In this document: in pieces, positions 1 to 64,000 of the stretch
How the letters are laid out: each line of letters starts with the position of its first letter
Numbering within the stretch: position 1 is the first letter of the stretch
From: a virus
Lineage: Duplodnaviria > Caudoviricetes
Length of the DNA: 64,000 nt
IMG/VR virus record: IMGVR_UViG_2713896750_000003
Location: 1-64,000 of that record
Strand: one strand, 5' to 3'
Made by a program: the position numbers and the translations under genes
The notes under the pieces: generated by a model
What the model saw: only the letters and a program-made list of their open reading frames with translations
The model's database searches: none
What the model was told of the DNA's origin: nothing

Positions 1-384
1 GCGGTATGTGTTTTTCATATTAAGCGCAAAAGCCCGTACCGAAAGGGCTGTGAGCGATCACTGTCATTCAAAACACACCCAGATAGCCCCAGAAAACGAA
101 AATTACATACCGCAATAAACCATTCACGCCTCTAAAAACGAAAATTACATACCGCAATAAGTCAAAATAGGCCCTAGAACCGCTGCAGCCAGCGAATACG
201 AGCAATAATATGGTCAAAAAATAACCAAAAACGCTAGGTTTTACTTATTGCGGTATGTGTTTTTCATATTCGGTCACTTATTGCGGTATGTATTTTTCAT
301 ATTCTCTGAATCTTGAAGTTATTGCGGTATGTGTTTTTCATATTCCATCGACTTTCAGTTATTGCGGTATGTATTTTTCATATT
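1..384. repeat. Iteron cluster (plasmid-type replication origin / incompatibility repeats)
   Basis: 26-bp unit TTATTGCGGTATGTRTTTTTCATATT at 245-270, 278-303, 319-344, 359-384 and truncated at 1-21; two inverted variants AAAACGAAAATTACATACCGCAATAA at 93-118 and 135-160; non-coding. Confidence 0.8.
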
Positions 385-541
385 CCAACCTTCGCAACGC
401 ACAACCACCCAACAAGAAACAGATTTGATATTTGATTGTCAGAGATGTGAGCTTGAGAGCGCGTCAGAAATGACAGAGAGCGCTTTCTGATGCTTGAGAT
501 TAACTTTGACTCGATTAAATAGAAAAAGCGCTCAGAATTGA

Positions 542-1012
542 TTACAGAGAGTCGATGGATTTTTGGAGTTTGTCTGAGTACTGATCAAGGCACTCAGTGA
601 TACCGGAATAAGTAATCTCATCAATCATAACGGCCAAACCGTGCTCTCTTGAGTATCGCATGTGATAAACCATATCCTCGTCGTTGAGACTGGATACAAT
701 TTGACAGGAATAGTCGACCTGACCGCTGAAGTGCATATTTCCTCTGGCTGTGATGGACTTCATTGTCACGGTAACAGGAATCTCCGAATTAAGAGATTGA
801 GCAACATATTCACCGATAGACGGCTCTACAGTTATTGGGTAAGAATAGTTTCCTGATGTAGAAAAGGTATCAAGAAATACCTGGTTACCTATCATTGAAT
901 CATCGACGGTGACGTTATGAGAGACATTGGTTATCGGCAAAGACAATCTTTGCTCGGGCATAGCGCAGGCGGTTAAGATCAAAGAAAGAGTTAAGATACC
1001 GATTTTGTTCAT
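542..1012 (-). CDS. Putative lipoprotein
   Basis: Signal peptide with lipobox LTAC; GGAGGA RBS. Confidence 0.7.
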   Translation of the reverse strand: MNKIGILTLSLILTACAMPEQRLSLPITNVSHNVTVDDSMIGNQVFLDTFSTSGNYSYPITVEPSIGEYVAQSLNSEIPVTVTMKSITARGNMHFSGQVDYSCQIVSSLNDEDMVYHMRYSREHGLAVMIDEITYSGITECLDQYSDKLQKSIDSL

Positions 1013-1088
1013 ATTTCCTCCTTTTGGAAGATTATATGACGAGAAACCGTCAAGTAAATATGGTGAGGAAAACTACCTTAGCTTCAAT

Positions 1089-1120
1089 TAAAAAAATGGG
1101 GGCTCTTTAGAGCTCCCCAA
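1089..1120 (-). terminator. Rho-independent terminator
   Basis: Minus strand GGGGAGCTCT-AA-AGAGCCCCC stem followed by a T run, downstream of the 1209-2057 gene. Confidence 0.55.
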
Positions 1121-1208
1121 TGCTGAGTTCCAAACGTAGGAACAATAATGGAGTTAACGCAAAAACCCATATCAAAGCGCCCCGTAGGACGCTTTAGCAT
1201 ATAGATTA

Positions 1209-2057
1209 TTAAGATTTTGCACCTGTTCTCTCAATACCTAAGTTTTCAGCAAAAGCCTGAGCAATAACTGAATCTTCAACTAACGTCAGTTTCTGCCCTT
1301 CTCGTTTAGCAACGCCCATTAGAGGCAAGACTTTCATCAACTGACCAGATTGAGAACGACTTGTACCTTCTGAATAAGGTCTAGCTCGATAACGCTCAAA
1401 GATATCCTGACTTGTGATCTCTCCTTTTGTAAGAATCAGCTCTAGAGCTAACTCCGTATACACCGATAACGAGGTTCCGCCAGTGAGATGCGCATACGCG
1501 TTTACAAGTTTTTCGCCTACTTTTTTAGGAGCGCTGTCTATTTCGGCCATTCGTGCTGAAATGGTCTCTTTAAGCTCATCTGCACTTAACTTTGCATCTT
1601 CTGGTGTATGGATTAGCGTTGATTCGACAGCCTCAACGCTGCCAAGTCTAACCTTGAGAGCCTCACTAGGCTTCATTGCCCCGCCCGCTCTAGATTTTGC
1701 TTTCGGCTTTGGCTTACTCTTAACCTCTACATCTTTTTCTTTAACTTCTGAGGTTTCATTGTAAACATCATCACCAATTTCAGAGCTAGATTTCTCAAGT
1801 TTTTTAGGAGAAATTGACTCTTTTTCTGGCTCAATTTCAGCGTAACTTTCTCTCACCGTTTCTTCTAATTCGATCTCATTGGCTACACCTTCAAGGATTT
1901 TTTCATCAACATCGGAAGACGAGTTCTCCGAAATAACTTCAGAATCAACGCCTTTTACTTCGATGTCTTCTGAGTCAATAAGGCTCTCACCTTCAATCGC
2001 ATCTAGTTCAGCAAGAGCTGCATCAAGAGCGGACAAATCACTCATGTATTGTTCCAT
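1209..2057 (-). CDS. Hypothetical protein with acidic N-terminus and putative C-terminal winged helix
   Basis: Long ORF with GGAGAA RBS before ATG at 2057; E/D/S-rich N-half; C-terminal KGEITSQDI...LMGVAKREG pattern. Confidence 0.6.
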   Translation of the reverse strand: MEQYMSDLSALDAALAELDAIEGESLIDSEDIEVKGVDSEVISENSSSDVDEKILEGVANEIELEETVRESYAEIEPEKESISPKKLEKSSSEIGDDVYNETSEVKEKDVEVKSKPKPKAKSRAGGAMKPSEALKVRLGSVEAVESTLIHTPEDAKLSADELKETISARMAEIDSAPKKVGEKLVNAYAHLTGGTSLSVYTELALELILTKGEITSQDIFERYRARPYSEGTSRSQSGQLMKVLPLMGVAKREGQKLTLVEDSVIAQAFAENLGIERTGAKS

Positions 2058-2377
2058 TGTAGTTCTCCATTCAGCATACATATATCAGTAAAAGCAATGC
2101 CTTACTTTTAACATTACTTTTCTAAGTCTTTATGTCTTATCGACAATTTATATATTACTTATGAAGTGCGGCATTAAAACAGTAAGCCATTGGGTTTGAA
2201 AGGTCGAATGAAAGGCAAGACGTGCTGAAAGTAATATTGATGTATGAATTGTTATATTGTTATACGGTTATACATCCATACATAAATATGTTTATATGGG
2301 TTGTTGTTTTGCTGTTTGGTAGTTTGTATAATTTGACGAAGGTACATGATAATCAACCTCTGCAACTACGACGACAA

Positions 2378-2407
2378 GAAAGGGCGCATATAGCGCCCTA
2401 TTTTTTT
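2378..2407. terminator. Bidirectional terminator
   Basis: AAAGGGCGC-ATATA-GCGCCCT-ATTTTTT. Confidence 0.6.
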
Positions 2408-3182
2408 ACTTTTGATAATCAGTAACCAAGCACGGTCGACCATCAGGTCTGACAAATATGCCGAATTTCGCACTGGCAAAGAACAAAGTGTACAAACTGA
2501 CAACTACCGATATAGAAATTTGAATGTTCACTCCAACATACTGAAGAAGATATACAATCAAGCCAAAAAATATGACGTATGAGACGGACATAATGCTCTC
2601 AGAATATGCCTTTTTCAGTCCTTTCTCTGGTGAGAGAACCAGACTAACTATCATTGAATAAATGACGCTGACAAACAGCAAACTGATCATGCAGTCCAGA
2701 AAACCTACAAAATAGGTATCCTCATTCGCCGAGTGTTGAGCCGACGAGGTCAAGTCCGATTTAAAGATGAATACGAAGAGGACAAACAGAGCAATAACGA
2801 CAAACTGAAAAGCGGCGAGCGCCGCAGTTGCTCTCAAACTTGCCTTAAGAGAGTGTTTTAAGAGCTTGGTTCGGTTTACCGTCAATGCGTGACCATGTAA
2901 CGATCTGTATTGGGACAAACGTCGCCCCGAGAACAGGCTTACTGAGGCGCAAACAGCCAGGATGAGGAAAAACTTTTGAACAAGTAGAGCAGGGAGCTCG
3001 CTAAGTCTCTCTGGAAAGATAAGCCCGTAATCAATAAAGAAAAAAGCGCTTAAGGTAATAACAGCAAAGAGAACGGCGAACACTCTATCTTTTAGCGACA
3101 GTATTGCTTGAAGAAGAAAAACCGAGAGGAAAGACAGTTCACTACGAATCCAGTTATTTACAGATTGCTTGATAATCATCAC
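2406..3182 (-). CDS. Multi-pass membrane protein, unknown function
   Basis: About 6-7 hydrophobic segments; overlaps the stop of the upstream exonuclease. Confidence 0.65.
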   Translation of the reverse strand: MMIIKQSVNNWIRSELSFLSVFLLQAILSLKDRVFAVLFAVITLSAFFFIDYGLIFPERLSELPALLVQKFFLILAVCASVSLFSGRRLSQYRSLHGHALTVNRTKLLKHSLKASLRATAALAAFQFVVIALFVLFVFIFKSDLTSSAQHSANEDTYFVGFLDCMISLLFVSVIYSMIVSLVLSPEKGLKKAYSESIMSVSYVIFFGLIVYLLQYVGVNIQISISVVVSLYTLFFASAKFGIFVRPDGRPCLVTDYQK

Positions 3183-3781
3183 GCAGCCTCCATTGATGAC
3201 TTTGACTCCATGACTTTGCTGACCGTTGATGCTAAATCGAAGTACCCTCGCTCAACTCCGACTGCCAACGCTTCTGTCATTTTTTCTGTATCGTAAATGG
3301 CGCGGTGAGCAGCCTCAGGGTCGAAAGGAACATCAAGGGACCAACACAGCTCTTCAAGTCGAGGGGGCTTGCCAAGAGGGGTCGCAAATCGACCGTTCTC
3401 CATTGTGCAGAATACCTCCATATCCTCGTTAATAGAGTGGCCCAACCGAAGCAGCTCGTGAGCAACAAACAGAGAGTCAAACTCGGCGTTATGAGCGACA
3501 AAGATGTCGGTTCTGGACATAACTTTGCTTATTTTCGGAGCTAACTCGTCCCAAGTTATTTTATCCTTCACCATCGACGGGGTTATCCCCGTTATTGCCT
3601 GCACCTCTGAAGGAATATCTCGCTTTGGGTTTACGAGTGTGGAGACGCGAGCGAGCTCCTCAAGTTTCAACGTTTCCGGGCAAAGCTTATGAAAGATAAG
3701 GCCAACCTCAGTAATGCGGTGACCCTTTTCAGGCTCAAAGCCTGTAGTTTCAACGTCAATTGCGGTTAGTGTTAACGACAT
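3179..3781 (-). CDS. dnaQ: DEDDh 3'-5' exonuclease (DNA polymerase III epsilon-like)
   Basis: ExoI IDVETTG, ExoII VAHNAEFD, ExoIII HRAIYDT. Confidence 0.9.
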   Translation of the reverse strand: MSLTLTAIDVETTGFEPEKGHRITEVGLIFHKLCPETLKLEELARVSTLVNPKRDIPSEVQAITGITPSMVKDKITWDELAPKISKVMSRTDIFVAHNAEFDSLFVAHELLRLGHSINEDMEVFCTMENGRFATPLGKPPRLEELCWSLDVPFDPEAAHRAIYDTEKMTEALAVGVERGYFDLASTVSKVMESKSSMEAA

Positions 3782-4206
3782 AAATTATATAATCCTTTTG
3801 ATTTGAAGTGCCGGTGAGCTTTCAAAACAGCCCTATAGCACTCACTTGGTAATTCGTAATTTTCTTCTTTTACTGTTCGACCACCACGACTAATGGTCAG
3901 CCTACAATTGCGGTAACGAACGACATATTCAGGGGGACAATTGCCATCCTCGCTCTTGTAATAAGCAATGAATGATGCATCCGTGAGCTTTGGAAAGGAG
4001 GCAAACATCGAGTCTGTGTCAGTAAGCATGTCGACAAACTCTCTGTCACTTGTTATGCCATTAAATGCCGTTTGCAGAACGGCCAACATGCGTCGACCAG
4101 ATTCGGGAGTTATGACTCCAGACTCCACATCGTCAATAACCTGCTCAAGAGCGGCAATGGCCTTTCTGTCTACCTCTGTCTGTAGGTCAATATCGAACAT
4201 AATCAC
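3772..4206 (-). CDS. Hypothetical phage protein
   Basis: ORF tightly packed in operon, AGAGG RBS. Confidence 0.55.
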   Translation of the reverse strand: MIMFDIDLQTEVDRKAIAALEQVIDDVESGVITPESGRRMLAVLQTAFNGITSDREFVDMLTDTDSMFASFPKLTDASFIAYYKSEDGNCPPEYVVRYRNCRLTISRGGRTVKEENYELPSECYRAVLKAHRHFKSKGLYNLCR

Positions 4207-4208
4207 CT

Positions 4209-4787
4209 CTAGCTTTTGGTTTTGATATCCTCAAGAGACATGCGTAGATACATGCCTTTGATGGCCTTAATCACATATCCGCCTTCTTGCTTCAATCGAC
4301 TACGAAGCATTGACATTGGCATTCTGCGCGCCATAGCGTCTATACGAGATAAAAGCTGAGCAAGCTCCTCCGAGTCGCGGCGCTGACGAATACGCTCCAT
4401 TAATCCGCGATAATGAACCGCTAACTCATCATCAAAACTCAGCGTGATCGGCGTGTGGTCTTGAGGAAGAACCACCGGGTCAGACAAATTCAGTCGAACC
4501 GGATGAGAGCTGCCGTTTTCGTCCTTGATGTAGAACTTGATAGTTCGAGCGGCAAAATAGCCAAACCCAGCCTCTTTGATTTTGGCCGCATCCGCGTAAG
4601 AGTAGGAGCGAAAATAAACCTCAAGAGCGAGTGTAAATTCTTCACTCTTAAGGAGAGACTCATAGTGATCGTAATAGGCTCGTGAAATCTCGTGTTTTAT
4701 CTCCTCAAGGTAGTAATGATGAGTGTCTGCGGCGTTTTGCTTAATTGCTGTATTTAGCATTGTTAACTCCTTAATTATCATCAGCAT
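4209..4787 (-). CDS. Hypothetical phage protein
   Basis: ORF in operon; likely start at MLNTA after AAGGAG. Confidence 0.55.
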   Translation of the reverse strand: MLMIIKELTMLNTAIKQNAADTHHYYLEEIKHEISRAYYDHYESLLKSEEFTLALEVYFRSYSYADAAKIKEAGFGYFAARTIKFYIKDENGSSHPVRLNLSDPVVLPQDHTPITLSFDDELAVHYRGLMERIRQRRDSEELAQLLSRIDAMARRMPMSMLRSRLKQEGGYVIKAIKGMYLRMSLEDIKTKS

Positions 4788-4824
4788 CAGAGTTAATTTA
4801 ACGCGCGCAGACTGGGGTTAAACG

Positions 4825-5433
4825 TTACGCCGCAGGCATAACAGGGTTATGATTTATCGCTCTAGATTTGGTGCTTTCTAGAATGCCAGTAACATACTCA
4901 ACTCGATCATTGAGATTCGTCATGCCTCGGTCTAGAAGAAAAATGCGAGGGTGTTCGGACAGCTCTGCATAGCCAACAATTAAAGCGTGAATACGCTCGA
5001 CCATCAGTTTGTCGCAGATCCCCTTGCTGTCGTCGTAAACAATCTCGACGGCAGGAGGAACAATAAAGATCGCATCAAGAGAAGAAAGACGGCTCATGCA
5101 TTTATCTATGTACGCCTCGATAACACCGACCCCAATGTCGCTAAGGGATTGATAGTCAGAGGTGTTTATTTCAGAAGCGAGATAAGCGATAAAGTCGAGC
5201 GGAGTTCGATCTGTAACGCTGTCATTGCTCATCTCAGCAGTCCATCGATTCAATATGTGTTGTTGAATGACAATGCGCTTTGACAGCGACAAATCGTCGG
5301 TGGGCTTACAGTTGTAACGGAGAAATGAGGGCGTAGCGCTGCCCTCAACAAAGTAGTGTCCAGTTAACTCAGCCACTTCTCTGGCGAGTGTTGTTTTACC
5401 AGTGCGATGTGCGCCAGCAATCCCTATTCTCAT
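4825..5433 (-). CDS. P-loop nucleotide kinase (AAA_28/NadR-like)
   Basis: Walker A GAHRTGKTT, DRTPLD motif; sits in nucleotide metabolism operon. Confidence 0.75.
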   Translation of the reverse strand: MRIGIAGAHRTGKTTLAREVAELTGHYFVEGSATPSFLRYNCKPTDDLSLSKRIVIQQHILNRWTAEMSNDSVTDRTPLDFIAYLASEINTSDYQSLSDIGVGVIEAYIDKCMSRLSSLDAIFIVPPAVEIVYDDSKGICDKLMVERIHALIVGYAELSEHPRIFLLDRGMTNLNDRVEYVTGILESTKSRAINHNPVMPAA

Positions 5434-6011
5434 AGACCTGAAACCTCCTTAGCCTCCATTGCTGACTTATCAGCCTTCAATTCAGATTGGCGAGATTTTG
5501 CAGCAGAGATCATGGTAGATATGACCGACTTCATATCTGGCTCTCGGAAGTTTGGCCCCTTAAGCGTCTTGCCAGTGTCCGCATTAAAAACGACAAATTT
5601 ATCTTCCAGACCAGGATACTGACATGGACGGTAGTCAGCACGAATAGGGGAGTATTTGCCGTGATAGCCATCGCCCGCGGCATAACGTTCTACCGCGTAC
5701 TTAGCCTCTTCCTCTGTGTCGCACAGTTTGCTCATATTAGAGCGGTGGATTTCAGCAAGGATGATATCGGCGTCCATGCCGCAATCATTGGCCGCGCCAT
5801 ATATAACAACTAGCCCGTCACCAATAGCGTCAGCAATCAGCTCAAGGTCGGCTTTTTCTAAGCCATCCTTAAGTTCGACGATCGCTTCTTCCATGATGAG
5901 ATCTAGTCGCAGTTTCTGTTGTGCTGGAGAAGGAACACAAGGAATATCAGGAATACCTTGCCCCATTACTGCATTAAACTCTGTTACTTTTTCAAAGTTT
6001 GTCTTTTTCAT
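5430..6011 (-). CDS. MazG-like NTP pyrophosphohydrolase
   Basis: EEAIVEL...DAIGD...EIHRSNMSK, KxLKGPNF motifs. Confidence 0.8.
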   Translation of the reverse strand: MKKTNFEKVTEFNAVMGQGIPDIPCVPSPAQQKLRLDLIMEEAIVELKDGLEKADLELIADAIGDGLVVIYGAANDCGMDADIILAEIHRSNMSKLCDTEEEAKYAVERYAAGDGYHGKYSPIRADYRPCQYPGLEDKFVVFNADTGKTLKGPNFREPDMKSVISTMISAAKSRQSELKADKSAMEAKEVSGL

Positions 6012-6018
6012 GATTCAC

Positions 6019-6516
6019 CTACTCTTTTTCGGAGCGAACGTAACGAACAACCGTAAATGAGGCGTCGTTGTTTTCATCTTTATCTTGAGCAAAAAGCGTT
6101 TCCTTCTTGATGAAACCGTCAAGGAAGTCAGCCGGCATGCGAGTAAGAACACCTTCTTTGACGGTGTCATGAATATGAGTGACGATAAGCTCATCGATAA
6201 CGCCCATTTCAAGGAAGAGGCGATAGATTTCAGAACCGCCGATAACGTCAAAGTCGTTACCAAAGAAGCCAAATAATTGCTTTGTTCCGTCCACTACGTA
6301 AGCGTTCTCGATAGCATGTGGGTAACGCATCATGATGACGTTCTTGCGGTCTGGAAGCGGTTGACCGATAGAATCATAAGTCTTGCGACCCATGACTACC
6401 GTCCGCCCTTTAGTCAAAGCCTTGAAGTGCTTTAAATCATCACTTAAGTGGAAAGGAAGTTCGCCATTTTTAGCGATAACATGATCTTCGGTAAGAGCGA
6501 CAACTAATCGAATCAT
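6019..6516 (-). CDS. folA: Dihydrofolate reductase
   Basis: DLKHFK, VVMGRKTYDSIG, PLPDRKN, VIGGSEIY. Confidence 0.95.
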   Translation of the reverse strand: MIRLVVALTEDHVIAKNGELPFHLSDDLKHFKALTKGRTVVMGRKTYDSIGQPLPDRKNVIMMRYPHAIENAYVVDGTKQLFGFFGNDFDVIGGSEIYRLFLEMGVIDELIVTHIHDTVKEGVLTRMPADFLDGFIKKETLFAQDKDENNDASFTVVRYVRSEKE

Positions 6517-7355
6517 ACTGCTACTTTTCCTGTTAGTTTCGGGTGAGATGAATAACCAACGATTTCAACGTCGTCGTAGGTGAAGTCGTCGATTTCCTTG
6601 ATGTTCGGGTTAAGACGCACAGAAGCTTGTGATTTTGGCTTACGTTTAATCTGCGTCTGGATTTGTTTAAGATGGTTTTCATAGATGTGGACGTTGCCGC
6701 CAACATGAATCAATTCCACCGCCTCATGATTTGTGACTTGAGCGAGCATGTGAGCGAGAATGGAGTAAAATTCAAGATTGAACGGCAGCCCCAAGAAAAC
6801 ATCGACGCTACGTTGATACATTTGCAGACGCAGTTTGCGCTTACCGCCTTCCTCAGAAGCCGGCTCAGAATCAACCTGAAACATCATGTGGCAAGGTGGA
6901 AGCTGCATCTCATCTAAATCACCCACATTCCAAGCATTGACTAGAATGCGACGATCTGTCGGGGCATGGCGTAGTTTGTCGACCATGTTGGCAAGCTGAT
7001 CGATAACGATTTTCTTGACTCCCATACCCATTGGCTTAAATGTCGTCCATTTACGCCATTGAGCGCCATATACGGGACCAAGCTCCCCGTCTTCGCGAGC
7101 CCACTCATTCCAAATACGAACGCCATTTTCTTGCAGGTATTTAACGTTGGTGTCACCGGCAATCATCCATAAAAGCTCGTGAATGATGGATTTGTGGTGA
7201 ATCTCTTTTGTTGTAATAGCTGCAATTTTCCCACCTGACAGATCGAATCGCATTTGAGTGCCAAAGACCTGAGTGGTAGTAACACCGGTACGCTCGTGAG
7301 TCTCCACGTAGCCGTTGTCCAAGACATGCTGAGCGAGATCTAGGTATTGCTTCAT
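6513..7355 (-). CDS. thyA: Thymidylate synthase
   Basis: LGPVYGAQWR, LPPCH, YQRSVDVFLGLPFN, HIYENH. Confidence 0.97.
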   Translation of the reverse strand: MKQYLDLAQHVLDNGYVETHERTGVTTTQVFGTQMRFDLSGGKIAAITTKEIHHKSIIHELLWMIAGDTNVKYLQENGVRIWNEWAREDGELGPVYGAQWRKWTTFKPMGMGVKKIVIDQLANMVDKLRHAPTDRRILVNAWNVGDLDEMQLPPCHMMFQVDSEPASEEGGKRKLRLQMYQRSVDVFLGLPFNLEFYSILAHMLAQVTNHEAVELIHVGGNVHIYENHLKQIQTQIKRKPKSQASVRLNPNIKEIDDFTYDDVEIVGYSSHPKLTGKVAV

Positions 7356-7393
7356 GATTACCCTCTAGCTTGTTTGTTTAAGTTGTTTATATA

Positions 7394-7409
7394 TTAAGTG
7401 CTTACTTAA
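7394..7409. promoter_or_regulatory. Palindromic operator copy upstream of thyA
   Basis: TTAAGTGCTTACTTAA, one of about 18 copies. Confidence 0.7.
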
Positions 7410-7411
7410 AA

Positions 7412-7885
7412 TTAGGCAACTAAGAAAGGAACGCTGCCTTTGATTTTCCACATTCTTTGGTTGTCAGAGCCTCGAAATGGCTTGCTCGTCGGAAGTTCTT
7501 TAACATAGCGACCATCTATCACTACATCCACGTATTTTAGGAACTCGCAGCCTCGAAACCGGTCATCAAGGTCGTAGCCGGTCCAAAGCCAAATATCTTT
7601 ATCTGGATAACGCTCCTTAACAAGCTTACATATTCTTGTAGTGGTCTTGAGGTTGCGATGATGAAGTGGATCACCGCCACTGAGTGAAAGGCCGTCTCTA
7701 AATTCAAGATCATCTAGTATCTGATGAATGAGCGATTCGGTAATGGGGAATCCCGAGTTCGGGTTCCAAGTAGATTTGTTGTAGCATCCCTTACAACCAT
7801 GCGAACATCCAGTAAAAAAGAGGGTACATCGCACCCCCTTGCCGTTAACCAGATCGCAGTTTATATACTTTGCGTAATTACTCAT
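7412..7885 (-). CDS. nrdG: Anaerobic ribonucleotide reductase activase
   Basis: NGKGVRCTLFFTGCSHGCKGC, LSGGDPL, FRGSDNQR; adjacent to nrdD. Confidence 0.95.
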   Translation of the reverse strand: MSNYAKYINCDLVNGKGVRCTLFFTGCSHGCKGCYNKSTWNPNSGFPITESLIHQILDDLEFRDGLSLSGGDPLHHRNLKTTTRICKLVKERYPDKDIWLWTGYDLDDRFRGCEFLKYVDVVIDGRYVKELPTSKPFRGSDNQRMWKIKGSVPFLVA

Positions 7886-9741
7886 TGGTGCTTAACTCGT
7901 TTCATAACTTCTGACTGTTTACCCTTATTGAAAGGTCGAGAGTCGGGGTTACCAAGATAACCACAAACTCTACGTGTGACGGACAATCCCTCTCCTCGAT
8001 TGCCGCAGTGTGGACACTCAAACCCATGCTCTGTCGCTAGAGCCTCGCCTGACCAACCGCATGAACACCGATCTATAGGAGTATTAGTGCCAAAATAAGG
8101 GATGCGATCATAAGTGAAATCCCAAACTCGCTCTAAACCCTCAAGGTTGTGTTGCATATTTGGAAACTCGATATAATCAATGAAACCGCCATTGGCGAGG
8201 TGTGGGTAATCCTGCTCAAATTCGATTTTCTCAAAAGGGTTAACCTTCTTGAGCACGTCAAGATGAAAGCTATTGGTGTAGTAGTCTTTATCTGTTACAC
8301 CCTCAATGACTCCAAATTCTTTTACATCCAAAGAGCAGAAACGATCGCAAAGGCTTTCAGATGGCGTAGAGTAAAGTGAAAAGGCGTAACCAGTTTCTTC
8401 TTTAGCCTTGTCAACAATGGAACGTAGGCGAGCGACGATCTGAAGCCCAAGTTTTCGCTTGTCCGGAGAATCAAAAGCGTGACGTTTATCTTCTGGAAGT
8501 AGAGCGTTAACCGTTTCGTTAATTCCTATATATCCCAGAGATACAGAGGCTCGACCATGCTTAAATATTTCCGACACGGTATCTTCCGGATTAAGTCGAA
8601 CCCCAGCCGCGCCCTCACAATAGAGTATTGGAGCCACTGACGCTTTGACGTTATCAAGGCGCTTTATACGAAGCTTAAGAGCGTCGATAGATAGACTCGC
8701 GTATTTATCTAGTAGTTCGGTAAATTCATAAATGTCGGACGACATCAGGGCCAATCTAGGAAGGTTTAGAGAGACAACGCCCATGTTGTTACGACCGTCG
8801 TACTGCGGAACCCCAGATTCATCAAAATACTCACCAAGGAAAGAGCGACACCCCATTGGAGCCTTAAAACCACCTGTGACTTCGATTAGCTTGTCGTAGT
8901 TGAGGATGTCGGGATACATGCGTTCAGACGCGCATTTCAGTGCTAGTTTTTTGATGTCGTAGTTTGGGTCTCCGTGCTTAAAGTTTAAACCTTTCTTAAT
9001 GGTAAACACGAGCTTAGGAAAGATTGCGGTCTTTTTATTTTTACCAAGACCCGCCATTCGATTTTCCAAGATGGATTTTTGAATGAGACGCTCCTCCCAA
9101 GAGCGGCCAAGACCAAAATTCAATGTCACGAACGGTGTCTGACCGTTCGAGGTATGAAGCGTGTTGATCTCATATTCAAGGGACTGAAAGGCGTTGTATG
9201 TTTCTTTTTCGACCATCTGTGTGGCGAAAACTGCGGATTCTCGATCGTCACCTTTGAACCAAATAAGGCCAACCTCAAGCCACTTATCATAAGAAGCACG
9301 AACGTATGGAGCTAACACCTCATCGACGCGATTAATGGTCGTTCCGCCATAAATGTGAGAGGACACCTGAGCAATGATTTGAGCGGTAACCGCTGTCGCT
9401 GTGCTGATTGACTTTGGCTCCTCAATTTCAGCGTTGCCCATTTTGAACCCATTCGTTAGCATGCCCTTCAAGTCAATTAACATACAGTTAAACATCGGGA
9501 AAAACGGGCTGTAATCCAAATCATGCCAATGAATAAAGCCCTGTAAATGAGCGCTGGCTATCTTTTCAGGAATAAGCTTTTGTAGAGCGTACTCTTTGGA
9601 AACTACACCTGCTAACAAATCTCGTTGAGTTGGGATAATTCTGGCATCCTTATTGGCGTTCTCATTCATTACGGAGACATTTGATTGAGTGAACATCTCC
9701 TCGACAACGTCAAACATTCGCTCTTTATCAATTGTTCTCAT
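7882..9741 (-). CDS. nrdD: Class III anaerobic ribonucleoside-triphosphate reductase, no ATP cone
   Basis: ENANKD, HDLDY, PMGCRSF, YYTNSFH, glycyl radical motif RVCGYL. Confidence 0.97.
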   Translation of the reverse strand: MRTIDKERMFDVVEEMFTQSNVSVMNENANKDARIIPTQRDLLAGVVSKEYALQKLIPEKIASAHLQGFIHWHDLDYSPFFPMFNCMLIDLKGMLTNGFKMGNAEIEEPKSISTATAVTAQIIAQVSSHIYGGTTINRVDEVLAPYVRASYDKWLEVGLIWFKGDDRESAVFATQMVEKETYNAFQSLEYEINTLHTSNGQTPFVTLNFGLGRSWEERLIQKSILENRMAGLGKNKKTAIFPKLVFTIKKGLNFKHGDPNYDIKKLALKCASERMYPDILNYDKLIEVTGGFKAPMGCRSFLGEYFDESGVPQYDGRNNMGVVSLNLPRLALMSSDIYEFTELLDKYASLSIDALKLRIKRLDNVKASVAPILYCEGAAGVRLNPEDTVSEIFKHGRASVSLGYIGINETVNALLPEDKRHAFDSPDKRKLGLQIVARLRSIVDKAKEETGYAFSLYSTPSESLCDRFCSLDVKEFGVIEGVTDKDYYTNSFHLDVLKKVNPFEKIEFEQDYPHLANGGFIDYIEFPNMQHNLEGLERVWDFTYDRIPYFGTNTPIDRCSCGWSGEALATEHGFECPHCGNRGEGLSVTRRVCGYLGNPDSRPFNKGKQSEVMKRVKHQ

Positions 9742-10012
9742 TGATTGATTTCTCCTCAGTTAATTTTGGTATACAGAACAAGTCGCCCTTTTTAGTGCCA
9801 GAAACGAAGATACAATCGAGATCATTTCGAATAACGGGAGTGAATTCATAGACCCGAAGATCAGTGCCAGAAGCCTCCAGTCTACTAACAGATTCGGATT
9901 TTAGATGACGAGTGTTGGGGTTAAAGTAAGAGCCGTCCTCGCACCCAAAAAGAACAACAGATGAAATTGCGATAATGGAAATCGCGAAACGTTTTTTCAT
10001 ATATCCCACCAT
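9728..10012 (-). CDS. Putative lipoprotein
   Basis: MKKRF hydrophobic leader with LFGC lipobox. Confidence 0.6.
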   Translation of the reverse strand: MVGYMKKRFAISIIAISSVVLFGCEDGSYFNPNTRHLKSESVSRLEASGTDLRVYEFTPVIRNDLDCIFVSGTKKGDLFCIPKLTEEKSINENN

Positions 10013-10029
10013 AATTAAAAGTAAGCATA

Positions 10030-10045
10030 TTAAGTGATTACTTAG
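10030..10045. promoter_or_regulatory. Operator copy upstream of lipoprotein-nrdD-nrdG
   Basis: TTAAGTGATTACTTAG. Confidence 0.65.
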
Positions 10046-10267
10046 TTTTAGTAGAATAGCGAGTTTCTCGATGAGTTCAATGAGCTACCTCATTGATTAG
10101 AAGACGTATAGAGTGAGCACAAGTGACCCTATAACGTTAAGTGACTGAAATTTAATATTTATGATAGGACGTTTAAAAACGCTAATTAAGAGAGTTACCT
10201 TGATATAACCGATGAATAATAAGTTTTATAAAATGAAAGGCTCCGTCAATACGGAGCCCCTCGACGG

Positions 10268-10765
10268 TCATTGCAATGAAATAAGATTAACGCGAGACAT
10301 ATCTCGCATCAAAGCGATCTGCTCGGCGTAGACTTCTTGGATCTTTCGTTTAACTTGAGCATAAGCGCCCATCTTTCCGTATTTATCAACGCTGCGCCGA
10401 AATAGACGTTTTTTGCGCTTGCCGTCCACTCGTTCGTAATACTGAAACTCATAGACGTTAAGCTTTCGACCGTTAGATTCGATTCGCTGAACCAGTCTAG
10501 GCTCAAGATTATGAGGTAAACCGGTTATCAGTGCTTCATCCTTCAGAACTCGCGTCCAATGCTTACCCCAAGCCTCTTTGCCGATCTTGTTTCTTACTTG
10601 AATCGCTTTCTTTAGCCCTTTCTTTTGCCCAAGCTTTACACAGCCTACAGACGCATGCTTTACAGTGTCGTCCGGCATATGAACGTGAATTTTATACGCT
10701 TTACCATCAGAGCGCAGACTAATAAATCGCTCTCCGGTGTTTGTCTCGTAATTACACTTAATCAT
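10268..10765 (-). CDS. Basic protein, possibly tandem AP2-like DNA-binding domains
   Basis: K/R-rich; two segments of the type SV.K.G...A...A...R seen in AP2 domains; GGCTCCG/CGGAGCC hairpin downstream. Confidence 0.45.
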   Translation of the reverse strand: MIKCNYETNTGERFISLRSDGKAYKIHVHMPDDTVKHASVGCVKLGQKKGLKKAIQVRNKIGKEAWGKHWTRVLKDEALITGLPHNLEPRLVQRIESNGRKLNVYEFQYYERVDGKRKKRLFRRSVDKYGKMGAYAQVKRKIQEVYAEQIALMRDMSRVNLISLQ

Positions 10766-10804
10766 AATGGAAACCGTGAATCCCAGTTATTGGCAATAAT
10801 ATAA

Positions 10805-11404
10805 TTAAGCCGCTGCCAAAATTGCAACAGCCTGAATAAACTGATCGGTTAGAATACCTGCATGAACCGCACCAATGGCATCTGCCAAATGCTCATTCTT
10901 AGCTGTTAATACAGATTTCCCATTTCGCTTTACAGTGAGCCAACTGGCGTCAGGATAAGCTTGCGTAGCCCAGTCTATCATGTCCTGCTTAGACGCTGTC
11001 TTACAACCGACGGCGGCGAGTTTCACCTCCGTAGGAGTGACCTGAATCATAGGCTTGTTGATAGAGGCGATGATCCCTACACAGATCCCGTAAGACGCCA
11101 TAGAGCGAGCGGATTGAGAGCCAACAGGCACCTCAACAAAAACCATATTCACGTCTTTTAGCATTTCATGAAGAGCCTTGTGCAGACTCTTGGCGCGACG
11201 AATATCATCACTATTTTTTCGAACAACTTTGGCTGTTTTCTTGTCTGCCCCCTTGCTTTCTTGAAGCACCATTTGCTCAATGGTAAAAGGAAAGTCATCG
11301 TCATCAATATCGATAAACCCTTTAACCATGCCAAAGTTTTGCAACGAAGGGTCAAGTGCTAATACTTTTAGTTTTTTCAAAGCGTCAACTCCATATTTGT
11401 TCAA
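10805..11404 (-). CDS. RuvC-like Holliday junction resolvase
   Basis: VLALDPS, FVEVP, ASKQDMI, HLADAIG acidic catalytic pattern. Confidence 0.8.
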   Translation of the reverse strand: MNKYGVDALKKLKVLALDPSLQNFGMVKGFIDIDDDDFPFTIEQMVLQESKGADKKTAKVVRKNSDDIRRAKSLHKALHEMLKDVNMVFVEVPVGSQSARSMASYGICVGIIASINKPMIQVTPTEVKLAAVGCKTASKQDMIDWATQAYPDASWLTVKRNGKSVLTAKNEHLADAIGAVHAGILTDQFIQAVAILAAA

Positions 11405-11838
11405 AACATGCCCCAGCTTGAGCCGTACTTGGCGCGATTCTGCGCCATTTGTTCCTCTCGCTCCTTTTCTTCATAGACTTCCGAGTAGCTTTCAAGGTAG
11501 GTATCGAGGTCGGTCTCAAGAAAGGATTCAACGTCATCGAGAAAGGAAGGGAAAAGTTTCTCAAGCTCGCTAGCGCTGGCCTCAATTCGCTTGTAGTCTG
11601 CGGGACGAATAGGGCGAAAGCAGAAGATAAGCTTGCCACTTTTGCCAGCGTAGACAGAAGTAAACTTGAACTGCTCACCACCCAGCAAGCCCTCTTTTCG
11701 GTACTGATCTCGACGATTTAAGGTGGTCACCATAAGAGGCTTTTCCGCTTTAAGAACTCGCTCTGATAAATCAGAGCGAGATGATAGCCGTCTAGCTACA
11801 GCCTCCAATGCATCTTTTGAGTACTTTTTAGCAATCAT
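11401..11838 (-). CDS. Hypothetical protein ending in SWGMF
   Basis: ORF coupled to sbcC and ruvC. Confidence 0.6.
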   Translation of the reverse strand: MIAKKYSKDALEAVARRLSSRSDLSERVLKAEKPLMVTTLNRRDQYRKEGLLGGEQFKFTSVYAGKSGKLIFCFRPIRPADYKRIEASASELEKLFPSFLDDVESFLETDLDTYLESYSEVYEEKEREEQMAQNRAKYGSSWGMF

Positions 11839-14405
11839 TAAATAAGCTCCTCATGACGTTCCAAATTGATTGCGCCAGAAATCGTAGAGCGACCGTCTCT
11901 TTTTTCTACAGTTGCATGCTGACGAACCCAATCACTCAATTGGTTATGCGATACAATGAGAACAGTTCCTTTCTCTTTCGCTTTTTCTTCTAGAACCGTC
12001 ATCAGTCGCTCAAGTCCGGACACATCGACGGCGTCATCAATTTCATCGCCAATCCAAAGCTCTATTGGCTTTGAAGCGCGACTTGATACCAAATCTTGCA
12101 GAGCGAGAGCGGTTGCTAGACGAACTTTGCGCTTTTCACCGCCAGAAAGAGATCGGTACGAGCCACCCCCGGTCAAGCTGGAGACTTCTATGGCAAATTT
12201 TTCGCGTATCTCACCCTTGCCCGTCTTAGTTTGAGTACTCCATACTGCCTTGATATTTCCATCTGATAACGTGCCTAAATACTTGGCCGTGCGCTCGTTA
12301 AGATAAGGAGTAACCGTGTCCAGAATGTGGGCTCGGATGCCGGAAGGAGAAAACACATCAACAACGCATCCGGCTGTCTGTAGTGCATCTTTGGCCAATT
12401 TGACCTTGTTCTCTTGCGTCTCTATGTGAGCGCCAATTTTAGTCAACTGCTCACCCTTTTCAGTAATCATGTCTAGATAAGGGTTTGATAGTGAGCGAGT
12501 CTCCTCAATTCGTGATTTGATGGCCTTTGCTTCTTTGACTGCAAGCTCTGTATCACTTCTTTTCTTAGACCATTCGTCTAATTCGCGCTGTATCGCTTTC
12601 TGACGCTCAACCTCTGTTGATATGTCAGTCATGCTAGCTTCATGTTCGGAAAGAGCTCTGCGAGCTTCTGACAGCACTGACTCCATCTTTTTGACACTTA
12701 CGCCGCACTCCTTAGCTTCAGCGATTTTAGACCTGAGCTTTTCTTCTATTGTCGACCTTCTAGAGGAGATAGAGGACTCTGTAATTTCGTGGCCGCAACT
12801 GTCACAAGCGGTACCTATCTCGCTCATTACATTTTTAAGGCGCTTACTAAGTTCCTCAGCATCGGACTTGCCAGAATCAAACAACTGGCGAGCCGATTTT
12901 AAATCGTATTCGGCTTTAGATACGGCTGCGGAGAGCTCATGATATTTTTTAGTTTCCAACTCGACGCCGGAAATACGCTTGGTGATCAGATCGAGACTAG
13001 CCCTTAACTCTTCCTCATTTGAAAGCTTGAGCTCTGAGGCTTTTTCTTTAGCGTTCAGTGTGGCGGCGCTCAATTTAGCCTCAAGCTCGCTAATTGTACT
13101 TTTGGTATTTTTCTCGAACTCATCAGACTTTGCCCTAAGCTCCGTAATCGAAGATTCTAAGCCTTCTTGTTTGGCAAGAAGCAAGGACAGAGCATGCTCT
13201 TGCTCGTCAAGTTCGGACTTGGCAGCGCTGTATCTGTCACGGGCGATGCGATGCGCAAGCTGCATCTTGTCTATTCCTGCCGCCTCTTCCACTATGGTTT
13301 TTAAGTGCTTGTCAGTAAGACTAGGGAGATCAATTTGAGACTCTTGACCTGAATATATGGCGGCACGAAACACATCTGGAGAGCACCCTATAATCTTGTC
13401 TATTTCCTCTTGAGTAGCCTTGTCTGTGCCAAGGGTCAAATCAACCACATCATCTCTATTTGTAACATCCAAAAGGAGAACGCGGTTCTTGTTGTCCTTG
13501 TGCTTTCTGTGACGAATAATGTTGTACTCACGGTCACCGTCTACAATCTGAACCAGAACTCGGCAGTTTTTACCCGCCTTGCGATTCACCACGGCATCCC
13601 CACTATCACCGCGAGCAGTTTGATTGAAAATTGCCCACTGTATGGAATCTACTATCGAGGAGTTGTGCGTGATGATATGGTCGAGTGCGTATAGATGTGT
13701 GTCATTATCGACCGAGAGGTCCATCGTTTCTTGCTTGCCGATGTTTTCAATCTTAGTGACTTTTGACCACTTAATATCAGACTCGGACAAGTCCATCAGA
13801 TCTTCGTCCTTGAAAGACTCTCGACATAGGGGTACGAAGTCATGAATTAAGCATTCTCTTTCTTCCGACTTTTTATTTATGTCAGCTTTGATCTCCCGCT
13901 CCAAATTTAGTCGATCGTCAGTCCCCTTGTCGTGAAGATGCAAACGACGAGAGGCAACTCTTAGATGTCTTGGGGCTTGTAAATAGTCTCCTATGGATAC
14001 TGAGCCTGCCTTTACTTCACCCAATTGAGAGACTACTGGATGTGTTTCGCTGACATCCTGATAGCTTCCGTCATCAAGATGAATTCGGAGAATATTCTTC
14101 TCGCCCGTATCAAAAACGTCGACAACGTTAGTTGGTCGCAGTTTTAAGTCTCGATCTAAGCCCCATACTTTTATTTTTTCGCCAGCTTCGAATCGCTTGC
14201 GCCAATTCTCAATAGTGTCTCGTTCTCCCGTTTCTGCATGCTGCAAAAGGGTATAGCGCGGAAGACACTTGCCAGCACCATTACTGTTTTGGCTACTGTC
14301 GTCATGGTTCTCGCCCTGAATTAAAACAAGCCCTTTATTATCGAGATCTATGGTGGCCTCTCCAATAGCCATAAAGTTGTCAATTTCGATTCTGTTAAAT
14401 CTCAC
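11838..14405 (-). CDS. sbcC: SbcC/Rad50/gp46-like ATPase containing an intein
   Basis: Walker A NGAGK^SS interrupted by an intein; coiled coil with CDSC zinc hook; LSGGE signature; Walker B IGDEID; SH loop. Confidence 0.92.
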   Translation of the reverse strand: MRFNRIEIDNFMAIGEATIDLDNKGLVLIQGENHDDSSQNSNGAGKCLPRYTLLQHAETGERDTIENWRKRFEAGEKIKVWGLDRDLKLRPTNVVDVFDTGEKNILRIHLDDGSYQDVSETHPVVSQLGEVKAGSVSIGDYLQAPRHLRVASRRLHLHDKGTDDRLNLEREIKADINKKSEERECLIHDFVPLCRESFKDEDLMDLSESDIKWSKVTKIENIGKQETMDLSVDNDTHLYALDHIITHNSSIVDSIQWAIFNQTARGDSGDAVVNRKAGKNCRVLVQIVDGDREYNIIRHRKHKDNKNRVLLLDVTNRDDVVDLTLGTDKATQEEIDKIIGCSPDVFRAAIYSGQESQIDLPSLTDKHLKTIVEEAAGIDKMQLAHRIARDRYSAAKSELDEQEHALSLLLAKQEGLESSITELRAKSDEFEKNTKSTISELEAKLSAATLNAKEKASELKLSNEEELRASLDLITKRISGVELETKKYHELSAAVSKAEYDLKSARQLFDSGKSDAEELSKRLKNVMSEIGTACDSCGHEITESSISSRRSTIEEKLRSKIAEAKECGVSVKKMESVLSEARRALSEHEASMTDISTEVERQKAIQRELDEWSKKRSDTELAVKEAKAIKSRIEETRSLSNPYLDMITEKGEQLTKIGAHIETQENKVKLAKDALQTAGCVVDVFSPSGIRAHILDTVTPYLNERTAKYLGTLSDGNIKAVWSTQTKTGKGEIREKFAIEVSSLTGGGSYRSLSGGEKRKVRLATALALQDLVSSRASKPIELWIGDEIDDAVDVSGLERLMTVLEEKAKEKGTVLIVSHNQLSDWVRQHATVEKRDGRSTISGAINLERHEELI
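13662..14267 (-). mobile_element. Mini-intein (202 aa) in the SbcC Walker A motif
   Basis: Starts CLPRYT (block A), SETHP (block B), MDLSV...H.Y (block F), ends THN followed by Ser; no recognisable LAGLIDADG domain. Confidence 0.9.
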
Positions 14406-14434
14406 TTTAAACCTCTTTGTAACTAACTACTTAC

Positions 14435-14863
14435 TTAATATTTGGAGTCCAGTGAATCATAATGCTCGCCCATTATTCGAATAACCTTTCGACACGTAAC
14501 TCTGTCAAAAAGACCGATATGACAGGACTCTTTGTCTATCCCTAGTTTGTCAGCAAGCCATTTGTAAGCCTCGCCTCGCTTCATTGAGCCATTTTTCCAA
14601 ATAGGGTCGAATGCGGCATGAGCGGCGCTTTTGTCTGCCCTTAATTTTGAATCTGCAAGTCGACCAAGAGGCACAATAGAATAGCCATGACATCCCACAT
14701 ACGCACGCTCATGCCCGTTTTCACAAAGATAGAAATTCTTTTTCGCCAAGTCCTTTCGGTGAGGGTAAATGACATCACCCTTTACCAAACGCGCTTCACT
14801 GCCGCAGTAAGGACAGTCAACAACTATGCGACCGTATGGCGGCTCTCGTCTGTATGCGTTCAT
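14435..14863 (-). CDS. DUF3268-like zinc-finger protein
   Basis: CPYCG, YVGCH, PLGRLAD, AHAAFDPIWK, AYKWLA, CHIG. Confidence 0.8.
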   Translation of the reverse strand: MNAYRREPPYGRIVVDCPYCGSEARLVKGDVIYPHRKDLAKKNFYLCENGHERAYVGCHGYSIVPLGRLADSKLRADKSAAHAAFDPIWKNGSMKRGEAYKWLADKLGIDKESCHIGLFDRVTCRKVIRIMGEHYDSLDSKY

Positions 14864-15918
14864 CGAGCATTCACCTCATCTGCTATTTCTTGAGAGGCAG
14901 CGGCTACATGATCGTTGTAGCCTTGCTTCTTACACCAATCTGCAATAGAAACCTTGATAGATGAGCCGGCCTCAAGGCTTGAGACGTCATCACGAGCGGT
15001 TTCAGATTTCGGTACGTGAATAATTTGAGAATAAGCGGCACCCTTATCCTTGAGATACTTTCTAATCTCCTCCACGTCCTCGTTTGTCGCGTTTTCAAGC
15101 TTAACGCGAACATAGTTTCCTGTGATGTACTCCGCCTCCTCAATCTCTCCCCAGTCTGGGTCGAAATCGACAAACTTAGGCGCTGAACTTGGGTAGTGAG
15201 TGATAACTTTACCGTTGTAAAGTAAGAATCCGGCTTTGGCACCCACATCGCTGAACGTTTGGTGTGTTAACGCACCAACAGAGCAGATGTTGCCATCAAA
15301 AACTCTATGATTGTGATAGTGGCCACAAAAAACCGCCCCAAAGCCAAACTCTCTAAGTTCAGCTACAGATAGACCATTGTCGGGAATACCGCTGATCACT
15401 CCGTTCATTGGTGCGTGAAGAAACAGAGTCCACTTTGACTTATCACCCTCTGCGGAATCATTAATGATCTTGCGCAACTCTTTCATGTTGTGAACGTAGG
15501 GGATATAAATGCGCATCTTGTGCGTATCAACGTGAACATCGGAGAAAACGGTACATCCGGCCCCCTCAAGAGCGACTGCTGCGTTTCCAAGCCGCTCTGA
15601 GTTATTGCCTTCTAAATCGTGATTGCCTGCTAGGATGTAAACGTTCATACCTAGTTCGTGAACAATTCGCTCATAAAGGTCGACAGCAGGGTTAAGAACG
15701 GATGGAGCTAAGTTCCCGCGAACGTGAAAAACATCTCCGCAGTGAATTATTGTATCGCCGCCATTATCTTTTACGGTCTTCGCTGCTCGCCACGTTTCGT
15801 CAAGAATGTGTTGCAGGCGATTGTTAATACCAGTTTCTTTTATGATGTGACTAAACGTCGCCCAGTTGTGGAAGTGACTGTCACTGATCACTCCGTAAGG
15901 CTTGATTGCCTCTGTCAT
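14860..15918 (-). CDS. sbcD: SbcD/Mre11/gp47-like metallophosphoesterase nuclease
   Basis: SDSH, GDVFH, GNHD, GHYH motifs; upstream of sbcC. Confidence 0.9.
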   Translation of the reverse strand: MTEAIKPYGVISDSHFHNWATFSHIIKETGINNRLQHILDETWRAAKTVKDNGGDTIIHCGDVFHVRGNLAPSVLNPAVDLYERIVHELGMNVYILAGNHDLEGNNSERLGNAAVALEGAGCTVFSDVHVDTHKMRIYIPYVHNMKELRKIINDSAEGDKSKWTLFLHAPMNGVISGIPDNGLSVAELREFGFGAVFCGHYHNHRVFDGNICSVGALTHQTFSDVGAKAGFLLYNGKVITHYPSSAPKFVDFDPDWGEIEEAEYITGNYVRVKLENATNEDVEEIRKYLKDKGAAYSQIIHVPKSETARDDVSSLEAGSSIKVSIADWCKKQGYNDHVAAASQEIADEVNAR

Positions 15919-16145
15919 GCGTTCTTCTCCTTTTTAAAAAACCGATTAAACGTTCGAGTGGAGCAGGTTTCGTAATAGTCGCTGTCGAATGTAGGGAAGA
16001 CTCGATAGTAAGGAGACTGACCCGGAGTCACGCTTTTCATTTTTCGGTATGCGTATTGTTCACCCAACTGGTAACCTTCAAGCCCCTTCTCGCCTCTAGG
16101 CTCAAACACACAAACTGCCAATCCAAACTCACAACTTTCGTACAT
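15915..16145 (-). CDS. Small hypothetical phage protein
   Basis: AGAGG RBS, coupled to sbcD, operator upstream. Confidence 0.55.
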   Translation of the reverse strand: MYESCEFGLAVCVFEPRGEKGLEGYQLGEQYAYRKMKSVTPGQSPYYRVFPTFDSDYYETCSTRTFNRFFKKEKNA

Positions 16146-16182
16146 AACAACCTCTCGTCTGTTAACTTTATGATTAATTATA

Positions 16183-16198
16183 ATAAGTACTTACTTAA
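16183..16198. promoter_or_regulatory. Operator copy upstream of the sbcD operon
   Basis: ATAAGTACTTACTTAA. Confidence 0.65.
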
Positions 16199-16257
16199 AA
16201 TTAAATGCAAACCAATGGAGCAAATCGGCAGTCTAGAATCAGACTGCCGATCGAGGC

Positions 16258-16845
16258 TTAAGAGATTCGGTTTATCTCATCAGTCATCGGTGTAACCATA
16301 GGAGGGGTGTAGTCGGAAGGAGACTTAAGCGATTTAATCAGCCTAATGGTAATAGCGTCGTTCTTATCACCGGATCGACGACGACACTCGATAACCACTT
16401 TTTTGTATAAATTAGAAGCATCGATAGACGGAGACAGAGACAGGCGCGAAAGAAGGTACTCAAAGTCGTATTTTATGTATTCAAGAATGACTTCCATTCT
16501 CTTATGCATAGAACGGAATCTTTCGTCACCTGGTATCGAATTTACGCTAGGGTTAGAGCGAACCAAGAATACATTCCAAGTCTCAAGAAGATCACAAATA
16601 ACCAGAGTTAAATCTCTTTCACTAAAATACTGCTTAGACGAGCCAAATCGATACACTGGACAGGTACGAACTTTAGAAAAGATACGATTGAATCCAGAAA
16701 TTTTGTCCGAAGGTCGACCTATGCCGCCTATTTCCCATTGCTGCTTGTAAAGGGAAAGAAAGTCGAACACCAACTCCTTTAGGTCGGAGCATTTGTAGTA
16801 GCGAGCGTCTGAACCATTAGAATATGGATATATCTGTTTAAGCAT
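16258..16845 (-). CDS. Hypothetical protein
   Basis: AGAGG RBS; operator TTAAGTGATAACTTAA at 16862-16877. Confidence 0.55.
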   Translation of the reverse strand: MLKQIYPYSNGSDARYYKCSDLKELVFDFLSLYKQQWEIGGIGRPSDKISGFNRIFSKVRTCPVYRFGSSKQYFSERDLTLVICDLLETWNVFLVRSNPSVNSIPGDERFRSMHKRMEVILEYIKYDFEYLLSRLSLSPSIDASNLYKKVVIECRRRSGDKNDAITIRLIKSLKSPSDYTPPMVTPMTDEINRIS

Positions 16846-16951
16846 ATTTCCTCTGCAATTATTAAGTGATAACTTAATGTTTTGTAATGTTAATCGCTAG
16901 AAATAGGTTAATCAACGAAAGATGACGGAGATAACGCACCGTCGTCTCCGT

Positions 16952-17446
16952 TTAAATTCTGGTGAGATAGATAGATGTTAACCCTTTGGCCTTAGCAAAG
17001 AAGTTCTTCCCATAAGCCTTAATAAGCTCTCGTGCCAATCCTGCAGCCGGGTTATCGAATGTTTGCCCGAGATGATTGCGAGAAGCGTGCTCCCTTAAAT
17101 GCTCGACCTTATTGCTGTCCCAATAGATTGAAGTGACTCGGGCTCGGTACATAAGATCGTTCTTCTTGTCATAAAGCCCAACAATTTGCCCAGACTCTAA
17201 CCTTTCATACCAGGCTCTACCCAGTCGAATTGTGTTAAAAGACTGCTTGTCGAGATTGGCAGGGTTTGAAAAAACAAATACAGGGATAAACTCTGCGCAT
17301 GCTTTGACACTTGAAGCTTGTGCGCAGCGATCAAAGCGCTCACAAGCGCGACACAATGCGTCCGCATGCTCTTTGCTGTTGAGAGTGTAAGTTTTGTCGG
17401 GAAGTTTCTTGAGTGAGTTTAGACGAACAGTTTGAAATGGGCGCAT
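16952..17446 (-). CDS. Hypothetical protein, possibly ASCH/PUA-like C-half
   Basis: TIRLG...GQIV.L....ARVTSI pattern; weak. Confidence 0.45.
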   Translation of the reverse strand: MRPFQTVRLNSLKKLPDKTYTLNSKEHADALCRACERFDRCAQASSVKACAEFIPVFVFSNPANLDKQSFNTIRLGRAWYERLESGQIVGLYDKKNDLMYRARVTSIYWDSNKVEHLREHASRNHLGQTFDNPAAGLARELIKAYGKNFFAKAKGLTSIYLTRI

Positions 17447-17450
17447 AAAA

Positions 17451-17497
17451 AATCCTCTGCGTGATGAGTAACAAACTCACCATATCGCAGAGGATTT
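17451..17497. terminator. Stem-loop downstream of the toxin-antitoxin operon
   Basis: AATCCTCTGCG ... CGCAGAGGATT inverted repeat, with a T run on the minus strand. Confidence 0.55.
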
Positions 17498-17514
17498 ATG
17501 GTGTCGGGTGGCAG

Positions 17515-17823
17515 TTAAGTTGCTAGATGAAAATGTTTTCCATCAATCTCGATATCAATACTCATTTTACCACCCAGAGCCTTAACATAGCGCTGAATCG
17601 TCTCTAACTTGGCGCTCTCACTCGATTGCTCAAGGTTAGAGACGGTAGGCTGCTTAACACCCATAATCTTTGCCACATCGCCCTGAGTAAGTGCAGCTTC
17701 ATGTCTTATCGCTGCCAGCTTCATGCTAACGCGTAAGGCTTCCGCTTTTTCTTCCACTTCGATGAGCTCCTCTTCGGTGAAGAGTTCATCTAATTTGCTC
17801 AAAGGTTGTGTTTTACTAGACAT
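17515..17823 (-). CDS. higA: XRE-family HTH antitoxin (HigA-like)
   Basis: LTQGDVAKIMGVKQPTVSNLE HTH; TIQRYVKALGG; directly downstream of the toxin. Confidence 0.85.
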   Translation of the reverse strand: MSSKTQPLSKLDELFTEEELIEVEEKAEALRVSMKLAAIRHEAALTQGDVAKIMGVKQPTVSNLEQSSESAKLETIQRYVKALGGKMSIDIEIDGKHFHLAT

Positions 17824-17825
17824 TG

Positions 17826-18170
17826 CTAGTCTCCTTTCAGATGGTCGCTATATTCTTTATCCGCGACCTTGATGTACTTCTTGTAGAAATTCTTTGCGCC
17901 GGGTCCATCTTTATAGCCGCCGCAAAGCAGAATACCGGTTCTTGTAGGGTCGAACGCAAAGAAGATTCTAACTGGCCTTCCTGCTATTTGAACCCGTAAC
18001 TCTTTCATGTTGCTGTGCTTTGAGCCGTTAACGGTATCAACGTTAGGACGACCTAAATTCGGTCCATCCATCTCTAGCACTCTAATCGCCGCGCGGATCT
18101 CAACTCTCTCGCCGCGTGTTAAACCCCTTACCCAATCTGAAAACGTTGGTCTTGTTGCAATATCAAACAT
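17826..18170 (-). CDS. higB: RelE/HigB-family toxin
   Basis: GPNLGRP.VDT..GSKH.NMKELR, RIFFAFDP.R..ILLCGG.K; toxin-before-antitoxin order. Confidence 0.85.
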   Translation of the reverse strand: MFDIATRPTFSDWVRGLTRGERVEIRAAIRVLEMDGPNLGRPNVDTVNGSKHSNMKELRVQIAGRPVRIFFAFDPTRTGILLCGGYKDGPGAKNFYKKYIKVADKEYSDHLKGD

Positions 18171-18242
18171 AATGATCGTTTCTTTTTATTATTTGTAAGT
18201 AGTATAGATTGCAGCCTATATAGATTGCAAACTATATTTGCA

Positions 18243-18671
18243 CTACCTTGTTAGTCGCTTAAGGGGAAGAAGAACAATGAGCCTTTCTTCTGACAGAAAG
18301 CGATAAGCGCAGGGAGCTCTGCGGATCTTAGGAAAGTCATTATGTTTTAGCGTTTTTAGTCGAGAAAGAGGGATAGAGACCTCAAGTTTGGGGTGATCTT
18401 TGCCACCCATTGTGGTGGTCTTAATCCCATCGTCGGACACCTTAAACATGAGGAACATCTTATCCTCGTCGAAATGAATTAGCTTCAGTCTGTCACAGAT
18501 AAAGTCTTGCTCGCGGAGAAGGGTTTTATCCAACATCAGCCTCATTCGAGCGCTGTTTTTAAGTACAATCTCGCCCTTATCATTATTGGTGTATGTGGCA
18601 GGGGATATTGTGATTTTAACTCGCTCGCTGGGCTCTTTTAAAACTCTCATTGTCACTTCGCTCATTACCAC
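18243..18671 (-). CDS. Hypothetical protein
   Basis: ORF overlapping the upstream gene. Confidence 0.5.
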   Translation of the reverse strand: MVMSEVTMRVLKEPSERVKITISPATYTNNDKGEIVLKNSARMRLMLDKTLLREQDFICDRLKLIHFDEDKMFLMFKVSDDGIKTTTMGGKDHPKLEVSIPLSRLKTLKHNDFPKIRRAPCAYRFLSEERLIVLLPLKRLTR

Positions 18672-18925
18672 ATCCTAAACGCTTTCACTAAACACTTACT
18701 TGAAAATGTGTAATTAAATAAAAAGAGATCTGGGCTTTTTGATGTCGTATAACCGATATGAGTAAACCTACGTCCAGCGGTGTAAAATCGACAGTAATGT
18801 TCGAGCCAAATCCACTTTTTACTGTCAGACAGTTTGTGTGGGAACCAAGAGAAGTGAATTGTGTAAGTTCCGTCCATTAAGTAGCGACGGAACTTTAGTC
18901 GATCATTGCTTAATCCAAACTGCAT
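18665..18925 (-). CDS. Hypothetical protein
   Basis: ORF with AGGTG RBS. Confidence 0.45.
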   Translation of the reverse strand: MQFGLSNDRLKFRRYLMDGTYTIHFSWFPHKLSDSKKWIWLEHYCRFYTAGRRFTHIGYTTSKSPDLFLFNYTFSSKCLVKAFRMW

Positions 18926-18932
18926 ATTTCAC

Positions 18933-19064
18933 CTACTCAACAGTTTCGATGTGCCAAATGTAACCCGGTGGCAGAGCGCGACCTATATTGGATACTTGCT
19001 CGTAAGATGCGTTGTTGAAATAACGCTCCTGACGGGAAAAACCATCAAAGTAAACTAACTTCAT
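18933..19064 (-). CDS. Small 43-aa protein missing from the ORF track (MKLVYFDGFSRQERY...HIETVE)
   Basis: ATG at 19064 with AGAGG RBS; stop 7 nt before the next gene; fills the gap. Confidence 0.5.
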   Translation of the reverse strand: MKLVYFDGFSRQERYFNNASYEQVSNIGRALPPGYIWHIETVE

Positions 19065-19151
19065 GATTGACCTCTAGTATTAGTCTTTACTTGTTCGATG
19101 ATGTTATTGTCTGACGTTATCGTAGGGTCATCACTAAGACCCTACGGCAAA

Positions 19152-19577
19152 TTAAGCGCTCCTTTGGGCCATTTCACGCTTGAAGCTGTTGTACTTTTTG
19201 ACCTCTTGCGCTGCATTAGCTATGGCTTCGTCAAGTGTTAGACCGTAAGCTGCATGGTAAACGTATCTTCCCCAGCTGTGGTATTCACAAAGCTGATCAT
19301 CAACGTTTTCAAATCTAGGGTATGGAGATTGAGCTTCGACGAGAAAGCCAAAATACTCCTTGTCTTGAAGCCACTGAATAAACTCCTCATCGAGAGTGCT
19401 TGCCGTAAAGTCACGATGAACGGGGATAACTTTGGAAACAGCCTCGATAACCTCTTCTGGAAGCTCTTGAATTAGCTCCTGACAGGATTCGGTCAGCGCG
19501 TCGACGTGTTCTGTGGCAATAACAATGCATTTGCTGATTCGAAAAGGCAGTTCCAGTGCTTCTTTTTGAATGTCCAT
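19152..19577 (-). CDS. Hypothetical phage protein
   Basis: AGAGGTG RBS; degenerate operator at 19619-19634. Confidence 0.55.
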   Translation of the reverse strand: MDIQKEALELPFRISKCIVIATEHVDALTESCQELIQELPEEVIEAVSKVIPVHRDFTASTLDEEFIQWLQDKEYFGFLVEAQSPYPRFENVDDQLCEYHSWGRYVYHAAYGLTLDEAIANAAQEVKKYNSFKREMAQRSA

Positions 19578-19649
19578 GTTTCACCTCTATTGAGATTCCT
19601 ACGTAATTGATATTTAAATTAGGCATTTACTTAGAAAGTGGAAGTCAAA

Positions 19650-19862
19650 CTATCCGCTTAGAGATTTGAGTTGGTTTTTAAGATCGGCATAAGTGATGCC
19701 AAACAGTAAACAAACCGCCTTCTTTGAAACAGCGTTGTTTCTGATCATGTTACGAATAGTGATTAAATCTTCTTTTGGAATGGAATAGTGCTGCTTGCGG
19801 CAATTGAGTAGGCGATCCCTTACCGCTTGTTCTTCACGAGTCAAAGCCATAATCAACCTCAA
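19650..19862 (-). CDS. Small protein, possible HTH
   Basis: SKKAVCLLFGITYADL HTH-like; likely start at 19850 after GAGG; operator at 19880-19895. Confidence 0.5.
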   Translation of the reverse strand: MRLIMALTREEQAVRDRLLNCRKQHYSIPKEDLITIRNMIRNNAVSKKAVCLLFGITYADLKNQLKSLSG

Positions 19863-20072
19863 ACTAAAGACAATACAACTTAAGTAACTGCTTAATATTA
19901 AACATTATTAATTTATAAGTGTAAACAATAGACCGATGGGCCAGAAGAAAGCTGAATTGCGAAATATCAACGGCGTATTCCCCAAAAATCATTTTTTAAT
20001 TTGAAAAGCGTGGTATCCACCCTTAAACTCAAAAAATTAAATTTGAGTTTAAGTTGAAAATAAACAGGTGGT

Positions 20073-21431
20073 ATGAGTATGTCTAGATTGAGAAAGCCCC
20101 CTAAAATCAGTGAGTTGTTGAGTAAATACACTCAAGAAGAAATTTTCTCTCTTATGGGTAAGTACTCAGTCACCGACAGCAAAGGCCAATATCTACACTG
20201 GGATAAGTTTAAGTGGCGAGTGCCAAGAGGAGAAGATCAAGAACTGGCTTGGGTATTGACCAAGTTCGCGAGAGGCTCTGTCTCCAAGAAGATAGATAAT
20301 CTGACTGCGGAACGAGGCAAGAAATTTCAATACTGCGTCCCTGAATCATTACAGGCAATGCTTCACCGTATCGACACGCAAACTGGCGGCGGATATAAAA
20401 TTGGTGAAGACTCCTTTGTCACAAGCAGAGAAAAAGACCGCTACTTAGTAAAAAACCTAATGATGGAAGAGGCGATTACTTCATCGCAGTTAGAAGGAGC
20501 CTCGACAACCAGAAAAGTAGCCAAAGAGATGTTAGAGGAGAACCGTCCGCCCAAGGACAAGTCAGAACAGATGATCTTCAACAATTTCATCTTGATGAAG
20601 AAGGCCGTTGAACTAAAAGACGAGCCTTTGTCCATCGACATGATCCTAGATCTCCATAAGGCCGCAACCCTCAAGGCGATTGACAACAATGCGACACCCG
20701 GTGCCTTACGTACAGACAACGACATAACGGTAGCCAACATTTACAACGAAGTCGCTCACGAGCCACCTTGTAATACGACTCTAGTAGATCGATTGAATGA
20801 GCTATGTGAATTTGCCAATTTCTGCCATGACGAAGAGAGTTCGGCCAACTTCATGCATCCAATTATCAAGGCGATAATCTTGCACTTCATGATTGGCTAC
20901 ATTCACCCATTTGGAGACGGGAACGGCAGAACGGCAAGAGCTTTGTTCTACTGGTTCATGCTTAAATCTGGATACTGGCTGTTTGAGTACGTTTCGATAA
21001 GTAAGCTGATACAGGAAAAAAGAGGCGAGTACGACAACGCTTACATTTACACGGAGACGGACGATTTCGATCTGACGTACTTCCTTTATCATCAAGTTGA
21101 TGTCGTCAACAAGGCGGTTAATGCCCTACATGAGCACGTAGAGAAAAAACGCAAGGAATTCTATGAGTTCATGGAATGGATAGAGAAAAGCCCTGTGTCT
21201 CAAAGACTAAAACAGGGAGAGCTGGAAATATTGAAAACGGCGGTGAAAAATCCGGGTAAGATGTTCACAGCAAAAGTGGTAGCATCAGATCTCGGCGTTA
21301 ACGAAAATACCGCTCGCTCTTATCTAGGGACACTGGTAAAGGAGGACTTGCTTCTCGTTTCTACCAGAAAAGGGCAACGCGGCAACGTCTATATAGCTCC
21401 TGTTGGCTTGAGAGACAAATTGAGAATATAA
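20073..21431 (+). CDS. fic: Fic-domain protein (class II) with C-terminal winged helix
   Basis: HPFGDGNGRTAR catalytic motif, SSQLEG inhibitory helix, C-terminal AKVVASDLGVNENTARSYL. Confidence 0.93.
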   Translation: MSMSRLRKPPKISELLSKYTQEEIFSLMGKYSVTDSKGQYLHWDKFKWRVPRGEDQELAWVLTKFARGSVSKKIDNLTAERGKKFQYCVPESLQAMLHRIDTQTGGGYKIGEDSFVTSREKDRYLVKNLMMEEAITSSQLEGASTTRKVAKEMLEENRPPKDKSEQMIFNNFILMKKAVELKDEPLSIDMILDLHKAATLKAIDNNATPGALRTDNDITVANIYNEVAHEPPCNTTLVDRLNELCEFANFCHDEESSANFMHPIIKAIILHFMIGYIHPFGDGNGRTARALFYWFMLKSGYWLFEYVSISKLIQEKRGEYDNAYIYTETDDFDLTYFLYHQVDVVNKAVNALHEHVEKKRKEFYEFMEWIEKSPVSQRLKQGELEILKTAVKNPGKMFTAKVVASDLGVNENTARSYLGTLVKEDLLLVSTRKGQRGNVYIAPVGLRDKLRI

Positions 21432-21455
21432 AAAGGGAGCGTAATGCTCCCTTTT
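21430..21455. terminator. Bidirectional terminator between fic and recA
   Basis: AAAAAGGGAGC-GTAAT-GCTCCCTTTT. Confidence 0.75.
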
Positions 21456-21545
21456 ATTTAAGTATCTAGCTGCGTTTTGTATCAATTTGACTGTTAGCTT
21501 GTCTGAGTCTAAAAAATGCGTCAGAAAGCGATACAGAGCGATTTA

Positions 21546-22535
21546 TTAGCTAGGTAACAGCTTAACTAGCTCGTCATATAGATCGTTATCTTCGATAAGC
21601 TTAACAAGCGGTTTACGGTGATACTTCTTGTCTTTGAACTCAATGTAAGCACCTGACTTTTTGAGCACACCTTGCTCGCAAAGCAAATCGATCATGCCGC
21701 CAACTTTGTCAAGATACCCAGTACCGTCCTCTTTGAACAAGAAGTCCCATTCGCACTTCTGAAATGGACGAGAAACTTTATTCTTCACCACTTTCGCAGT
21801 GATTTTCTGTCCATATTCTTCGCCACCTTCCTTCAATACCTTGCGAGATAGAGCGATACGAACGGATGCATAGAAGCCCGGAGCTTTGCCGCCAGAGGTT
21901 TTTGTGTTGTCACCAAACATCACTCCAGGATCTTGACGAATTTGATCTAGGAATAGCATGAGACAGTTGGTTTTCTCCGCATGCAATGTGAGGGCTGGAA
22001 ACACAGAAGAACAGGCAGCAGCGAGGGCTAGCTTGTCGTTCATCTTCAATTCGTCGGCATCTTTATCCAGTTTTTGTCTCGGCACCATTGAAGCCAAAGA
22101 ATCGTACACAACGATAAGAGGAGCTTCATCAGGGACAATCTTGTTGTCTCGAATGTAATGAGCCCATTTGATCGATTTGCTAATAGACTCCTCAAATGAA
22201 TCTGGGTACTGCAATGAGAAGTGCCCCTTTCGTGTATCTAGTCCATTTTCTTCTGCGAGATGCTTCATGAAGGAACGCTCGTGATCCATAAACAAAGCTA
22301 AGCCACCTTGTCGCTGTGCTGCGGCCATGGCTTCTGTAGAAATAAGCGTCTTACCTGAGCTGGCATCTCCATACATCTGCACAATACGCCCAACAGGAAG
22401 ACCACCGTTGTAGTCTCCAGATAATGCATAGTTAAGCGGCGGGTAACCAGTATCTAGCCAGATTTTTACACCTTCTGTCTCTGGCTCGCCACCGAAGATC
22501 TCGTCGATTGCGGATGCTGCGTCTTTAGTGCTCAT
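21546..22535 (-). CDS. recA: RecA/UvsX-like recombinase
   Basis: GGLPVGRI, GDASSGKT, VYDSLA, QIR, SGGKA..FYASVRI, VVKNKV. Confidence 0.93.
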   Translation of the reverse strand: MSTKDAASAIDEIFGGEPETEGVKIWLDTGYPPLNYALSGDYNGGLPVGRIVQMYGDASSGKTLISTEAMAAAQRQGGLALFMDHERSFMKHLAEENGLDTRKGHFSLQYPDSFEESISKSIKWAHYIRDNKIVPDEAPLIVVYDSLASMVPRQKLDKDADELKMNDKLALAAACSSVFPALTLHAEKTNCLMLFLDQIRQDPGVMFGDNTKTSGGKAPGFYASVRIALSRKVLKEGGEEYGQKITAKVVKNKVSRPFQKCEWDFLFKEDGTGYLDKVGGMIDLLCEQGVLKKSGAYIEFKDKKYHRKPLVKLIEDNDLYDELVKLLPS

Positions 22536-22546
22536 TATTTTACCCC

Positions 22547-23260
22547 TTATGCTGCTTTATCAGTGGCTGTTAGTTTTTGAATTTGGTGCTCAACAAGCTT
22601 GTTAATTTCTCTGTTCGTCAGCTCTGGCCTCTTTGCTTTGAGCTCCATTCGAATCTGATTTCTGATCTTGCTGAGTTGCTTTTCACGTAATTTTTCAGCG
22701 TATTCGGCATCATGCTCCTCGCGCTTAAATGACCAGAGCGCGGGAAGGTCAAAGCGATTGCCGTAATCCCAAACGAACCAAGCGTACTCTGAGTTGTCCG
22801 AGCCGCCATGAACAAACTGAGGGCGAGGTGTCAACGTAAACAAGTTGGTAACAGGGAATTTGCGCCAAAAATCAGCTCGCTCCTTGCTGCCTAACATGCT
22901 CATTCTTAACAACATGCAAACAGTCCCGTTTTCATTTAGGTCGCGATCGATTGCGGTTCGAATAAACTCCATTGCGTGAGAGAATGGAGGGTTGGTGACG
23001 ATGATATCCGCAGATAGGTCGACACCTTTAGGGTTCAAGTAATCTCTATGCGCAGAAATCTCAGCCCATTTCTTTTCATGCCCTGTAGGGAATCGATCAA
23101 ACACCCGACCGTCTCCCATCGCTGGCTCTGAAAAAATATCGCCGCTTTTTGCTTTAAGATGAGACATCAGCGCATCTATGCACCAGATTGGTGTTGGATA
23201 GTAGTCTCTTTTCTGACGCTCTTTAGCCATTGCACTGCACCTTATGCTGTTGAACTTCAT
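22547..23260 (-). CDS. DNA N6-adenine methyltransferase (orphan)
   Basis: DYYPTP, EPAMGDG SAM-binding loop, TNPPF catalytic motif, YAWFVW. Confidence 0.85.
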   Translation of the reverse strand: MKFNSIRCSAMAKERQKRDYYPTPIWCIDALMSHLKAKSGDIFSEPAMGDGRVFDRFPTGHEKKWAEISAHRDYLNPKGVDLSADIIVTNPPFSHAMEFIRTAIDRDLNENGTVCMLLRMSMLGSKERADFWRKFPVTNLFTLTPRPQFVHGGSDNSEYAWFVWDYGNRFDLPALWSFKREEHDAEYAEKLREKQLSKIRNQIRMELKAKRPELTNREINKLVEHQIQKLTATDKAA

Positions 23261-23621
23261 ACTTGTAATCGACTATTTTGGACAGAGAGACCCACTCGCT
23301 GACCAAGTCTCTAACCGTAACTTCAATCTCCTCTCTCGAAGGGAGAGATTGCGCGTAGCTAACGTGATCAACTAGCCACTCGGCAAAGTTGTACATTTGC
23401 TCGTAGTGAAAGACGCCGGGAAGGCCGTTCAACTCGACTGTCATATCGGTAAGAGTTGCGTCTGCAATCTCGGCAACGCTTGCTAGTTCTATGCAGGCAT
23501 CGATACGACCTCCACCATTGCTAACCATTTCGTACCAGCCCTGTTCCAGATCGAATGACTCTTGAAGTTCCGCCCAAAGAAACGCCATGAAAGCTGATTT
23601 ATCTGATTGATATTGCATCAT
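23223..23621 (-). CDS. Hypothetical protein
   Basis: Coupled ORF in operon. Confidence 0.55.
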   Translation of the reverse strand: MMQYQSDKSAFMAFLWAELQESFDLEQGWYEMVSNGGGRIDACIELASVAEIADATLTDMTVELNGLPGVFHYEQMYNFAEWLVDHVSYAQSLPSREEIEVTVRDLVSEWVSLSKIVDYKYEVQQHKVQCNG

Positions 23622-24559
23622 GCGGCCTCCTTAGAGAAAAACAGGTTGCTAAACACTTCACGCTTGCCAAGTACAGAGTGAAACGCCAACTCCTCACAAA
23701 GTTCAAAGAAGGCTGCTTCATTCTTAGTCTTTTTCATGATTTGAATTTGCTTAGGCTTTGGAGCGAGAGACAGATCCATCAACTTGCGGTTACGAGTGTA
23801 AATCTTCACAAGTTCGGGGTCGGTGCAGAATGCGTTCATCTTTTTGATGTAGCGACCAAACTCAGAGCCGATGTTTTCTTTAGTGAATCCGCCAAGAGCT
23901 TTGTGCTCTGCAATCATGTCTTTGACGGTTGGCCACTTCATAAAGATGTTCTGACAGGCTTTAGCGCCAAGGCCAGGGATACCGTCAATATTGTCTGAGG
24001 AGTCGCCTAAAATACATTTCGAATCAACGAACGCTTCTGCCGATTCGAATCCAGTGAAATTGCTGAACAACTTGTGAGTACATGAGCGATCGAGACGAGG
24101 GTCGTACCAACTAATATTTTCATGTTTAGCGACCATTTGAAGCCAGTCTTTATCTGAAGTGACTAAGATTACGTTGTAACCTTTCTCCGCATAGTGCAAA
24201 GATAGATGGTATGCAATGTCATCGGCTTCTAGCCCTTCATGGAAGACTTGAGGGATACCCAAGTAAGTAAGCATCTTTTCGATGAAAGGCTGTTGAGAGT
24301 GATACTCCTCTTTTGCTTTTACCTTTTCAGGCGTATTGTCTCGCTTGCCTTTATAGTCAGGGTAAAGCGAGTAGCGAAACTCGGCTTTTCGATCCCATAG
24401 GTACATGAACTGAGCGTTTTTTGCTCGACCCAAGAGGCCGCGAATATTCATGAGGACATTGTAGATTGCTTGGGTAGGTTGACCGCCTGCATTAAGATCG
24501 GCAGCGTGTTGACCGGCATAACCTACACTGTTTGCATCAATAAGGTATAGATTTGGCAT
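23618..24559 (-). CDS. 5'-3' exonuclease / flap endonuclease (T4 RNase H, PolI N-domain type)
   Basis: LIDAN, R..LYPDYKGKR, EADD, TSDKD, GDSSDNIDGIPGLG. Confidence 0.92.
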   Translation of the reverse strand: MPNLYLIDANSVGYAGQHAADLNAGGQPTQAIYNVLMNIRGLLGRAKNAQFMYLWDRKAEFRYSLYPDYKGKRDNTPEKVKAKEEYHSQQPFIEKMLTYLGIPQVFHEGLEADDIAYHLSLHYAEKGYNVILVTSDKDWLQMVAKHENISWYDPRLDRSCTHKLFSNFTGFESAEAFVDSKCILGDSSDNIDGIPGLGAKACQNIFMKWPTVKDMIAEHKALGGFTKENIGSEFGRYIKKMNAFCTDPELVKIYTRNRKLMDLSLAPKPKQIQIMKKTKNEAAFFELCEELAFHSVLGKREVFSNLFFSKEAA

Positions 24560-24637
24560 TGAGCCTCCTAGCTTTTCCAAGAGAGAAAGAGCCAACACTT
24601 GTTGGCTCTTTAGTGAGATTTCCCGATAAAATGACGA

Positions 24638-25567
24638 TTACAGATCGTCTAGGTCAGCTAGTAGCTCGTCGATATCATCAATATCACCGCCACCCACGCT
24701 TACGTCATCAGTGCCAGTTTTCTTAACTTCGACAATCTCCGCTTCTTCAATTTCTGCAAGCGTCTCGTCCATAACATCCATCATGTCGTCATCAACAGAT
24801 GATTTAGGTGAAGACTTGTGCTCGATTGATGCGCTTGATGGTTTAGGTGCGCGATCAGGAAGAATGCCGACCGTTGCATTGATGGCGTTAATGGCTTTCT
24901 TTAGCCCTTCATCGTGCTCTTGTTGAACGAATTCCTGTAGATCGCTCATTTGGTCAAGAACAGATGGATCGATAGGCGTCGACTTAACGGCAGCCATCAC
25001 TTCGTACTTAGTATTCAAGCCAGTACCTTCACGAGTGATCACAAGGTCGACACCATTCTCTGGGTCGAAAATGTCGATACCTTCGCTTTGGTATTCTTCC
25101 CAAATGTTGATGACCTTTTCGAATGTGGTTGGGGTCATCTGCATAATTTGAGGAACGTTCGCTTTGTCAGATGAGCTACGATGTAACACGTTGACCAGAA
25201 CTTCTGCGCGCTTACATTTCGCATCTTCAATCAGATCTAACTGCTCGTCAGTGGTTGCATGACGTGCAGACTCCTCGATAGCCGCACATACGTCGCAAGG
25301 CTTGTTAAACGTCTTATCAACACAAACGTAAACCGCCTTTACCTTGTTACGGCCAGAAGTCGCATCTTTTTCTTCGCCCTTAACGTAGTGCAAGCCAAAG
25401 TCGGCCCAGAAAGGCGCATCCTCCCCTTTAGAAGGGTGAGCAGGGAGAATTCGGAATTTATGTTTACCCATAGGGATTCGCAATACATCAGCACGCTGCC
25501 CCGATGCTGCTTGAATAGCCTTTTTCTTGGCTGCCAATTTTTCACGAAGTTTTGCAGATACGCTCAT
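24638..25567 (-). CDS. Single-stranded DNA-binding protein, gp32-like
   Basis: FRILP, C...CDVC zinc ligands, GVDLVITREGTG..TKY, acidic tail DDIDELLADLDDL. Confidence 0.8.
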   Translation of the reverse strand: MSVSAKLREKLAAKKKAIQAASGQRADVLRIPMGKHKFRILPAHPSKGEDAPFWADFGLHYVKGEEKDATSGRNKVKAVYVCVDKTFNKPCDVCAAIEESARHATTDEQLDLIEDAKCKRAEVLVNVLHRSSSDKANVPQIMQMTPTTFEKVINIWEEYQSEGIDIFDPENGVDLVITREGTGLNTKYEVMAAVKSTPIDPSVLDQMSDLQEFVQQEHDEGLKKAINAINATVGILPDRAPKPSSASIEHKSSPKSSVDDDMMDVMDETLAEIEEAEIVEVKKTGTDDVSVGGGDIDDIDELLADLDDL

Positions 25568-25675
25568 TTGTTTATTCCCATTTTGTTTGTTGTTTCATTG
25601 GTGCCGGTGGCAACTGTGCTCTCGCGGTGTTGCTCCTAGCTCATAAAGATTAATAAATCTTATATAGTTATTGTA

Positions 25676-25691
25676 TTAAGCGCTTACTTAG
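25676..25691. promoter_or_regulatory. Operator copy upstream of ssb
   Basis: TTAAGCGCTTACTTAG. Confidence 0.6.
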
Positions 25692-25719
25692 TTTTGCAAG
25701 CGCTTAAAACGCATTACCT

Positions 25720-26292
25720 TTACTCTGCCGATTCCTCTTCTTGAGGTGTCACCTGAACGGTTTTCAAAGATGACGCCTTAACTGGCAAATCAATCTCTAC
25801 CCATGACTTTTTACCGTCCAGCTTGTATTCACCATTCTCACTAGGGAACGACAGACCTTCAGTAAAGAAAACCTTACCTTCACTTTTAACGACACGCGGA
25901 TCACGCCAGTTAAACATCAGATTGTCTTCTTTAGATGGACGCCACTCGTCATCCTCCCCAGTTAAGTCTGTCAGAAGATCGCCTTTTGCAAGAGTGGCAA
26001 GCAAGCCAACAGTAAGAGTGATATCTTCTTGACGGTCAAACTGTTGAGCGTTAAGAACGGCAAGAAGATCAAGCGCGTTGGACGCCACTTTTCGACTAAT
26101 CTTTTCATCTTCATCTTTGCTTAGCATGTGGTTTACTTCAGCAACAGCCTTCTGAAACTGAGCGCCGCTAGAAGATGCAGGAATACCGCCATTGTTTCTA
26201 ATAAACGCGTCGTGATAGCTGGCGATACGCTGCGACGTTAGCAGATTGACCTTTTCTTCTATAACCTGATCCATTGATGTGTTTTGCTTCAT
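25720..26292 (-). CDS. Hypothetical phage protein
   Basis: LTDLTGEDDEW motif; coupled ORF. Confidence 0.55.
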   Translation of the reverse strand: MKQNTSMDQVIEEKVNLLTSQRIASYHDAFIRNNGGIPASSSGAQFQKAVAEVNHMLSKDEDEKISRKVASNALDLLAVLNAQQFDRQEDITLTVGLLATLAKGDLLTDLTGEDDEWRPSKEDNLMFNWRDPRVVKSEGKVFFTEGLSFPSENGEYKLDGKKSWVEIDLPVKASSLKTVQVTPQEEESAE

Positions 26293-26837
26293 ATCTTTGA
26301 TTCTCTTTTGATTCGTTCAATTCGTTGAGCGTGAGTTTCCTCGCTCTCAACCCCTTTCAAATACAGCTCGCCTTTTCGCTCCTCCAATCTGGCTTTGCCT
26401 TTCTGAACAAGCATATCTCGACGCTGCTTGAATGCCTCTAAACCCTCTTTGATAATGGTTGCTCGCATTCTCGCCAAGTTAGCCTTGTTAATCGCCTCGA
26501 TCACATCGGCACTTCTTGCTACTTCCGCTTCAAGCTGAGCCTCAGTGAACTTCACCCCTCGACCCGCCTTTGCATTTCGCAGAGTGGAGTACTTTTTCGC
26601 CCTTAACACTTCTACTTGGGACTTAGCATGATCGGCCTCGTACTGCGCCTTTGCGTACAGAGTGGAGTAGTATGCGTACAGAGACGCCTGCTCTGTCATG
26701 CACCCGTCGAGGTCGGAATCTCTTATCTGTAAGTCCTTTCGAAGTTGCTCAGCGGAAAAAGAAGCCGACTTTTTCTCTGAGCCTGTATGTGGCTCAACTT
26801 CATCCGTTAGACTGTCAAGTTTTCCTGCTTCTAGCAT
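26289..26837 (-). CDS. UvsY-like recombination mediator (helical)
   Basis: Q..LYAYY...., KFTEAQLEA.V, EAFKQRRDML; located next to ssb and recA. Confidence 0.6.
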   Translation of the reverse strand: MLEAGKLDSLTDEVEPHTGSEKKSASFSAEQLRKDLQIRDSDLDGCMTEQASLYAYYSTLYAKAQYEADHAKSQVEVLRAKKYSTLRNAKAGRGVKFTEAQLEAEVARSADVIEAINKANLARMRATIIKEGLEAFKQRRDMLVQKGKARLEERKGELYLKGVESEETHAQRIERIKRESKI

Positions 26838-26850
26838 GAGTTAACTCCAA

Positions 26851-26878
26851 TTCAAATTAAGTGATTACTTAATTTGAA
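26851..26878. promoter_or_regulatory. Extended palindromic operator
   Basis: TTCAAATTAAGTGATTACTTAATTTGAA. Confidence 0.7.
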
Positions 26879-26937
26879 ACTTATACTAACACAAAACAAT
26901 TGAATTAAAAGAGAGAAAATTTAACTACCTTTGGTCG

Positions 26938-27423
26938 TCAAGCGTGAAGAGTCGCCGTTTTCTGTCTCAATATCGTTGTGTAATCTTGCATGTTAAAATC
27001 TGGATGACCCGGAAGTAAACCGTTCATGTCCGGCCAAAGGATCTGTGCAAATTTAGGAGTAGTAAATGGCTTGTAATACTCAAAGGCTTGAACAGCAAAT
27101 TCATCACGTAAAAGGTCATCACTGTTATCCAGCTCTACAATCTTAATGGGTAGATTGTTGCCGTCTCTATCTGCAATAAAGTCAGTCTGAATACCCACCT
27201 TAACGCCATTTTGTCTCCACTCATCAATGATGGAAGTGAAAATGGTATGAACGTGCTCGCTGCGCATCCCACCTACAAGAATCAGTTCCGGTAAGTCGAG
27301 ATCGGTTAGCCCAACGGTGTAGAAGAAAGGGTTGTGATATTCGTCACCACGAGATGGAGATATCCCAAACATGTGCCATCCGTAATTCTCGATGTTCTCG
27401 TGAATGATTTCGTAAATTGTCAT
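26938..27423 (-). CDS. DUF4262-like protein
   Basis: YTVGL...PELILVG, QILWPD.NG.LP. Confidence 0.75.
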   Translation of the reverse strand: MTIYEIIHENIENYGWHMFGISPSRGDEYHNPFFYTVGLTDLDLPELILVGGMRSEHVHTIFTSIIDEWRQNGVKVGIQTDFIADRDGNNLPIKIVELDNSDDLLRDEFAVQAFEYYKPFTTPKFAQILWPDMNGLLPGHPDFNMQDYTTILRQKTATLHA

Positions 27424-27489
27424 GATAACTCCGTTTTCAATTCTTATTTAATAAGAGCGTCATTACTTTAACCTTGTTTAAGGCCGTGA

Positions 27490-27777
27490 TTAGTCAACAA
27501 CGCTTGAGCCATAAAACTCACCCATCGTCAGTGAGCGCTTAACATTGGTATTCGCACACACGGCATATCTGTTGTACTTCTGACGTCCAAAGTACTCCCA
27601 ATCAAATTTTGGATTGTCCAAATCTAAACTCTCATGATTGACCATCTTTAAAGCTTCATGTTCGGGCTTTGGGTCTTTGAAGTCGCGTTCAATAAAAAGA
27701 CTTGTCTTCATTAAATTCACCTCTACTGCTTCTTTATGTTGAATATGATATCTATGCAAGAAAGGGCTATCTAACAT
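27490..27777 (-). CDS. Hypothetical protein
   Basis: ORF in run of small genes; start uncertain. Confidence 0.45.
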   Translation of the reverse strand: MLDSPFLHRYHIQHKEAVEVNLMKTSLFIERDFKDPKPEHEALKMVNHESLDLDNPKFDWEYFGRQKYNRYAVCANTNVKRSLTMGEFYGSSVVD

Positions 27778-27786
27778 ACCCTCAGG

Positions 27787-28089
27787 TCAGTCCCACTCTG
27801 GCTGAACACTCACAATCTTGTTATATCGCCAAAGCGCATCAAGTAGAGAATCGCACCGCCACTTATTGTCAATGTACGAGCGACCGTCGATAACGCCTTC
27901 TTTATCGTCTGAGTGATCCCAAGAGCGATTTCTTGTTAATCGAACTACCCACCACTGATCGCTGCGGAAAAGTCGCTTTTGACGGTAAAGATGAAACTCT
28001 ATCTCAATCTTTGAACCGCCCGGATTAGGCTGAGCAGCAAATTTAGGATTGATAAAGGGAGAAAATATGGAATCAATTACCACTCTCAC
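27787..28089 (-). CDS. Hypothetical protein
   Basis: ORF in run of small genes. Confidence 0.45.
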   Translation of the reverse strand: MRVVIDSIFSPFINPKFAAQPNPGGSKIEIEFHLYRQKRLFRSDQWWVVRLTRNRSWDHSDDKEGVIDGRSYIDNKWRCDSLLDALWRYNKIVSVQPEWD

Positions 28090-28092
28090 AGT

Positions 28093-28281
28093 TCACCCCT
28101 GAAAAACATGACCAGGCTTAACGGAATCCGCTTCATCTTTCGTCTTGAACATAAGCGTATGCTCGGAGCAACGACCATAAGCAATAGCCTCAACGTCAAC
28201 CAACCAGAGCCCGAATTCCTGTCTTGGCTTGCTAGCCACTCTTGTTACCACAAGATCAATCAAATTCATTTCAACCTCCAT
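28093..28281 (-). CDS. Small hypothetical phage protein
   Basis: GGAGG RBS before MNLID. Confidence 0.5.
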   Translation of the reverse strand: MEVEMNLIDLVVTRVASKPRQEFGLWLVDVEAIAYGRCSEHTLMFKTKDEADSVKPGHVFQG

Positions 28282-28366
28282 TCATATAGATCAGTCTTAA
28301 TCGCTATATTTGTTAGCTTGCGTACAATAAGTAAGTGAGGAAGGGGCTTCACTAAGCCCCTATGGT

Positions 28367-29545
28367 TTAGCTCAATGCCTCTGCCACCTCGCAGAAAATC
28401 TCGTCCAGAATGTTCTGAACTTCAGGCTTTACGTATGTCATTTGAGGGTTCGGAGCAAAATAGATAGAGCAATCTCGCTTCACGTCATAAACAACCTGCC
28501 CCGCCAGTGTCTCCCATCCACCTTTCACGTCAGGACATAATGCTCTAATTGCTGCGCCTCCCGCGCACACGACGACGCTAGGCTTAAGCAAGTCCATTTC
28601 TCGATAGAGATAGTCAATCCAACGGTTTATTTCGTCACTGGTGAGCTGTTTATCTTTCTTTTTGGCTTTGACTACGCCAGTGTAGTAGCCCTCTGACTTT
28701 TTAAGCCCCGCAGCCTCAAGTGCAGATTTTGTGTACCCAAATGACTTTCCATCTGCGAATTTGCCTGCCTGATCTTCTGAGAAAGAAGCGCAATCGGTGA
28801 TCATCATGAATTTCGGCCTCGCCCCGAAATTAGGTATCACGGGGTTTACATCAGTGGTAAAGCCTTCTTCATCTAGTCCCTCCGCCTTTATTTCTTCACA
28901 GAGCTTGGCTAGTTCTTCCTTCACTGACTTCACATCGAGGCCACGACTTGCCTTTACGTTATTCAGCATAAGGTTAGGAATGAGCTCTTTCTGGTCTTTC
29001 AGCCTGTCTGGGTGTCTAGGGTCGATTGCGTCCGGATCGATGTCGCAGAAGGCACCGACCGCATCTAGGTTTTCTTGCGCTCGCTTGTTGCAATACCGCT
29101 TCTCGATAGATTCAAGAAAGTGATTTTTGCTTTTGAATCGACCACCTACTCTCTCACGAGCGGACAGTATCATCTGAGTGCCTTTTTCTGACACTTGCTT
29201 CACTCGATTCAAAGGAGCATAAAGAATGTGCTGCTCACGCTTTTCGTCGTAACCAATCTCAAAGGTATCAGTTGAATTATTGATACAAGGAGGAACAACA
29301 AATACGCCATTCTCTGCGGCGTCTTTAACGATAGGGGTGAGAGCGTCCTCTTTGGCTATGGATAGACTCGCAGCAAAAAACTCTGCGGGGTAATAACATT
29401 TAAGATACTGGCAAATATACGAAATCAATGTGTACGAGACGGAGTGGCTCTTGTTAAACTGATAACCTCCATTTTCTTCGATTTTTTGCCAGAGTAGAGC
29501 TGCTTCTACTTCACTCATGCCGGACTCTCGATTGATAATTTTCAT
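28367..29545 (-). CDS. dnaE: DNA polymerase III alpha, C-terminal fragment, fused to a degenerate UDG-like domain
   Basis: YQFNKSHS.SY, YLK.YYPAEF, PPCINNS, HhH region; ATG at 29545 overlaps the HNH stop (ATGA). Confidence 0.9.
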   Translation of the reverse strand: MKIINRESGMSEVEAALLWQKIEENGGYQFNKSHSVSYTLISYICQYLKCYYPAEFFAASLSIAKEDALTPIVKDAAENGVFVVPPCINNSTDTFEIGYDEKREQHILYAPLNRVKQVSEKGTQMILSARERVGGRFKSKNHFLESIEKRYCNKRAQENLDAVGAFCDIDPDAIDPRHPDRLKDQKELIPNLMLNNVKASRGLDVKSVKEELAKLCEEIKAEGLDEEGFTTDVNPVIPNFGARPKFMMITDCASFSEDQAGKFADGKSFGYTKSALEAAGLKKSEGYYTGVVKAKKKDKQLTSDEINRWIDYLYREMDLLKPSVVVCAGGAAIRALCPDVKGGWETLAGQVVYDVKRDCSIYFAPNPQMTYVKPEVQNILDEIFCEVAEALS

Positions 29546-30078
29546 AGCCATCCCCAATGTTTACCTGTTTTGATGTTGCTTACCTGCGACTGAGAAATGC
29601 CGAATTTGTCAGCGATGCTCTTTTGCATAACACCATCACTCAGTAGTGCTTTTATTTCTCTCGCTTGTTCTGGCGTGATGATCGACCCAGCCTTACCGTG
29701 TCTATACGATGTTCCATGCATTAGCCTGTCCGACTGATTCTCTTTTTCCGTTCCGTACATTAGATTGCCTGGTCGATTATTCAGCTTGTCGCCATCCAAA
29801 TGACGAGTAACTTGACCTTTCGGTCGTTCACCGATAAATGTTAAAGCAACCAACTCATGTACTCGTTTGTACCCACCTTTCTTTCCAAGTGCCGTCCCTA
29901 AGTAACCCGTTTGCTTATCAAGCGACAACGCTAACACTCGTCCCTTGTATTTTTTCTCTACCGTAGCTCCCCACCGACCTTTGCAGGTGACGATCATATC
30001 GAGACTGCGAACCCTACCAAGATCTGAGACCTGATAACCTTCATGTCCGGGTATGTCTCTCCAATTCTCTACGCTCAT
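29542..30078 (-). mobile_element. NUMOD4-HNH homing endonuclease inserted in dnaE
   Basis: WRDIPGHEGYQVSDLGRVRS (NUMOD4), VHELVALTF, RHLDGDKLNNRPGNL (HNH), C-terminal HTH. Confidence 0.92.
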
Positions 30079-32399
30079 AAATCTAACTCCACGCCTTTAT
30101 CGATTGCTTCATCTACTGTCAGATAAGACGTTACATCATCTTTGACGGGGAATCGGGCATCCGAACGCACTACCTTCGTACTGCCATCTGATAACTGAAC
30201 TGTGAGGGTTTCGGCTTGACAGCCTTTGATAAACTTCTCACCCAAAGAAGCCATCAATTTTTTGTCTTTCTTACCAATTGCTTTACGAACTTTGTCAGAC
30301 TCAGCCATAGTGAATCCAGCCAAGTCTCGCGCGATCTGCATCGTTTGCTCTTGGTAAATAAGGATGCCGCGTGTCTCGCGCAATGCATCTTCCATTTTAG
30401 GGTGCTCATAGTGTGGCTTTACAATGCCCTGCTTAATCTTGACATACTCCTCTGTCATGCCTGATTGCAAAGGGCCCGGCCGATATAGCGCGGTCGCAGC
30501 ATACACGTCCTCAAACGTAAGCTTTCTGCCGCCCTCTCCAAGCTCTTTAAGGAGAGCTCTCATTCCCGAGCTGGTAAACTGAAAGACGCCAACTGTTTTG
30601 CCTTCAGCAAACATTTGCAGCACCTTCTCGTCGTCAAGAGGAATGCTGAGTAGGTCGAGTTCTTTGCCATGCCTCGCTTTTATTTTGTCTTTGGCTATTT
30701 GAATGATGTCTAAGGTAGACAAGCCAAGAATATCTAACTTGATAAGCCCAAAATCTTCAACGACGCGCTTATCCCAGTTAACTGACTGCTCTCCCTTACG
30801 CCGCTCTACAACCGCTCGCTCTACCAAAGGCTCCCCAGCTACTACGACACCCGCAGCGTGACGCCCCAACGAGCGCATTGCGCCATCAAGCTGTTGACTG
30901 ATCTCAAATTCTTTCGGGTGAAGTTCAGCATAACGTTTGATTTCCGGAAGCTCTTTGGCCTCATCAAGAGTCATGCCCAACTCAATGCCACGCGTACACT
31001 TCAAATCGTCATTCGAAACATCGAAAATACGCCCAACGTCTCGAATCGAAGACGCTGTACCCAACATGGTGTAGTTGTTAATACCAGCCACCTTGTCATG
31101 TCCGTATTTATCAAACATCCAGTCGATAACCTCTTGGCGTCGAGAGCTCATGAAGTCGGTATCGATGTCGGGATAGTCAAGACGGTCTGGGTTTAGAAAT
31201 CGCTCAAAGATAAGACCAAAACGAAGCGGATCAACGTCAGTGATGCCAATGAGGTAAGCTACTAGAGAGCCAGCTGCCGAACCGCGTGCAGGCCCAACAA
31301 GAATGTCATTTTCTTTGGACCACATGATCACATCACGTACCAGCAAGAAGTATCGGTCGAACCCCATGTCCTTCAAGACCTTAAGTTCGTATTGTAATCG
31401 CTGCTTGTATTCAGGAAGAACGTCATCGCTTGGCTTATAACCAAACACTGGCCTTTCGAGTCGATGTTTCCATCCCTCTTTGCAGAGCTTGATCAGCTCG
31501 GCAAACTCATCGTCTGCCATTTTAGGTAGACACATAGCCTGCTTCGTCCATTCATAGGTACAGTCATTAAAAATGTCCTGACTGCTATCAATAAAAGAAC
31601 CAAGATGTGACAAGTTATGTTCCATTGTCGCTACGTGCTTTTCCATCTCACTAGGAGGCAAAATAGAAAAATCACGTATGAACGGAATATCTCTGAGCCG
31701 ACTCTTAGCTTTACCGTGCCCGATGATATAACTCATCACATCACGCGCCTCGTCAGCCCCCTCTTTGTAAAGAGCTGGTCTGGAGAATATCACTTTGGAA
31801 TCGCTCTCAATCGCGTTCTGAGCTGCGATAGAGTTTATCTTGTCAAAGTATGCGCTTTTAGCTGGGATCAGCTCTACAAAGCGATTACGCGCTTCTACGT
31901 GCTTAACCAGCGCTTGATAGATTTTCTTGTGATTAGAATGTTGAAAAAGCGAAAAGAAGTCTCCGGTCGACAAAATCAATCCATCTGATTTCAACGCCAC
32001 TACCAACTCTTTGATCCCAACGCGAGGTGCGTAATAAAAGTAATCCTCTGAGTTGGCGACAGTAAGCAACCGAAAAAGCGCTTTCAGACCCTTTTCGTTT
32101 TTGACGTACAGCTTTGCCTCCCAGAATTCGTTTTTCTTTGAGACCTCACCTGAGCGCTTTGATGGCGGTCGATAGGTCGGATCGTCATAAACCCTTATAT
32201 TTACACCTATCACAGCTTTAATGGGTTCTTCTAACTTTCGAGCCTTGTCAAACAACTTAGTCATGCCTGATATCGTTGCATCATCCAACATCGCAACCTG
32301 TTTATAGCCATATTGATTTGCTGCATCTACGATATCCTCAACGGAAAGAATAGAGCGCCCCATACTAAAGGCGCTGCGAGTATTAATCAGTGAGTACAT
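30075..32399 (-). CDS. dnaE: DNA polymerase III alpha, N-terminal fragment
   Basis: Degenerate PHP domain, GPARGSAAGS, FERFLNPDR..PDIDTDF, GRHAAG, KLDILGL, LYRPGP, YQEQ. Confidence 0.95.
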   Translation of the reverse strand: MYSLINTRSAFSMGRSILSVEDIVDAANQYGYKQVAMLDDATISGMTKLFDKARKLEEPIKAVIGVNIRVYDDPTYRPPSKRSGEVSKKNEFWEAKLYVKNEKGLKALFRLLTVANSEDYFYYAPRVGIKELVVALKSDGLILSTGDFFSLFQHSNHKKIYQALVKHVEARNRFVELIPAKSAYFDKINSIAAQNAIESDSKVIFSRPALYKEGADEARDVMSYIIGHGKAKSRLRDIPFIRDFSILPPSEMEKHVATMEHNLSHLGSFIDSSQDIFNDCTYEWTKQAMCLPKMADDEFAELIKLCKEGWKHRLERPVFGYKPSDDVLPEYKQRLQYELKVLKDMGFDRYFLLVRDVIMWSKENDILVGPARGSAAGSLVAYLIGITDVDPLRFGLIFERFLNPDRLDYPDIDTDFMSSRRQEVIDWMFDKYGHDKVAGINNYTMLGTASSIRDVGRIFDVSNDDLKCTRGIELGMTLDEAKELPEIKRYAELHPKEFEISQQLDGAMRSLGRHAAGVVVAGEPLVERAVVERRKGEQSVNWDKRVVEDFGLIKLDILGLSTLDIIQIAKDKIKARHGKELDLLSIPLDDEKVLQMFAEGKTVGVFQFTSSGMRALLKELGEGGRKLTFEDVYAATALYRPGPLQSGMTEEYVKIKQGIVKPHYEHPKMEDALRETRGILIYQEQTMQIARDLAGFTMAESDKVRKAIGKKDKKLMASLGEKFIKGCQAETLTVQLSDGSTKVVRSDARFPVKDDVTSYLTVDEAIDKGVELDL

Positions 32400-32973
32400 A
32401 GTCGTCCCCAATTTTTTCAATAACGCCAATTGCAATAAGAGCCTGAGCTGTCCAGCTCGCACTGTTGCTGACGGCCGTCTCTTTGCTGTTTGGCTTTTCT
32501 TCTCGAATGATATTTTTCAACTCTGAGTGAGTGATTTTTCCATGTCTGCTTAAGTGCTCCTGAACCGAATAAAGGTACTCAGGTTTTAAGTCTTTCAGAT
32601 GGTTTTCGCCCCTCTTGATGTCCGACTTTATATCGATGCCTCGTCTCAGAATTGCCTTTGCGATTTTTCCGGCTCGCACGCTGCAATTTGACAGATCTGT
32701 ATCAATATCGAACTCGATAGGCAGATAGCTTGCGAAGCGTAACTTGCTTGCTCCTGAAGCTATCGCTTTCGTATGAACGCCGTTTTTGTCCAGAAATGAC
32801 TGAGTGGCGCGCATAATGTCCGAGACGTCCAATTCTTGATTGATTTCTTCAAGCCGCGTCATGACTTTCTGTGCGCAATCGACGCCGTATTCGCAGCGCT
32901 TGCAGTGCGTAGATGTAGGAAAGAATGACGCAGCTTGCCCCAAGCAGTGTGGGGCAAGTCTTGTATCCATCAT
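32383..32973 (-). CDS. Cys-cluster protein with putative C-terminal winged helix
   Basis: CLG...CKRC...C N-terminus; HGKITHSEL...IGVIEK C-terminus. Confidence 0.55.
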   Translation of the reverse strand: MMDTRLAPHCLGQAASFFPTSTHCKRCEYGVDCAQKVMTRLEEINQELDVSDIMRATQSFLDKNGVHTKAIASGASKLRFASYLPIEFDIDTDLSNCSVRAGKIAKAILRRGIDIKSDIKRGENHLKDLKPEYLYSVQEHLSRHGKITHSELKNIIREEKPNSKETAVSNSASWTAQALIAIGVIEKIGDDYVLTD

Positions 32974-32980
32974 CTACACC

Positions 32981-34138
32981 TTAAGAGAGAATTCGTTGAG
33001 CTATTTGAGTGACCACTTCACGATCTTTAGAGCTGAGGCGATTGATAAATGCGAACTCAAGTCCCTTCATGAACGACGCGCGAGCAATGGCTATCTTTGC
33101 TGCATTGATAAGAACGCGAGGGCCAATCGTGGCTTTGATTTTCTTACCGTCATAGGCGTCTCGAACCTTATGCGCAAACTCAACCATTCGCTCTGCATCC
33201 TCTTTCGATACGCCGCCTTGAGCCGAAACGACCGCTATTTCTTGCTTTTTGCTCATGTAAGGCATCTGAGCAACAATACCAAATCGCTCAGCATTGGCCG
33301 CATTCTGAATATTCGTTCCCTGGTACAGCCCTGACTCGTCTCCTGACATATTCGTGTTGCCCGTCGCTGCAATGATGAAGTTCGGGTGAGGGTGAACCAC
33401 TCGCCATTCGCTATCGGCTGGAGCTTCTTTAATAACTAGAGGTTTTCCCTCAAGAACAGGCTGATAAACCATCATCGACTGAGGAAATCCCGCATCATAT
33501 TCATCGGCTAGATATAGCCAGCCATATTTCATGGCAAGAGGCAGTGGGCCCGGATCGAAGTATGTCCCAGACTCGTTAGCCGCCATCGAGCCTAAGATGT
33601 GAGATTCCTCAGTAGCCCCCGTGTGCTGAATTCGAATCATAGGTCGATTCGTATAGGCGCAGAGTTGCTCGATCAATGTGGTTTTGCCGGTTCCCGAATG
33701 TCCCCAAAAGTAGAACGGAATATTGAGTGCAATTGCCGACAATCCTGTTTTCAGTTGCTCAATAGGAAAGACGTAATTAGGGTCTTTTTCTGGCACTTGC
33801 ATCGACCATTCGCCATCATCTAGAACTTCAATCATGACTGGGCTGCCATCTGGACGCATTGCAGCTCTCGCCTTACCAAGACCGAAAAGTTTATGCATCT
33901 CCTTGTGAGTTGACGAAGAGGACGAGGCTTCCAGTTTACTAATCTCGCGGCTCTCTTTTTCTTTGGCTACGGCTTTCTTTTTCTCCTCAATCCGCTTCTT
34001 TGCTACCTCACTCAACACTGGCGCGTCAGGGTAAGTAGCTGTGTACTCCTCCAGAGTCATTTCAGGGTGCTCATCGCGAATATGAATTGCCATTGCGTGT
34101 ACTTTTGCGCCGCATACTCTACATTCGATTTGTTCCAT
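32981..34138 (-). CDS. CobS/MoxR-family AAA+ ATPase with N-terminal zinc finger
   Basis: CRVC..H...H; GHSGTGKT; GPLPLAM; LADEYD; ATGNT; QNAANAERF. Confidence 0.88.
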   Translation of the reverse strand: MEQIECRVCGAKVHAMAIHIRDEHPEMTLEEYTATYPDAPVLSEVAKKRIEEKKKAVAKEKESREISKLEASSSSSTHKEMHKLFGLGKARAAMRPDGSPVMIEVLDDGEWSMQVPEKDPNYVFPIEQLKTGLSAIALNIPFYFWGHSGTGKTTLIEQLCAYTNRPMIRIQHTGATEESHILGSMAANESGTYFDPGPLPLAMKYGWLYLADEYDAGFPQSMMVYQPVLEGKPLVIKEAPADSEWRVVHPHPNFIIAATGNTNMSGDESGLYQGTNIQNAANAERFGIVAQMPYMSKKQEIAVVSAQGGVSKEDAERMVEFAHKVRDAYDGKKIKATIGPRVLINAAKIAIARASFMKGLEFAFINRLSSKDREVVTQIAQRILS

Positions 34139-34211
34139 GTTGTCCTCTGCTCATTTCATTTCTGCTTAACTGATAATGTATATTTTATTCTCAAGTTAAG
34201 GTGTATCAATA

Positions 34212-34227
34212 TTAAGTACTTACTTAT
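34212..34227. promoter_or_regulatory. Operator copy upstream of the cobS-dnaE operon
   Basis: TTAAGTACTTACTTAT. Confidence 0.65.
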
Positions 34228-34246
34228 TTTTGGGCAAGTAAGAATA

Positions 34247-36205
34247 CTAACCAAGAATTATCTCTCTGACTTTAGAGATAACCTCACTAGGAAGCTCATC
34301 CAATTTTTTTAACACTGAATAATTTGTGAAGTAATTGGCGACACCTTCGTGCTGAATGCCGATTCCGACCAGATGAATCCCAGCTCTCTCAATCTTCTCT
34401 GTTGTCAGCTTAAGGTGCCTTGATAGAGCAATGTGATCTTGCGTAGTGCAGGCAGGAGAGCCGTCGGAGAGAACAATCATTGCCTTGCCGGGACTTCTCT
34501 GAGACGCAAGTCGCTTTGCCGCCATCATCAGAGATTCGCCATCAACGTTTTCTCTCAAATATCGGTAATCTCTTAAATCAGACCAAGACGCCAGTCTTTT
34601 CATTACCTCTGGGGACCACTGCTCGGCAAAATCCTTAAAAACAGGCATATAGATGGCATCAAGTCTCGCGTATCTAACGCCGGGGATCGGGTCTGAGCCA
34701 AGAGATACGCCGTTGCGAGAGGTAAATCCGACTATCTCAAAGTTTATTCCTATCCGACTTAGCGCCACACCCATAGCGTAAGCCGACTCGATTGCTAGCT
34801 TGATTCGTGGCCCCATCATAGAGCCGGAACAGTCAATGACGAGTTGGACGTCAAAGTCCTGAGTCTTATGAATCTCCTTTTTACGAAATACTCTCAAGTC
34901 TCCAGTTCTAAGCCTTGCAAGCTGAGATGGGTTAATCCTTCCTCTTGTCTGATTACCTCGCCAGTGGCTTCTTTGCTGACTTACAAAAGCTCGCTCAAAA
35001 TCTGACTGAATAACATTGGCAATATCAGCCACGTTGGAGTCCAATTTTGGAACTAGCCTTGATGCGACTTCTTCCGGTACTGCATAAGGTGCGGGTTCTA
35101 TTACGTCATTATCAGTTGTCGGGATAAGGTAATCAGAGCGTTTGGCGGACTCATAGGCCATTGACTCGATTTCGCCGCTTATTGAGGAGTCTAAATCCCC
35201 AATAGAGTGATCAAGAAAGTCTGTTCCCGATGAAGGCTTCCAAGTGCTACTTTCATCAGGCTTCTCATCTCCCTTATGTTCCTTATGCTCGTCACCACTC
35301 GAACCATCAGCTTCTTTTTCACCGCTAGCCTCTTCATCTTCATTTTCAGAGTCAGAGTCAGAGTCAGGGTCAAGCTCTGTATCTTCACCCCCTTCGCTCT
35401 TATCGGGCTCATCAGATTCATCGCCTTCCTCATCGATAATAGGCGAGAATCCTCCACCGGATTTGGATGACATTGAGCCGCCTGAAGAGCCTCTATCCGT
35501 TGACGACGATTCATCTGAATCATCGGGCGAATCAAGATCGTCGTCGTCATCGACTTTCATGATCTGAAACAACACTTCCCTACCTATCTCGATGTTTTCG
35601 CGAGTTGAGTTTGTGAAGGGCACCTGCTCGATCAGGCTGTCATCTATCTTGTCTACAATAGGCTGAACTAATTCCCATTTGTCGTTCATGTATTGTGAAA
35701 ATTGATCGAACCCGGCCCAAGCTCTAGCAATGCATGGGAAAAGAATGCCGAAGAAGGCCATTGGGTTTTCTTCTCCCTTTTTAATCAAAGATACATAGTT
35801 TTTATTAATAACCTTTTCGATGAAGAAATCATAAAGTCTGTTGAGGTTCTCACGAGAGCCGGGAAACCTTTCTCTCATCTTTCTCTCAACAAAGGGATCT
35901 TCGAAAATGTTTTGCATCTCCAAGAGTTGCCGGTCGTGCGCTATCTCCAATAACGCCTTTCGGTCAGTGAAAAGCAAATGCCCAACTTCATGATCCAAAA
36001 AGCCCTGAACCGATAAAATCAAGTCCTCGCTTGCATCATCTGGAAGATAAGGAAGACAAACCTTAACAGGCTCGCCAGTCACCTCATTATATTGAACATA
36101 CGCCTTCAACCCCTCCTGAGATACGGGGATGTCCCTATCTGCAAGAATTTGAGTAATTGTGGCGATTGACTCTCTGACTATTTGAACACGAGACAAAAGT
36201 TCCAT
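34247..36205 (-). CDS. CobT-like protein with N-terminal metallopeptidase-like motif, acidic linker and vWA domain
   Basis: DHEVGH, NIFED, MIDAS DCSGSM, ENVDGE, VLSDGSP. Confidence 0.85.
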   Translation of the reverse strand: MELLSRVQIVRESIATITQILADRDIPVSQEGLKAYVQYNEVTGEPVKVCLPYLPDDASEDLILSVQGFLDHEVGHLLFTDRKALLEIAHDRQLLEMQNIFEDPFVERKMRERFPGSRENLNRLYDFFIEKVINKNYVSLIKKGEENPMAFFGILFPCIARAWAGFDQFSQYMNDKWELVQPIVDKIDDSLIEQVPFTNSTRENIEIGREVLFQIMKVDDDDDLDSPDDSDESSSTDRGSSGGSMSSKSGGGFSPIIDEEGDESDEPDKSEGGEDTELDPDSDSDSENEDEEASGEKEADGSSGDEHKEHKGDEKPDESSTWKPSSGTDFLDHSIGDLDSSISGEIESMAYESAKRSDYLIPTTDNDVIEPAPYAVPEEVASRLVPKLDSNVADIANVIQSDFERAFVSQQRSHWRGNQTRGRINPSQLARLRTGDLRVFRKKEIHKTQDFDVQLVIDCSGSMMGPRIKLAIESAYAMGVALSRIGINFEIVGFTSRNGVSLGSDPIPGVRYARLDAIYMPVFKDFAEQWSPEVMKRLASWSDLRDYRYLRENVDGESLMMAAKRLASQRSPGKAMIVLSDGSPACTTQDHIALSRHLKLTTEKIERAGIHLVGIGIQHEGVANYFTNYSVLKKLDELPSEVISKVREIILG

Positions 36206-36224
36206 TAGTTATTCTCTCTAACAG

Positions 36225-36240
36225 TTAAGTGCTTACTTAA
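36225..36240. promoter_or_regulatory. Operator copy upstream of cobT-like gene
   Basis: TTAAGTGCTTACTTAA. Confidence 0.7.
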
Positions 36241-36332
36241 TAATATAAATATTACACAACATAACTAGGGATTGAAAGAGAGATGAATGGGAGGCGAGGG
36301 AGTAGAGAGGCGGCCAATAGGCCGCCATTGGC

Positions 36333-36833
36333 TTAAAGCGCGTATTGATCGCGAAGCATCTCTTTGAAGCTATTGATAGTCGAGGCGTCGGGCTTAATAT
36401 CATGTCCAACTTCTTCTTGAACCTCGCGTAGAGCTTGAACGAATGCATCTTCCTCTTTTGTGTGCGTGTACGCCACTAGAGAAGCGATGCCCTCCCAAAC
36501 TCGATTAAACTCCTTAAACTCTTCCTCTGTTTCTTTTTTGACTATCAGTCCTCGAACCGTGTCCCTTAGGAGAGAAATAAAGAGAACCCTTCTATCAATG
36601 CCAAGTTCATCAGCAACAATTGCAACCTTGTCCAAAGGCAGGCGCATTGTGCCCTTTCTAAGCATAGAGATCGCAGGAGATGCATGCTTTGAGCCCGGTC
36701 GATGAAAACCGCATCTTTGCGCCAGTTCGGTTAAAGTCACATATGCAGGTTTGTTTGTGGAAACTGCTGCGTCTATTAGCGTATGAACTGGCTTTATTTC
36801 ATCCAGTTTACTGACACTCGATAAATCACTCAT
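36333..36833 (-). CDS. XRE/Cro-like HTH regulator, candidate immunity repressor
   Basis: TLTELAQRCGF...AISMLRKGTMRLPLDKV..VADELG; monocistronic; two operator variants upstream (36883, 37042). Confidence 0.65.
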   Translation of the reverse strand: MSDLSSVSKLDEIKPVHTLIDAAVSTNKPAYVTLTELAQRCGFHRPGSKHASPAISMLRKGTMRLPLDKVAIVADELGIDRRVLFISLLRDTVRGLIVKKETEEEFKEFNRVWEGIASLVAYTHTKEEDAFVQALREVQEEVGHDIKPDASTINSFKEMLRDQYAL

Positions 36834-37097
36834 TTTATTCTCCTGATTTCTTCTTTATTTGGGGTTTATTTTTATTATTCAAATAAATGCTTACTTAACA
36901 TGTTGAACATGTTAGTAAAGCGATCTGTACGAATCAACACACGGCTAAAGGCAATGTGATTGAAAGCGTTCAATTACCTACATTATGTTGTTCGAGTTTC
37001 TTTTATTGTTTTTGGGGATCTTATCTTAAGACCCTAAAGCATTAAACACTTACTTAAATTACAAAAGTAAGAATAGGGTAAGATTTTAGAAAATAAA

Positions 37098-37137
37098 AGG
37101 GTGTAAGATAGGTAGTTTTGACCTTTACCTACACCCT
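37098..37137 (-). terminator. Terminator after the partition operon
   Basis: AGGGTGTA...TACACCCT stem with T-rich tail on the minus strand. Confidence 0.55.
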
Positions 37138-37152
37138 GAAAGTCAAAGAGTA

Positions 37153-37500
37153 TTAGGAGTTGCGCATTTTTCTTAGCTTTCTCAGCTCTGCCTCTTTCTT
37201 TCTATAGACCGCTTCCATGTTGTCTTCCAGCAGAGACTCAAGAACGCCAGCGACCATATCTTCAACGTTAGTTTCGTGGTAGTCGGCTAGCATTTTCAAA
37301 TCGTCAATCATGTAAGTTGGAACACGAGAGCCAAGCGCTCTTAAGTTTTCACCTTTTTTCTTTTTTCTAATTCTCAACTTAGGCACGTAGACAGAATCTT
37401 CCTCACTCTCTGCTTCCTTAACTGGTGCATTGCTTGAAAGCAGAGCATCCAACTCATCGTCATTTCGACCCGACGAGATTTTCTTTTCCTGATTAGCCAT
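37153..37500 (-). CDS. Small partition partner of ParA, probably ribbon-helix-helix centromere-binding protein
   Basis: Overlaps the parA stop; disordered N-terminus then LGSRVP..MIDDLK.LA......VEDMV. Confidence 0.6.
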   Translation of the reverse strand: MANQEKKISSGRNDDELDALLSSNAPVKEAESEEDSVYVPKLRIRKKKKGENLRALGSRVPTYMIDDLKMLADYHETNVEDMVAGVLESLLEDNMEAVYRKKEAELRKLRKMRNS

Positions 37501-38254
37501 ACTTTGCTAACTCCTCAAGTAGTTCATCAATCACTTTTTCCGTTTCTAAGACGGTTTCACTTGCTCGTTTTTTAGATATGGTAGACACATCTTTGCGCCC
37601 CCATTTCGTTTGCAATACTTTGGTCATGTATGTCGTTCTTTCTTGAGCGTCATAGCAGGTAAAGCCAAGCGGCTCCAACAACTTAATGATGACGTTGTCG
37701 GACAAATCATTCTCCAAACCGTGCGCTTCATTTAGAACTCTATCCCTGATGTAAGAGTTTAAATATCGGTCTTTTGGATTTACGCGCGTCAATACTCCGA
37801 TAGTTGGGATCGTTTTGTTGTATCTTTCCGCAATGCTGTTTGTTAGCTTAACTACATCGTAAGATTCCTCGAACTCCAAGTCAGAAGCACCTACCACCAT
37901 AAGAGCAAAATCACTCTTAGAGATAAGCTCCGCCTCAAACGCTCCAAGTTTCCCTTGCGTATCGATAAATACATAGTCGTACTTTCGAACACCGACCTCT
38001 AAAACCTTATCAACTGGATCTGAAGGGCGTAGACGTTTGACCAACGGGTAATCATTTGCCAAATCTTCAGGTATGACGTCCAAGTCCAGATAGTTGTGTC
38101 TGTCGTCATATCCTTTTTTTAGCGTTGGAGCTTCATCTGAGTCCAAAATAAGTACGGAGTTCCCGCGTCTTTTAAGGCCGTGCGCGACATGGGAAAGAAC
38201 GGCTGATTTACCCGTTCCACCTTTTTGCGCGGTCACAATGATGATTTTACCCAT
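37493..38254 (-). CDS. parA: ParA-family partition ATPase (type Ib)
   Basis: Deviant Walker A QKGGTGKS, LILDSD, YDYVFIDT. Confidence 0.9.
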   Translation of the reverse strand: MGKIIIVTAQKGGTGKSAVLSHVAHGLKRRGNSVLILDSDEAPTLKKGYDDRHNYLDLDVIPEDLANDYPLVKRLRPSDPVDKVLEVGVRKYDYVFIDTQGKLGAFEAELISKSDFALMVVGASDLEFEESYDVVKLTNSIAERYNKTIPTIGVLTRVNPKDRYLNSYIRDRVLNEAHGLENDLSDNVIIKLLEPLGFTCYDAQERTTYMTKVLQTKWGRKDVSTISKKRASETVLETEKVIDELLEELAKYG

Positions 38255-38900
38255 TGTTTGTTCCCCATATTGTTTTCAGCTCGTCGGCATGAATGACCGG
38301 GTCTACCAACACCATTGTCTGGAACTTATCAAGGAGCTCCTCATACGTGCAGTCAAAAGCCGTTTCTATATCAAGGCGAAGACCAACAAGTGCGACAGGT
38401 TGACCGGTATTAGACTGATCCCAAAACACTAGATTGTTTTTAAAATGACGTGGCATGCAGTCAATAACATCAAGAGCGGCATCATGATAGGTCATTTGGC
38501 CGCTCTCCTTCATTTCGTTAATTTCTTTCCATGTTAGTTCTACCGCTCTCTCAATAGGCCAGCCCATTAATAGTGCGAAATAGGTACACCGACGAGCCGG
38601 CACGCTCATCTGCTCCAGAGAGAGTCTCAATTCACTGGATAAGTATGGAGGTTCGGAAATGCTGAAATTTGAAAGACGGTCATTTCTGACAAATTTCTTC
38701 TCATTCGCCTCCGTTATTGACCTTGCGATAAAGTTTGCGCAGTTTTTGGCAATATCACGGCTTGTTCTGAGTTTTGAGCGATAGAAGAATCCCTGTAGAT
38801 GGGCGGGCATCACTTCCTCTACATCCATATCCCAGATCTTTAAGTCCTGAAGTTCCTCTGCACAGTTTTCCTTACCAACTAATTTAGAAACTGTGATCAT
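38247..38900 (-). CDS. Hypothetical protein resembling a degenerate tyrosine-recombinase catalytic domain
   Basis: FALLMGWPIERAVELTWKEI resembles box I but lacks the catalytic Arg; no HxxR or Tyr box seen. Confidence 0.45.
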   Translation of the reverse strand: MITVSKLVGKENCAEELQDLKIWDMDVEEVMPAHLQGFFYRSKLRTSRDIAKNCANFIARSITEANEKKFVRNDRLSNFSISEPPYLSSELRLSLEQMSVPARRCTYFALLMGWPIERAVELTWKEINEMKESGQMTYHDAALDVIDCMPRHFKNNLVFWDQSNTGQPVALVGLRLDIETAFDCTYEELLDKFQTMVLVDPVIHADELKTIWGTNNG

Positions 38901-38977
38901 GGCTTACTCTTGTTTTTACGGGGTTTTTCTCTTGATGATGAATGGATGATAGCCCGATTTGAAAGAAATTTAAATGT

Positions 38978-39013
38978 AAAAAAATACAGCCAGTTTTTCG
39001 ACTGGCTGTATTT
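38978..39013 (-). terminator. Terminator after ligase
   Basis: AAATACAGCCAGT...ACTGGCTGTATTT stem, T run on the minus strand. Confidence 0.7.
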
Positions 39014-39067
39014 GTTGTTTTATATCAGTATGTATGGATGTTTATATTGTTAGCAATATAGATGAAC

Positions 39068-40465
39068 TTACTCCTTTACACCCGCCTTTAATGTGTCACG
39101 GAATCGAATAAATCGAGGGTGTCTTAATGACCCGTCTGGGGTCTTTTGATGAGCCTGAACTTCGATAATTCGGCCAATCAACTGATCTCGATTCTTCCAA
39201 AAATCAAAGCGCTGATGCTCCTTGAGACCGGATGAAACTCGGACTTCTACCCCGTTATAGTCAACAACTAGAGCGCCAAGAACATGTTCAAATTTGGTAT
39301 CTCTTTCACCGTTCTCAAACCCGACAATCTTTAAATCTTCGGTTATTTCACCTTTCAACTTGAGAAAGTTGGCATTGCGTTTTCTTTGGTATCGGCAGTT
39401 ACGAGGCTTAATGATAATGCCCTCCTCACCACTGTCATAAAAGTAATCAAACAACGCCTGTACCGATTCGTCATTTTCCACCTCATACTGTTCATTAAGA
39501 CGCACTGAGCGAAATTTCGCGTAGTGACCGTCCTTGACAGAAACGCCTTTGATGTTAGGGTCGTCGGGCAAAATAAGATCACAACCAGCTCGAACAAAAA
39601 GAGCCTGAAAGCGCTTACGACGTTTAGGCGAAATATCGGCTTTTTTGCCGTTCTTTTCCCAGAACTCATCGTGAGTTAAAAAGTCAAACACTCGAAAGAC
39701 CGCATCCTCAATCTGAACATCTTTTCGGTGAATGTCTCCTGAGGTCTTATTAAACTCTCCAGACATGATTTCACCATCCATGTAAAACGTCCCCACTGTT
39801 TCTGGCAGAGCTAGGCGAACCAGGCTCAAAACATCCTTCTCAATTTTTTTGAACATGGGGAACACATTGCCTTCGCGTGAGCGCATGATCACTCTGTCAT
39901 GCTTCATATCAATTTCGGCAGCGCATCGAACACCGTCATACTTAACTTCTGCATCAACGGGCCATTGTTTAACATGTTTAGGGGAATAACTTTTGGCTAG
40001 CTGAACCTCAAAAAGCCAAATAATGTCTTCCCATACAGCATTAAGTGTTTTTGCAGAAAAAGACCCTCGTAAATCTTTAACCAGAATGCGTTTAAGAAGC
40101 TCCCAAGAGTCCTCACAATGACGCTCACGTAACTCTGAGATAGCGCTGAAGGCTGCTTTACCCGTCAGCTCACGCGATGAGAGCTTATCCAGTAGCGCTT
40201 TTGCGTTTTCCCAGATCAAAGCTGAGCTACCAATACCGGAAGATTTTTCAATTTGCGTAATTGTCTTTTTGCCGATATTAAACGTGATATGAGGATCAAG
40301 CGCGTAACACAGCATAGGCTTCCAAGCCGTGTCAGGGTCGGGGAAAGAAGCAAGAACGACTTCTTTCGCCTTTCCTTTTGCTGAGGCTACTTGGTTAACT
40401 TGATCGAGTAACAGAGGAAATGATTGAGGCATTGTTGTTCTCCATCTAATAATATCATTTAACAC
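39068..40465 (-). CDS. ATP-dependent DNA ligase
   Basis: EVKYDGVR (motif I), MDGEI, VFD, EGIIIK, LKLK, LRHPRF. Confidence 0.93.
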   Translation of the reverse strand: MLNDIIRWRTTMPQSFPLLLDQVNQVASAKGKAKEVVLASFPDPDTAWKPMLCYALDPHITFNIGKKTITQIEKSSGIGSSALIWENAKALLDKLSSRELTGKAAFSAISELRERHCEDSWELLKRILVKDLRGSFSAKTLNAVWEDIIWLFEVQLAKSYSPKHVKQWPVDAEVKYDGVRCAAEIDMKHDRVIMRSREGNVFPMFKKIEKDVLSLVRLALPETVGTFYMDGEIMSGEFNKTSGDIHRKDVQIEDAVFRVFDFLTHDEFWEKNGKKADISPKRRKRFQALFVRAGCDLILPDDPNIKGVSVKDGHYAKFRSVRLNEQYEVENDESVQALFDYFYDSGEEGIIIKPRNCRYQRKRNANFLKLKGEITEDLKIVGFENGERDTKFEHVLGALVVDYNGVEVRVSSGLKEHQRFDFWKNRDQLIGRIIEVQAHQKTPDGSLRHPRFIRFRDTLKAGVKE

Positions 40466-40491
40466 TTTGTGACGCGGTAACTTTGATCACT

Positions 40492-41076
40492 CTATTTGCT
40501 AGCCATTAGGCGAGCTCTCTCTAAGATGCTCATTCCTTTCAGTGAAGGAGGCGTTTTGGGTTTGGACTTCTTGTGACTCTTTACTGCCTCATCAACAGCA
40601 TCTGACAAGCTAGGCGTCGATACACCAAATACCGCCGACTTCTTTTTGGCTACTGGGGCCGATTTTCTCGGGGCGACTGGCGACTTCGATTTTGCTCTTT
40701 CTCGTTCTTCAACTTGATTCCATCCGCGCATGTAGCTAGGCGACTCTGGTTTGCTAGGAGTGGTGACGACGCTCGGCATCTTCTTCTCTGTAGGTGAGTC
40801 AAGATTCACCACCTTGATTTCGCGAGCCTTGTAAAACAGCGCTCGACCAGCCTCTTGTTCTTTCTTTTGATATTTGAGCGCCTCGCAAAGACCACGCCCT
40901 ATAAGTGAAAAACAGTCGGATGAATCGTTAAGCTTTTCCTTGTTAAAGGCGTTGATAGTAAACAGACACACACCGTAATTTGTGCGTCGGTTAAGTGACG
41001 GGCAGTAAAGGTAGCAAGAATTCTTTCCGCTCATGCTGGTTTCAACGGGAAGAACCTCTGTTGTGACAATATCCAT
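40492..41076 (-). CDS. Hypothetical protein with Cys-rich N-terminus
   Basis: AGAGG RBS; operator variant at 41108-41123. Confidence 0.55.
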   Translation of the reverse strand: MDIVTTEVLPVETSMSGKNSCYLYCPSLNRRTNYGVCLFTINAFNKEKLNDSSDCFSLIGRGLCEALKYQKKEQEAGRALFYKAREIKVVNLDSPTEKKMPSVVTTPSKPESPSYMRGWNQVEERERAKSKSPVAPRKSAPVAKKKSAVFGVSTPSLSDAVDEAVKSHKKSKPKTPPSLKGMSILERARLMASK

Positions 41077-41165
41077 ACTCGACCTCTAAAGATATAACAA
41101 GTTAGTATTAAGTACTTAGTTAGTTTATACAGCGAACGAAGGCATGAAAATATCAGCCATAGAGA

Positions 41166-41684
41166 TCAAAACATTCCCCAGCTTGCGCCCGCAAATTCCG
41201 CAGTGCTCTTTCCAACCCCTGCTTCTCGCTCTATCTTTGAAAAGTCACTTGCCTCCTCTAATTGACGCTCCATCTTTTCCTCAAAGCTCATCCCCTCTAG
41301 CTCCGAAGCCTCAGCCACGCTCGTCTCGAACCTATTTCTTAGCTTTTTGATGTTAGCGATCGTGAATCGGTACTCTGAGCCTGACATCCATCGCTCTAGC
41401 TTACTTAGATCGCCAAACTCCTCCATGACTTTAAGTGTCTCTACTCGATTACGATTAATCTTCTTGTTCTGAATTTCCTGCCACGCTCTCATCGCTTCAT
41501 CATGAGACTCGTAGCGGTCAGCCGTCATACGATGTGCATTTGTTTTACTGTTCATGCGCCAATTTCTGACGTGATAGTAAATCTTGCTTGCACCTTTCTG
41601 AATGGTAAAAACCAGGTTCACATAGTTTCTGAGGCTGCTGTCGTTCTTATCACGCAATACGCTGCCAGTAACCAGTACATTCAT
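41166..41684 (-). CDS. Hypothetical protein (WGR-like N-half possible) ending in SWGMF
   Basis: TGATG overlap with upstream gene. Confidence 0.55.
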   Translation of the reverse strand: MNVLVTGSVLRDKNDSSLRNYVNLVFTIQKGASKIYYHVRNWRMNSKTNAHRMTADRYESHDEAMRAWQEIQNKKINRNRVETLKVMEEFGDLSKLERWMSGSEYRFTIANIKKLRNRFETSVAEASELEGMSFEEKMERQLEEASDFSKIEREAGVGKSTAEFAGASWGMF

Positions 41685-42433
41685 CAAAATAACCCCCATG
41701 ACTTTTCATTCATCAATCTGGACTCACATATCAGATCGCCCAATTCTTTGTCGATTTCATTCTCAGATTCATCTTCTTCAGACTCATCCACTTTAAAAAA
41801 CTTCCACTCACCTGCGACATGCTCACTGTATCTGGTGTGCTCACCCCCTTTTGAGCTTCCCCACTCACCTAAACTTTCATCCAAATGAGCAAAATGGTCT
41901 GTTTCCGTAAAATGACCCGCGCACATAATTGTGATTGGCTTTACCACTAAGTCGTTAAATTGAGAGCCGCTCAAACCTAACTTTTCTCTAAGGCGCGCGA
42001 GGCTATCTAGCTTCATCATGGTTGAGATGTCCTTAAAGAAGAATTCAGCTATCTCAGATGCCTTTTTTGTTCGGACATCAACCTCATCTATCTCAAGCTT
42101 GGTCGTAGACGACGTTTCGCCCCTCAAACTATCCATTAATGATGGAAGCCCTTTAGGAATAATGAATTTTGAGCCGATGAGCTTCTTATCCCAGAACCGA
42201 GATTGCTCGTCTAGCCAATCAAAAGCTGGAATATCACCAACCTCGACACAAAACGGAATTTCACATCTATCTTCCTGAAAAACACTGAGCTTCCCATCAG
42301 TAACACTCTGAATAGCAATGAGAGTTGCGCCTGTTAACCCAACTGATTTTTTCTTGCCAATATGAAAAACGATGAGATTCCTGTTGGCATCAATTGCGTA
42401 ACTTTTACCTACCAGTTTGACTAAGTTTTTCAT
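41684..42433 (-). CDS. Hypothetical protein ending in SWGLF
   Basis: 249-aa ORF in operon. Confidence 0.55.
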   Translation of the reverse strand: MKNLVKLVGKSYAIDANRNLIVFHIGKKKSVGLTGATLIAIQSVTDGKLSVFQEDRCEIPFCVEVGDIPAFDWLDEQSRFWDKKLIGSKFIIPKGLPSLMDSLRGETSSTTKLEIDEVDVRTKKASEIAEFFFKDISTMMKLDSLARLREKLGLSGSQFNDLVVKPITIMCAGHFTETDHFAHLDESLGEWGSSKGGEHTRYSEHVAGEWKFFKVDESEEDESENEIDKELGDLICESRLMNEKSWGLF

Positions 42434-42491
42434 AAAAAATGATCTCTGATCTCAATGTGCAAATTATCTCTCGATATCGCAGGGGTATCTA

Positions 42492-43592
42492 TCAAGACCT
42501 ACGGTCTAGTATCGCCTTCATAAGTTTTGAACTGGTTGGGGAAGTGGCTTGGTAGTAAGCCTTTCTAACGACACTCGGCTCAACCTCGTTTGGATCTTTG
42601 TCTTTTGGCAAAATAGCCACCTTTGCGTCTAATCCAAGAGACAGAATCAACTTTGCAGCCTTAGCTGCGTCCTTTAACGCTGAAGCTTCACCGTCCCACA
42701 TTAGCACTACACGTTTTAGCCCTAAGCTTCGCATCTTAGCTAGCGTGCCGAGTTGGTCGTCTCCATTCTCGCTGCCGTGTGACAGATTTTTACCGAAAGA
42801 CCCAACTTGACCTATTCTTCTCAACGCCACATCCTCATCGAATGCTATCTTTGTGGCCATAACGTCAAACGCACCCTCACAAATTACAATTTCTTCATAT
42901 CCGGTCACATTAAACGCGTTATAAAGAAATCTCGCCGTTCCGGGCAAACCATTCGGGAACAGATATTTTCTATCGCTTATCCCGACGATATCGCGACCCT
43001 GAAAAGTGACGATGTCACCATTTAAATCAAATACGGGAATGATTATTCTCTTATCGTAGTTCTGCCATCGTCTCTTACCTTCATGGTCGTAATAGATGTA
43101 TTGACCTTTATGGCAGTAGCGTAGATGAAAGAACTTGGCTATGTCCGGCGTAATCCCTCGTTCAGTAAGATACTTGGGAATGGTGCCCTTGTAAGGAAGT
43201 TCAACACTGTCAGGTAGTTCCACTTCATCTGTCACATACTCGACTGACTTTGATGTTCTTCGCTTCGCTATCCATCCTTGTTCTTTTGCATACACCTTTA
43301 ACTTCTCGATAGTTTCAGCCGAATCCGTCTGCCAAAGATGCCGAGAGAAAGAGAACAGATTGTAGCCGGGCTCTCCAACACAAGAGCCATGAAAGCAGTT
43401 TCCAAGCCCCGTTTCTGCGTTAAGATAAACCTTCCAACCAGTACCTCCGCATCTTGGGCACTCTTTTAGGTTCAACTGAGAGCCGCTAGAGCCAAACGTT
43501 CTCTTGTAGGTTATTCCCTCATAATCAAGGAAAGTCTCTGGATCGATGTAGTCTAGAAGCTCCTTGATATCTAAATCACCGTGTCTTGCCAT
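42492..43592 (-). CDS. DNA primase (zinc finger plus TOPRIM)
   Basis: CPRCG...CFHGSC, YLTERGI, RIIIPV, FQGR, ICEGAFD, MWDGE, KDPNE. Confidence 0.9.
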   Translation of the reverse strand: MARHGDLDIKELLDYIDPETFLDYEGITYKRTFGSSGSQLNLKECPRCGGTGWKVYLNAETGLGNCFHGSCVGEPGYNLFSFSRHLWQTDSAETIEKLKVYAKEQGWIAKRRTSKSVEYVTDEVELPDSVELPYKGTIPKYLTERGITPDIAKFFHLRYCHKGQYIYYDHEGKRRWQNYDKRIIIPVFDLNGDIVTFQGRDIVGISDRKYLFPNGLPGTARFLYNAFNVTGYEEIVICEGAFDVMATKIAFDEDVALRRIGQVGSFGKNLSHGSENGDDQLGTLAKMRSLGLKRVVLMWDGEASALKDAAKAAKLILSLGLDAKVAILPKDKDPNEVEPSVVRKAYYQATSPTSSKLMKAILDRRS

Positions 43593-43685
43593 TCGTCAAA
43601 TGCTCTATTTGGGATATTCAAAATTTTTCTGATCCGATAACAAAGATGGGTCTTATAAAATGGATACTTTTCTCGACTCACTCTT

Positions 43686-43976
43686 TTAATAGCCGTATCG
43701 ATCAAAGTGCCCTGCTTCCCAGGCGTGGAATGCCAGATAAGCTGTGGATTGATATGGGTTCTTTTCTCCTGCATTTGCGCCGTACCCCTGCAAGTAAAAA
43801 TGCCTTACCTTGCCATCCAAATCTAAGCTTCGGATGAAATCAGTTTTTTGTTTTTCCTTTGCGCGCTTTACTTGAGTTCGAGAGACGGGCTTTGAAGCCC
43901 GTCCGCTCTTGATCTTTTTCTTCTTTGCCATACTGGGCTCGATAAAGCGCAGGAATGGGTCAGAATCAAACATCAT
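43686..43976 (-). CDS. Small basic protein with RMF-like C-terminal motif
   Basis: YLQGY.A...EKNPY......AWEAGH resembles ribosome modulation factor RGY.AG...CPY......WL.GW. Confidence 0.5.
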   Translation of the reverse strand: MMFDSDPFLRFIEPSMAKKKKIKSGRASKPVSRTQVKRAKEKQKTDFIRSLDLDGKVRHFYLQGYGANAGEKNPYQSTAYLAFHAWEAGHFDRYGY

Positions 43977-45331
43977 TCGTAACCAATGACCTCCGTAAGT
44001 GCGTGGCCGCGAGAAAGGTCTCGTTTGATTCGCATCGTAAATTCGCCTTTTTGGTTACGCGATGCAGCAAAGAACAAACGAGCTTCACCTTTAGCCATTT
44101 CTTCTTCGGTTGCGTTAATAGAGATGACCAAGTCAGCCGTTCGGATTTTGTTAAAGTCCTCTGCGGCGTGCTCTGCCTTAGCTGTAACTGACTTGTGCCC
44201 CTCACGGTTTGTTTGTGTGGCGGAAAGAATAGCCAACTCCTCACGTTGAGCGATCGCTCGGGTGTCTACCCATATTGTCCGTGAGTTTTCGATCTCGTTT
44301 GGCGTCCACTTGTTTGGCGCCATAATGTCTAGATAGTCAATAATGACAGCATCGAACTTGATACCCTGCGCCTTGTAGCTCTCAATCAGATTTTCAAGAT
44401 CAAGCGGTCTGAAGGTGCCGGATGGATACTCATGAAGTAGATATTTCCCCACCTTGCCACTCTCTGCTTTTTCAGAGACGGCTCTTCTAACATCAAGAAT
44501 ATGCGAACTAATGGCGTCAATTTCAGTGTCCGCTACAGATGCATCGAGACGCTCAGAAAGCACCTCTTTTGATACCTCAAGAGTCACCCCGAGCACATTC
44601 TTGCCCTGTAAAGAAATAAGCTTACCGAAGTCCCATAGAGAAAAGCTTTTACCTCTTTTCGCGCCAGCAAGTAGTACCGAAAGCTCTTTGATGCCCCAAC
44701 CTTTATGAAACAGGACTTTGTCAAGCGCAGGTATACCAGTGCTAATCCCATTCGGCTTGATTTTCCCCGACTTAACATCAACTCGATATTTGGTTCGAGA
44801 GTCGATTTCAGTCCAGTAATCATAAGGCGCTGAGTCAGCGTGCGGCCCAACCTGAAACGCCTTAGTAATCAGCTCTTCCGCCTTGTCCATGTTGTGTCGC
44901 TCTATGGCGTCTACAGCATCGAAAATGGCTTTTTGAACTGCCTGATGTCGGGCAAAATCACCAACCTGATCGATAACATAATCTCTAGCTGATATGTCGG
45001 TTGAAAATATTGCCTTTATCTTGTCCCGACACTCCTCAACCATATCCTTGCGAATTCGACCCTTCTTAATTTCGTCTTTGAACAAGGTAACAATCACACT
45101 GGATTCGCTTGGAACATGTTTGTACTTTTCGTAGTATCGGATTGCCATATCGACAATGGCCGCATCAGCCCTGCTGTCAAAGTAATTTGGTTTTAGCAAT
45201 CCCTCCGTTCGACGAGCGAATACGGAGTCACGAACCTGTAAGGCTACAATCTTCTCTTGGAACTCCGGATCAAAGTCGACAAATTTTACCGACTCTTCCT
45301 TATCAATCTCTGTCTCTAGTACTGACGACAT
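43973..45331 (-). CDS. dnaB: Replicative DNA helicase, DnaB/gp41-like
   Basis: ISTGIPALD, AGAKRGKS, TLEVS, IIDYLD, SATQTNR. Confidence 0.9.
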   Translation of the reverse strand: MSSVLETEIDKEESVKFVDFDPEFQEKIVALQVRDSVFARRTEGLLKPNYFDSRADAAIVDMAIRYYEKYKHVPSESSVIVTLFKDEIKKGRIRKDMVEECRDKIKAIFSTDISARDYVIDQVGDFARHQAVQKAIFDAVDAIERHNMDKAEELITKAFQVGPHADSAPYDYWTEIDSRTKYRVDVKSGKIKPNGISTGIPALDKVLFHKGWGIKELSVLLAGAKRGKSFSLWDFGKLISLQGKNVLGVTLEVSKEVLSERLDASVADTEIDAISSHILDVRRAVSEKAESGKVGKYLLHEYPSGTFRPLDLENLIESYKAQGIKFDAVIIDYLDIMAPNKWTPNEIENSRTIWVDTRAIAQREELAILSATQTNREGHKSVTAKAEHAAEDFNKIRTADLVISINATEEEMAKGEARLFFAASRNQKGEFTMRIKRDLSRGHALTEVIGYE

Positions 45332-45352
45332 GGGATAACCTCTAAATTACAA

Positions 45353-45634
45353 TTACGCTGCCACTCGCGCATGCTCTGAAACTGTGAAGCTATTAATGCT
45401 GTGCTTAAAAAGAACGATATCCTCACCAGAGCTTTTCTCTTTAACGATCACTGAGAACTTATCAAAACCAACTACAACGCCATAAACGCGACCATCAGTT
45501 GTATTGAAGCGCATCTGATGACCTTCTCGCTTGGCTCGAATCAGTCGCATTTCGTGCGCATCAAGCTTGCGATTCTGCTGCCCTTTTTTCTTGTGTTCGA
45601 AAGGTTTGCGATGAGTGTTATTAGAAGTTTGCAT
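45353..45634 (-). CDS. hfq: Hfq-like Sm-fold RNA chaperone
   Basis: GVVVGFDKFSVIV (Sm1) and LFKHSI (Sm2 [YF]KHAI); CAGGAG RBS. Confidence 0.75.
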   Translation of the reverse strand: MQTSNNTHRKPFEHKKKGQQNRKLDAHEMRLIRAKREGHQMRFNTTDGRVYGVVVGFDKFSVIVKEKSSGEDIVLFKHSINSFTVSEHARVAA

Positions 45635-45693
45635 CGTTTTCTCCTGTGCGATTAACTTATGAATCAAATGATATTTGTTAGTTATAGGTAAGT

Positions 45694-46482
45694 CTATACT
45701 AAGTGCTTACTTAACCTTTGGGCCGATAAAATAACCGAATCTCTAAATTTAGAACGCATCATCTGTGAAGGGATTACAGGGTTTTTAAAGCCGTACTGTG
45801 CCAAAGCGAATTCTGGATTTACTCTTGCATTAATTTGCTCGCATACCCAACTGGCGTGATCGAATTGAGAGGGGTGCCCTGACCAATTTTTCAAGCTATA
45901 AAAAGGATTAGTGGCGACAAACATCTTTTGCGTTGCCAAATCCGCCCATCTGTCGATGATGGCATTGAGGATCTCTTGAGAGTAAAGCTGAGCTGGATTT
46001 GGTGTTCTTTGCCAAATGCGGCCAATAGCGGCTTTCATTCCGCTCATACAGAACACATCATATGGGATTCCGTACTCATCGGCCTTCTGACGTGCCTTCC
46101 AAACCATAGTACAGTTGCGATAAGCAGCAATAACGCCAGTTTTCTTTTCGCGATTCAGTACATGTTGAGGCTTACCGAGAGGGTCTTTCTTTGGAAGAAA
46201 CGAACGAGGGTTGTCCCCTTCAGCCTGCTCATAATCAACATGGAGGCGAAGCATGTAGCGATAAGCTTCCTCATAGAAATGAGCAAAGAGATACGTTCGA
46301 GTCGTAGGATGAAGAAGTCGATAGTCGAACCACGCAGTGGTTGCCAGATTTGCCTCTTTCTTTAGCAAAGACGCGCTCACTCTATCTAGCGCAATCTTAT
46401 CACATTCCGTCTCGCTTAGTTCCGCACCTTTGAAGTTCTCAATCATCATCACTTTAGGCTCGCGCTCTACATAATATAACAA
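45694..46482 (-). CDS. Conserved-looking hypothetical protein of the replication module
   Basis: WFDYR.LHP, WKARQKAD..GIPY motifs; upstream of the helicase; operator at 46490-46505. Confidence 0.6.
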   Translation of the reverse strand: MLYYVEREPKVMMIENFKGAELSETECDKIALDRVSASLLKKEANLATTAWFDYRLLHPTTRTYLFAHFYEEAYRYMLRLHVDYEQAEGDNPRSFLPKKDPLGKPQHVLNREKKTGVIAAYRNCTMVWKARQKADEYGIPYDVFCMSGMKAAIGRIWQRTPNPAQLYSQEILNAIIDRWADLATQKMFVATNPFYSLKNWSGHPSQFDHASWVCEQINARVNPEFALAQYGFKNPVIPSQMMRSKFRDSVILSAQRLSKHLV

Positions 46483-46588
46483 AACAATAATAAGTATTTA
46501 CTTAATCTTATATTATATTAGTAGAGAGCGCAAAAAGTGATGACGGATGTTTAACGGGATACCTTCGGAACTTTTTGCGCTCTTTTTT

Positions 46589-46894
46589 TTACTTAATGCG
46601 AGAAGGCTCTCGTCGGACAGTGAGATCGCCGCGGTCCAATCTATCGACCAATAGCGACAGCGTTTTGTCCAACTTTCCCATCGTGTCGGCCATCTTTGAG
46701 TAATTTTCCTTACTTTCAGCCATGTCTCGACGGAGCAAGTTGTACTCGGATTGGCGAGATTTTTCTTCATTGGCAATCCGCTGGTCAAGCAGAGCAACTT
46801 TAGTATTAGTATCCAGAACCCACCCGCCCATGAAAATGACTAAGGCAGTTAGAATTCCAACGATTACATTTTGAATTGTTAATCTTCCAGCCAC
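46589..46894 (-). CDS. Single-TM coiled-coil protein, possible holin
   Basis: N-terminal TM helix followed by coiled coil; AGGAGG RBS; operator at 46961-46976. Confidence 0.5.
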   Translation of the reverse strand: MAGRLTIQNVIVGILTALVIFMGGWVLDTNTKVALLDQRIANEEKSRQSEYNLLRRDMAESKENYSKMADTMGKLDKTLSLLVDRLDRGDLTVRREPSRIK

Positions 46895-46980
46895 AGCTTT
46901 CCTCCTAACGGTTAAGCAATGACAAGAATATCATGTGGGGAGAAGGTTGGACATATAAGGTTAAGTGATTACTTAAAAAC

Positions 46981-47002
46981 AAAGCCCCAAAAATGGGGCT
47001 TT
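46981..47002 (-). terminator. Terminator at the end of the tail-fibre/modification operon
   Basis: AAAGCCCC-AAAAAT-GGGGCTTT. Confidence 0.65.
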
Positions 47003-47016
47003 GTGATTAATTAGGC

Positions 47017-47175
47017 TTATTTTTCGCATCCTGGTCGATTAAGATCCGCCATACCCGGCTGCTCTATCGTGTGACAAGGAATGCCATCATAAGTGTTTAA
47101 CTTATCCCCTTTTACTGCACAGCCTGACATAAACATTGTCGCGGCGATAACAGTGATAGTTAGTAACTTTTTCAT
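47017..47175 (-). CDS. Small lipoprotein
   Basis: MKKLL leader, MSGC lipobox, GAGGAG RBS, two further Cys. Confidence 0.7.
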   Translation of the reverse strand: MKKLLTITVIAATMFMSGCAVKGDKLNTYDGIPCHTIEQPGMADLNRPGCEK

Positions 47176-47266
47176 TGTTTTCTCCTCGTTGTTGTCAATG
47201 TGAGATAAATTTAAAATCTGATTACTGGACTTAAAAGCTCGCTCCTTGGCTGCGTTCACTAACTTA

Positions 47267-48193
47267 TTAAGTCGATAGCGACTTCGCTCTCCTCATGAAC
47301 AAATCAAACATCTCTTTGTTCTTTTCAGTTTCGATACTGACCCAGCTATCCCCTAATCGCGCTTGAATCGCATCACAATGCGTCCAAAAGCTTTCAGTGT
47401 GCATTTGTGACGCAATAAGAGAGAGGCGGGCTACATCGTTCATCCAGGGCTTGGCTTGTCCGTGAAAGTGCTGAATAACGGCCTCTCCCATTGCCATGTT
47501 TGCCTCAAGTCTCTGATTCAGAGTCATCCATTGGCAATATGACTGATCAACCATGTAATTAAAGGTGTCGGGCAACAGCGTAATCTGACCGTCAAACACA
47601 TGATTGATGTAATCTTGATCGGTTAGAACAAAATTCATGCTGTCCGCGAGGGCGTCATGATTCGGTAGCTCAGAAATCTTGGCCATGTCAAAGACCATCA
47701 CACCTGAGTTCACATAATTGATAGGGTCGCTGCACAAATCACTTCTGCGTTCGAATTCATCATTGAGATGAGGGGGAAGTGGCTTGCCCGGCGGCCACCG
47801 TCTAGCAGGTATATCTGGCGCTGCAGCCACGAGTTTACCCTTAAGATCAAAATTAAGTAGCTCGGCAGGGTCTTTGTTAACGATGGTGTCGACATCAAAA
47901 TACACCACTCTGTCGTACTTGCCGATAAAGTGATGTAAAGCGAATATTTTCAGACTCATGCCATAGAAAAAAGAGTCTGGGAAATGCGTGTTGTTTTCTC
48001 TTTGAGTTCTGTCTGTTAAAAGAATCTCTGTAATGCTTGGGTACTCTTGCTTCAGTTCGGCGATCAGACTTTCATCATCTACAAACCAGTAAAAGTCTAC
48101 CTCATTAGTGCCTTTAGCTTCCCAAGAACTCATAAAAATATGGCCGAGCGGTACGTGTTGTTCGTTCGTACAGATATACACTGCCGTTTTCAT
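47267..48193 (-). CDS. Glycosyltransferase family 8
   Basis: RVVYFDVDTIV (DxD), YVNSGVMVFD, DQDYIN, HFHGQAKPW. Confidence 0.92.
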   Translation of the reverse strand: MKTAVYICTNEQHVPLGHIFMSSWEAKGTNEVDFYWFVDDESLIAELKQEYPSITEILLTDRTQRENNTHFPDSFFYGMSLKIFALHHFIGKYDRVVYFDVDTIVNKDPAELLNFDLKGKLVAAAPDIPARRWPPGKPLPPHLNDEFERRSDLCSDPINYVNSGVMVFDMAKISELPNHDALADSMNFVLTDQDYINHVFDGQITLLPDTFNYMVDQSYCQWMTLNQRLEANMAMGEAVIQHFHGQAKPWMNDVARLSLIASQMHTESFWTHCDAIQARLGDSWVSIETEKNKEMFDLFMRRAKSLST

Positions 48194-48201
48194 GATATCT
48201 C

Positions 48202-49362
48202 CTATTCAGTGTTTCTAGTTGGTATCAAGCTGTCGGTGAAAAGACGAAGTGTGTTTCTGGCCTGTGGAGTGATGGCATTAAACCTTCTTTCTTTCGCCTG
48301 AAAGTCGCCCCAAATCCGACCGTCAAATGGCTTAGAGAACTCATCAGTAATGCGGTCTGTCAACTTCCTGAAAGATTGGACGAGAACTTCCGACCAGGAG
48401 CTAGTGTCCGTATTGAGCATCTTTTTTAGTATCTTTTCGCGATAGACGACCGGCACATTGCACACTTGGTACTCCACAGGAAAAGAAACGTCGCCATGGT
48501 TTAGCCCGTCTAACCTTACCAAGCTGTCATTCAAAAACTGGTAAAACTCGGGCATGCTCGCGATGGTCAAGTTGGTGAGCGTCTGATTAACTCTAACTTC
48601 GGCATGTGGTATTTCAGAAGCAAGACGATTGTAATTTGCCACAATTCGCTTCGTATTACTTAACTCCCTTTGATGCTCATTCACTTCAGGCGTCCCATCT
48701 AAAGACAGCATATATTCCAAATTAGGGAACGCTCTTAGAATCTCAATAACGTCCTTTCCTCGACTCTTGAGACTCATCCCATTACTCAAGACTGAAATTC
48801 TGATCTTGTCTTTATGTGGGTACAACACGTCTAGAATATCCAGAAAAGAGTCGTCGTTCATTGGCTCCCCACCATGAAACACATAATGAGTCACCGTAGA
48901 GACAACGCTCTTGACGTAATCGATGGTAGCCGCTCTATTATCAATTCTCTTTGCTCCATCGCCAAACATCTTCCCATAACTGGTGCTGCAGCCGGACGAG
49001 CACATCCGGCATGCGAGCTGGCAAGTATTGTGAGGGCTAAGGTGAAGATATTTGGGATTATTCGGCATGCGCCCATCAGGAAGGCAATCATCGGGCTTAA
49101 AGTCAGGAAATTGAGCCATATAGTGGCCGATCAACTCAATTCCATTTTGTTTAAGTTGACCAGATACACACCGAATGCATCGCTTCGGCACCTCACCCTT
49201 TAACCATTTTGCTCTAGCTTCCATCCTATCTAGACTGTTCCAACCCTCATCGAGACTCTGACCATCTGTACCTTGGTCGTTACAGCACATTTTGACCGAG
49301 CCAAAAGCCCATTGAACGTTGGAGACGAACGGAGCTGGGCATATAAAGTCCACTTTCTTCAT
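48202..49362 (-). CDS. Radical SAM enzyme with N-terminal twitch/SPASM-like domain
   Basis: CPAPF...MCC...WNS...CIRC; CQLACRMC; HGGEP; ATGA overlap with upstream gene. Confidence 0.9.
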   Translation of the reverse strand: MKKVDFICPAPFVSNVQWAFGSVKMCCNDQGTDGQSLDEGWNSLDRMEARAKWLKGEVPKRCIRCVSGQLKQNGIELIGHYMAQFPDFKPDDCLPDGRMPNNPKYLHLSPHNTCQLACRMCSSGCSTSYGKMFGDGAKRIDNRAATIDYVKSVVSTVTHYVFHGGEPMNDDSFLDILDVLYPHKDKIRISVLSNGMSLKSRGKDVIEILRAFPNLEYMLSLDGTPEVNEHQRELSNTKRIVANYNRLASEIPHAEVRVNQTLTNLTIASMPEFYQFLNDSLVRLDGLNHGDVSFPVEYQVCNVPVVYREKILKKMLNTDTSSWSEVLVQSFRKLTDRITDEFSKPFDGRIWGDFQAKERRFNAITPQARNTLRLFTDSLIPTRNTE

Positions 49363-50609
49363 AATGTATCCACGCTGCAAGGTATGATGTTGTTAACGTG
49401 AGGAGCAAACATAGGGAAGACCTTCAGCATGTCTCTCCCCTCATGCTCATCTATAGTTCGATCAAGATACATTGCCTTGTTCCACTCAGAAGGTGAGAAC
49501 TTGCCCGCGAAGATCGCTCTCATAGCGGTATCTCTTAGCTCCATATAGTGCTCATTATCTATTTTTACGTTGCGAAGCTTTTTCAAAACCTCCCTCTTTA
49601 CATCATCTGGCAGCTGAAATGGCTGATAGTACTTGGGGTTATTGACGACGTTTAAGCTAGGCCAAATGCCTCTTGGGTGTAAATTTTCGTAGGCCCATTC
49701 TAAGTACTCGGCGAAATAAACGGCGGAGTAGTTGCTTAGCGTCGTATGAACCCCCACATAATGCCGCTCAGGAAGCTTACTCAATGCCTCATCAATGATT
49801 TTCATCGTTCTCTTTGTTCTACCTCGAAGCCGGATATAGTCATTGGCCTCTGGAATAGAATCGATCGAAAAAACGGCATGAACATCCTTAAAATCCTTAA
49901 GAACGTCCCAAACATTCCTTCCGTCTGTCATGGTTGAAAACGAACCATTGGAAAGAAAGTTGATTTTGCATGTGTCTTTGATCGGCATTAGGGCATCTAT
50001 AATGGCTGGAAAGTTTTTAGCCTGAATCGGGTCACCGCCGTGCAGCACCACTTCTCGCAACGTCTCATAGTTGCTTGTAATGATGCGCAAGTCTTCTTCG
50101 TGATCGGTCTCCGCAACAAACGTCTTTCGATCAAAAGGAGGGAGAATACCAGGATCATTTGTTAGCCCGATTCGCTCAGTAATGCTTAATTTGGTCGAGG
50201 AGATCTGTGGCGTACACATCCTACATGCCATGTTGCATTTGTTGCTTACACCAAGCGCTAGTTGGGTCAAAGGCACTCCACTCATTGAGCCATCTTCGTT
50301 GTACAGATGCTTGTACTTCAAGAAGTTCTCAACAAAGAAGGGTCTGTCCTCCAACAGGTAAAACTTAGAGTGCGACGTTGGCGAGTTTAGACATGTCTTA
50401 CAACCCTCAGGTAACGCATCGTAATTATGCTCCCATAATGCCTTTCTCGTTTGCTTGGCTACATCACCATTCCAGTATTCGTCAAACGGCATTTTTCTTG
50501 TTTCGCCCCACATCTCACAACATGGCGAAGTTCTCTGCGAGATTTTAAAAAGGCCAATAAATGGAGCAAGACACATAGGCAATTTCTCTTTAGGCTCAGA
50601 CAATTTCAT
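49359..50609 (-). CDS. Radical SAM enzyme with N-terminal twitch/SPASM-like domain
   Basis: CLAPF...PCC...WNG...CKTC; CNMACRMC; HGGDP. Confidence 0.9.
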   Translation of the reverse strand: MKLSEPKEKLPMCLAPFIGLFKISQRTSPCCEMWGETRKMPFDEYWNGDVAKQTRKALWEHNYDALPEGCKTCLNSPTSHSKFYLLEDRPFFVENFLKYKHLYNEDGSMSGVPLTQLALGVSNKCNMACRMCTPQISSTKLSITERIGLTNDPGILPPFDRKTFVAETDHEEDLRIITSNYETLREVVLHGGDPIQAKNFPAIIDALMPIKDTCKINFLSNGSFSTMTDGRNVWDVLKDFKDVHAVFSIDSIPEANDYIRLRGRTKRTMKIIDEALSKLPERHYVGVHTTLSNYSAVYFAEYLEWAYENLHPRGIWPSLNVVNNPKYYQPFQLPDDVKREVLKKLRNVKIDNEHYMELRDTAMRAIFAGKFSPSEWNKAMYLDRTIDEHEGRDMLKVFPMFAPHVNNIIPCSVDTL

Positions 50610-51960
50610 TTAACCAAGCCTCCTCGCAGTTTTTAGCGTACTCATCAACGTCCAATCCTCGATATTCAAAAGTGTCACCATAGGCTTCTGAAAGCGTCTG
50701 AACACATTCAAAAATGTCATTTGGATCTACCTTGATATGAGGGCAGGGAAAGTCCTTCGACCAAGGCGCGTTGCCGTTAACAACACAAGGAATGTGAACA
50801 CTCGCTTCAAGAATTGCATAGGGCATTATTTCAATATCGCTCAGGTGTAAAAGGACGCGATGTTGACGAATAATGCCGGGTAGGAAATCGTTAGGTACGT
50901 TTGTGAGCTGACGATAACCCTGAACGCCAGCCTCATGAGCCATTTCTTTTAGCGTTCGCCCGTCTCGCCCCAAATCTTGTCCGCAAACTACGGTCACAGG
51001 AAGACCGGTTATCGCCAAAATCTCAAACATTAGATCGAAATTTTTTCGCTCGTAGTTTGAGCCAATAATAAGTACCCCTTTTGTCCCATTTGTCGTCCTA
51101 TAGACCACTCTCGGCTCATAAAAGGGTTCGGGCAGAAGCTTGACATTTGCCTCTGGAATTAGAGATTCCAGTTGCGACTTTACGCCGATGGTTTGGGTTC
51201 CGATTTCGAACTTTATATCTTTGAGTAGTCGCAAATAATCGATGACCAAGTCACTTGAGAAATCAGTGAAGTTAGAGTCAGGGCTCATGATGTCACCAAT
51301 ATGCGTGTATGCGATTCTGGGGATGCCAAGAGCGTCAAACTCATCATTCATCGAATCAAGAGCTAAAGTCGATGCGTAGCTGTGCGAGACGACTAGAGAA
51401 GGGGTGAAATCTCTTAGATATTGCGCAAGACCCTGCTCAAATGTTCTAGATCGAACTTCCTTCTCAAACTCAAAAGAATGAACAGGAAGTTCTTTGCTGT
51501 TCTCGGCAAACATTGGCATAGAGAAAAGGCTGACATGGCTAAGATCGATTCCATTAGGGAATGCCACATCTTCCCCGTCAATATCGGTTACATCGACAAT
51601 AACATCTAACATTAAGGCGTTTTCCGCGCACATCTGTGCAAAATGCTTTATGAATGTGTAAATGCCGGACGCATTGCCAATAAAAAAGCTATCGAGGAGA
51701 AAAGCAACACGCTTATCCCCCTTCTTAATTGGTACATCTTTAAGAAGAGTATTCACTTTTTTATACCCCTTTAACGCTTCGCTTTCAGAAATCTGCCAGC
51801 TAATATCGTTTAACGTGAAGTGGTACTGACCAACATCATCCACCCCTTCAAAACAAGATTCATCGATTACCTGCTTGCTTGATGTATCAAACAAGGAAAG
51901 TTTTCTCCTTGCGCAGTAAAGCGCTAGTTCCTGATTGCCAGTTAAGCTCTGTTTTTGCAT
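50596..51960 (-). CDS. GT-B fold glycosyltransferase, GT4-like
   Basis: SGIYTF loop, IIGSNYERKN, E-x7-E motif EIMPYAILEA. Confidence 0.7.
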   Translation of the reverse strand: MQKQSLTGNQELALYCARRKLSLFDTSSKQVIDESCFEGVDDVGQYHFTLNDISWQISESEALKGYKKVNTLLKDVPIKKGDKRVAFLLDSFFIGNASGIYTFIKHFAQMCAENALMLDVIVDVTDIDGEDVAFPNGIDLSHVSLFSMPMFAENSKELPVHSFEFEKEVRSRTFEQGLAQYLRDFTPSLVVSHSYASTLALDSMNDEFDALGIPRIAYTHIGDIMSPDSNFTDFSSDLVIDYLRLLKDIKFEIGTQTIGVKSQLESLIPEANVKLLPEPFYEPRVVYRTTNGTKGVLIIGSNYERKNFDLMFEILAITGLPVTVVCGQDLGRDGRTLKEMAHEAGVQGYRQLTNVPNDFLPGIIRQHRVLLHLSDIEIMPYAILEASVHIPCVVNGNAPWSKDFPCPHIKVDPNDIFECVQTLSEAYGDTFEYRGLDVDEYAKNCEEAWLNEIV

Positions 51961-52523
51961 ACAATTGTCACCGAACTGCTGTAGACGTTTGTTGTGGACG
52001 TAATGCCGTTTGAGTTGGAGAACCCTAAACTGGTGTAGTCATACCTTCCCAAAATGGTGTAACAGGTATGAGCGTGAGAGATCCTCACCTGAAAATATTG
52101 AAATGAGGCGTTTCTGATGATGTTCCCATACTCATCTTTTGCACCGCCCGACCAGTATCCGCTGATTTTTACTTCATAACCGTTCCATCGAAATACGGCC
52201 CAGTCACCTTCAACTGTCCCCGTACCTCCCCAGCCTCCAAATGCTCGTGTGTTTGGTGCTCGCCATCCAGACACAATGGCGATTGATGTCCGCGTCTCTT
52301 TAAAGGCAATGGCATACTGATCGAACTTTGGATTGTTGAAATGAGAGAGCGACAGATTGCCGCTCGTAGGGATATCGCTGCCATTGGATTGCTTGGCGTA
52401 TCGAGGCACCCCCTGATGTGGGTCAATGACACTGGTTTTTGGTCTCAGCTCGGAAAGGGACAGACTACTGCTGTCCCCAGAGCCGAAAAACAAAGATCGA
52501 ATTGACGAGAAAGATAGAGCCAT
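51942..52523 (-). CDS. Tail fibre tip / gp38-like adhesin
   Basis: LSFSSIR..F, LSLSEL, IPTSGNLSLSHF attachment-type motif; Gly/Trp-rich C-half; TAATG overlap with the fibre gene. Confidence 0.55.
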   Translation of the reverse strand: MALSFSSIRSLFFGSGDSSSLSLSELRPKTSVIDPHQGVPRYAKQSNGSDIPTSGNLSLSHFNNPKFDQYAIAFKETRTSIAIVSGWRAPNTRAFGGWGGTGTVEGDWAVFRWNGYEVKISGYWSGGAKDEYGNIIRNASFQYFQVRISHAHTCYTILGRYDYTSLGFSNSNGITSTTNVYSSSVTIVCKNRA

Positions 52524-55500
52524 TACATTCTACCTCCTTCCAAAGCATCAACTCGATCCGACAACTCCTTAATAGCCTCTACTAAAAGACCAACGGTGTT
52601 ACCGTAAGCCACGGAAAGTAGACCATCGTCGCCATGTCTCTTAACCGCCTCAGGGAGAACTCTCTCAAGCTCTTGAGCGATTAGGCCAGTTTCAACAAAC
52701 TCTCTGTAATCCGAGGCGCTCTTATCAAGCTTGTTAGCTTTTATATACGTGTAGCCGCTCAACGACTTCACCTTATTAAGAGCATCTGAGATGACCTTGA
52801 TCTCTCTTTTAAGACGGCGGTCAGAAAGACCAGAGATGTCACCACTTGCCGAGATGTTACCGCCCGCTGTTATGTTGTAACTAGATACAATTGAGCCTGT
52901 CGATTGCAGGGTATTCACATGCACATCGGACAGACGCTTGTCTTGAGTCCAACCGCTTGGGCTAGCCTGAGCCGGAATGATTCTCCAGTCCGTGTACATG
53001 TTGCTCTGATTGATTCTTTCTATGGTGTAGTAGAGACCGGTGCCGGACACCGCATACACCTCAAATGAATGGCCGCCATACACACGATCAGATGAGTTGT
53101 ACATTGTTCTCACATGGTAAAAGCCTGGTCCGCCATAAGAGTTCCCCACTAACTGAGTTATCTCGCTCTGCCCATGACTGTTTGTGATCAAGAACTTAGC
53201 GTATGTATGTTTACCACCGGTATAGTCGCCGATCGTGATGATGCAAGCACCATGATCTCCACCATTGGTGTCAGCGATCTTGTACCAGCCAGTAGAAGGA
53301 ACATTAAAGTAACGTCTAGGCTCTACCTGAGTGAAGTTAGAACTGTCCTTACCATCAAGCTTGTCAGAGTTGCTCACAGAAACAGAAAGTGTTCTGTTTG
53401 ATGAGCCATCGATGGATACCGAGCCGCTCGCGTCGCCGCTTAACGATATCGTTCTTGCCGACGCCCACTTACTTGCACTAGATGCGTTACCGGATAGACT
53501 TCCAGAAAACGCCGGAGCGGTAACCGTGTGAGCAAACACAGCCGTACCGTTCTCTCGAATAGTGAAGTCCGCAGCACTAGAGCCGTTATAACGGAATGCG
53601 AGATCGCCGTTCTGGTGATCAAGCTGCCAATAGTTGTCATTGTAAGTACTGTCCATCAGATTCAATTGAACATTGGTGTGTCTGATGGTTAACTGGCCGT
53701 TAATTGTCGATGAGGAATCCGAGCGGACAAACTGGCTCGCTTGTAGACCATCAAGTTTATCAGCATCAAGACCACTTCCTGAACCATCGTTTCCAGCATG
53801 CCAAATATTGTGGCCGCGATAGGTAATTGAGTTGGAATTAAAGCCTAACAACGTGGTAGCGTTGCCGCCGGTCATATAACGGAAGTAATAACCTGAGGCA
53901 TCCCCGTCCGCGTCGTTGTTATGAGTGAAATAGATGCTACTGTCATCAACATGAACCGAAACATTATCGTCTTGACCCGTCTGCGATGAAGAGTTTCGTT
54001 GCAGTCGGAAAGGCGTACTTCCTTCATTGGTGTTGACGTTCAACTCAGACGTGTTTAGGGCTCCAGTCACAGTACCGCCAGAAGATCGCACAAATCGAGC
54101 GTCCGCTTCAGATTCGGTATAGTAACGACCGTCATGAGTGTGTGAGTCATTAGCTACACTGACGCTCATAGAGACGTTCTCAGAGCCATCCCACGATACA
54201 GAGCCGCTCGCGTCTCCTGTCAGAGTTAATGTGCGAGCATTTGTCCATTTATCAGCTATTGGATGGTAGTTATCCGTAAACAGTCTCTCCCAAGCAAGCG
54301 TCCCCACTCGGTGATGAATTGAGCCATGAGAGTTAAAGGACAGTTGATGCGTGTACGTAGAGCCAGAGTGCGCATTAAAGGTGAAAAGTGCATTCGCATT
54401 ATTCACCCCGCCTTCAGGCTTGTTGCTTGTTTCCGAATTGTACGTTGTGTAACTGAAACCTCCCTCTTCCGAGAACAGGCGACTGTTTAGATCTATAGTG
54501 CTACGAACGCCCTTCATCATCACGGAGGTTTCGTCGGTAAACACAAGCTTGTTGCCACCCAGAGACAGATCTCCTGACAAAGCATCTCCAGATTTTTTCA
54601 GGTATCTGTCGTCATGTGTGTGACTGTCGTTGTTTACCGATGCGCTTAGAACAACATCAGACGATCCGTCAATCGAAACAGAGCCCGTTAGATCACCCGA
54701 TAGAGTTATCGTTCTCGCTACAGTCCACTTGTCGGCGTTTGGATGGTAGACGTCATTAAATAACTTATGTGAGGTGCTGTCATTAACAACCCAAACAGGG
54801 TTCGATGAAGATGCGAGAGAAAGTCCATCTCGACCAATCGAACCAAAGTAAGCATGCCCATTGTGCAGTTGAACAAGCGGCTTACTGTCTGTCGCACCAA
54901 TTGCCCCAGATAGAACGTTGTCAGTGTGAGAGCTGGTTTTACTTAGTGCTCCAACATCACTCGCAGTTGGCTTGTTATTTGTACTGTAAAGATATTCCCA
55001 ATCGCTCCATTCATCCGAGTATCTAGTTCGGAACGCAAATCGGCCGGAGCTCGATGACGTGCCATAGGGAATGACGAACTGCGTTAGGTTGCCTCTGTTA
55101 TAGGAGAAGTTCTGAATGTAGCCATATCCAGTCTTATTGTCTGGACGATTGGCTGAATCCCCTCTAAACAATCTCGCATAAATGCCGGGCTCGTCGATTG
55201 CATCAAAGTCAACCGTCAAAGAGCTGCCTGCGTTACCTACAGCAATGTAAGGAATCGACTTGATTAGACCAGTATTGTCAAAAGTTACCCTGTCATCAAT
55301 TTGACTCTGTAAGGATGTCTCCATAGAGTCAACGTCAGATTTTTTGTAGTAGCGACTATCGGCAAACGATGCATAATTGCCGCTGTGCATGACCGAGTGC
55401 TTGGATGTGCCATCAAAGTACTCAAAAGCCCCTTGGTGATCGAACTGCCAATACTTTCCGCTGTTTGTTGACTCAAAGCGCAACTCATTACCAGCAGAGC

Positions 55501-58153
55501 TAGATGTCGAGCCAACATACTTCAGAAGCCAAGCGTATGTTTGGTTACCAAAGTAGATATAGGAATCTTGGCCGCCTAATCTATCGCTTAGGCCATCTTC
55601 TAGGCCACCATCAATTCTTAAAACTTCGCCGATAGCGTTGAGCTTCAGCTTTTCACTCAATGAACCGCCTTCCAGAGACAAATACTGGCTGTCGTGAGTG
55701 TGAGAATCGTTATTTACAGATACAGAAATTGAGGCATTGGCTGAGCCATCCCACGAAACGGAGCCAGTGACATCCCCCGTCAGTGTCAATGTTCTCGCTG
55801 TTGTCCACTTGTCTGCATTAGGGTGATAACCATCATGGAAGACCTTTTGTCCCATGAAGTTAAACTCACCATTAGTTCTAAGAGTAAGAACCTCTTTTCG
55901 AACGCCATCAGACGGCGTGTAGCCTTCAAAGACGATTCCCCCATCAACCTGACCATTCGCGCCGTTAGCATCAATCATTCGGAAAATGCGAGCGTCATAG
56001 TAGTTAGAACCAGGGAAGTAATCTCCTTGACTGATAATGTCTAATCCCTCTCCCACCTTAAAGCCAGCAGAGCCTGATGTGATCTTGCCACTTACGGTCA
56101 GGTTGCCGCTCATTGTGTCAGAGACGTCAGATCGCAAGAACTGAGTTGAATCTAGACCGTCCAACTTGTCTGAATCCGCCGCTTTCTCTGTCTTGCCCAG
56201 TTTTGACGCGTCAAGAGCAGAGTACGCGCCATTAACCGCGTTGCGCGTTGCTAGATTGGTGCCAGATGAGGTATAGATGTCAGATGCAGACCAGTTGGGA
56301 ACATTGTTAAGGCCAATGTCGCTTTTACTAAGGACAACGTTGCCAATCTTGCCGTTTACGCTTGCTACCTTGTCGGTGTTGTCAACCTTGTACCAAACAT
56401 CGCTATCCATGTCCCAATAGAGATCGTCACCAGCATCAACAGTAAGCGTCCCCTGAGGTCCGCTCATAGTCCCGCCTACCGTAACGCGATAGTAGTCGGG
56501 CATTTCAGGATCGCTAGGTACAGGGAAGTTACCAGAAGACGCATCCCACTTGCCTTTAAATTGAACCGATCTAGTTGCAATTGAACTGGCTTGAGTTGCA
56601 GCCTGCTCTGCTCGCTCGGCAGCGCTTTCAGCTATAGATGCAGATGAGGCAGAGCTATCTCGATATGACTTAGCTGTATTCTCAGATGCCTTGGATGCAG
56701 TTTCTGATGCCTTTGCTGCAATCTCTGAGTTCTTGGCTGCTGTTTCTGATGCCTTAGCTGCAACCTCCGATGCCTTAGCCGCAACTTGAGAGGCTTCGGC
56801 GGCATCTTCCGATGCCTTAGCTGCAACTTTTGACGCTTCACTGGATGCAGCAGAGCTTGCCGATGACTCAGCAGAAGCCGCAGCCTCATCTTTTGAATCA
56901 GAAGCAGATGAAGCAAAAGATGCCGCTTCATCACGGCTAACCCCGGCATTGGTTTCTGAGGTTTTAGCGGCAGAGGCTGATGCGTCTGAAGCCTGACGAG
57001 AGTTTTCGCTGGCCATTGCAGAGTTTGCAGCCGCGTTTTTACTAGAAATAGCCGAAGCTGCACTATCAGAAGCAGATGAGGCGTGTGCTGCGGACGCCGT
57101 CTCGGAGTCATTTGCGGCTGCCGCACTATTCGCAGCATCCAGCTTGCTCTGATTTGCCGAGTTAGCAGCGTTTTCAGCCGCTACCTTATTGGCGTTAGAC
57201 GCAGCTTCAGACGCAGCTGCCGCAATAGCGGATGAATCGGACGCCTGACGAGAAGTCTCGCTCTCAGAAGCGGAATCCGCCGCCGACCCTGCGGCTGCAG
57301 CGGCATTTAGTTCATGTGTTTTAGCATTGTCTTCTGATTGCTTGGCGGCGACCTGACTTGCAGATGCGGAGTTTCTACTTTCAAGAGCAAACGCTGCATC
57401 GTTCGCCGCCTTTATTGCGTGATGTTTCGCAGAGAACTTTCCGCTCTCGACCTCTACATTCTCGCCCTGCTCGGCCCACTGTTTAGCCTTATGCTCGCTC
57501 GCTAGACTCGCATTTTCTGAGGACTTTGCATTAGTTTCGGAGGTTTTCGCTTTGTTTTCTGAGCTCTTAGCGGCAACGGCGCTAGCTTCAGAAGCTTGGC
57601 GAGACAATTCAGAATCATTTGCGGCATCTAAAGCGCTTAGTTCAGAGGCCTTGGCATTCTGCTCTGAATCTCTTGCAGCAGATGCAGCTGCCTGTGACTC
57701 TTGGTTAGAGACTTCACTTTCATTCGCACTAGCTGCCGAGCTGTTCTTGTTCGCCAGCGACTGCGCTTCGTGATTAGATGCATTTATTTCTGCCTGTTTT
57801 GCAGCGCCTTCCGAAGCACTAGCCGCAGAAACTTTTTCATCTAAAGTAGCCTCGATTGAATTTGAGTAATCCAATGCCGCAGACGCCTTGCTAAGCGCCT
57901 CGTTAGCTGTAGGAAGGGCATTCTCTACAGCGGCCACTGCTTGATCCATTCGATATTGAATCTGGGAGGGTGAATCAACGAGAACCTGATTGCCAGTACT
58001 GTCTGACAGGTATCGTTTGCCCTTGTTGTCTGTCGCATCGTCTAATGTTTCGTTAGGTGCGGCCAACCACTCTCGTTGCTGGTCAACAAAGGCTTGCCAA
58101 TTATTGATCACATCGCCAAGCCTTTGATACAAATCAGTCGCAGTATTCGACAT
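52523..58153 (-). CDS. Long tail fibre with Ala/Ser-rich stalk and C-terminal S74 intramolecular chaperone
   Basis: Stf-like AAKASE repeats, VASVNGKIGNV, repeated ADKW..ARTLTLTGD, SDRRLKREI...GLIAQE...LVEAIKEL. Confidence 0.92.
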   Translation of the reverse strand: MSNTATDLYQRLGDVINNWQAFVDQQREWLAAPNETLDDATDNKGKRYLSDSTGNQVLVDSPSQIQYRMDQAVAAVENALPTANEALSKASAALDYSNSIEATLDEKVSAASASEGAAKQAEINASNHEAQSLANKNSSAASANESEVSNQESQAAASAARDSEQNAKASELSALDAANDSELSRQASEASAVAAKSSENKAKTSETNAKSSENASLASEHKAKQWAEQGENVEVESGKFSAKHHAIKAANDAAFALESRNSASASQVAAKQSEDNAKTHELNAAAAAGSAADSASESETSRQASDSSAIAAAASEAASNANKVAAENAANSANQSKLDAANSAAAANDSETASAAHASSASDSAASAISSKNAAANSAMASENSRQASDASASAAKTSETNAGVSRDEAASFASSASDSKDEAAASAESSASSAASSEASKVAAKASEDAAEASQVAAKASEVAAKASETAAKNSEIAAKASETASKASENTAKSYRDSSASSASIAESAAERAEQAATQASSIATRSVQFKGKWDASSGNFPVPSDPEMPDYYRVTVGGTMSGPQGTLTVDAGDDLYWDMDSDVWYKVDNTDKVASVNGKIGNVVLSKSDIGLNNVPNWSASDIYTSSGTNLATRNAVNGAYSALDASKLGKTEKAADSDKLDGLDSTQFLRSDVSDTMSGNLTVSGKITSGSAGFKVGEGLDIISQGDYFPGSNYYDARIFRMIDANGANGQVDGGIVFEGYTPSDGVRKEVLTLRTNGEFNFMGQKVFHDGYHPNADKWTTARTLTLTGDVTGSVSWDGSANASISVSVNNDSHTHDSQYLSLEGGSLSEKLKLNAIGEVLRIDGGLEDGLSDRLGGQDSYIYFGNQTYAWLLKYVGSTSSSAGNELRFESTNSGKYWQFDHQGAFEYFDGTSKHSVMHSGNYASFADSRYYKKSDVDSMETSLQSQIDDRVTFDNTGLIKSIPYIAVGNAGSSLTVDFDAIDEPGIYARLFRGDSANRPDNKTGYGYIQNFSYNRGNLTQFVIPYGTSSSSGRFAFRTRYSDEWSDWEYLYSTNNKPTASDVGALSKTSSHTDNVLSGAIGATDSKPLVQLHNGHAYFGSIGRDGLSLASSSNPVWVVNDSTSHKLFNDVYHPNADKWTVARTITLSGDLTGSVSIDGSSDVVLSASVNNDSHTHDDRYLKKSGDALSGDLSLGGNKLVFTDETSVMMKGVRSTIDLNSRLFSEEGGFSYTTYNSETSNKPEGGVNNANALFTFNAHSGSTYTHQLSFNSHGSIHHRVGTLAWERLFTDNYHPIADKWTNARTLTLTGDASGSVSWDGSENVSMSVSVANDSHTHDGRYYTESEADARFVRSSGGTVTGALNTSELNVNTNEGSTPFRLQRNSSSQTGQDDNVSVHVDDSSIYFTHNNDADGDASGYYFRYMTGGNATTLLGFNSNSITYRGHNIWHAGNDGSGSGLDADKLDGLQASQFVRSDSSSTINGQLTIRHTNVQLNLMDSTYNDNYWQLDHQNGDLAFRYNGSSAADFTIRENGTAVFAHTVTAPAFSGSLSGNASSASKWASARTISLSGDASGSVSIDGSSNRTLSVSVSNSDKLDGKDSSNFTQVEPRRYFNVPSTGWYKIADTNGGDHGACIITIGDYTGGKHTYAKFLITNSHGQSEITQLVGNSYGGPGFYHVRTMYNSSDRVYGGHSFEVYAVSGTGLYYTIERINQSNMYTDWRIIPAQASPSGWTQDKRLSDVHVNTLQSTGSIVSSYNITAGGNISASGDISGLSDRRLKREIKVISDALNKVKSLSGYTYIKANKLDKSASDYREFVETGLIAQELERVLPEAVKRHGDDGLLSVAYGNTVGLLVEAIKELSDRVDALEGGRM
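56680..56830 (-). repeat. 21-bp tandem repeats encoding AAKASE(T/V) heptads
   Basis: Repeated GATGCCTTAGCTGC-type units. Confidence 0.7.
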
Positions 58154-58205
58154 ATTTCAGTACCTCTTAACGTTAAGTGAGCTCCATTATAGGAAATAAA
58201 ATAAC

Positions 58206-58227
58206 ATTAAGTAAGTACTTACTTAAT
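58206..58227. promoter_or_regulatory. Perfect 22-bp palindromic operator upstream of the tail fibre
   Basis: ATTAAGTAAGTACTTACTTAAT. Confidence 0.75.
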
Positions 58228-58232
58228 TTAAG

Positions 58233-58646
58233 CTAATCAGAAAACCTTGTTCTGATCTCGTCTCGTTTGGCTCTAATCAGCGACTCTTCCGGAAGGAGCT
58301 TTTCCAACTCTAAAAGAAGCTCGTGGTTTGTTTTCATTAACTCCCAATCCAAATCACTGTAAATCAGGCTGTTATAGTTGACATGTATCACCGGCTTGAT
58401 CTCTGCCAACTGATTCACCCAATCCGGGGCCTCAACTTCATCTTTATGAACATAAAGGAATTGAACCTCTATATCGCTAACACTATTGCAGAGGCCCTCA
58501 GGGTCAGCGACTACGCCAATATCCTGAACAATATTGCCATCAGTCTGCGCCAGAGACGCCACTGTGGACGCCCCTGATTTTCTCTTGGATGAGATAACGT
58601 ATACTAATCCGCTTGGGAATGGGTTATTAAATATCAATGCGCTCAT
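58233..58646 (-). CDS. Hypothetical protein
   Basis: TAATG overlap with the tail tip gene. Confidence 0.55.
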   Translation of the reverse strand: MSALIFNNPFPSGLVYVISSKRKSGASTVASLAQTDGNIVQDIGVVADPEGLCNSVSDIEVQFLYVHKDEVEAPDWVNQLAEIKPVIHVNYNSLIYSDLDWELMKTNHELLLELEKLLPEESLIRAKRDEIRTRFSD

Positions 58647-61600
58647 TAGTTCGGACCTCCGTTAGTCGGTGTGGTTGCGTTGTTTGCTGTGTCGCTAACC
58701 GAGCCGCCCACCTCAACATTGTCAATAAAATATCGAACACGGAACTCAGACTTATTGCCTCTGAAGTCCACTGTACTTCCGTCCAAATCGAACCAGTGTC
58801 TAACCTCAACTGTCGCGTAGCCGGCACTTCCGTACAGTTCGGCAGCGGAGCTTCTTTTTGACACGGTCATGCTGACGTTGAATTTGATCCCACCTACTGT
58901 TGCCGACTGACCATCGTACAGTCTTGGCGATGTTACTGTGGTATCAGTGCCCGCGTGAGAAATAATCACTTTACACACGGCTCCATTATCCTTAACTGGA
59001 GGATAAGGTGGAGTGGTACCAGCAGAGTACGTTGTGTTCGTCTTTTCGTAGGTTAACTTTTTGTTTGATACACATTCAGGCTGAATGTACCGACGAGAGT
59101 AACGAACATATTCGCCTTTATTGGAATAGTCATATGAGGCAATGTTCAGAGTCGCCCACTGTCCCGCTTGAGCCGAATCACTGTCAGATACGCCAATATT
59201 GAAAGCCATGTAAGGGGTAATCCCCTGATTTTCCAATGTCTCCACAGACATAGTTCCATACTGCTCTTGGTTTCTCCATGTAAGAACTAGCATTTGAACA
59301 TCGGCAGCAATGTATGACGCCTGAATTGCAGAGCCGGTTATGACAGACCCTCGAATGTTCGTCCCTTCCACCTCGCCAGCCTCAAACTTGGCACTTTTTA
59401 CTATCCCGCCCTCGATGGTAGAGCCATAAATGTCCAAAGCATCAAGTCGAGTGACACTGATGTAGTTAGCCATTAAGTTTTCAATATAGGCATCATCAAT
59501 GAAGGCGCTGTTGATGTAAGACACCCCATCAACAACCGAGAACATCGACTTGACGATATCCGTTTTCCCGTCTGTATGCTTGTTCGTTACGGCAAACGTA
59601 TCAGCATTGACAAGAAACTGGGTTTTGGAGCCGTTATTGTAGAAGCCAACCCCTCCCTGCAAGCCGTTAACGGAAGTCTTAATGCCCCACTGAGCACTAT
59701 AAACCCCCTCAGCATTAACCGCGGTCTGCATTGCTTCTTGAATAGAGGCGTAGCTTGAGCCGGCGCTTGCATTTAACTTATTAACGATATTAGCGACCGA
59801 GCTATTCGTGTTCGCAATTGCGTTTTTGTTTGTCGTGATTTGAGATTGCAGGCTGCTCTTAGCGCTGTTTATAGACGCTGTTAACGTGTCCTCTAAGCTA
59901 GCAATTGAACTGTTAGCAGATGAAATTGCGGACGCGTTAGAGTTGATTTGAGACTGCAATAGCGACTTTGCCTCATCCAGATCGTCTGAAATCGTCTGGT
60001 CTGCCGCACTAAACTCCGATCTCAACTCCGTTTTAGCAGATGCAATCGCACTGTTTGCATTGGTGATTGCCGTTTCATTGCTGTCAATTTGAGCCTGAAG
60101 ACTGTTCTTGGTCGTTTCCAGCTCAGACAGCAATGATGTCTCCAAACTAGCCATCGAAGCATTAGTATTTGAAATTGCGGTCTTATTCGTGTTGATCTGA
60201 GACTGAAGTGCCGAGTCTGCGGAGTTCATTGCGGCATTTAACGTCGTCTCAAGCTCGGACAATGCAGTATTGGTGTTAGTAAGAGATGTTTTGTTCTCAC
60301 TAACCTGCGCCTGAATAGTTGAATCCGCCATTTGCATCTCAGAACGAAGTCTCCCCTCCACCTCTGAAATAGAGTTATTTGCGTCAACGATGGCGGTTTT
60401 GTTCGTGTCAATCAGAGCCTGCAAATCGCCAGCAGTGCTTTCCATCTCGGCTCTCAAAGTAGTCTCAAGTGCCGCGACTGTTCCGTTAGTGTTGGCAATA
60501 GCCGTCTTGTTCGTATCAATCTGAGACTGTAGCGAGGCCTCGGCGGACTCAATTGCTGAACTCAGTGTCTCCTCAAGATTTGCAACGGTAGAGTCCGTGT
60601 TAGCTATAGCGGTTTTATTCTCATTAATTAACGCAGCTAGCTCACCCTCGGCAGTATCAATGGCGGCTCTCAATGTAGTATCAAGAGTTGAGATAGCACT
60701 GTTAGCATTCGCTACAGCTTGGCTGTTGGTGTTCACCTTTGCCAATAAGCTACTGTCGCCGCTTTCGATCATTGCTCTTAACGTTGTATCAAGAGTTGCC
60801 AAAGACTCATCAGTTGATGCTATTGCGCTCTTATTTGTTTCTATCTGAGCCTGCAAATCAGACTTGGCCGTTTGAATAGAGGCTGTCAGAGTCTGCTCAA
60901 TTTCAGCTATCGATTGATTGGCATCGGTAATCTCTCTTCGCGCTTCTTCAATTCGAGCATACGTTCCTCTTGGGCCAAATGTCTCCTTACGAGTCACGTC
61001 TCTCTCAATGATGGTATCAAGCAAAGCTGCAAGGCCCGCCTCCGCCATCGCTTCCTCAGCCTCAATTCGCTCAAGATTGATGTCCGCTACAGCTTCGTTA
61101 ACAACGGCCCCAGCCGCGCCCGTCGCTATCTCAACAATAGGCTGCTCATCATGAAGAATTAAGTCCCACTCGTAATCTTGATAGTTAGTGCTAGGTTTAG
61201 GATCGATCTTATTGTAAGCGTGACCAATGAATCTTGAGCTATCTAGCTTGCTTAACGAAAAACCAGAGCCATCAGGCTTGTCCGCATAGGCTACCCAAGT
61301 GTACTGATAACTGTCATTTGAGCTGGCTGCTGGTACGCTCCACTCTGCGTCCTGATACATCTCCATGTTGCAGAAGGTTCTAACCGAACTCCACAACTTG
61401 ATATTTTCTGGCGCGTCAGAGGCAAGGTTTTCTGGCGCTTTCGTCCACTCACTTTGCTCTGGGATCGGATTGTCGTATGAGCCGCCCGTTGGTCTCGACG
61501 GAGCTTCAATGCTCCACTGGTACACTGTAACTGTATTAAATGCCCGAGACGTCGTTGGGGCGCTTGAGCCGCCATAGACAAATGACGAAGGCTTACCTGA

Positions 61601-64000
61601 CTTGTCTAACGTTCTTAGCCAGTAAAAATGAGGCTTGGCAATAGTCGAGTCTGTTTCGGTAATGTGCTCAAAATGATGAGTCAGCGTCGTGCTAACCAAG
61701 CTTGCATGCTTAATGATCTGCTCGCCATTCCAAGACTCAGGATTACCCATTTCAACAGGAGAGCCATTCACAATCGTACCCGCCTCTATCGCGTAAATCT
61801 CGGTTGCGAACAAGTTGGAAGACATAACATTCCAAGACAACTTAGCCCCGCCCAGAATAGACTCAAGCGTCACATCCGACACCGTGAATGGGTTGCCGTC
61901 CATTCCTTTTGGAACATGTTGTACAGTCGTAGATAGACCTGGTTTATCCGCTACATCCCGTGGGACGATAATAAACTCTATAGCTCTGTCTCGCTCACAA
62001 ACCAACTCTGCGGAAGAATGAAACTCGCCAAGGTACTTGACGCCTTCACCGCTAACCTTTGCACTGACACTTGATGTTCTATAACGGTGATCTGCGTGCG
62101 ACCAAGCAATAACCACTTTGATTTTTTGAGACGAGGTGCCAAACACGTCCGATTCCGCGATCTCAATGTCGGATACTGGCCCAAGTGGTCTATCGACAGG
62201 GACATCCGAAATCACAAAATCCATAGTGTCGTCGCGAAGAGCCCGCGGATCGTACTCAAGAGCCGTGATTGTTCGAGTTAATGTGTCTCCGGTCAGCCCT
62301 ATGCTGCGAATAGTAAATAATCGACTTTCGTAATTAACATGACCAACAACAAAGCCCTGAAGCGCTTCAGGTTTAGCCCCACTCAAATTGAAGGTAACCA
62401 AATTTGTAGGAGAGTCGTACTGCTCTGGAATAATATCAATATTGGAAATGACATCGAGATCGTGAAGAGACACAGTATCTCCAACCACAATCGAGGAAGA
62501 ATCATTTACAACAATGCCGCACTCCCCATTCGACGACTTGAATGTGTCTAGAACTGCCAAGTCGACATCTCGAACCAATGCTCGCTTGATTCTATCGGAC
62601 GTGTCAGGGTCGAACCCTCTCAATGTTAAGTAGTCGCCGTAAATGTTATCAACGACAAAGCTGCCCCTTTCCAGCTGACTTAGAGACAGTACCATTTTCC
62701 ACTCCTGATCGGAGTTAAAGACAATATCTTGGTCTAGCCTTGCTCTGTACTCGTTATCTCCAAGATCGGTAACGGCTTCTAGTTTACCCGCAGCTCCCCA
62801 CTCCATCATGTCATGCTGCACCGTCACAACGTCACCGATAGTACAAGCTAGTGCCTCGATCGGAGCCTCAAACGACACAGTCTGGACCAACTTGTTCATG
62901 TTAAGAGCATAAATGCCTTCACGAGTTGCTTGATCTAGAGTGACAACGCCGCGCATCGTTGTTGAAGTTGTATTTGGCTTAGCTCCTGCTTGAATCGCGT
63001 CAGAGTCACTAATCTTTATGGTTCGTTGCGCATAGTTGTTCTCTTCATCGTAGAAGGTCAACTCAATCTCGTTAGCTCTGTCATCAATAGGCAGCCAATC
63101 TGTAGAGAAAGTATCTTTGATGATATTGTCTTGCCCAAATCGCATGACTGGGGTTTTCTCTTTCTCAATCGACACTGAGTATCTGGTGCCCATTCTAAGA
63201 GGGGTCGCTCTACCGACACGGAAAATTTGCGACACGCAATCCCATACGTTCGCCTTGGATGAGATGACGCCACGGTAATATAGCTTTTTCTCTTCACAGA
63301 ACTTGGCCCATGCCTTGAACGCATAGAAGTCTAGGCGTGATGGGTGAATGCCCGCACCATAACGTCTAGATGTCATAATGTCCCAGACAATCCATGCCGG
63401 GTTCGCATGCTGATAGAATCCGCCTTCATAGATCTCTGGCGTCTCAACCGCAAGCGTATGCGCAGGCTTATCAAATGCGACCGCACAAGGTACAGAGTTG
63501 CCGCTAACCTGTTTTAGAGACTGTTTCTTTTCATCATCAGTAAAAGGGCGAATCTGGCCGTATTTCTCCACCTCGCGAACCGTGATATCAAAGCCGCTCT
63601 CAATCTCGTCTTTGTTGGCGCTAGGAACCCAAGCCTTGGCCTTTTCATCCCAAACTCTAATTACCTGCCCATAATGCTCAAATGTTACCTTTGGTATGTT
63701 GGAGATCTGATCGGTAACTTTGATTTTTAGAGCAAGTAGCGCAGTGTAGTTGTAGGCGATACTGACATTCTGGATCTCATTAATTTCGTTCCAAATGATT
63801 TCATCCTGAATAGTGCTTTTGTCAGACTTCGCAGTTAATCGCCGCGCCCTGATTTCATATCGACCTTGTGGTAGCTTGTAAGACTCAAACGTAAATCGAG
63901 TGTTAGCAGAGGTAGACTCGCCGCTAAGGGTAATTTTCTGACCAGACTTAGACCCTCCCTCTAGGCCAGAGTCGTTATACCCATTCACGATTTTGTTTGA
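58646..64000 (-). CDS. Tail tip / host specificity protein J-like, 5' end outside the window
   Basis: YEIRARR, NPAWIVWD, NEIELTFYD, FN3-like region, coiled-coil repeats, DUF1983-like YSAQWGIKT...FLVNADTF; frame is open to the window edge. Confidence 0.9.
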   Translation of the reverse strand, partial: SNKIVNGYNDSGLEGGSKSGQKITLSGESTSANTRFTFESYKLPQGRYEIRARRLTAKSDKSTIQDEIIWNEINEIQNVSIAYNYTALLALKIKVTDQISNIPKVTFEHYGQVIRVWDEKAKAWVPSANKDEIESGFDITVREVEKYGQIRPFTDDEKKQSLKQVSGNSVPCAVAFDKPAHTLAVETPEIYEGGFYQHANPAWIVWDIMTSRRYGAGIHPSRLDFYAFKAWAKFCEEKKLYYRGVISSKANVWDCVSQIFRVGRATPLRMGTRYSVSIEKEKTPVMRFGQDNIIKDTFSTDWLPIDDRANEIELTFYDEENNYAQRTIKISDSDAIQAGAKPNTTSTTMRGVVTLDQATREGIYALNMNKLVQTVSFEAPIEALACTIGDVVTVQHDMMEWGAAGKLEAVTDLGDNEYRARLDQDIVFNSDQEWKMVLSLSQLERGSFVVDNIYGDYLTLRGFDPDTSDRIKRALVRDVDLAVLDTFKSSNGECGIVVNDSSSIVVGDTVSLHDLDVISNIDIIPEQYDSPTNLVTFNLSGAKPEALQGFVVGHVNYESRLFTIRSIGLTGDTLTRTITALEYDPRALRDDTMDFVISDVPVDRPLGPVSDIEIAESDVFGTSSQKIKVVIAWSHADHRYRTSSVSAKVSGEGVKYLGEFHSSAELVCERDRAIEFIIVPRDVADKPGLSTTVQHVPKGMDGNPFTVSDVTLESILGGAKLSWNVMSSNLFATEIYAIEAGTIVNGSPVEMGNPESWNGEQIIKHASLVSTTLTHHFEHITETDSTIAKPHFYWLRTLDKSGKPSSFVYGGSSAPTTSRAFNTVTVYQWSIEAPSRPTGGSYDNPIPEQSEWTKAPENLASDAPENIKLWSSVRTFCNMEMYQDAEWSVPAASSNDSYQYTWVAYADKPDGSGFSLSKLDSSRFIGHAYNKIDPKPSTNYQDYEWDLILHDEQPIVEIATGAAGAVVNEAVADINLERIEAEEAMAEAGLAALLDTIIERDVTRKETFGPRGTYARIEEARREITDANQSIAEIEQTLTASIQTAKSDLQAQIETNKSAIASTDESLATLDTTLRAMIESGDSSLLAKVNTNSQAVANANSAISTLDTTLRAAIDTAEGELAALINENKTAIANTDSTVANLEETLSSAIESAEASLQSQIDTNKTAIANTNGTVAALETTLRAEMESTAGDLQALIDTNKTAIVDANNSISEVEGRLRSEMQMADSTIQAQVSENKTSLTNTNTALSELETTLNAAMNSADSALQSQINTNKTAISNTNASMASLETSLLSELETTKNSLQAQIDSNETAITNANSAIASAKTELRSEFSAADQTISDDLDEAKSLLQSQINSNASAISSANSSIASLEDTLTASINSAKSSLQSQITTNKNAIANTNSSVANIVNKLNASAGSSYASIQEAMQTAVNAEGVYSAQWGIKTSVNGLQGGVGFYNNGSKTQFLVNADTFAVTNKHTDGKTDIVKSMFSVVDGVSYINSAFIDDAYIENLMANYISVTRLDALDIYGSTIEGGIVKSAKFEAGEVEGTNIRGSVITGSAIQASYIAADVQMLVLTWRNQEQYGTMSVETLENQGITPYMAFNIGVSDSDSAQAGQWATLNIASYDYSNKGEYVRYSRRYIQPECVSNKKLTYEKTNTTYSAGTTPPYPPVKDNGAVCKVIISHAGTDTTVTSPRLYDGQSATVGGIKFNVSMTVSKRSSAAELYGSAGYATVEVRHWFDLDGSTVDFRGNKSEFRVRYFIDNVEVGGSVSDTANNATTPTNGGPN
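59775..60856 (-). repeat. About 10 copies of a 36-aa coiled-coil repeat in the J-like protein
   Basis: LQ.QI.TNKTAI.NTN...A.LE.TL...... recurring every 36 residues. Confidence 0.8.

Follow-up and report, generated by a model that had tools for sequence, protein, structure and literature searches.

A dnaE gene in two parts

In the window, by which we mean the whole 64,000-nucleotide stretch of phage DNA analysed, a free-standing endonuclease gene separates two adjacent, co-oriented parts of a dnaE gene, a fractured-gene layout that is also found in relatives (Table 1). The three ORFs lie in three frames and both junctions are ATGA stop/start overlaps, the stop codon of DnaE-N being the TGA at 30075-30077. 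The true start of DnaE-N is likely the ATG at 32399, where identity to the closest unsplit DnaE (P0007) begins, at residue 22. Both halves belong to DnaE, with PF02811, PF07733 and PF17657 in the N half and PF14579 in the C half (Pfam), and a score of 537 bits against a cut-off of 434 for TIGR00594 (NCBIfam). The intervening ORF scores 51.2 bits for NUMOD4 (cut-off 23.4) and 43.0 bits for HNH_3 (cut-off 24.8), which places it among the NUMOD4/HNH_3 homing endonucleases and predicts that its product cleaves DNA; it is present as a single copy in the 103-kb genome.

Table 1. Features of the split dnaE locus, in positions of the window
Feature	Position	Strand	Content
DnaE-N ORF	30075..32462	(-)	PHP, polymerase core, most of fingers, then tail
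Upstream co-converted dnaE flank, 103 nt	30222..30324	(-)	Diverges from otherwise identical insert-less allele
Tail, 48 aa, CQAE...VELDL	30078..30221	(-)	Corresponds to IntN residues ~50-98; block B His absent
Endonuclease ORF, free-standing, 178 aa	29542..30078	(-)	NUMOD4, HNH_3 and weak HTH (Pfam)
Head, MKIINRES	29522..29545	(-)	ATG at 29545; corresponds to first strand of IntC
Downstream co-converted dnaE flank, 63 nt	29459..29521	(-)	From P0007 comparison and X16 contig break
DnaE-C	28367..29545	(-)	Remaining fingers, HhH, fused family-4 uracil-DNA-glycosylase-like domain

On the 1146 positions of PRK05673 (NCBIfam) DnaE-N covers 9-731 and DnaE-C covers 726-886, so that ~44 and 7 residues at the broken ends are extra to DnaE. 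The coordinates and sequences of this tail and head are as the preliminary description had them. It counted the last 48 residues of DnaE-N as additional, which holds for 44 of them (30078-30209); the leading C is an ordinary DnaE position, G[AC] in unsplit relatives, and was therefore rejected as an intein Cys1. In the head the extra residues are MKIINRE (29525-29545), and the head as a whole is 3 aa shorter than the family head MKIKSxxxLxD. Tail and head together come to ~51-57 residues.

Eleven related split loci, 41-53% identical to the window, all have both tail and head. Five contain NUMOD4-HNH_3 ORFs, three contain ORFs with a C-terminal HNH_3 and three are without an endonuclease, the split and the tail/head pattern being kept in these last. 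SD-like motifs precede most of the C-half starts, and the C halves are 389-421 aa long. In a close relative, X20, 907 other letters replace the endonuclease and the head. At the DNA level a phage collection gave coverage of only 4-9%, and a close-match search of a plasmid collection returned no match. A contig from an RNA library (X3) spans the whole locus and was considered as evidence of transcription; it was rejected, being 103 kb and thus of genome length.

Relationship of the tail and head to split inteins

The preliminary description likened the tail to the second half of IntN fragments. The window tail alone gives no such match, with no Hint or intein family at E ≤ 10 in Pfam or NCBIfam and no PDB sequence at E ≤ 10 with phmmer. 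At the level of the family the resemblance exceeds chance, the tail profiles matching DnaE inteins at E-values of 4e-6 to 1e-3 and IntN fragments as well. A profile of 27 related tails, P0065 included (A1), gave 45 matches among PDB sequences at E ≤ 10, and every one of the top 14 was a DnaE split intein from cyanobacteria, with E-values from 4.1e-6 to 1.2e-3 and profile 11-47 lying over intein ~60-98. The independent profile A3, built from 15 tails of the window and the loci, placed DnaE inteins in the top nine positions (E 1.6e-5 to 8.6e-5) and had 14 intein rows within the first 21. As P0065 is a row of A1, the PDB result for A1 is not fully independent of that protein; the A3 result is. 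The profile-to-intein alignments fall on intein residues ~54-98.

Against 1.84e9 proteins, A3 gave 109 matches at E ≤ 1e-3, and ten of these are full IntN fragments that have the block B motif T-x-x-H (P0208, P0231, P0232, P0209, P0202, P0189, P0225, P0226, P0210 and P0227). A Pfam scan of 24 of the matches took in eight of the ten, all except P0210 and P0227, and five of the eight matched Intein_splicing or Hint. The full fragments are inserted next to the FNKSH motif of DnaE, and the insertion point of the window module lies ~27 codons upstream of that motif. Multi-stretch matches of the tail profile to aRib and other repeat proteins (for instance P0131, P0148 and P0160) covered only profile ~5-27 and were discarded as noise. 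Also unsupported was a look-alike tail of 46 aa at a second site, in P0065, where DnaE-N ends past the HhH region; it scored 6.1 bits with A3 and alone had no intein match. A word-indexed search for the module within longer proteins returned 22 matches, all pieces of DnaE, which is weak evidence of absence.

Structural models were made with AlphaFold, which may lean on known intein structures. For the natural continuous tail and head of an unsplit relative (L075; 58 aa, pLDDT 78.9), the top 12 Foldseek matches were all inteins, at E-values of 0.03-0.3, every one above 1e-3. Superposition with VIA on 811 chains placed inteins in the top 25 positions. The best match was 4kl5_A (Z 6.2, rmsd 3.1, 58/58 aligned), with model residues 1-58 on chain residues 50-114; in Npu DnaE these are IntN 50-102 followed by IntC 1-12. 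In this superposition the L075 head sits in place of the first IntC strand, in agreement with the earlier suggestion that DnaE-C begins like that strand. A search of 48,161 chains independent of Foldseek returned inteins as the top ten and as 14 of the best 15. The model of the window tail (pLDDT 83.1) likewise had only inteins among its top ten structural matches, the best being 4lx3_A (Z 5.0, rmsd 2.6, 47/49 aligned, on residues 50-96). All Z scores are at most 6.2, and values under 8 can reflect a common arrangement. In 1dq3, 2cw8 and Mtu RecA the aligned ranges straddle the endonuclease domain. With significant profile similarity and the same topology across the retained part (Z ≤ 6.2), tail and head qualify as a fragment of the Hint fold. 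A lack of similarity to Hint domains by profile or structure search was one of two outcomes that the preliminary description had named as refuting its idea, and the similarity was found.

We considered whether the module could be a lineage-specific decoration of the DnaE fingers that resembles inteins by chance or convergence. The modest Z scores and the failure of a single tail to match Hint in Pfam or NCBIfam would fit such an origin, as would the ordinary continuous insert of SSU5-type polymerases. However, only DnaE inteins top both independent profiles, real IntN fragments are matched at E ≤ 1e-3 in a search of 1.84e9 proteins, and inteins alone head three fold searches. The break also falls exactly at the site of the endonuclease in inteins, the alignments spanning that domain in the three structures named above, and the module is absent from the nearest DnaE relatives. 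A decoration unrelated to inteins is therefore very unlikely.

Absence of the splicing motifs

The preliminary description noted that the block B His, the terminal Asn and the nucleophile are absent and judged splicing improbable, and the motif comparison bears this out, the catalytic blocks being missing. The first half of IntN (~50 aa) is lacking and with it the N-terminal Cys/Ser/Thr nucleophile of block A; the models of the tail align only from intein residue ~50 onward, and the extra segment opens with T in the window and with N, F, Q, E, Y, W, D or others in relatives. In place of the intein block B motif T-x-x-H the family has H-R-x-x and the window R-S-D-A. In the HMMER alignment the family V-H-r-a-a-K-F lies over the intein A-T-K-D-H-K-F, so that Thr is replaced by H in the family and by R in the window, and His by a small or variable residue (A in the window). 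The head (7-12 aa) leads straight into the G(M/L)xE of DnaE and has no His-Asn, no blocks F/G, no terminal Asn and no +1 Cys/Ser/Thr; that G is preceded by S in the window and by D, N, Q or P in 10 of 11 relatives. Since block A is missing, as are the His of block B, blocks F/G and the terminal Asn, splicing is not expected, and the complete split intein of a fractured gene, with all its splicing motifs, is not found at this locus. Overall, it is very probable that tail and head are remnants of an intein and do not splice.

T4 gene 60 is a phage precedent for ribosomal bypass. A single chain might still be made here by bypass, by an unusual form of trans-splicing or by a group I intron: the gene is an essential one, its ATGA overlaps afford little scope for regulation, and phage precedents exist for all three mechanisms (Dassa 2009, PMC2677866, in addition to gene 60). 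This is hardly credible given a module of only ~51-57 aa that lacks the N-terminal Cys/Ser, the block B His, blocks F/G and the terminal Asn, with D, N, Q or P before GM in 10/11 relatives. An Rfam E-value scan of 28300-32500 returned no match at E ≤ 1, group I introns included; the tail is conserved as protein, and a bypass would have to span 534 nt. Equally far-fetched is the view that the split has merely inactivated the polymerase gene, leaving the phage to use the host replicase: the insertion is very recent, with flanks 100% identical, and decay might not show yet, but the N and C ORFs are intact in 10 of 11 split loci (in the other, L069, the C half is intact and the N half runs off the contig end), the split has outlived the endonuclease in three loci and split alleles are indicated in runs from 14 studies.

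Probable mobility of the insertion

P0007 has no module. DnaE-N is 100% identical to it over residues 22-696, then 80% and 40%, and DnaE-C is 40% identical over residues 6-30, then 96-100%. Divergence from P0007 is thus confined next to the cassette, and the replaced patch is 29459-30324. In metagenome X16, contigs with the cassette and contigs without the insert occur together, and the latter part from the window exactly at 29458 and 30325. Read by eye, the loose end at 30325 encodes the P0007-type (D)LCGYTMGES and that at 29458 encodes DQIAEFAGYG of the insert-less allele.

Split rows number 26 in a tree built from 113 DnaE cores; they are scattered and need at least 16 state changes, of which 14 are forced by starred branches; the tree is unrooted with respect to gain and loss. 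A gain in the lineage of the window is indicated because P0007 shares its junction sequence with P0009. The segment is absent, and the gene unsplit, in 57 of 80 loci and in 82 of 113 classified tree rows. The proposal that uninterrupted relatives might carry the segment as a continuous insert holds for the SSU5 group alone (nine loci, with a Met at the would-be start of the C half), and the nearest unsplit relatives are without it. Tail and head, absent from unsplit homologues, flank the endonuclease, as the tails do in the split gene described by Crona (2011). Taken together, tail, endonuclease and head in all likelihood form a mobile cassette. As far as sequence comparison can tell, the module belongs to this cassette and not to the insertion site. 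The idea that an intein-derived module had made the site tolerant of splitting beforehand is contradicted: the module arrives with the endonuclease as one unit, and the nearest unsplit relatives lack it entirely.

A possible role in assembly of the polymerase

We propose that the dnaE gene of this SSU5-like phage of ~103 kb has recently acquired a cassette, 29459-30324, which would supply DnaE-N with its C-terminal tail and DnaE-C with its N-terminal head, together with a NUMOD4/HNH_3 homing endonuclease. Tail and head would be the endonuclease-proximal pieces of a split intein, IntN ~50-102 and IntC ~1-12. The endonuclease may cut insert-less dnaE alleles, and repair would then copy the entire cassette. 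The three ORFs are probably translated in a coupled fashion. As the splicing chemistry is missing altogether, no peptide bond would be made and the polymerase would remain two chains. Much as in the electrostatic step that opens split-intein assembly, the acidic tail may pair with the basic head; the resulting half-Hint beta module would dock DnaE-C onto DnaE-N, and it is through such docking that the insertion could be tolerated in an essential gene. To this explanation as a whole, a recent mobile cassette with splicing-dead split-intein pieces and non-covalent assembly, we assign a probability of roughly 0.7.

Whether the module holds the halves together is the least firm part. The strongest alternative is that the remnant is real but vestigial, tail and head being hitch-hiking debris and the halves joining through their native fingers interface. 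DnaE-N and DnaE-C divide a single domain between them, with a large native interface, and the Aeh1 NrdA heterodimer forms without its tails. Half of the tail is gone in the re-fused relative P0006, and the window head is shortened, so the module may be partly dispensable. Against debris stands the conservation of the pattern across 27 tails at 22-55% identity, in which G is invariant and D and T almost so. Tail and head persist in 11/11 split loci, the three endonuclease-free ones among them, and in nine continuous SSU5-type loci, and all three listed differences between the window and X20 tails are synonymous third positions (by eye). Tail and head are of opposite net charge in 12/12 pairs, 11 of them -/+, the signs found in split inteins (Dassa 2009), and one inverted on both sides. 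We therefore consider a purely vestigial module unlikely, and the charge pairing and conservation tip the balance slightly towards one that holds the DnaE halves together.

A broader and somewhat unlikely extension is a portable 'split-and-zip' element, in which an endonuclease leaving a split intein kept only the two adjoining strands and, thanks to these half-Hint tags, could break an essential gene at a new site with neither RNA nor protein splicing. The tails of Aeh1 NrdA, T4 gp39/gp60 and the second DnaE site of P0065 might then be like relics, and the pair of 45 + 11 aa a natural minimal heterodimerising tag.

Comparison with known systems

An endonuclease in an essential gene can be accommodated in two known ways, by its removal through splicing (introns, inteins, fractured genes) or by reassembly of the protein through unexplained tails without a covalent bond (Aeh1 NrdA). 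The present locus appears to link both, with tails traceable by sequence and fold to the chemistry-less inner half of a split intein, in an element seemingly caught in the act of homing. We found no earlier report of such a locus in the full-text literature searched, subscription journals aside. If the tags do drive assembly, they would explain how a selfish endonuclease stays harmless past the decay of its intein, give a testable origin for the tails of other split phage proteins, an idea left open in 2011, and provide a small natural association-tag pair for protein engineering.

Fractured genes, as Dassa (2009, PMC2677866) describes them, have a split intein and a free-standing homing endonuclease between the gene halves. 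The order is the same as here, an N-part with the intein N-piece, the endonuclease gene, and the intein C-piece with the C-part. The endonuclease ORF overlaps the downstream start, endonuclease-free loci occur and the two interface strands carry opposite charges. Phage replication genes are the hosts, DnaE among them, but at three other integration points. The inteins described there are complete (N parts of 88-105 aa, with all six motifs and the five catalytic residues), and splicing is expected of them, whereas here ~44-46 + 7-11 aa are left and all catalytic positions are gone. Their endonucleases are GIY-YIG or Vsr-like, in contrast to HNH_3 at our locus.

The best sequence and structure matches are the cyanobacterial DnaE split inteins (Npu, Ssp; PDB 4kl5, 4lx3, 1zd7), which share the host protein; the tail corresponds to their residues ~50-98 and the head to IntC ~1-12. 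They differ in integration point and in the arrangement of their genes, which are dispersed, whereas the DnaE genes here are adjacent; the module also lacks the opening half of IntN and the final two thirds of IntC.

[quoted passage not shown] There too an HNH endonuclease splits an essential, replication-related gene without splicing, and the unique C- and N-terminal tails are oppositely charged, came with the endonuclease and are absent from unsplit homologues. The C-terminal tail of Aeh1 is basic, however, so that the charges are reversed. The authors speculated that such tails might be a degenerate split intein, although no sequence or fold link to inteins was shown there (PMC3045599). Function was measured for Aeh1 NrdA (PMC3045599), whereas the module described here belongs to a large family with documented mobility, its role being predicted from sequence.

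Organisation of the split dnaE locus

The polymerase gene is divided between two reading frames with an endonuclease ORF lodged between them, as summarised in the table below. The DnaE-N stop overlaps the endonuclease start in an ATGA, and a second overlap of this kind joins the endonuclease stop to the ATG that opens MKIINRES, the head of DnaE-C. No group I intron was detected at the locus. The preliminary description placed the break ends correctly and gave their sequences correctly, but the Cys with which it began the extra tail of DnaE-N belongs to normal DnaE sequence (G[AC]) and occurs in unsplit relatives too. The locus sits in a phage replication module (helicase, primase, ligase, ParA, SSB, recombinase, SbcCD, NrdD, ThyA), with tail fibres next, in a virus genome of 103,169 bases (completeness 94%) that is syntenic with Salmonella phage SSU5.

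Features of the dnaE locus and neighbouring regions of the window
Feature	Position	Strand	Content
DnaE-N	30075-32462	minus	PHP, polymerase core and fingers domains
Start region of DnaE-N	32399-32462		21 extra residues from the listed GTG start
Endonuclease ORF, 178 aa	29542-30078	minus	NUMOD4 and HNH_3 domains
DnaE-C	28367-29545	minus	remaining fingers, HhH, fused family-4 UDG-like domain
C-terminal part of DnaE-C	28367-29200		family-4 uracil-DNA-glycosylase-like domain fused to the polymerase C-terminus
Replaced patch	29459-30324		cassette with co-converted flanks of 103 and 63 nt
Radical-SAM-domain ORF pair	48202-50609		392 and 416 aa, phrog_14086

The extra residues at the start of DnaE-N are absent from relatives, and identity to P0007, an unsplit DnaE lacking the insert, begins at an ATG 63 nt downstream of the listed GTG. 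The UDG-like domain scores 31.1 bits against Pfam UDG and 40.4 bits against TIGR00758, the latter under its cut-off; the fusion is common to most relatives gathered by sequence search. The two neighbouring radical-SAM ORFs have the replication module on one side and the tail-fibre genes on the other.

The tail and head very probably derive from an intein

Searched as a single sequence, the window tail alone had no match in Pfam, NCBIfam or PDB. A region query spanning residues 640-795 of DnaE-N brought up numerous DnaE-N proteins, about 757-792 aa long, that end in the same kind of tail (47-51 aa; consensus G-A-x-A-G-x-V-E-V-E-L-E-D-G-x(4)-V-H-R-x-x-K-F ... T-V-E-E-A). A 27-tail profile gave 45 rows at E<=10 against all PDB sequences. 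Split inteins of cyanobacterial DnaE filled the first 14 (E 4.1e-6 to 1.2e-3), and profile positions 11-47 fell on intein residues about 60-98, the stretch holding block B. With a second profile, built from the window and 14 loci and nothing else, DnaE inteins took the top 9 PDB rows (E 1.6e-5 to 8.6e-5); 14 of the first 21 rows were inteins and the other 7 were designed repeat proteins without any scored stretch. Against 1.84 billion representatives this profile made 109 matches at E<=1e-3. Split DnaE-N ends accounted for most single-stretch matches, and 10 matches were true full-length N-inteins from other DnaE genes, located beside the FNKSH motif and all carrying the block B T-x-x-H; a Pfam scan of eight of them found Intein_splicing or Hint in five. 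Multi-stretch matches were discarded as repeat proteins.

Inteins also headed all three fold searches. A natural tail-plus-head piece of 58 aa from the uninterrupted SSU5-type DnaE of locus L075 was modelled as strand-strand-helix-strand (pLDDT 78.9). The first 12 Foldseek rows were inteins, every E-value being at least 0.03, and VIA-align placed 25 inteins first on Foldseek's list. The models compared are predictions and their Z scores modest: the best match for L075 was Npu DnaE 4kl5_A (Z 6.2, rmsd 3.1 Å, 58/58 residues aligned on chain residues 50-114), and for the window's own tail (pLDDT 83.1) Npu N-intein 4lx3_A (Z 5.0, rmsd 2.6 Å, 47/49 residues on 50-96). Inteins filled the first 10 places for the window tail, as they did in a Foldseek-independent scan of 48,161 chains, where they made up 14 of the first 15; for endonuclease-containing inteins in that scan the aligned range spans the endonuclease domain. 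Because two profiles and three fold searches agree, we consider an intein origin of the tail and head well supported; in sequence, the proposed Hint likeness is borne out by the family profiles, not by the window tail alone.

Two further observations were made. Chain 8yo3_C, residues approximately 476-525 (T4 topoisomerase II central domain), matched weakly in 3/3 VIA searches, at a Z (2.0-2.8) too low to carry meaning by itself; T4 gp39/gp60 appears in passages of Crona 2011 (PMC3045599) as another endonuclease-split protein with tails. P0231, a DnaE-N of 1526 aa, holds a complete LAGLIDADG intein together with a complete split N-intein at the FNK|C site. Where the window's gene is broken, it also has a short uninterrupted stretch of extra sequence (…VEYETLEELQDGSVKKVTKSG…), perhaps a copy of the tail/head module in which decay has gone further.

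The splicing elements are lost

The retained part runs from about intein residue 50 to about IntC residue 12. In both the tail family and the window, block A with its nucleophile is absent and the block B His is missing (H-R-x-x in the family and R-S-D-A in the window, against T-x-x-H in inteins); blocks F and G and the terminal Asn are absent from the head in the window and its relatives. Since all these parts are missing no splicing is expected, as the preliminary description had supposed. A single illegitimate transposition, in which the endonuclease left an intact split intein with no more than its immediate flanks, would be a simple origin; passages of Crona 2011 (PMC3045599) propose such a process for mobE. 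Two separate deletions would be an alternative route to the same truncated tail and head.

The module travels with a probable homing cassette

The tail/head module is part of the cassette (tail, endonuclease and head), not of DnaE. Its nearest relatives have an unsplit gene with no trace of the extra segment (57/80 loci; 82/113 rows of the DnaE tree set). SSU5-type phages carry the segment as a continuous insert, with tail and head fused within one uninterrupted DnaE. Against P0007, DnaE-N shows 100% identity across residues 22-696, after which the figure drops to 80% and 40% before the tail is reached; for DnaE-C it is 40% across residues 6-30 and 96-100% beyond. As P0009, a relative of P0007, has the same junction sequence as P0007, it is the window that carries the foreign patch. 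Metagenome X16 contains cassette-identical contigs alongside contigs that leave the window exactly at 29458 and 30325, whose loose ends, read by eye, encode P0007-type peptides. These departure points define the replaced patch, which is a homing signature. A FastTree was built from 113 DnaE cores, each comprising the 450 aa that precede the junction, with the tail left out; it is unrooted and comes from a fast method. To account for its 26 split rows, no fewer than 16 changes are required, and starred branches force 14 of these.

Two related proteins bear on insertion elsewhere. P0128 (104 aa) joins an N-terminus resembling a GIY-YIG motif to the final 55 aa or so of a DnaE-N, tail included. 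This suggests that another endonuclease has inserted at a point farther upstream in some dnaE alleles, giving a three-piece gene or chimeric ORF. P0065, a 918-aa DnaE with no insert at the usual site, ends after the HhH region with a 46-aa tail that is family-like by eye but scores only 6.1 bits against the independent profile, and so counts as a candidate member of the family; if it is real, the cassette would be capable of moving to another site.

The split outlasts the endonuclease

Tail and head are both present in all 11 split loci from viral contigs. The slot between them holds NUMOD4-HNH_3 ORFs in five and ORFs with C-terminal HNH_3 plus NUMOD3 or HTH in three; the remaining three contain no endonuclease (15 nt between the halves in L031, a 284-nt gap in L050, debris in L023). 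The L023 gap (L023:6397-6579) encodes a 61-aa ORF with no Pfam match (…SAWNSGLTKESD…), probably endonuclease debris because its sequence recalls the NUMOD3-type endonucleases of loci L038 and L045. In a near-identical phage from run X20, 907 other letters replace endonuclease and head, and the tail differs from the window's only at synonymous positions among the differences listed. The slot contents indicate that the split state outlasts the endonuclease and that one endonuclease can give way to another inside it. The 9 loci of the SSU5 group and the related protein P0006 look like re-fusions, since Met occupies the position of the would-be C-half start.

Proposed mechanism and known systems

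The endonuclease would cut insert-less alleles and the cassette would be copied during repair. The two DnaE chains would then be translated separately, and SD-like motifs lie upstream of most C-half starts. After translation the tail and head may pair, and we predict that this pairing would take part in assembly of the DnaE halves, the non-covalent association role first suggested for them. Their net charges are opposite in 12/12 pairs, with an acidic tail and basic head in 11 and both sides inverted in one. The disordered anionic region that IntN contributes to electrostatic capture is its C-terminal half. Excerpts of a review describe split-intein assembly as starting with this capture, between that region and a cationic IntC, and sections of Dassa 2009 (PMC2677866) report the same acidic N side and basic C side for natural split inteins.

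Full-text literature searches turned up no account of truncated intein tails of this kind. The layout matches that of the fractured genes in those sections of Dassa 2009 (PMC2677866), but the locus here has no working intein. For the tails of Aeh1 NrdA, a degenerate intein was speculated on by the authors without evidence, in the passages of Crona 2011 (PMC3045599) that treat them; by analogy, the tail and head described here would be expected to behave in the same way.

Follow-up and report, generated by a model that had tools for sequence, protein, structure and literature searches.

Glycosyltransferases that work in the cytoplasm on structural or surface molecules are known from several settings. 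Serine-rich-repeat adhesins are glycosylated by GtfA/B and GT8 enzymes, and Freeman and colleagues reportedly described, in 2023, virion glycosylation in mycobacteriophages. In both cases the soluble glycosyltransferases are encoded by the phage or within the operon and modify, inside the cytoplasm, a protein with a structural or adhesive role, which is the likeness to the locus reported here; however, those systems are not known to involve radical SAM enzymes, and our glycoprotein is only putative. The LPS outer core is assembled by GT4 enzymes of the WaaG type and GT8 enzymes of the WaaI/J/O/R/T type. Gtr systems (GtrA/GtrB/Gtr-type), with which temperate phages change the surface glycans of their hosts and exclude superinfection, often have their genes near tail genes. 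As for radical SAM enzymes, BtrN and anSME are twitch/SPASM dehydrogenases, and the substrate of BtrN is an aminocyclitol, so that a sugar-type oxidation is plausible chemistry for enzymes of this kind.

Pelagimyophages and cyanomyophages bring all three components, tail fibres, glycosyltransferases and radical SAM cassettes, together in a hypervariable 'host recognition cluster' (Zaragoza-Solas et al. 2020, PMC7029224). In the passages of that article devoted to these clusters, GT8 is the commonest glycosyltransferase family, the radical SAM proteins are given no family assignment, and the authors favour modification of the host O-chain, directed against co-infection. As far as those passages go, the likeness to our locus consists of soluble enzymes, the combination of fibre, GT8 and radical SAM, and a function that is proposed only. 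The difference is one of scale and lifestyle: those clusters extend over tens of kb in T4-like phages that are large and lytic and infect SAR11 or cyanobacteria, whereas here a minimal set of four genes is carried by a temperate Vibrio element. A preliminary description of the same DNA knew of no described system with such a composition. Given the clusters in PMC7029224, to say that none has been described would be too strong, and the composition is not unprecedented.

It is well supported that the four enzymes are an accessory set within a variable operon for host recognition, carried by a Vibrio phage-plasmid of the SSU5 type. The features are listed in Table 1; the window is the whole stretch of DNA that was analysed, 64,000 nucleotides in length.

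Table 1. Features of the fibre operon and its enzyme cassette (positions in the window)
Feature	Position	Strand	Remarks
Intrinsic terminator	46979..47004	-	11-bp stem, 6 GC pairs, 4-nt loop, T-run; closes operon
Predicted lipoprotein, 52 aa (MKKLL...FMSGC)	47017..47175	-	slot of SSU5 small envelope / Cor superinfection-exclusion genes
GT8 retaining glycosyltransferase, GT-A fold, 308 aa	47267..48193	-	PF01501 83.9 bits, cut-off 24.3
rSAM-B, N-terminal-twitch type, 386 aa from ATG 49362	48202..49362	-	orthologue of K566_0306
rSAM-A, N-terminal-twitch type, 416 aa	49359..50609	-	orthologue of K566_0303
GT4-type retaining glycosyltransferase, GT-B fold, 454 aa	50596..51960	-	extra N-terminal part of ~80 residues
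193-aa orphan protein	51942..52523	-	position of the SSU5 fibre 'adhesin' gene slot
Tail fibre, 1876 aa	52523..58153	-	Ser/Ala-rich N-terminal stalk, T4 gp36-type repeats, C-terminal Peptidase_S74 intramolecular chaperone
Palindrome, operator-/promoter-like	58207..58226	-	perfect 20-bp TTAAGTAAGTACTTACTTAA, 15 nt upstream of TATAAT (58186-58191), heads fibre operon

We regard it as well supported that the carrier, which is about 103 kb long, belongs to the SSU5-type phage-plasmids and comes from Vibrio, with a siphovirus backbone of structural and replication genes and with predicted plasmid-maintenance functions. SSU5 itself is named as a phage-plasmid in a passage of PMC7969092. With the SSU5 group the element shares the order J, fibre, ..., Hfq, DnaB, primase; its DnaB is 38% identical to that of SSU5 and 66% to that of Aeromonas plasmids of 103-135 kb, and it has two ParB_N matches. 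In Vibrio parahaemolyticus assemblies it is a separate contig of ~102-107 kb, and in two isolate assemblies of ~5.3 Mb the entire stretch is found on a single contig, of 102,267 and 100,808 bases, respectively. An assembly from an RNA library also holds the whole element on one contig, of 103,249 bases, although the presence of a contig is not the same as transcription. One run of raw RNA reads gave 0 reads, a result that carries no weight for or against expression.

The closest backbone relative, the Aeromonas caviae plasmid pKAM376_1, has the genes fibre, 163 aa, 81 aa, 92 aa, p262-like, Hfq and DnaB and is without the cassette, so that the latter is accessory cargo of the variable host-recognition module. 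A megablast search with positions 47000-52600 found no near-identical DNA in phage or plasmid collections. Three further assemblies, which differ at 150-251 of 16,001 positions, have the cassette intact, with zero indels inside it.

The genes run on the minus strand as fibre, 193-aa orphan, GT4-type enzyme, rSAM-A, rSAM-B, GT8 and 52-aa lipoprotein, a single tightly coupled unit whose members overlap or sit 7-8 nt apart. When reread from the sequence, the open reading frames and junctions were as first described: the fibre stop overlaps the start of the 193-aa gene by 1 nt (TAATG at 52523), the latter overlaps the 454-aa gene by 19 nt, which in turn overlaps rSAM-A by 14 nt, and an 8-nt gap precedes the GT8 gene. 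The two radical SAM genes have ATGA (49359-49362) in common, provided that rSAM-B starts at ATG 49362; this start is favoured because a 98%-identical homologue (P0001) is 386 aa long. For the last gene, ATG 47175 with its GAGGAG ribosome-binding site seems a more likely start than GTG 47259.

Both proposed ends of the unit are there, the operator claimed at 58206 as the perfect palindrome and the terminator claimed at 46981 as the stem with its T-run, which is the strongest among seven terminator-like sites between 45.3 and 59 kb. The palindrome is probably a regulatory site. Related copies occupy four other intergenic sites: a scan of the window that allowed at most three mismatches gave four matches, against 0.01 expected, every one of them intergenic, and a looser pattern adds a fifth site at 41.1 kb; the occurrence of this family upstream of other gene blocks at five intergenic sites suggests co-regulation with those phage blocks. 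Generic scans were not enriched over shuffled sequence, either for promoters (10 vs 19.1) or for terminators (7 vs 11.2).

The identification of both glycosyltransferases was borne out. For the GT8 enzyme, the PF01501 score is accompanied by the DXD motif (DVD at residue 100) and the HxxGxxKPW motif (HFHGQAKPW at 242), and a protein 96% identical to it is named from Vibrio parahaemolyticus. The GT4-type protein itself matches no Pfam family at E <= 0.01, though the other lines of evidence agree: PF00534 (Glycos_transf_1) is matched by 30 of its 50 aligned homologues, the EX7E pair (E377-x7-E385) is conserved in at least 90% of these 50 sequences, and an AlphaFold (AF2) model with a pLDDT of 84.7 has the two-Rossmann GT-B fold. 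Foldseek matches that model to the retaining GT4 enzyme MshA (1.3e-12) and also to BshA, WbnH, PglA, sucrose-phosphate synthase and LPS glycosyltransferases; in BFVD the top named match is from Vibrio phage nt-1. For the GT4-type protein there are just 98 representative clusters out of 1.84 billion. When IMG/VR was searched with either glycosyltransferase alone, nothing useful was obtained, and an alignment search with the GT4-type family returned the KVP40 record only from IMG/VR and nothing from metagenome contigs.

The two radical SAM genes likewise proved to be what they had been taken for. Both exceed the curated cut-off of 170 for NF033640 (N_Twi_rSAM), with 177.7 for rSAM-A and 174.4 for rSAM-B, their PF04055 scores are 36.2 bits (cut-off 29.5) and 32.1 bits, respectively, and the CX3CX2C motif is present in each (C125-x3-C129-x2-C132 and C120-x3-C124-x2-C127). 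The N-terminal part has cysteines 13, 30/31, 70 and 73 in rSAM-A; those at 14, 32/33, 68 and 71 of rSAM-B are invariant in our alignment (A1), and in a paralogue from a related locus residues 8-76 match the SPASM family PF13186. Both proteins are members of NF033640 with a Cys-rich twitch/SPASM-like N-terminal domain that is predicted to bind a cluster. The family is abundant: relatives number 214 among the IMG/VR stretches matched and 269 among the metagenome stretches matched, and the genes are often in tandem, with 2-7 copies per array. A literature search for 'NF033640' or 'N_Twi_rSAM' found no paper naming the family; hence no reaction can be transferred from its name. In one passage of PMC12801897 a cyanophage radical SAM gene is called an 'antibiotic synthesis gene', without test.

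BtrN was the comparison made in the preliminary description. Like BtrN and anSME, rSAM-A and rSAM-B combine a radical SAM core with a domain for an auxiliary Fe-S cluster. However, this domain is N-terminal in our proteins and C-terminal in the BtrN type, and there is no significant match to BtrN or anSME among the PDB matches of the rSAM proteins (E <= 1).

In our opinion, the cassette is most economically read as a pathway of the glycan type whose product is tailored by radical SAM enzymes. We further propose, tentatively and with somewhat less than an even chance of being right, that its product is a radical-edited glycan on the host-recognition proteins of the virion. The cassette would be co-transcribed with the fibre gene during lytic growth. 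Its two soluble Leloir transferases, one a retaining GT-B enzyme with EX7E and the other a retaining GT-A enzyme with DXD, would draw on host nucleotide sugars and put a short glycan on an acceptor in the cytoplasm. This acceptor would most likely be a host-recognition protein of the virion, either the fibre or the 193-aa protein, and would be modified no later than during assembly; the cassette itself has no visible gene for sugar-nucleotide synthesis. Both radical SAM enzymes, each predicted to hold the SAM cluster and a four-Cys auxiliary-cluster domain at the N-terminus, would then edit the glycan or its attachment site via H-atom abstraction, for instance by oxidation, epimerisation or formation of a C-C or C-X link.

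The arrangement of the genes as a single coupled unit, from the palindrome and TATAAT to the terminator, speaks for a glycan on the virion. So do the established identities of the enzymes, the palindrome family with the co-regulation that it suggests, and the solubility of the enzymes. As had been claimed, none of the four has a hydrophobic segment typical of a transmembrane helix or signal peptide (just three 19-residue windows exceed 1.6, all in the GT4-like protein and within a predicted Rossmann strand), and the whole 103,169-base record has 0 matches each to GtrA (PF04138), GT2 (PF00535, the family of GtrB) and Wzx (PF01943). These absences, together with the solubility of all the enzymes, distinguish the cassette from Gtr systems. 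The accessory nature seen from the pKAM376_1 backbone and the retention of the intact cassette in the three further assemblies argue in the same direction, and the pelagimyophage clusters, as far as they are described in the relevant passages of PMC7029224, offer an analogy.

The earlier proposal of a glycan-tailoring pathway thus stands as far as four real, soluble, co-oriented enzymes, translationally coupled to the fibre gene, are concerned, while one substrate it had in mind, the Ser/Ala-rich stalk of the fibre, has been weakened. The richness itself is present (16-25% Ser and 26-38% Ala in residues 101-500), but the stalk matches ordinary phage tail-protein PHROGs. The fibre as a whole matches PF03903 (4.3e-18), PF13884 (9.6e-12) and phrog_11011 (3.6e-183). 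We rejected the Ser-rich stalk as a common substrate, as it is absent from the fibres of two unrelated contigs with a comparable gene arrangement, L018 and L079.

The 193-aa protein is the other candidate acceptor, and its former label 'adhesin' cannot be kept. It has no Pfam, PHROG or NCBIfam match, BLASTP against SSU5_022 (the SSU5 'adhesin') gave E = 37, which is no similarity, and its AF2 model, with a pLDDT of 36.9, is too poor for a structure search. By tblastn nothing was found in phages, IMG/VR held no relatives, and the homologues found are two only. Its leads by atlas features all lie below 0.9, with a Gp38_N-bearing cluster at rank 16 (score 0.81).

The recurrence of the enzymes near fibres in other phages is where the proposal of a virion glycan gains and also loses ground. 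The T4-like Vibrio phages K566/K567 (OZ196521.1, genes 0303-0309) have orthologues of all four enzymes: rSAM-A is the reciprocal best match of K566_0303 (328 bits), rSAM-B corresponds to 0306 (234 bits), the GT4-type enzyme to 0307 and GT8 to both 0304 and 0309. They infect the same host genus, and modules of our fibre are 44-76% identical to the distal subunits of the K566 long tail fibre; phages with all four orthologues thus share fibre modules as well, which favours a virion target. On the other hand, the K566/K567 cassette differs in having two extra rSAM paralogues, a second GT8 gene, another gene order and nucleotide-metabolism surroundings. It lies at about 160-171 kb, ~26 kb from the tail fibres at 196.5-206 kb, with nrdAB, topoisomerase and NAmPRT genes in between, and this distance counts against the proposal. 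KVP40 (KVP40.0260-0274) has the rSAM and GT4-like part only, likewise away from the fibres, and GT8 is not detectable there; a literature search on KVP40 and radical SAM gave genome descriptions only.

Homologous cassettes without linkage to structural genes, which the preliminary description would have counted as a refutation, are thus found in one lineage, K566/K567. Elsewhere the combination of glycosyltransferases and this rSAM family does recur behind S74 fibres: the unrelated viral contig L018 reads S74 fibre, GT2, GT8, GT8, rSAM, GT8 and then replication genes, and the unrelated myovirus contig L079 reads S74 fibre, GT2-like, two GT7, four rSAM and tail sheath, inside a structural block. 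This recurrence speaks for a virion glycan, and both S74-positive loci among the 80 IMG/VR loci, which are these two, carry glycosyltransferases between fibre and rSAM. However, we rejected a general rule that would tie the rSAM family to S74 fibres. An S74 fibre was found at 2 of the 80 viral loci from IMG/VR, at 2 of the 77 from genomes and at 0 of the 80 from metagenomes, and in most loci fibre adjacency is undetectable; five other fibre seeds recovered their own loci only, and three large upstream ORFs at rSAM loci had no informative PDB match. GT8 or the present GT4-like family accompanies rSAM in just 1 of 237 loci. These low counts weigh against a virion glycan.

One may ask whether N-terminal-twitch radical SAM enzymes and soluble glycosyltransferases constitute a widespread phage system that places a radical-edited glycan on receptor-binding proteins. 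We regard this wider claim as possible but rather doubtful. If it were true, virions would have a further, novel type of post-translational modification, one by which host recognition is tuned or protected, and the four-gene Vibrio version would be a minimal and genetically tractable model, also for finding a first reaction of NF033640. Whichever target is right, the large enzyme family would receive its first function, and with it a new virion modification or receptor-masking strategy would come to light. The pairing of NF033640 genes with glycosyltransferases next to fibres has been noticed in print and never tested. With only four enzymes, carriage by cultured V. parahaemolyticus and orthologues in the isolated phages K566/K567, an experimental study is feasible.

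A different target, which we consider unlikely although it deserves serious attention, is the LPS core of the host or another undecaprenyl- or lipid-linked surface glycan, which would be remodelled on the cytoplasmic side of the inner membrane, with the rSAM enzymes editing the added sugars. A masked glycan receptor would then exclude superinfection or spare progeny from adsorbing to debris, and the lipoprotein would do likewise for a protein receptor. The preliminary description concluded, from the missing flippase and GtrAB and from the lack of signal peptides and TM segments, that the substrate is likely cytoplasmic. The enzymes are indeed soluble, but LPS is not thereby disfavoured: GT4 and GT8 enzymes of the LPS core are likewise soluble or peripheral and work at the cytoplasmic face, so the absence of a flippase is no argument against it. 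The same two families are paired in outer-core synthesis, and the nearest solved relatives of our GT8 enzyme are WbbM (1.6e-09, O-antigen) and LgtC (2.1e-04, LOS), analogies that tell against a virion target; its best NCBIfam match, a weak one, is LPS 3-alpha-galactosyltransferase (29.7 bits, cut-off 461), and LPS glycosyltransferases, WbnH and PglA are among the structural matches of the GT4-type model. The similarity to WbbM and LgtC is weak, however, and the present cassette is phage-borne in a fibre operon.

Position in the element also lends something to host remodelling. In SSU5 the slot of the cassette holds outer-membrane, membrane and Cor exclusion genes, and the last gene of our operon encodes a predicted lipoprotein, with a hydrophobic N-terminus and a lipobox-like FMSGC. 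It is a possible Cor/Llp-type exclusion lipoprotein, in that the lipobox-like motif and the position agree with the Cor slot of SSU5; it has no Pfam match. By atlas features it resembles, at 0.91, clusters of small lipoproteins of the outer membrane (DUF4223/YhfL), which is a lead only. Such a neighbour suggests a host-envelope theme rather than a virion one. The element exists as a plasmid in isolates, so host conversion could pay, the K566 cassette is without fibre linkage, and modification of the O-chain against co-infection is what the pelagimyophage authors favour in those passages of PMC7029224.

Several points, however, restrain us. No promoter-like site lies ahead of the cassette on its own strand, where the sole match, a weak 9-of-12 one, is inside rSAM-B; the operon is headed by a palindrome common to other gene blocks, and for these reasons expression in the carrier state seems doubtful. 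A membrane component, a flippase and GtrA/B are all missing, and the cassette of L079 lies inside a myovirus structural block, where a late surface change would be of little benefit. We know of no radical SAM partner or step in LPS core synthesis. The depositor's 'PagP' beside the K566 cassette was considered as support for LPS and dropped, having no PDB sequence match at E <= 1.

Another soluble target, be it a small molecule such as a glycosylated metabolite derived from a nucleotide sugar, a peptide or protein outside the virion (RiPP-like, with the 193-aa or a host protein as substrate) or an RNA nucleoside, strikes us as improbable. It draws on the radical SAM side, where the nearest solved cores are the SPASM peptide maturases 8vpo (1.5e-09), ChlB and CteB, a match that covers the core only and that also tells against a virion glycan, and where secondary NCBIfam matches are to SPASM peptide maturases. 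MshA, BshA and sucrose-phosphate synthase, among the top structural matches of the GT4-type model, are small-molecule transferases; in KVP40 and Bdellovibrio-like genomes the rSAM family stands beside QueC-like genes and other rSAM types, not glycosyltransferases; and a 46% homologue of the 193-aa protein (P0105) and a homologue of the GT4-like protein (P0008) each have a record on a contig of 6364 bp elsewhere. Against this, no precursor-peptide-like gene and no match to a RiPP recognition element was found, QueC and TGT are absent from the record, and a recognition component that bears a glycan would better explain why there are two glycosyltransferases and why three unrelated phages show the linkage to fibres.

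Hypermodification of DNA, with a modified base of the phage genome as the target of glycosylation and editing, is very improbable: pathways of DNA modification do include glycosyltransferases and radical SAM enzymes of phages, and the K566/KVP40 cassette lies among nucleotide-metabolism genes, but the record has no TGT/DpdA-type or QueC match, no hydroxymethylase-type enzyme was seen, the element has genes for DHFR, NrdD/NrdG and a thymidylate synthase of the canonical kind (NF002497, 350.2 bits, cut-off 327), and the cassette is located in the fibre operon.

The preliminary description knew of no system with this composition, a statement that we cannot maintain: in a pelagimyophage study (PMC7029224), a hypervariable 'host recognition cluster' already combines tail fibres, glycosyltransferases (GT8 commonest) and radical SAM cassettes. 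The enzyme families are likewise already known. What is new, in our opinion, is the minimal four-gene form in a temperate phage-plasmid, with a culturable host and orthologues in isolated phages; an unstudied, abundant enzyme family therefore becomes directly testable. A literature search found no publication naming 'NF033640' or 'N_Twi_rSAM', and none, among titles and abstract openings, on the function of this N-twitch radical SAM (rSAM) family, in phages generally or around KVP40.

The operon as first described does hold. The window is the opening 64 kb of a virus record of 103,169 bases (completeness estimate 94%), and between 46.9 and 58.3 kb the minus strand carries every gene. Junctions from the fibre to the small ORF measure -1, -19, -14, -4, +8 and +7 nt; the -4 junction between rSAM-A and rSAM-B is an ATGA, which becomes -22 if the upstream TTG start is used. 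A perfect 20-bp palindrome lies within the 79-nt gap ahead of the fibre gene, with TATAAT 15 nt downstream of it, and a terminator with an 11-bp stem follows the last ORF. That ORF most likely starts at an ATG preceded by GAGGAG, and its product has a lipoprotein-type N-terminus ending in FMSGC. All five copies of the TAAGTAAGTACTTA-type motif in the window are intergenic, each upstream of a minus-strand gene block; the palindrome search gave 4 matches where chance would give 0.01, the copy at ~41.1 kb having been found separately. The motif appears to be an operator or promoter element used throughout the phage-plasmid genome.

Features of the fibre operon and of other regions of the window discussed in the text
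Feature	Position	Strand	Product or remark
Fibre	52523-58153	minus	1876 aa
Orphan protein	51942-52523	minus	193 aa
GT4-type protein	50596-51960	minus	454 aa
rSAM-A	49359-50609	minus	416 aa
rSAM-B	48202-49362/49380	minus	386 or 392 aa
GT8	47267-48193	minus	308 aa
Small ORF	end 47017; likeliest start ATG 47175	minus	52 aa
Terminator	47004-46979		
Palindromic motif	14420-14437, 16180-16197, 34209-34226, ~41110, 58207-58226		
Hfq-like gene	45353-45667		
Nucleotide-metabolism block	6019-9741		DHFR, canonical ThyA, NrdG, NrdD

The fibre, which matches long-tail-fibre PHROGs, combines T4 gp36-type repeats with a Peptidase_S74 chaperone at its C-terminus. The orphan protein had been called an 'adhesin', a label left unconfirmed by family, homologue, structure and SSU5 comparisons, which gave no identity. 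Against NCBIfam NF033640, rSAM-A and rSAM-B score 177.7 and 174.4 bits, both above the curated cut-off of 170; CX3CX2C is present in each, as are the four Cys columns near the N-terminus. The last enzyme reads clearly as a GT8 (PF01501, 83.9 bits; DVD and HFHGQAKPW motifs present). The GT4-type protein has no Pfam match of its own and belongs to a rare family (98 representative clusters in 1.84 billion proteins), of which 30 of 50 aligned members match PF00534, with the EX7E pair conserved. Its AlphaFold model (pLDDT 84.7) adopts a GT-B fold, and the closest structures are those of retaining GT4 enzymes, among them MshA (1.3e-12), BshA, WbnH, PglA and LPS transferases; the nearest viral model is a Vibrio phage nt-1 protein. 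None of the four enzymes contains a TM-like segment, as had been stated. The GtrA, GT2 and Wzx families have no match in the whole record.

The element fits an SSU5-type phage-plasmid, because DnaB kinship, ParB_N matches and contigs of ~102-107 kb agree; SSU5 is named as a phage-plasmid in the abstract of PMC7969092. DnaB is closest among phages to the nickie, RHEph10 and SSU5 types, and among plasmids to 103-135-kb Aeromonas plasmids (66% identity), and the record holds two ParB_N matches. The GT8 90% cluster comprises 15 variants; the roughly 40 contigs that carry them are nearly all 102-107 kb long, and the cluster's named members are from Vibrio parahaemolyticus. The 16-kb stretch at 44-60 kb is found whole on 102,267- and 100,808-base contigs of two ~5.3-Mb isolate assemblies, and on a 103,249-base contig from a seawater RNA-library assembly. 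Over these 16 kb, the three copies show 150-251 differences from the window; their sole indel (46583, 1 or 2 bases absent) falls just beyond the cassette, close to where a 101-aa membrane-protein ORF starts. Two neighbouring ParB_N-domain genes, at 84402-85672 of the record and outside the window, fit plasmid-type partition or a related function.

Judged by sequence, the four-enzyme cassette is accessory cargo within the host-recognition block. In SSU5 the order is J, fibre, 'adhesin', outer-membrane protein, membrane protein, Cor exclusion protein and lysis genes. In the closest backbone relative, Aeromonas caviae pKAM376_1 (circular, 103,107 bp), it is J, fibre, three proteins of 163, 81 and 92 aa, a p262-like protein, Hfq and DnaB. 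Protein comparison pairs gpJ (42%), p101 (28%), p262 (62%), Hfq (38%) and DnaB (66%) with the window, and found in pKAM376_1 no counterparts of the 193-aa protein, the four enzymes or the lipoprotein. The window's Hfq-like gene, just upstream of dnaB, scores 25.8 bits with Pfam Hfq, just below the cut-off of 27; its 38% identical syntenic counterpart in pKAM376_1 is annotated RNA chaperone Hfq.

A tblastn search of 50,697 phage records with the cassette proteins found rSAM-B in 40, all Vibrio. The GT4-type protein turned up in 41, of which 40 are from Vibrio phages and one is from a Synechococcus phage; these are KVP40-like T4-type phages. All four enzymes have orthologues in K566/K567 (in K566, 0303 for rSAM-A, 328 bits; 0306 for rSAM-B, 234 bits; 0307 for the GT4-type protein; 0304 and 0309 for GT8), which carry two extra rSAM paralogues. 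KVP40 has three rSAM genes and the GT4-type gene, near nadV and nrdA. A Vibrio fluvialis GT8, 52% identical to that of the window, is on 663-684-kb contigs and may belong to the chromosome or an integrated element.

The fibre linkage expected in the preliminary description stands only in part. In K566/K567 the cassette is at about 160-171 kb, and NAmPRT, nrdAB and topoisomerase separate it from the tail fibres (196.5-206 kb). Only two of 80 viral loci have an S74 fibre within reach of rSAM. In L018, a 175-kb viral contig, two ~587-aa proteins precede the S74 fibre, which is followed by three small genes, then GT2, GT8, GT8, rSAM, GT8, nuclease and helicases. In L079 a Gly-rich protein comes before the S74 fibre, and beyond the fibre lie DUF6734, a methyltransferase, a GT2-like gene, two tandem GT7-lectin fusions, four rSAM genes and the tail sheath. 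Wherever a fibre was recognisable, glycosyltransferases sit between it and the rSAM genes, neighbours being typed in a minority of loci. The L079 fusions (7090-9941 of this myovirus contig) join GT7, beta-4-galactosyltransferase-like, to a Laminin_G_3/ConA-like lectin.

The rSAM family itself is wide. Relatives are encoded by 214 of 352 matched stretches in IMG/VR, 269 of 389 on metagenome contigs and 80 of 267 on genome contigs. At least two tandem paralogues occur in 62 of 83 loci (maximum seven). Most often the neighbours are additional rSAM genes, N-terminal-SPASM and B12-binding types among them; also frequent are a QueC-like protein, carbamoyltransferase, SDR, methyltransferase and RecA-like protein. 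GT8 or the window's GT4-type family accompanies rSAM in just one of 237 loci, L018. By record title, Bdellovibrio-like bacteria or Oligoflexia account for 43 of 77 genome-contig loci (L088-L164). In these predatory Bdellovibrio-like bacteria, where cellular relatives concentrate, the genes often form arrays that include further rSAM types as well as a QueC-like gene, and two of these loci (L092, L120) additionally encode S74-domain fibre-like proteins. Viral contigs also encode fused multi-rSAM proteins: the giant ORFs at L011:317-7004 and L040:9092-15776, about 1412-1417 and 813-820 aa long, contain two or one radical SAM domains.

As to function, we tentatively put first that the cassette decorates a virion recognition protein with a radical-edited glycan. 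Fibre and cassette form one coupled unit headed by a palindrome common to other gene blocks, the cassette recurs within structural blocks (L079 is an example), all four enzymes are soluble, and the distal fibre subunits of K566 and the window fibre have common modules (44-76% identical) plus an S74 domain. Only somewhat less probable, the sequence being compatible with either reading, is that the enzymes would instead remodel host glycans or the host surface. GT4 plus GT8 is the LPS-core enzyme pairing, and the nearest solved GT8 relatives are WbbM and LgtC. The cassette occupies the Cor-type slot beside a predicted lipoprotein, the element has a plasmid lifestyle, and the K566 cassette is unlinked to fibres; the pelagimyophage study proposes host O-chain modification (PMC7029224). 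Another soluble target (peptide, small molecule or RNA) seems unlikely; consistent with it are the weak likeness of the rSAM core to peptide maturases, including 8vpo, cited once in a paper on cyclopropyl synthases (PMC10878394), and the QueC-like neighbours of the family elsewhere. DNA hypermodification is very improbable, because the record encodes a canonical ThyA, which passes its equivalog cut-off, as well as DHFR and NrdDG, and TGT and QueC have no match in it. This DHFR scores only 86 bits with trimethoprim-resistance Dfr models (cut-off 360) and by these scores is an ordinary phage DHFR.
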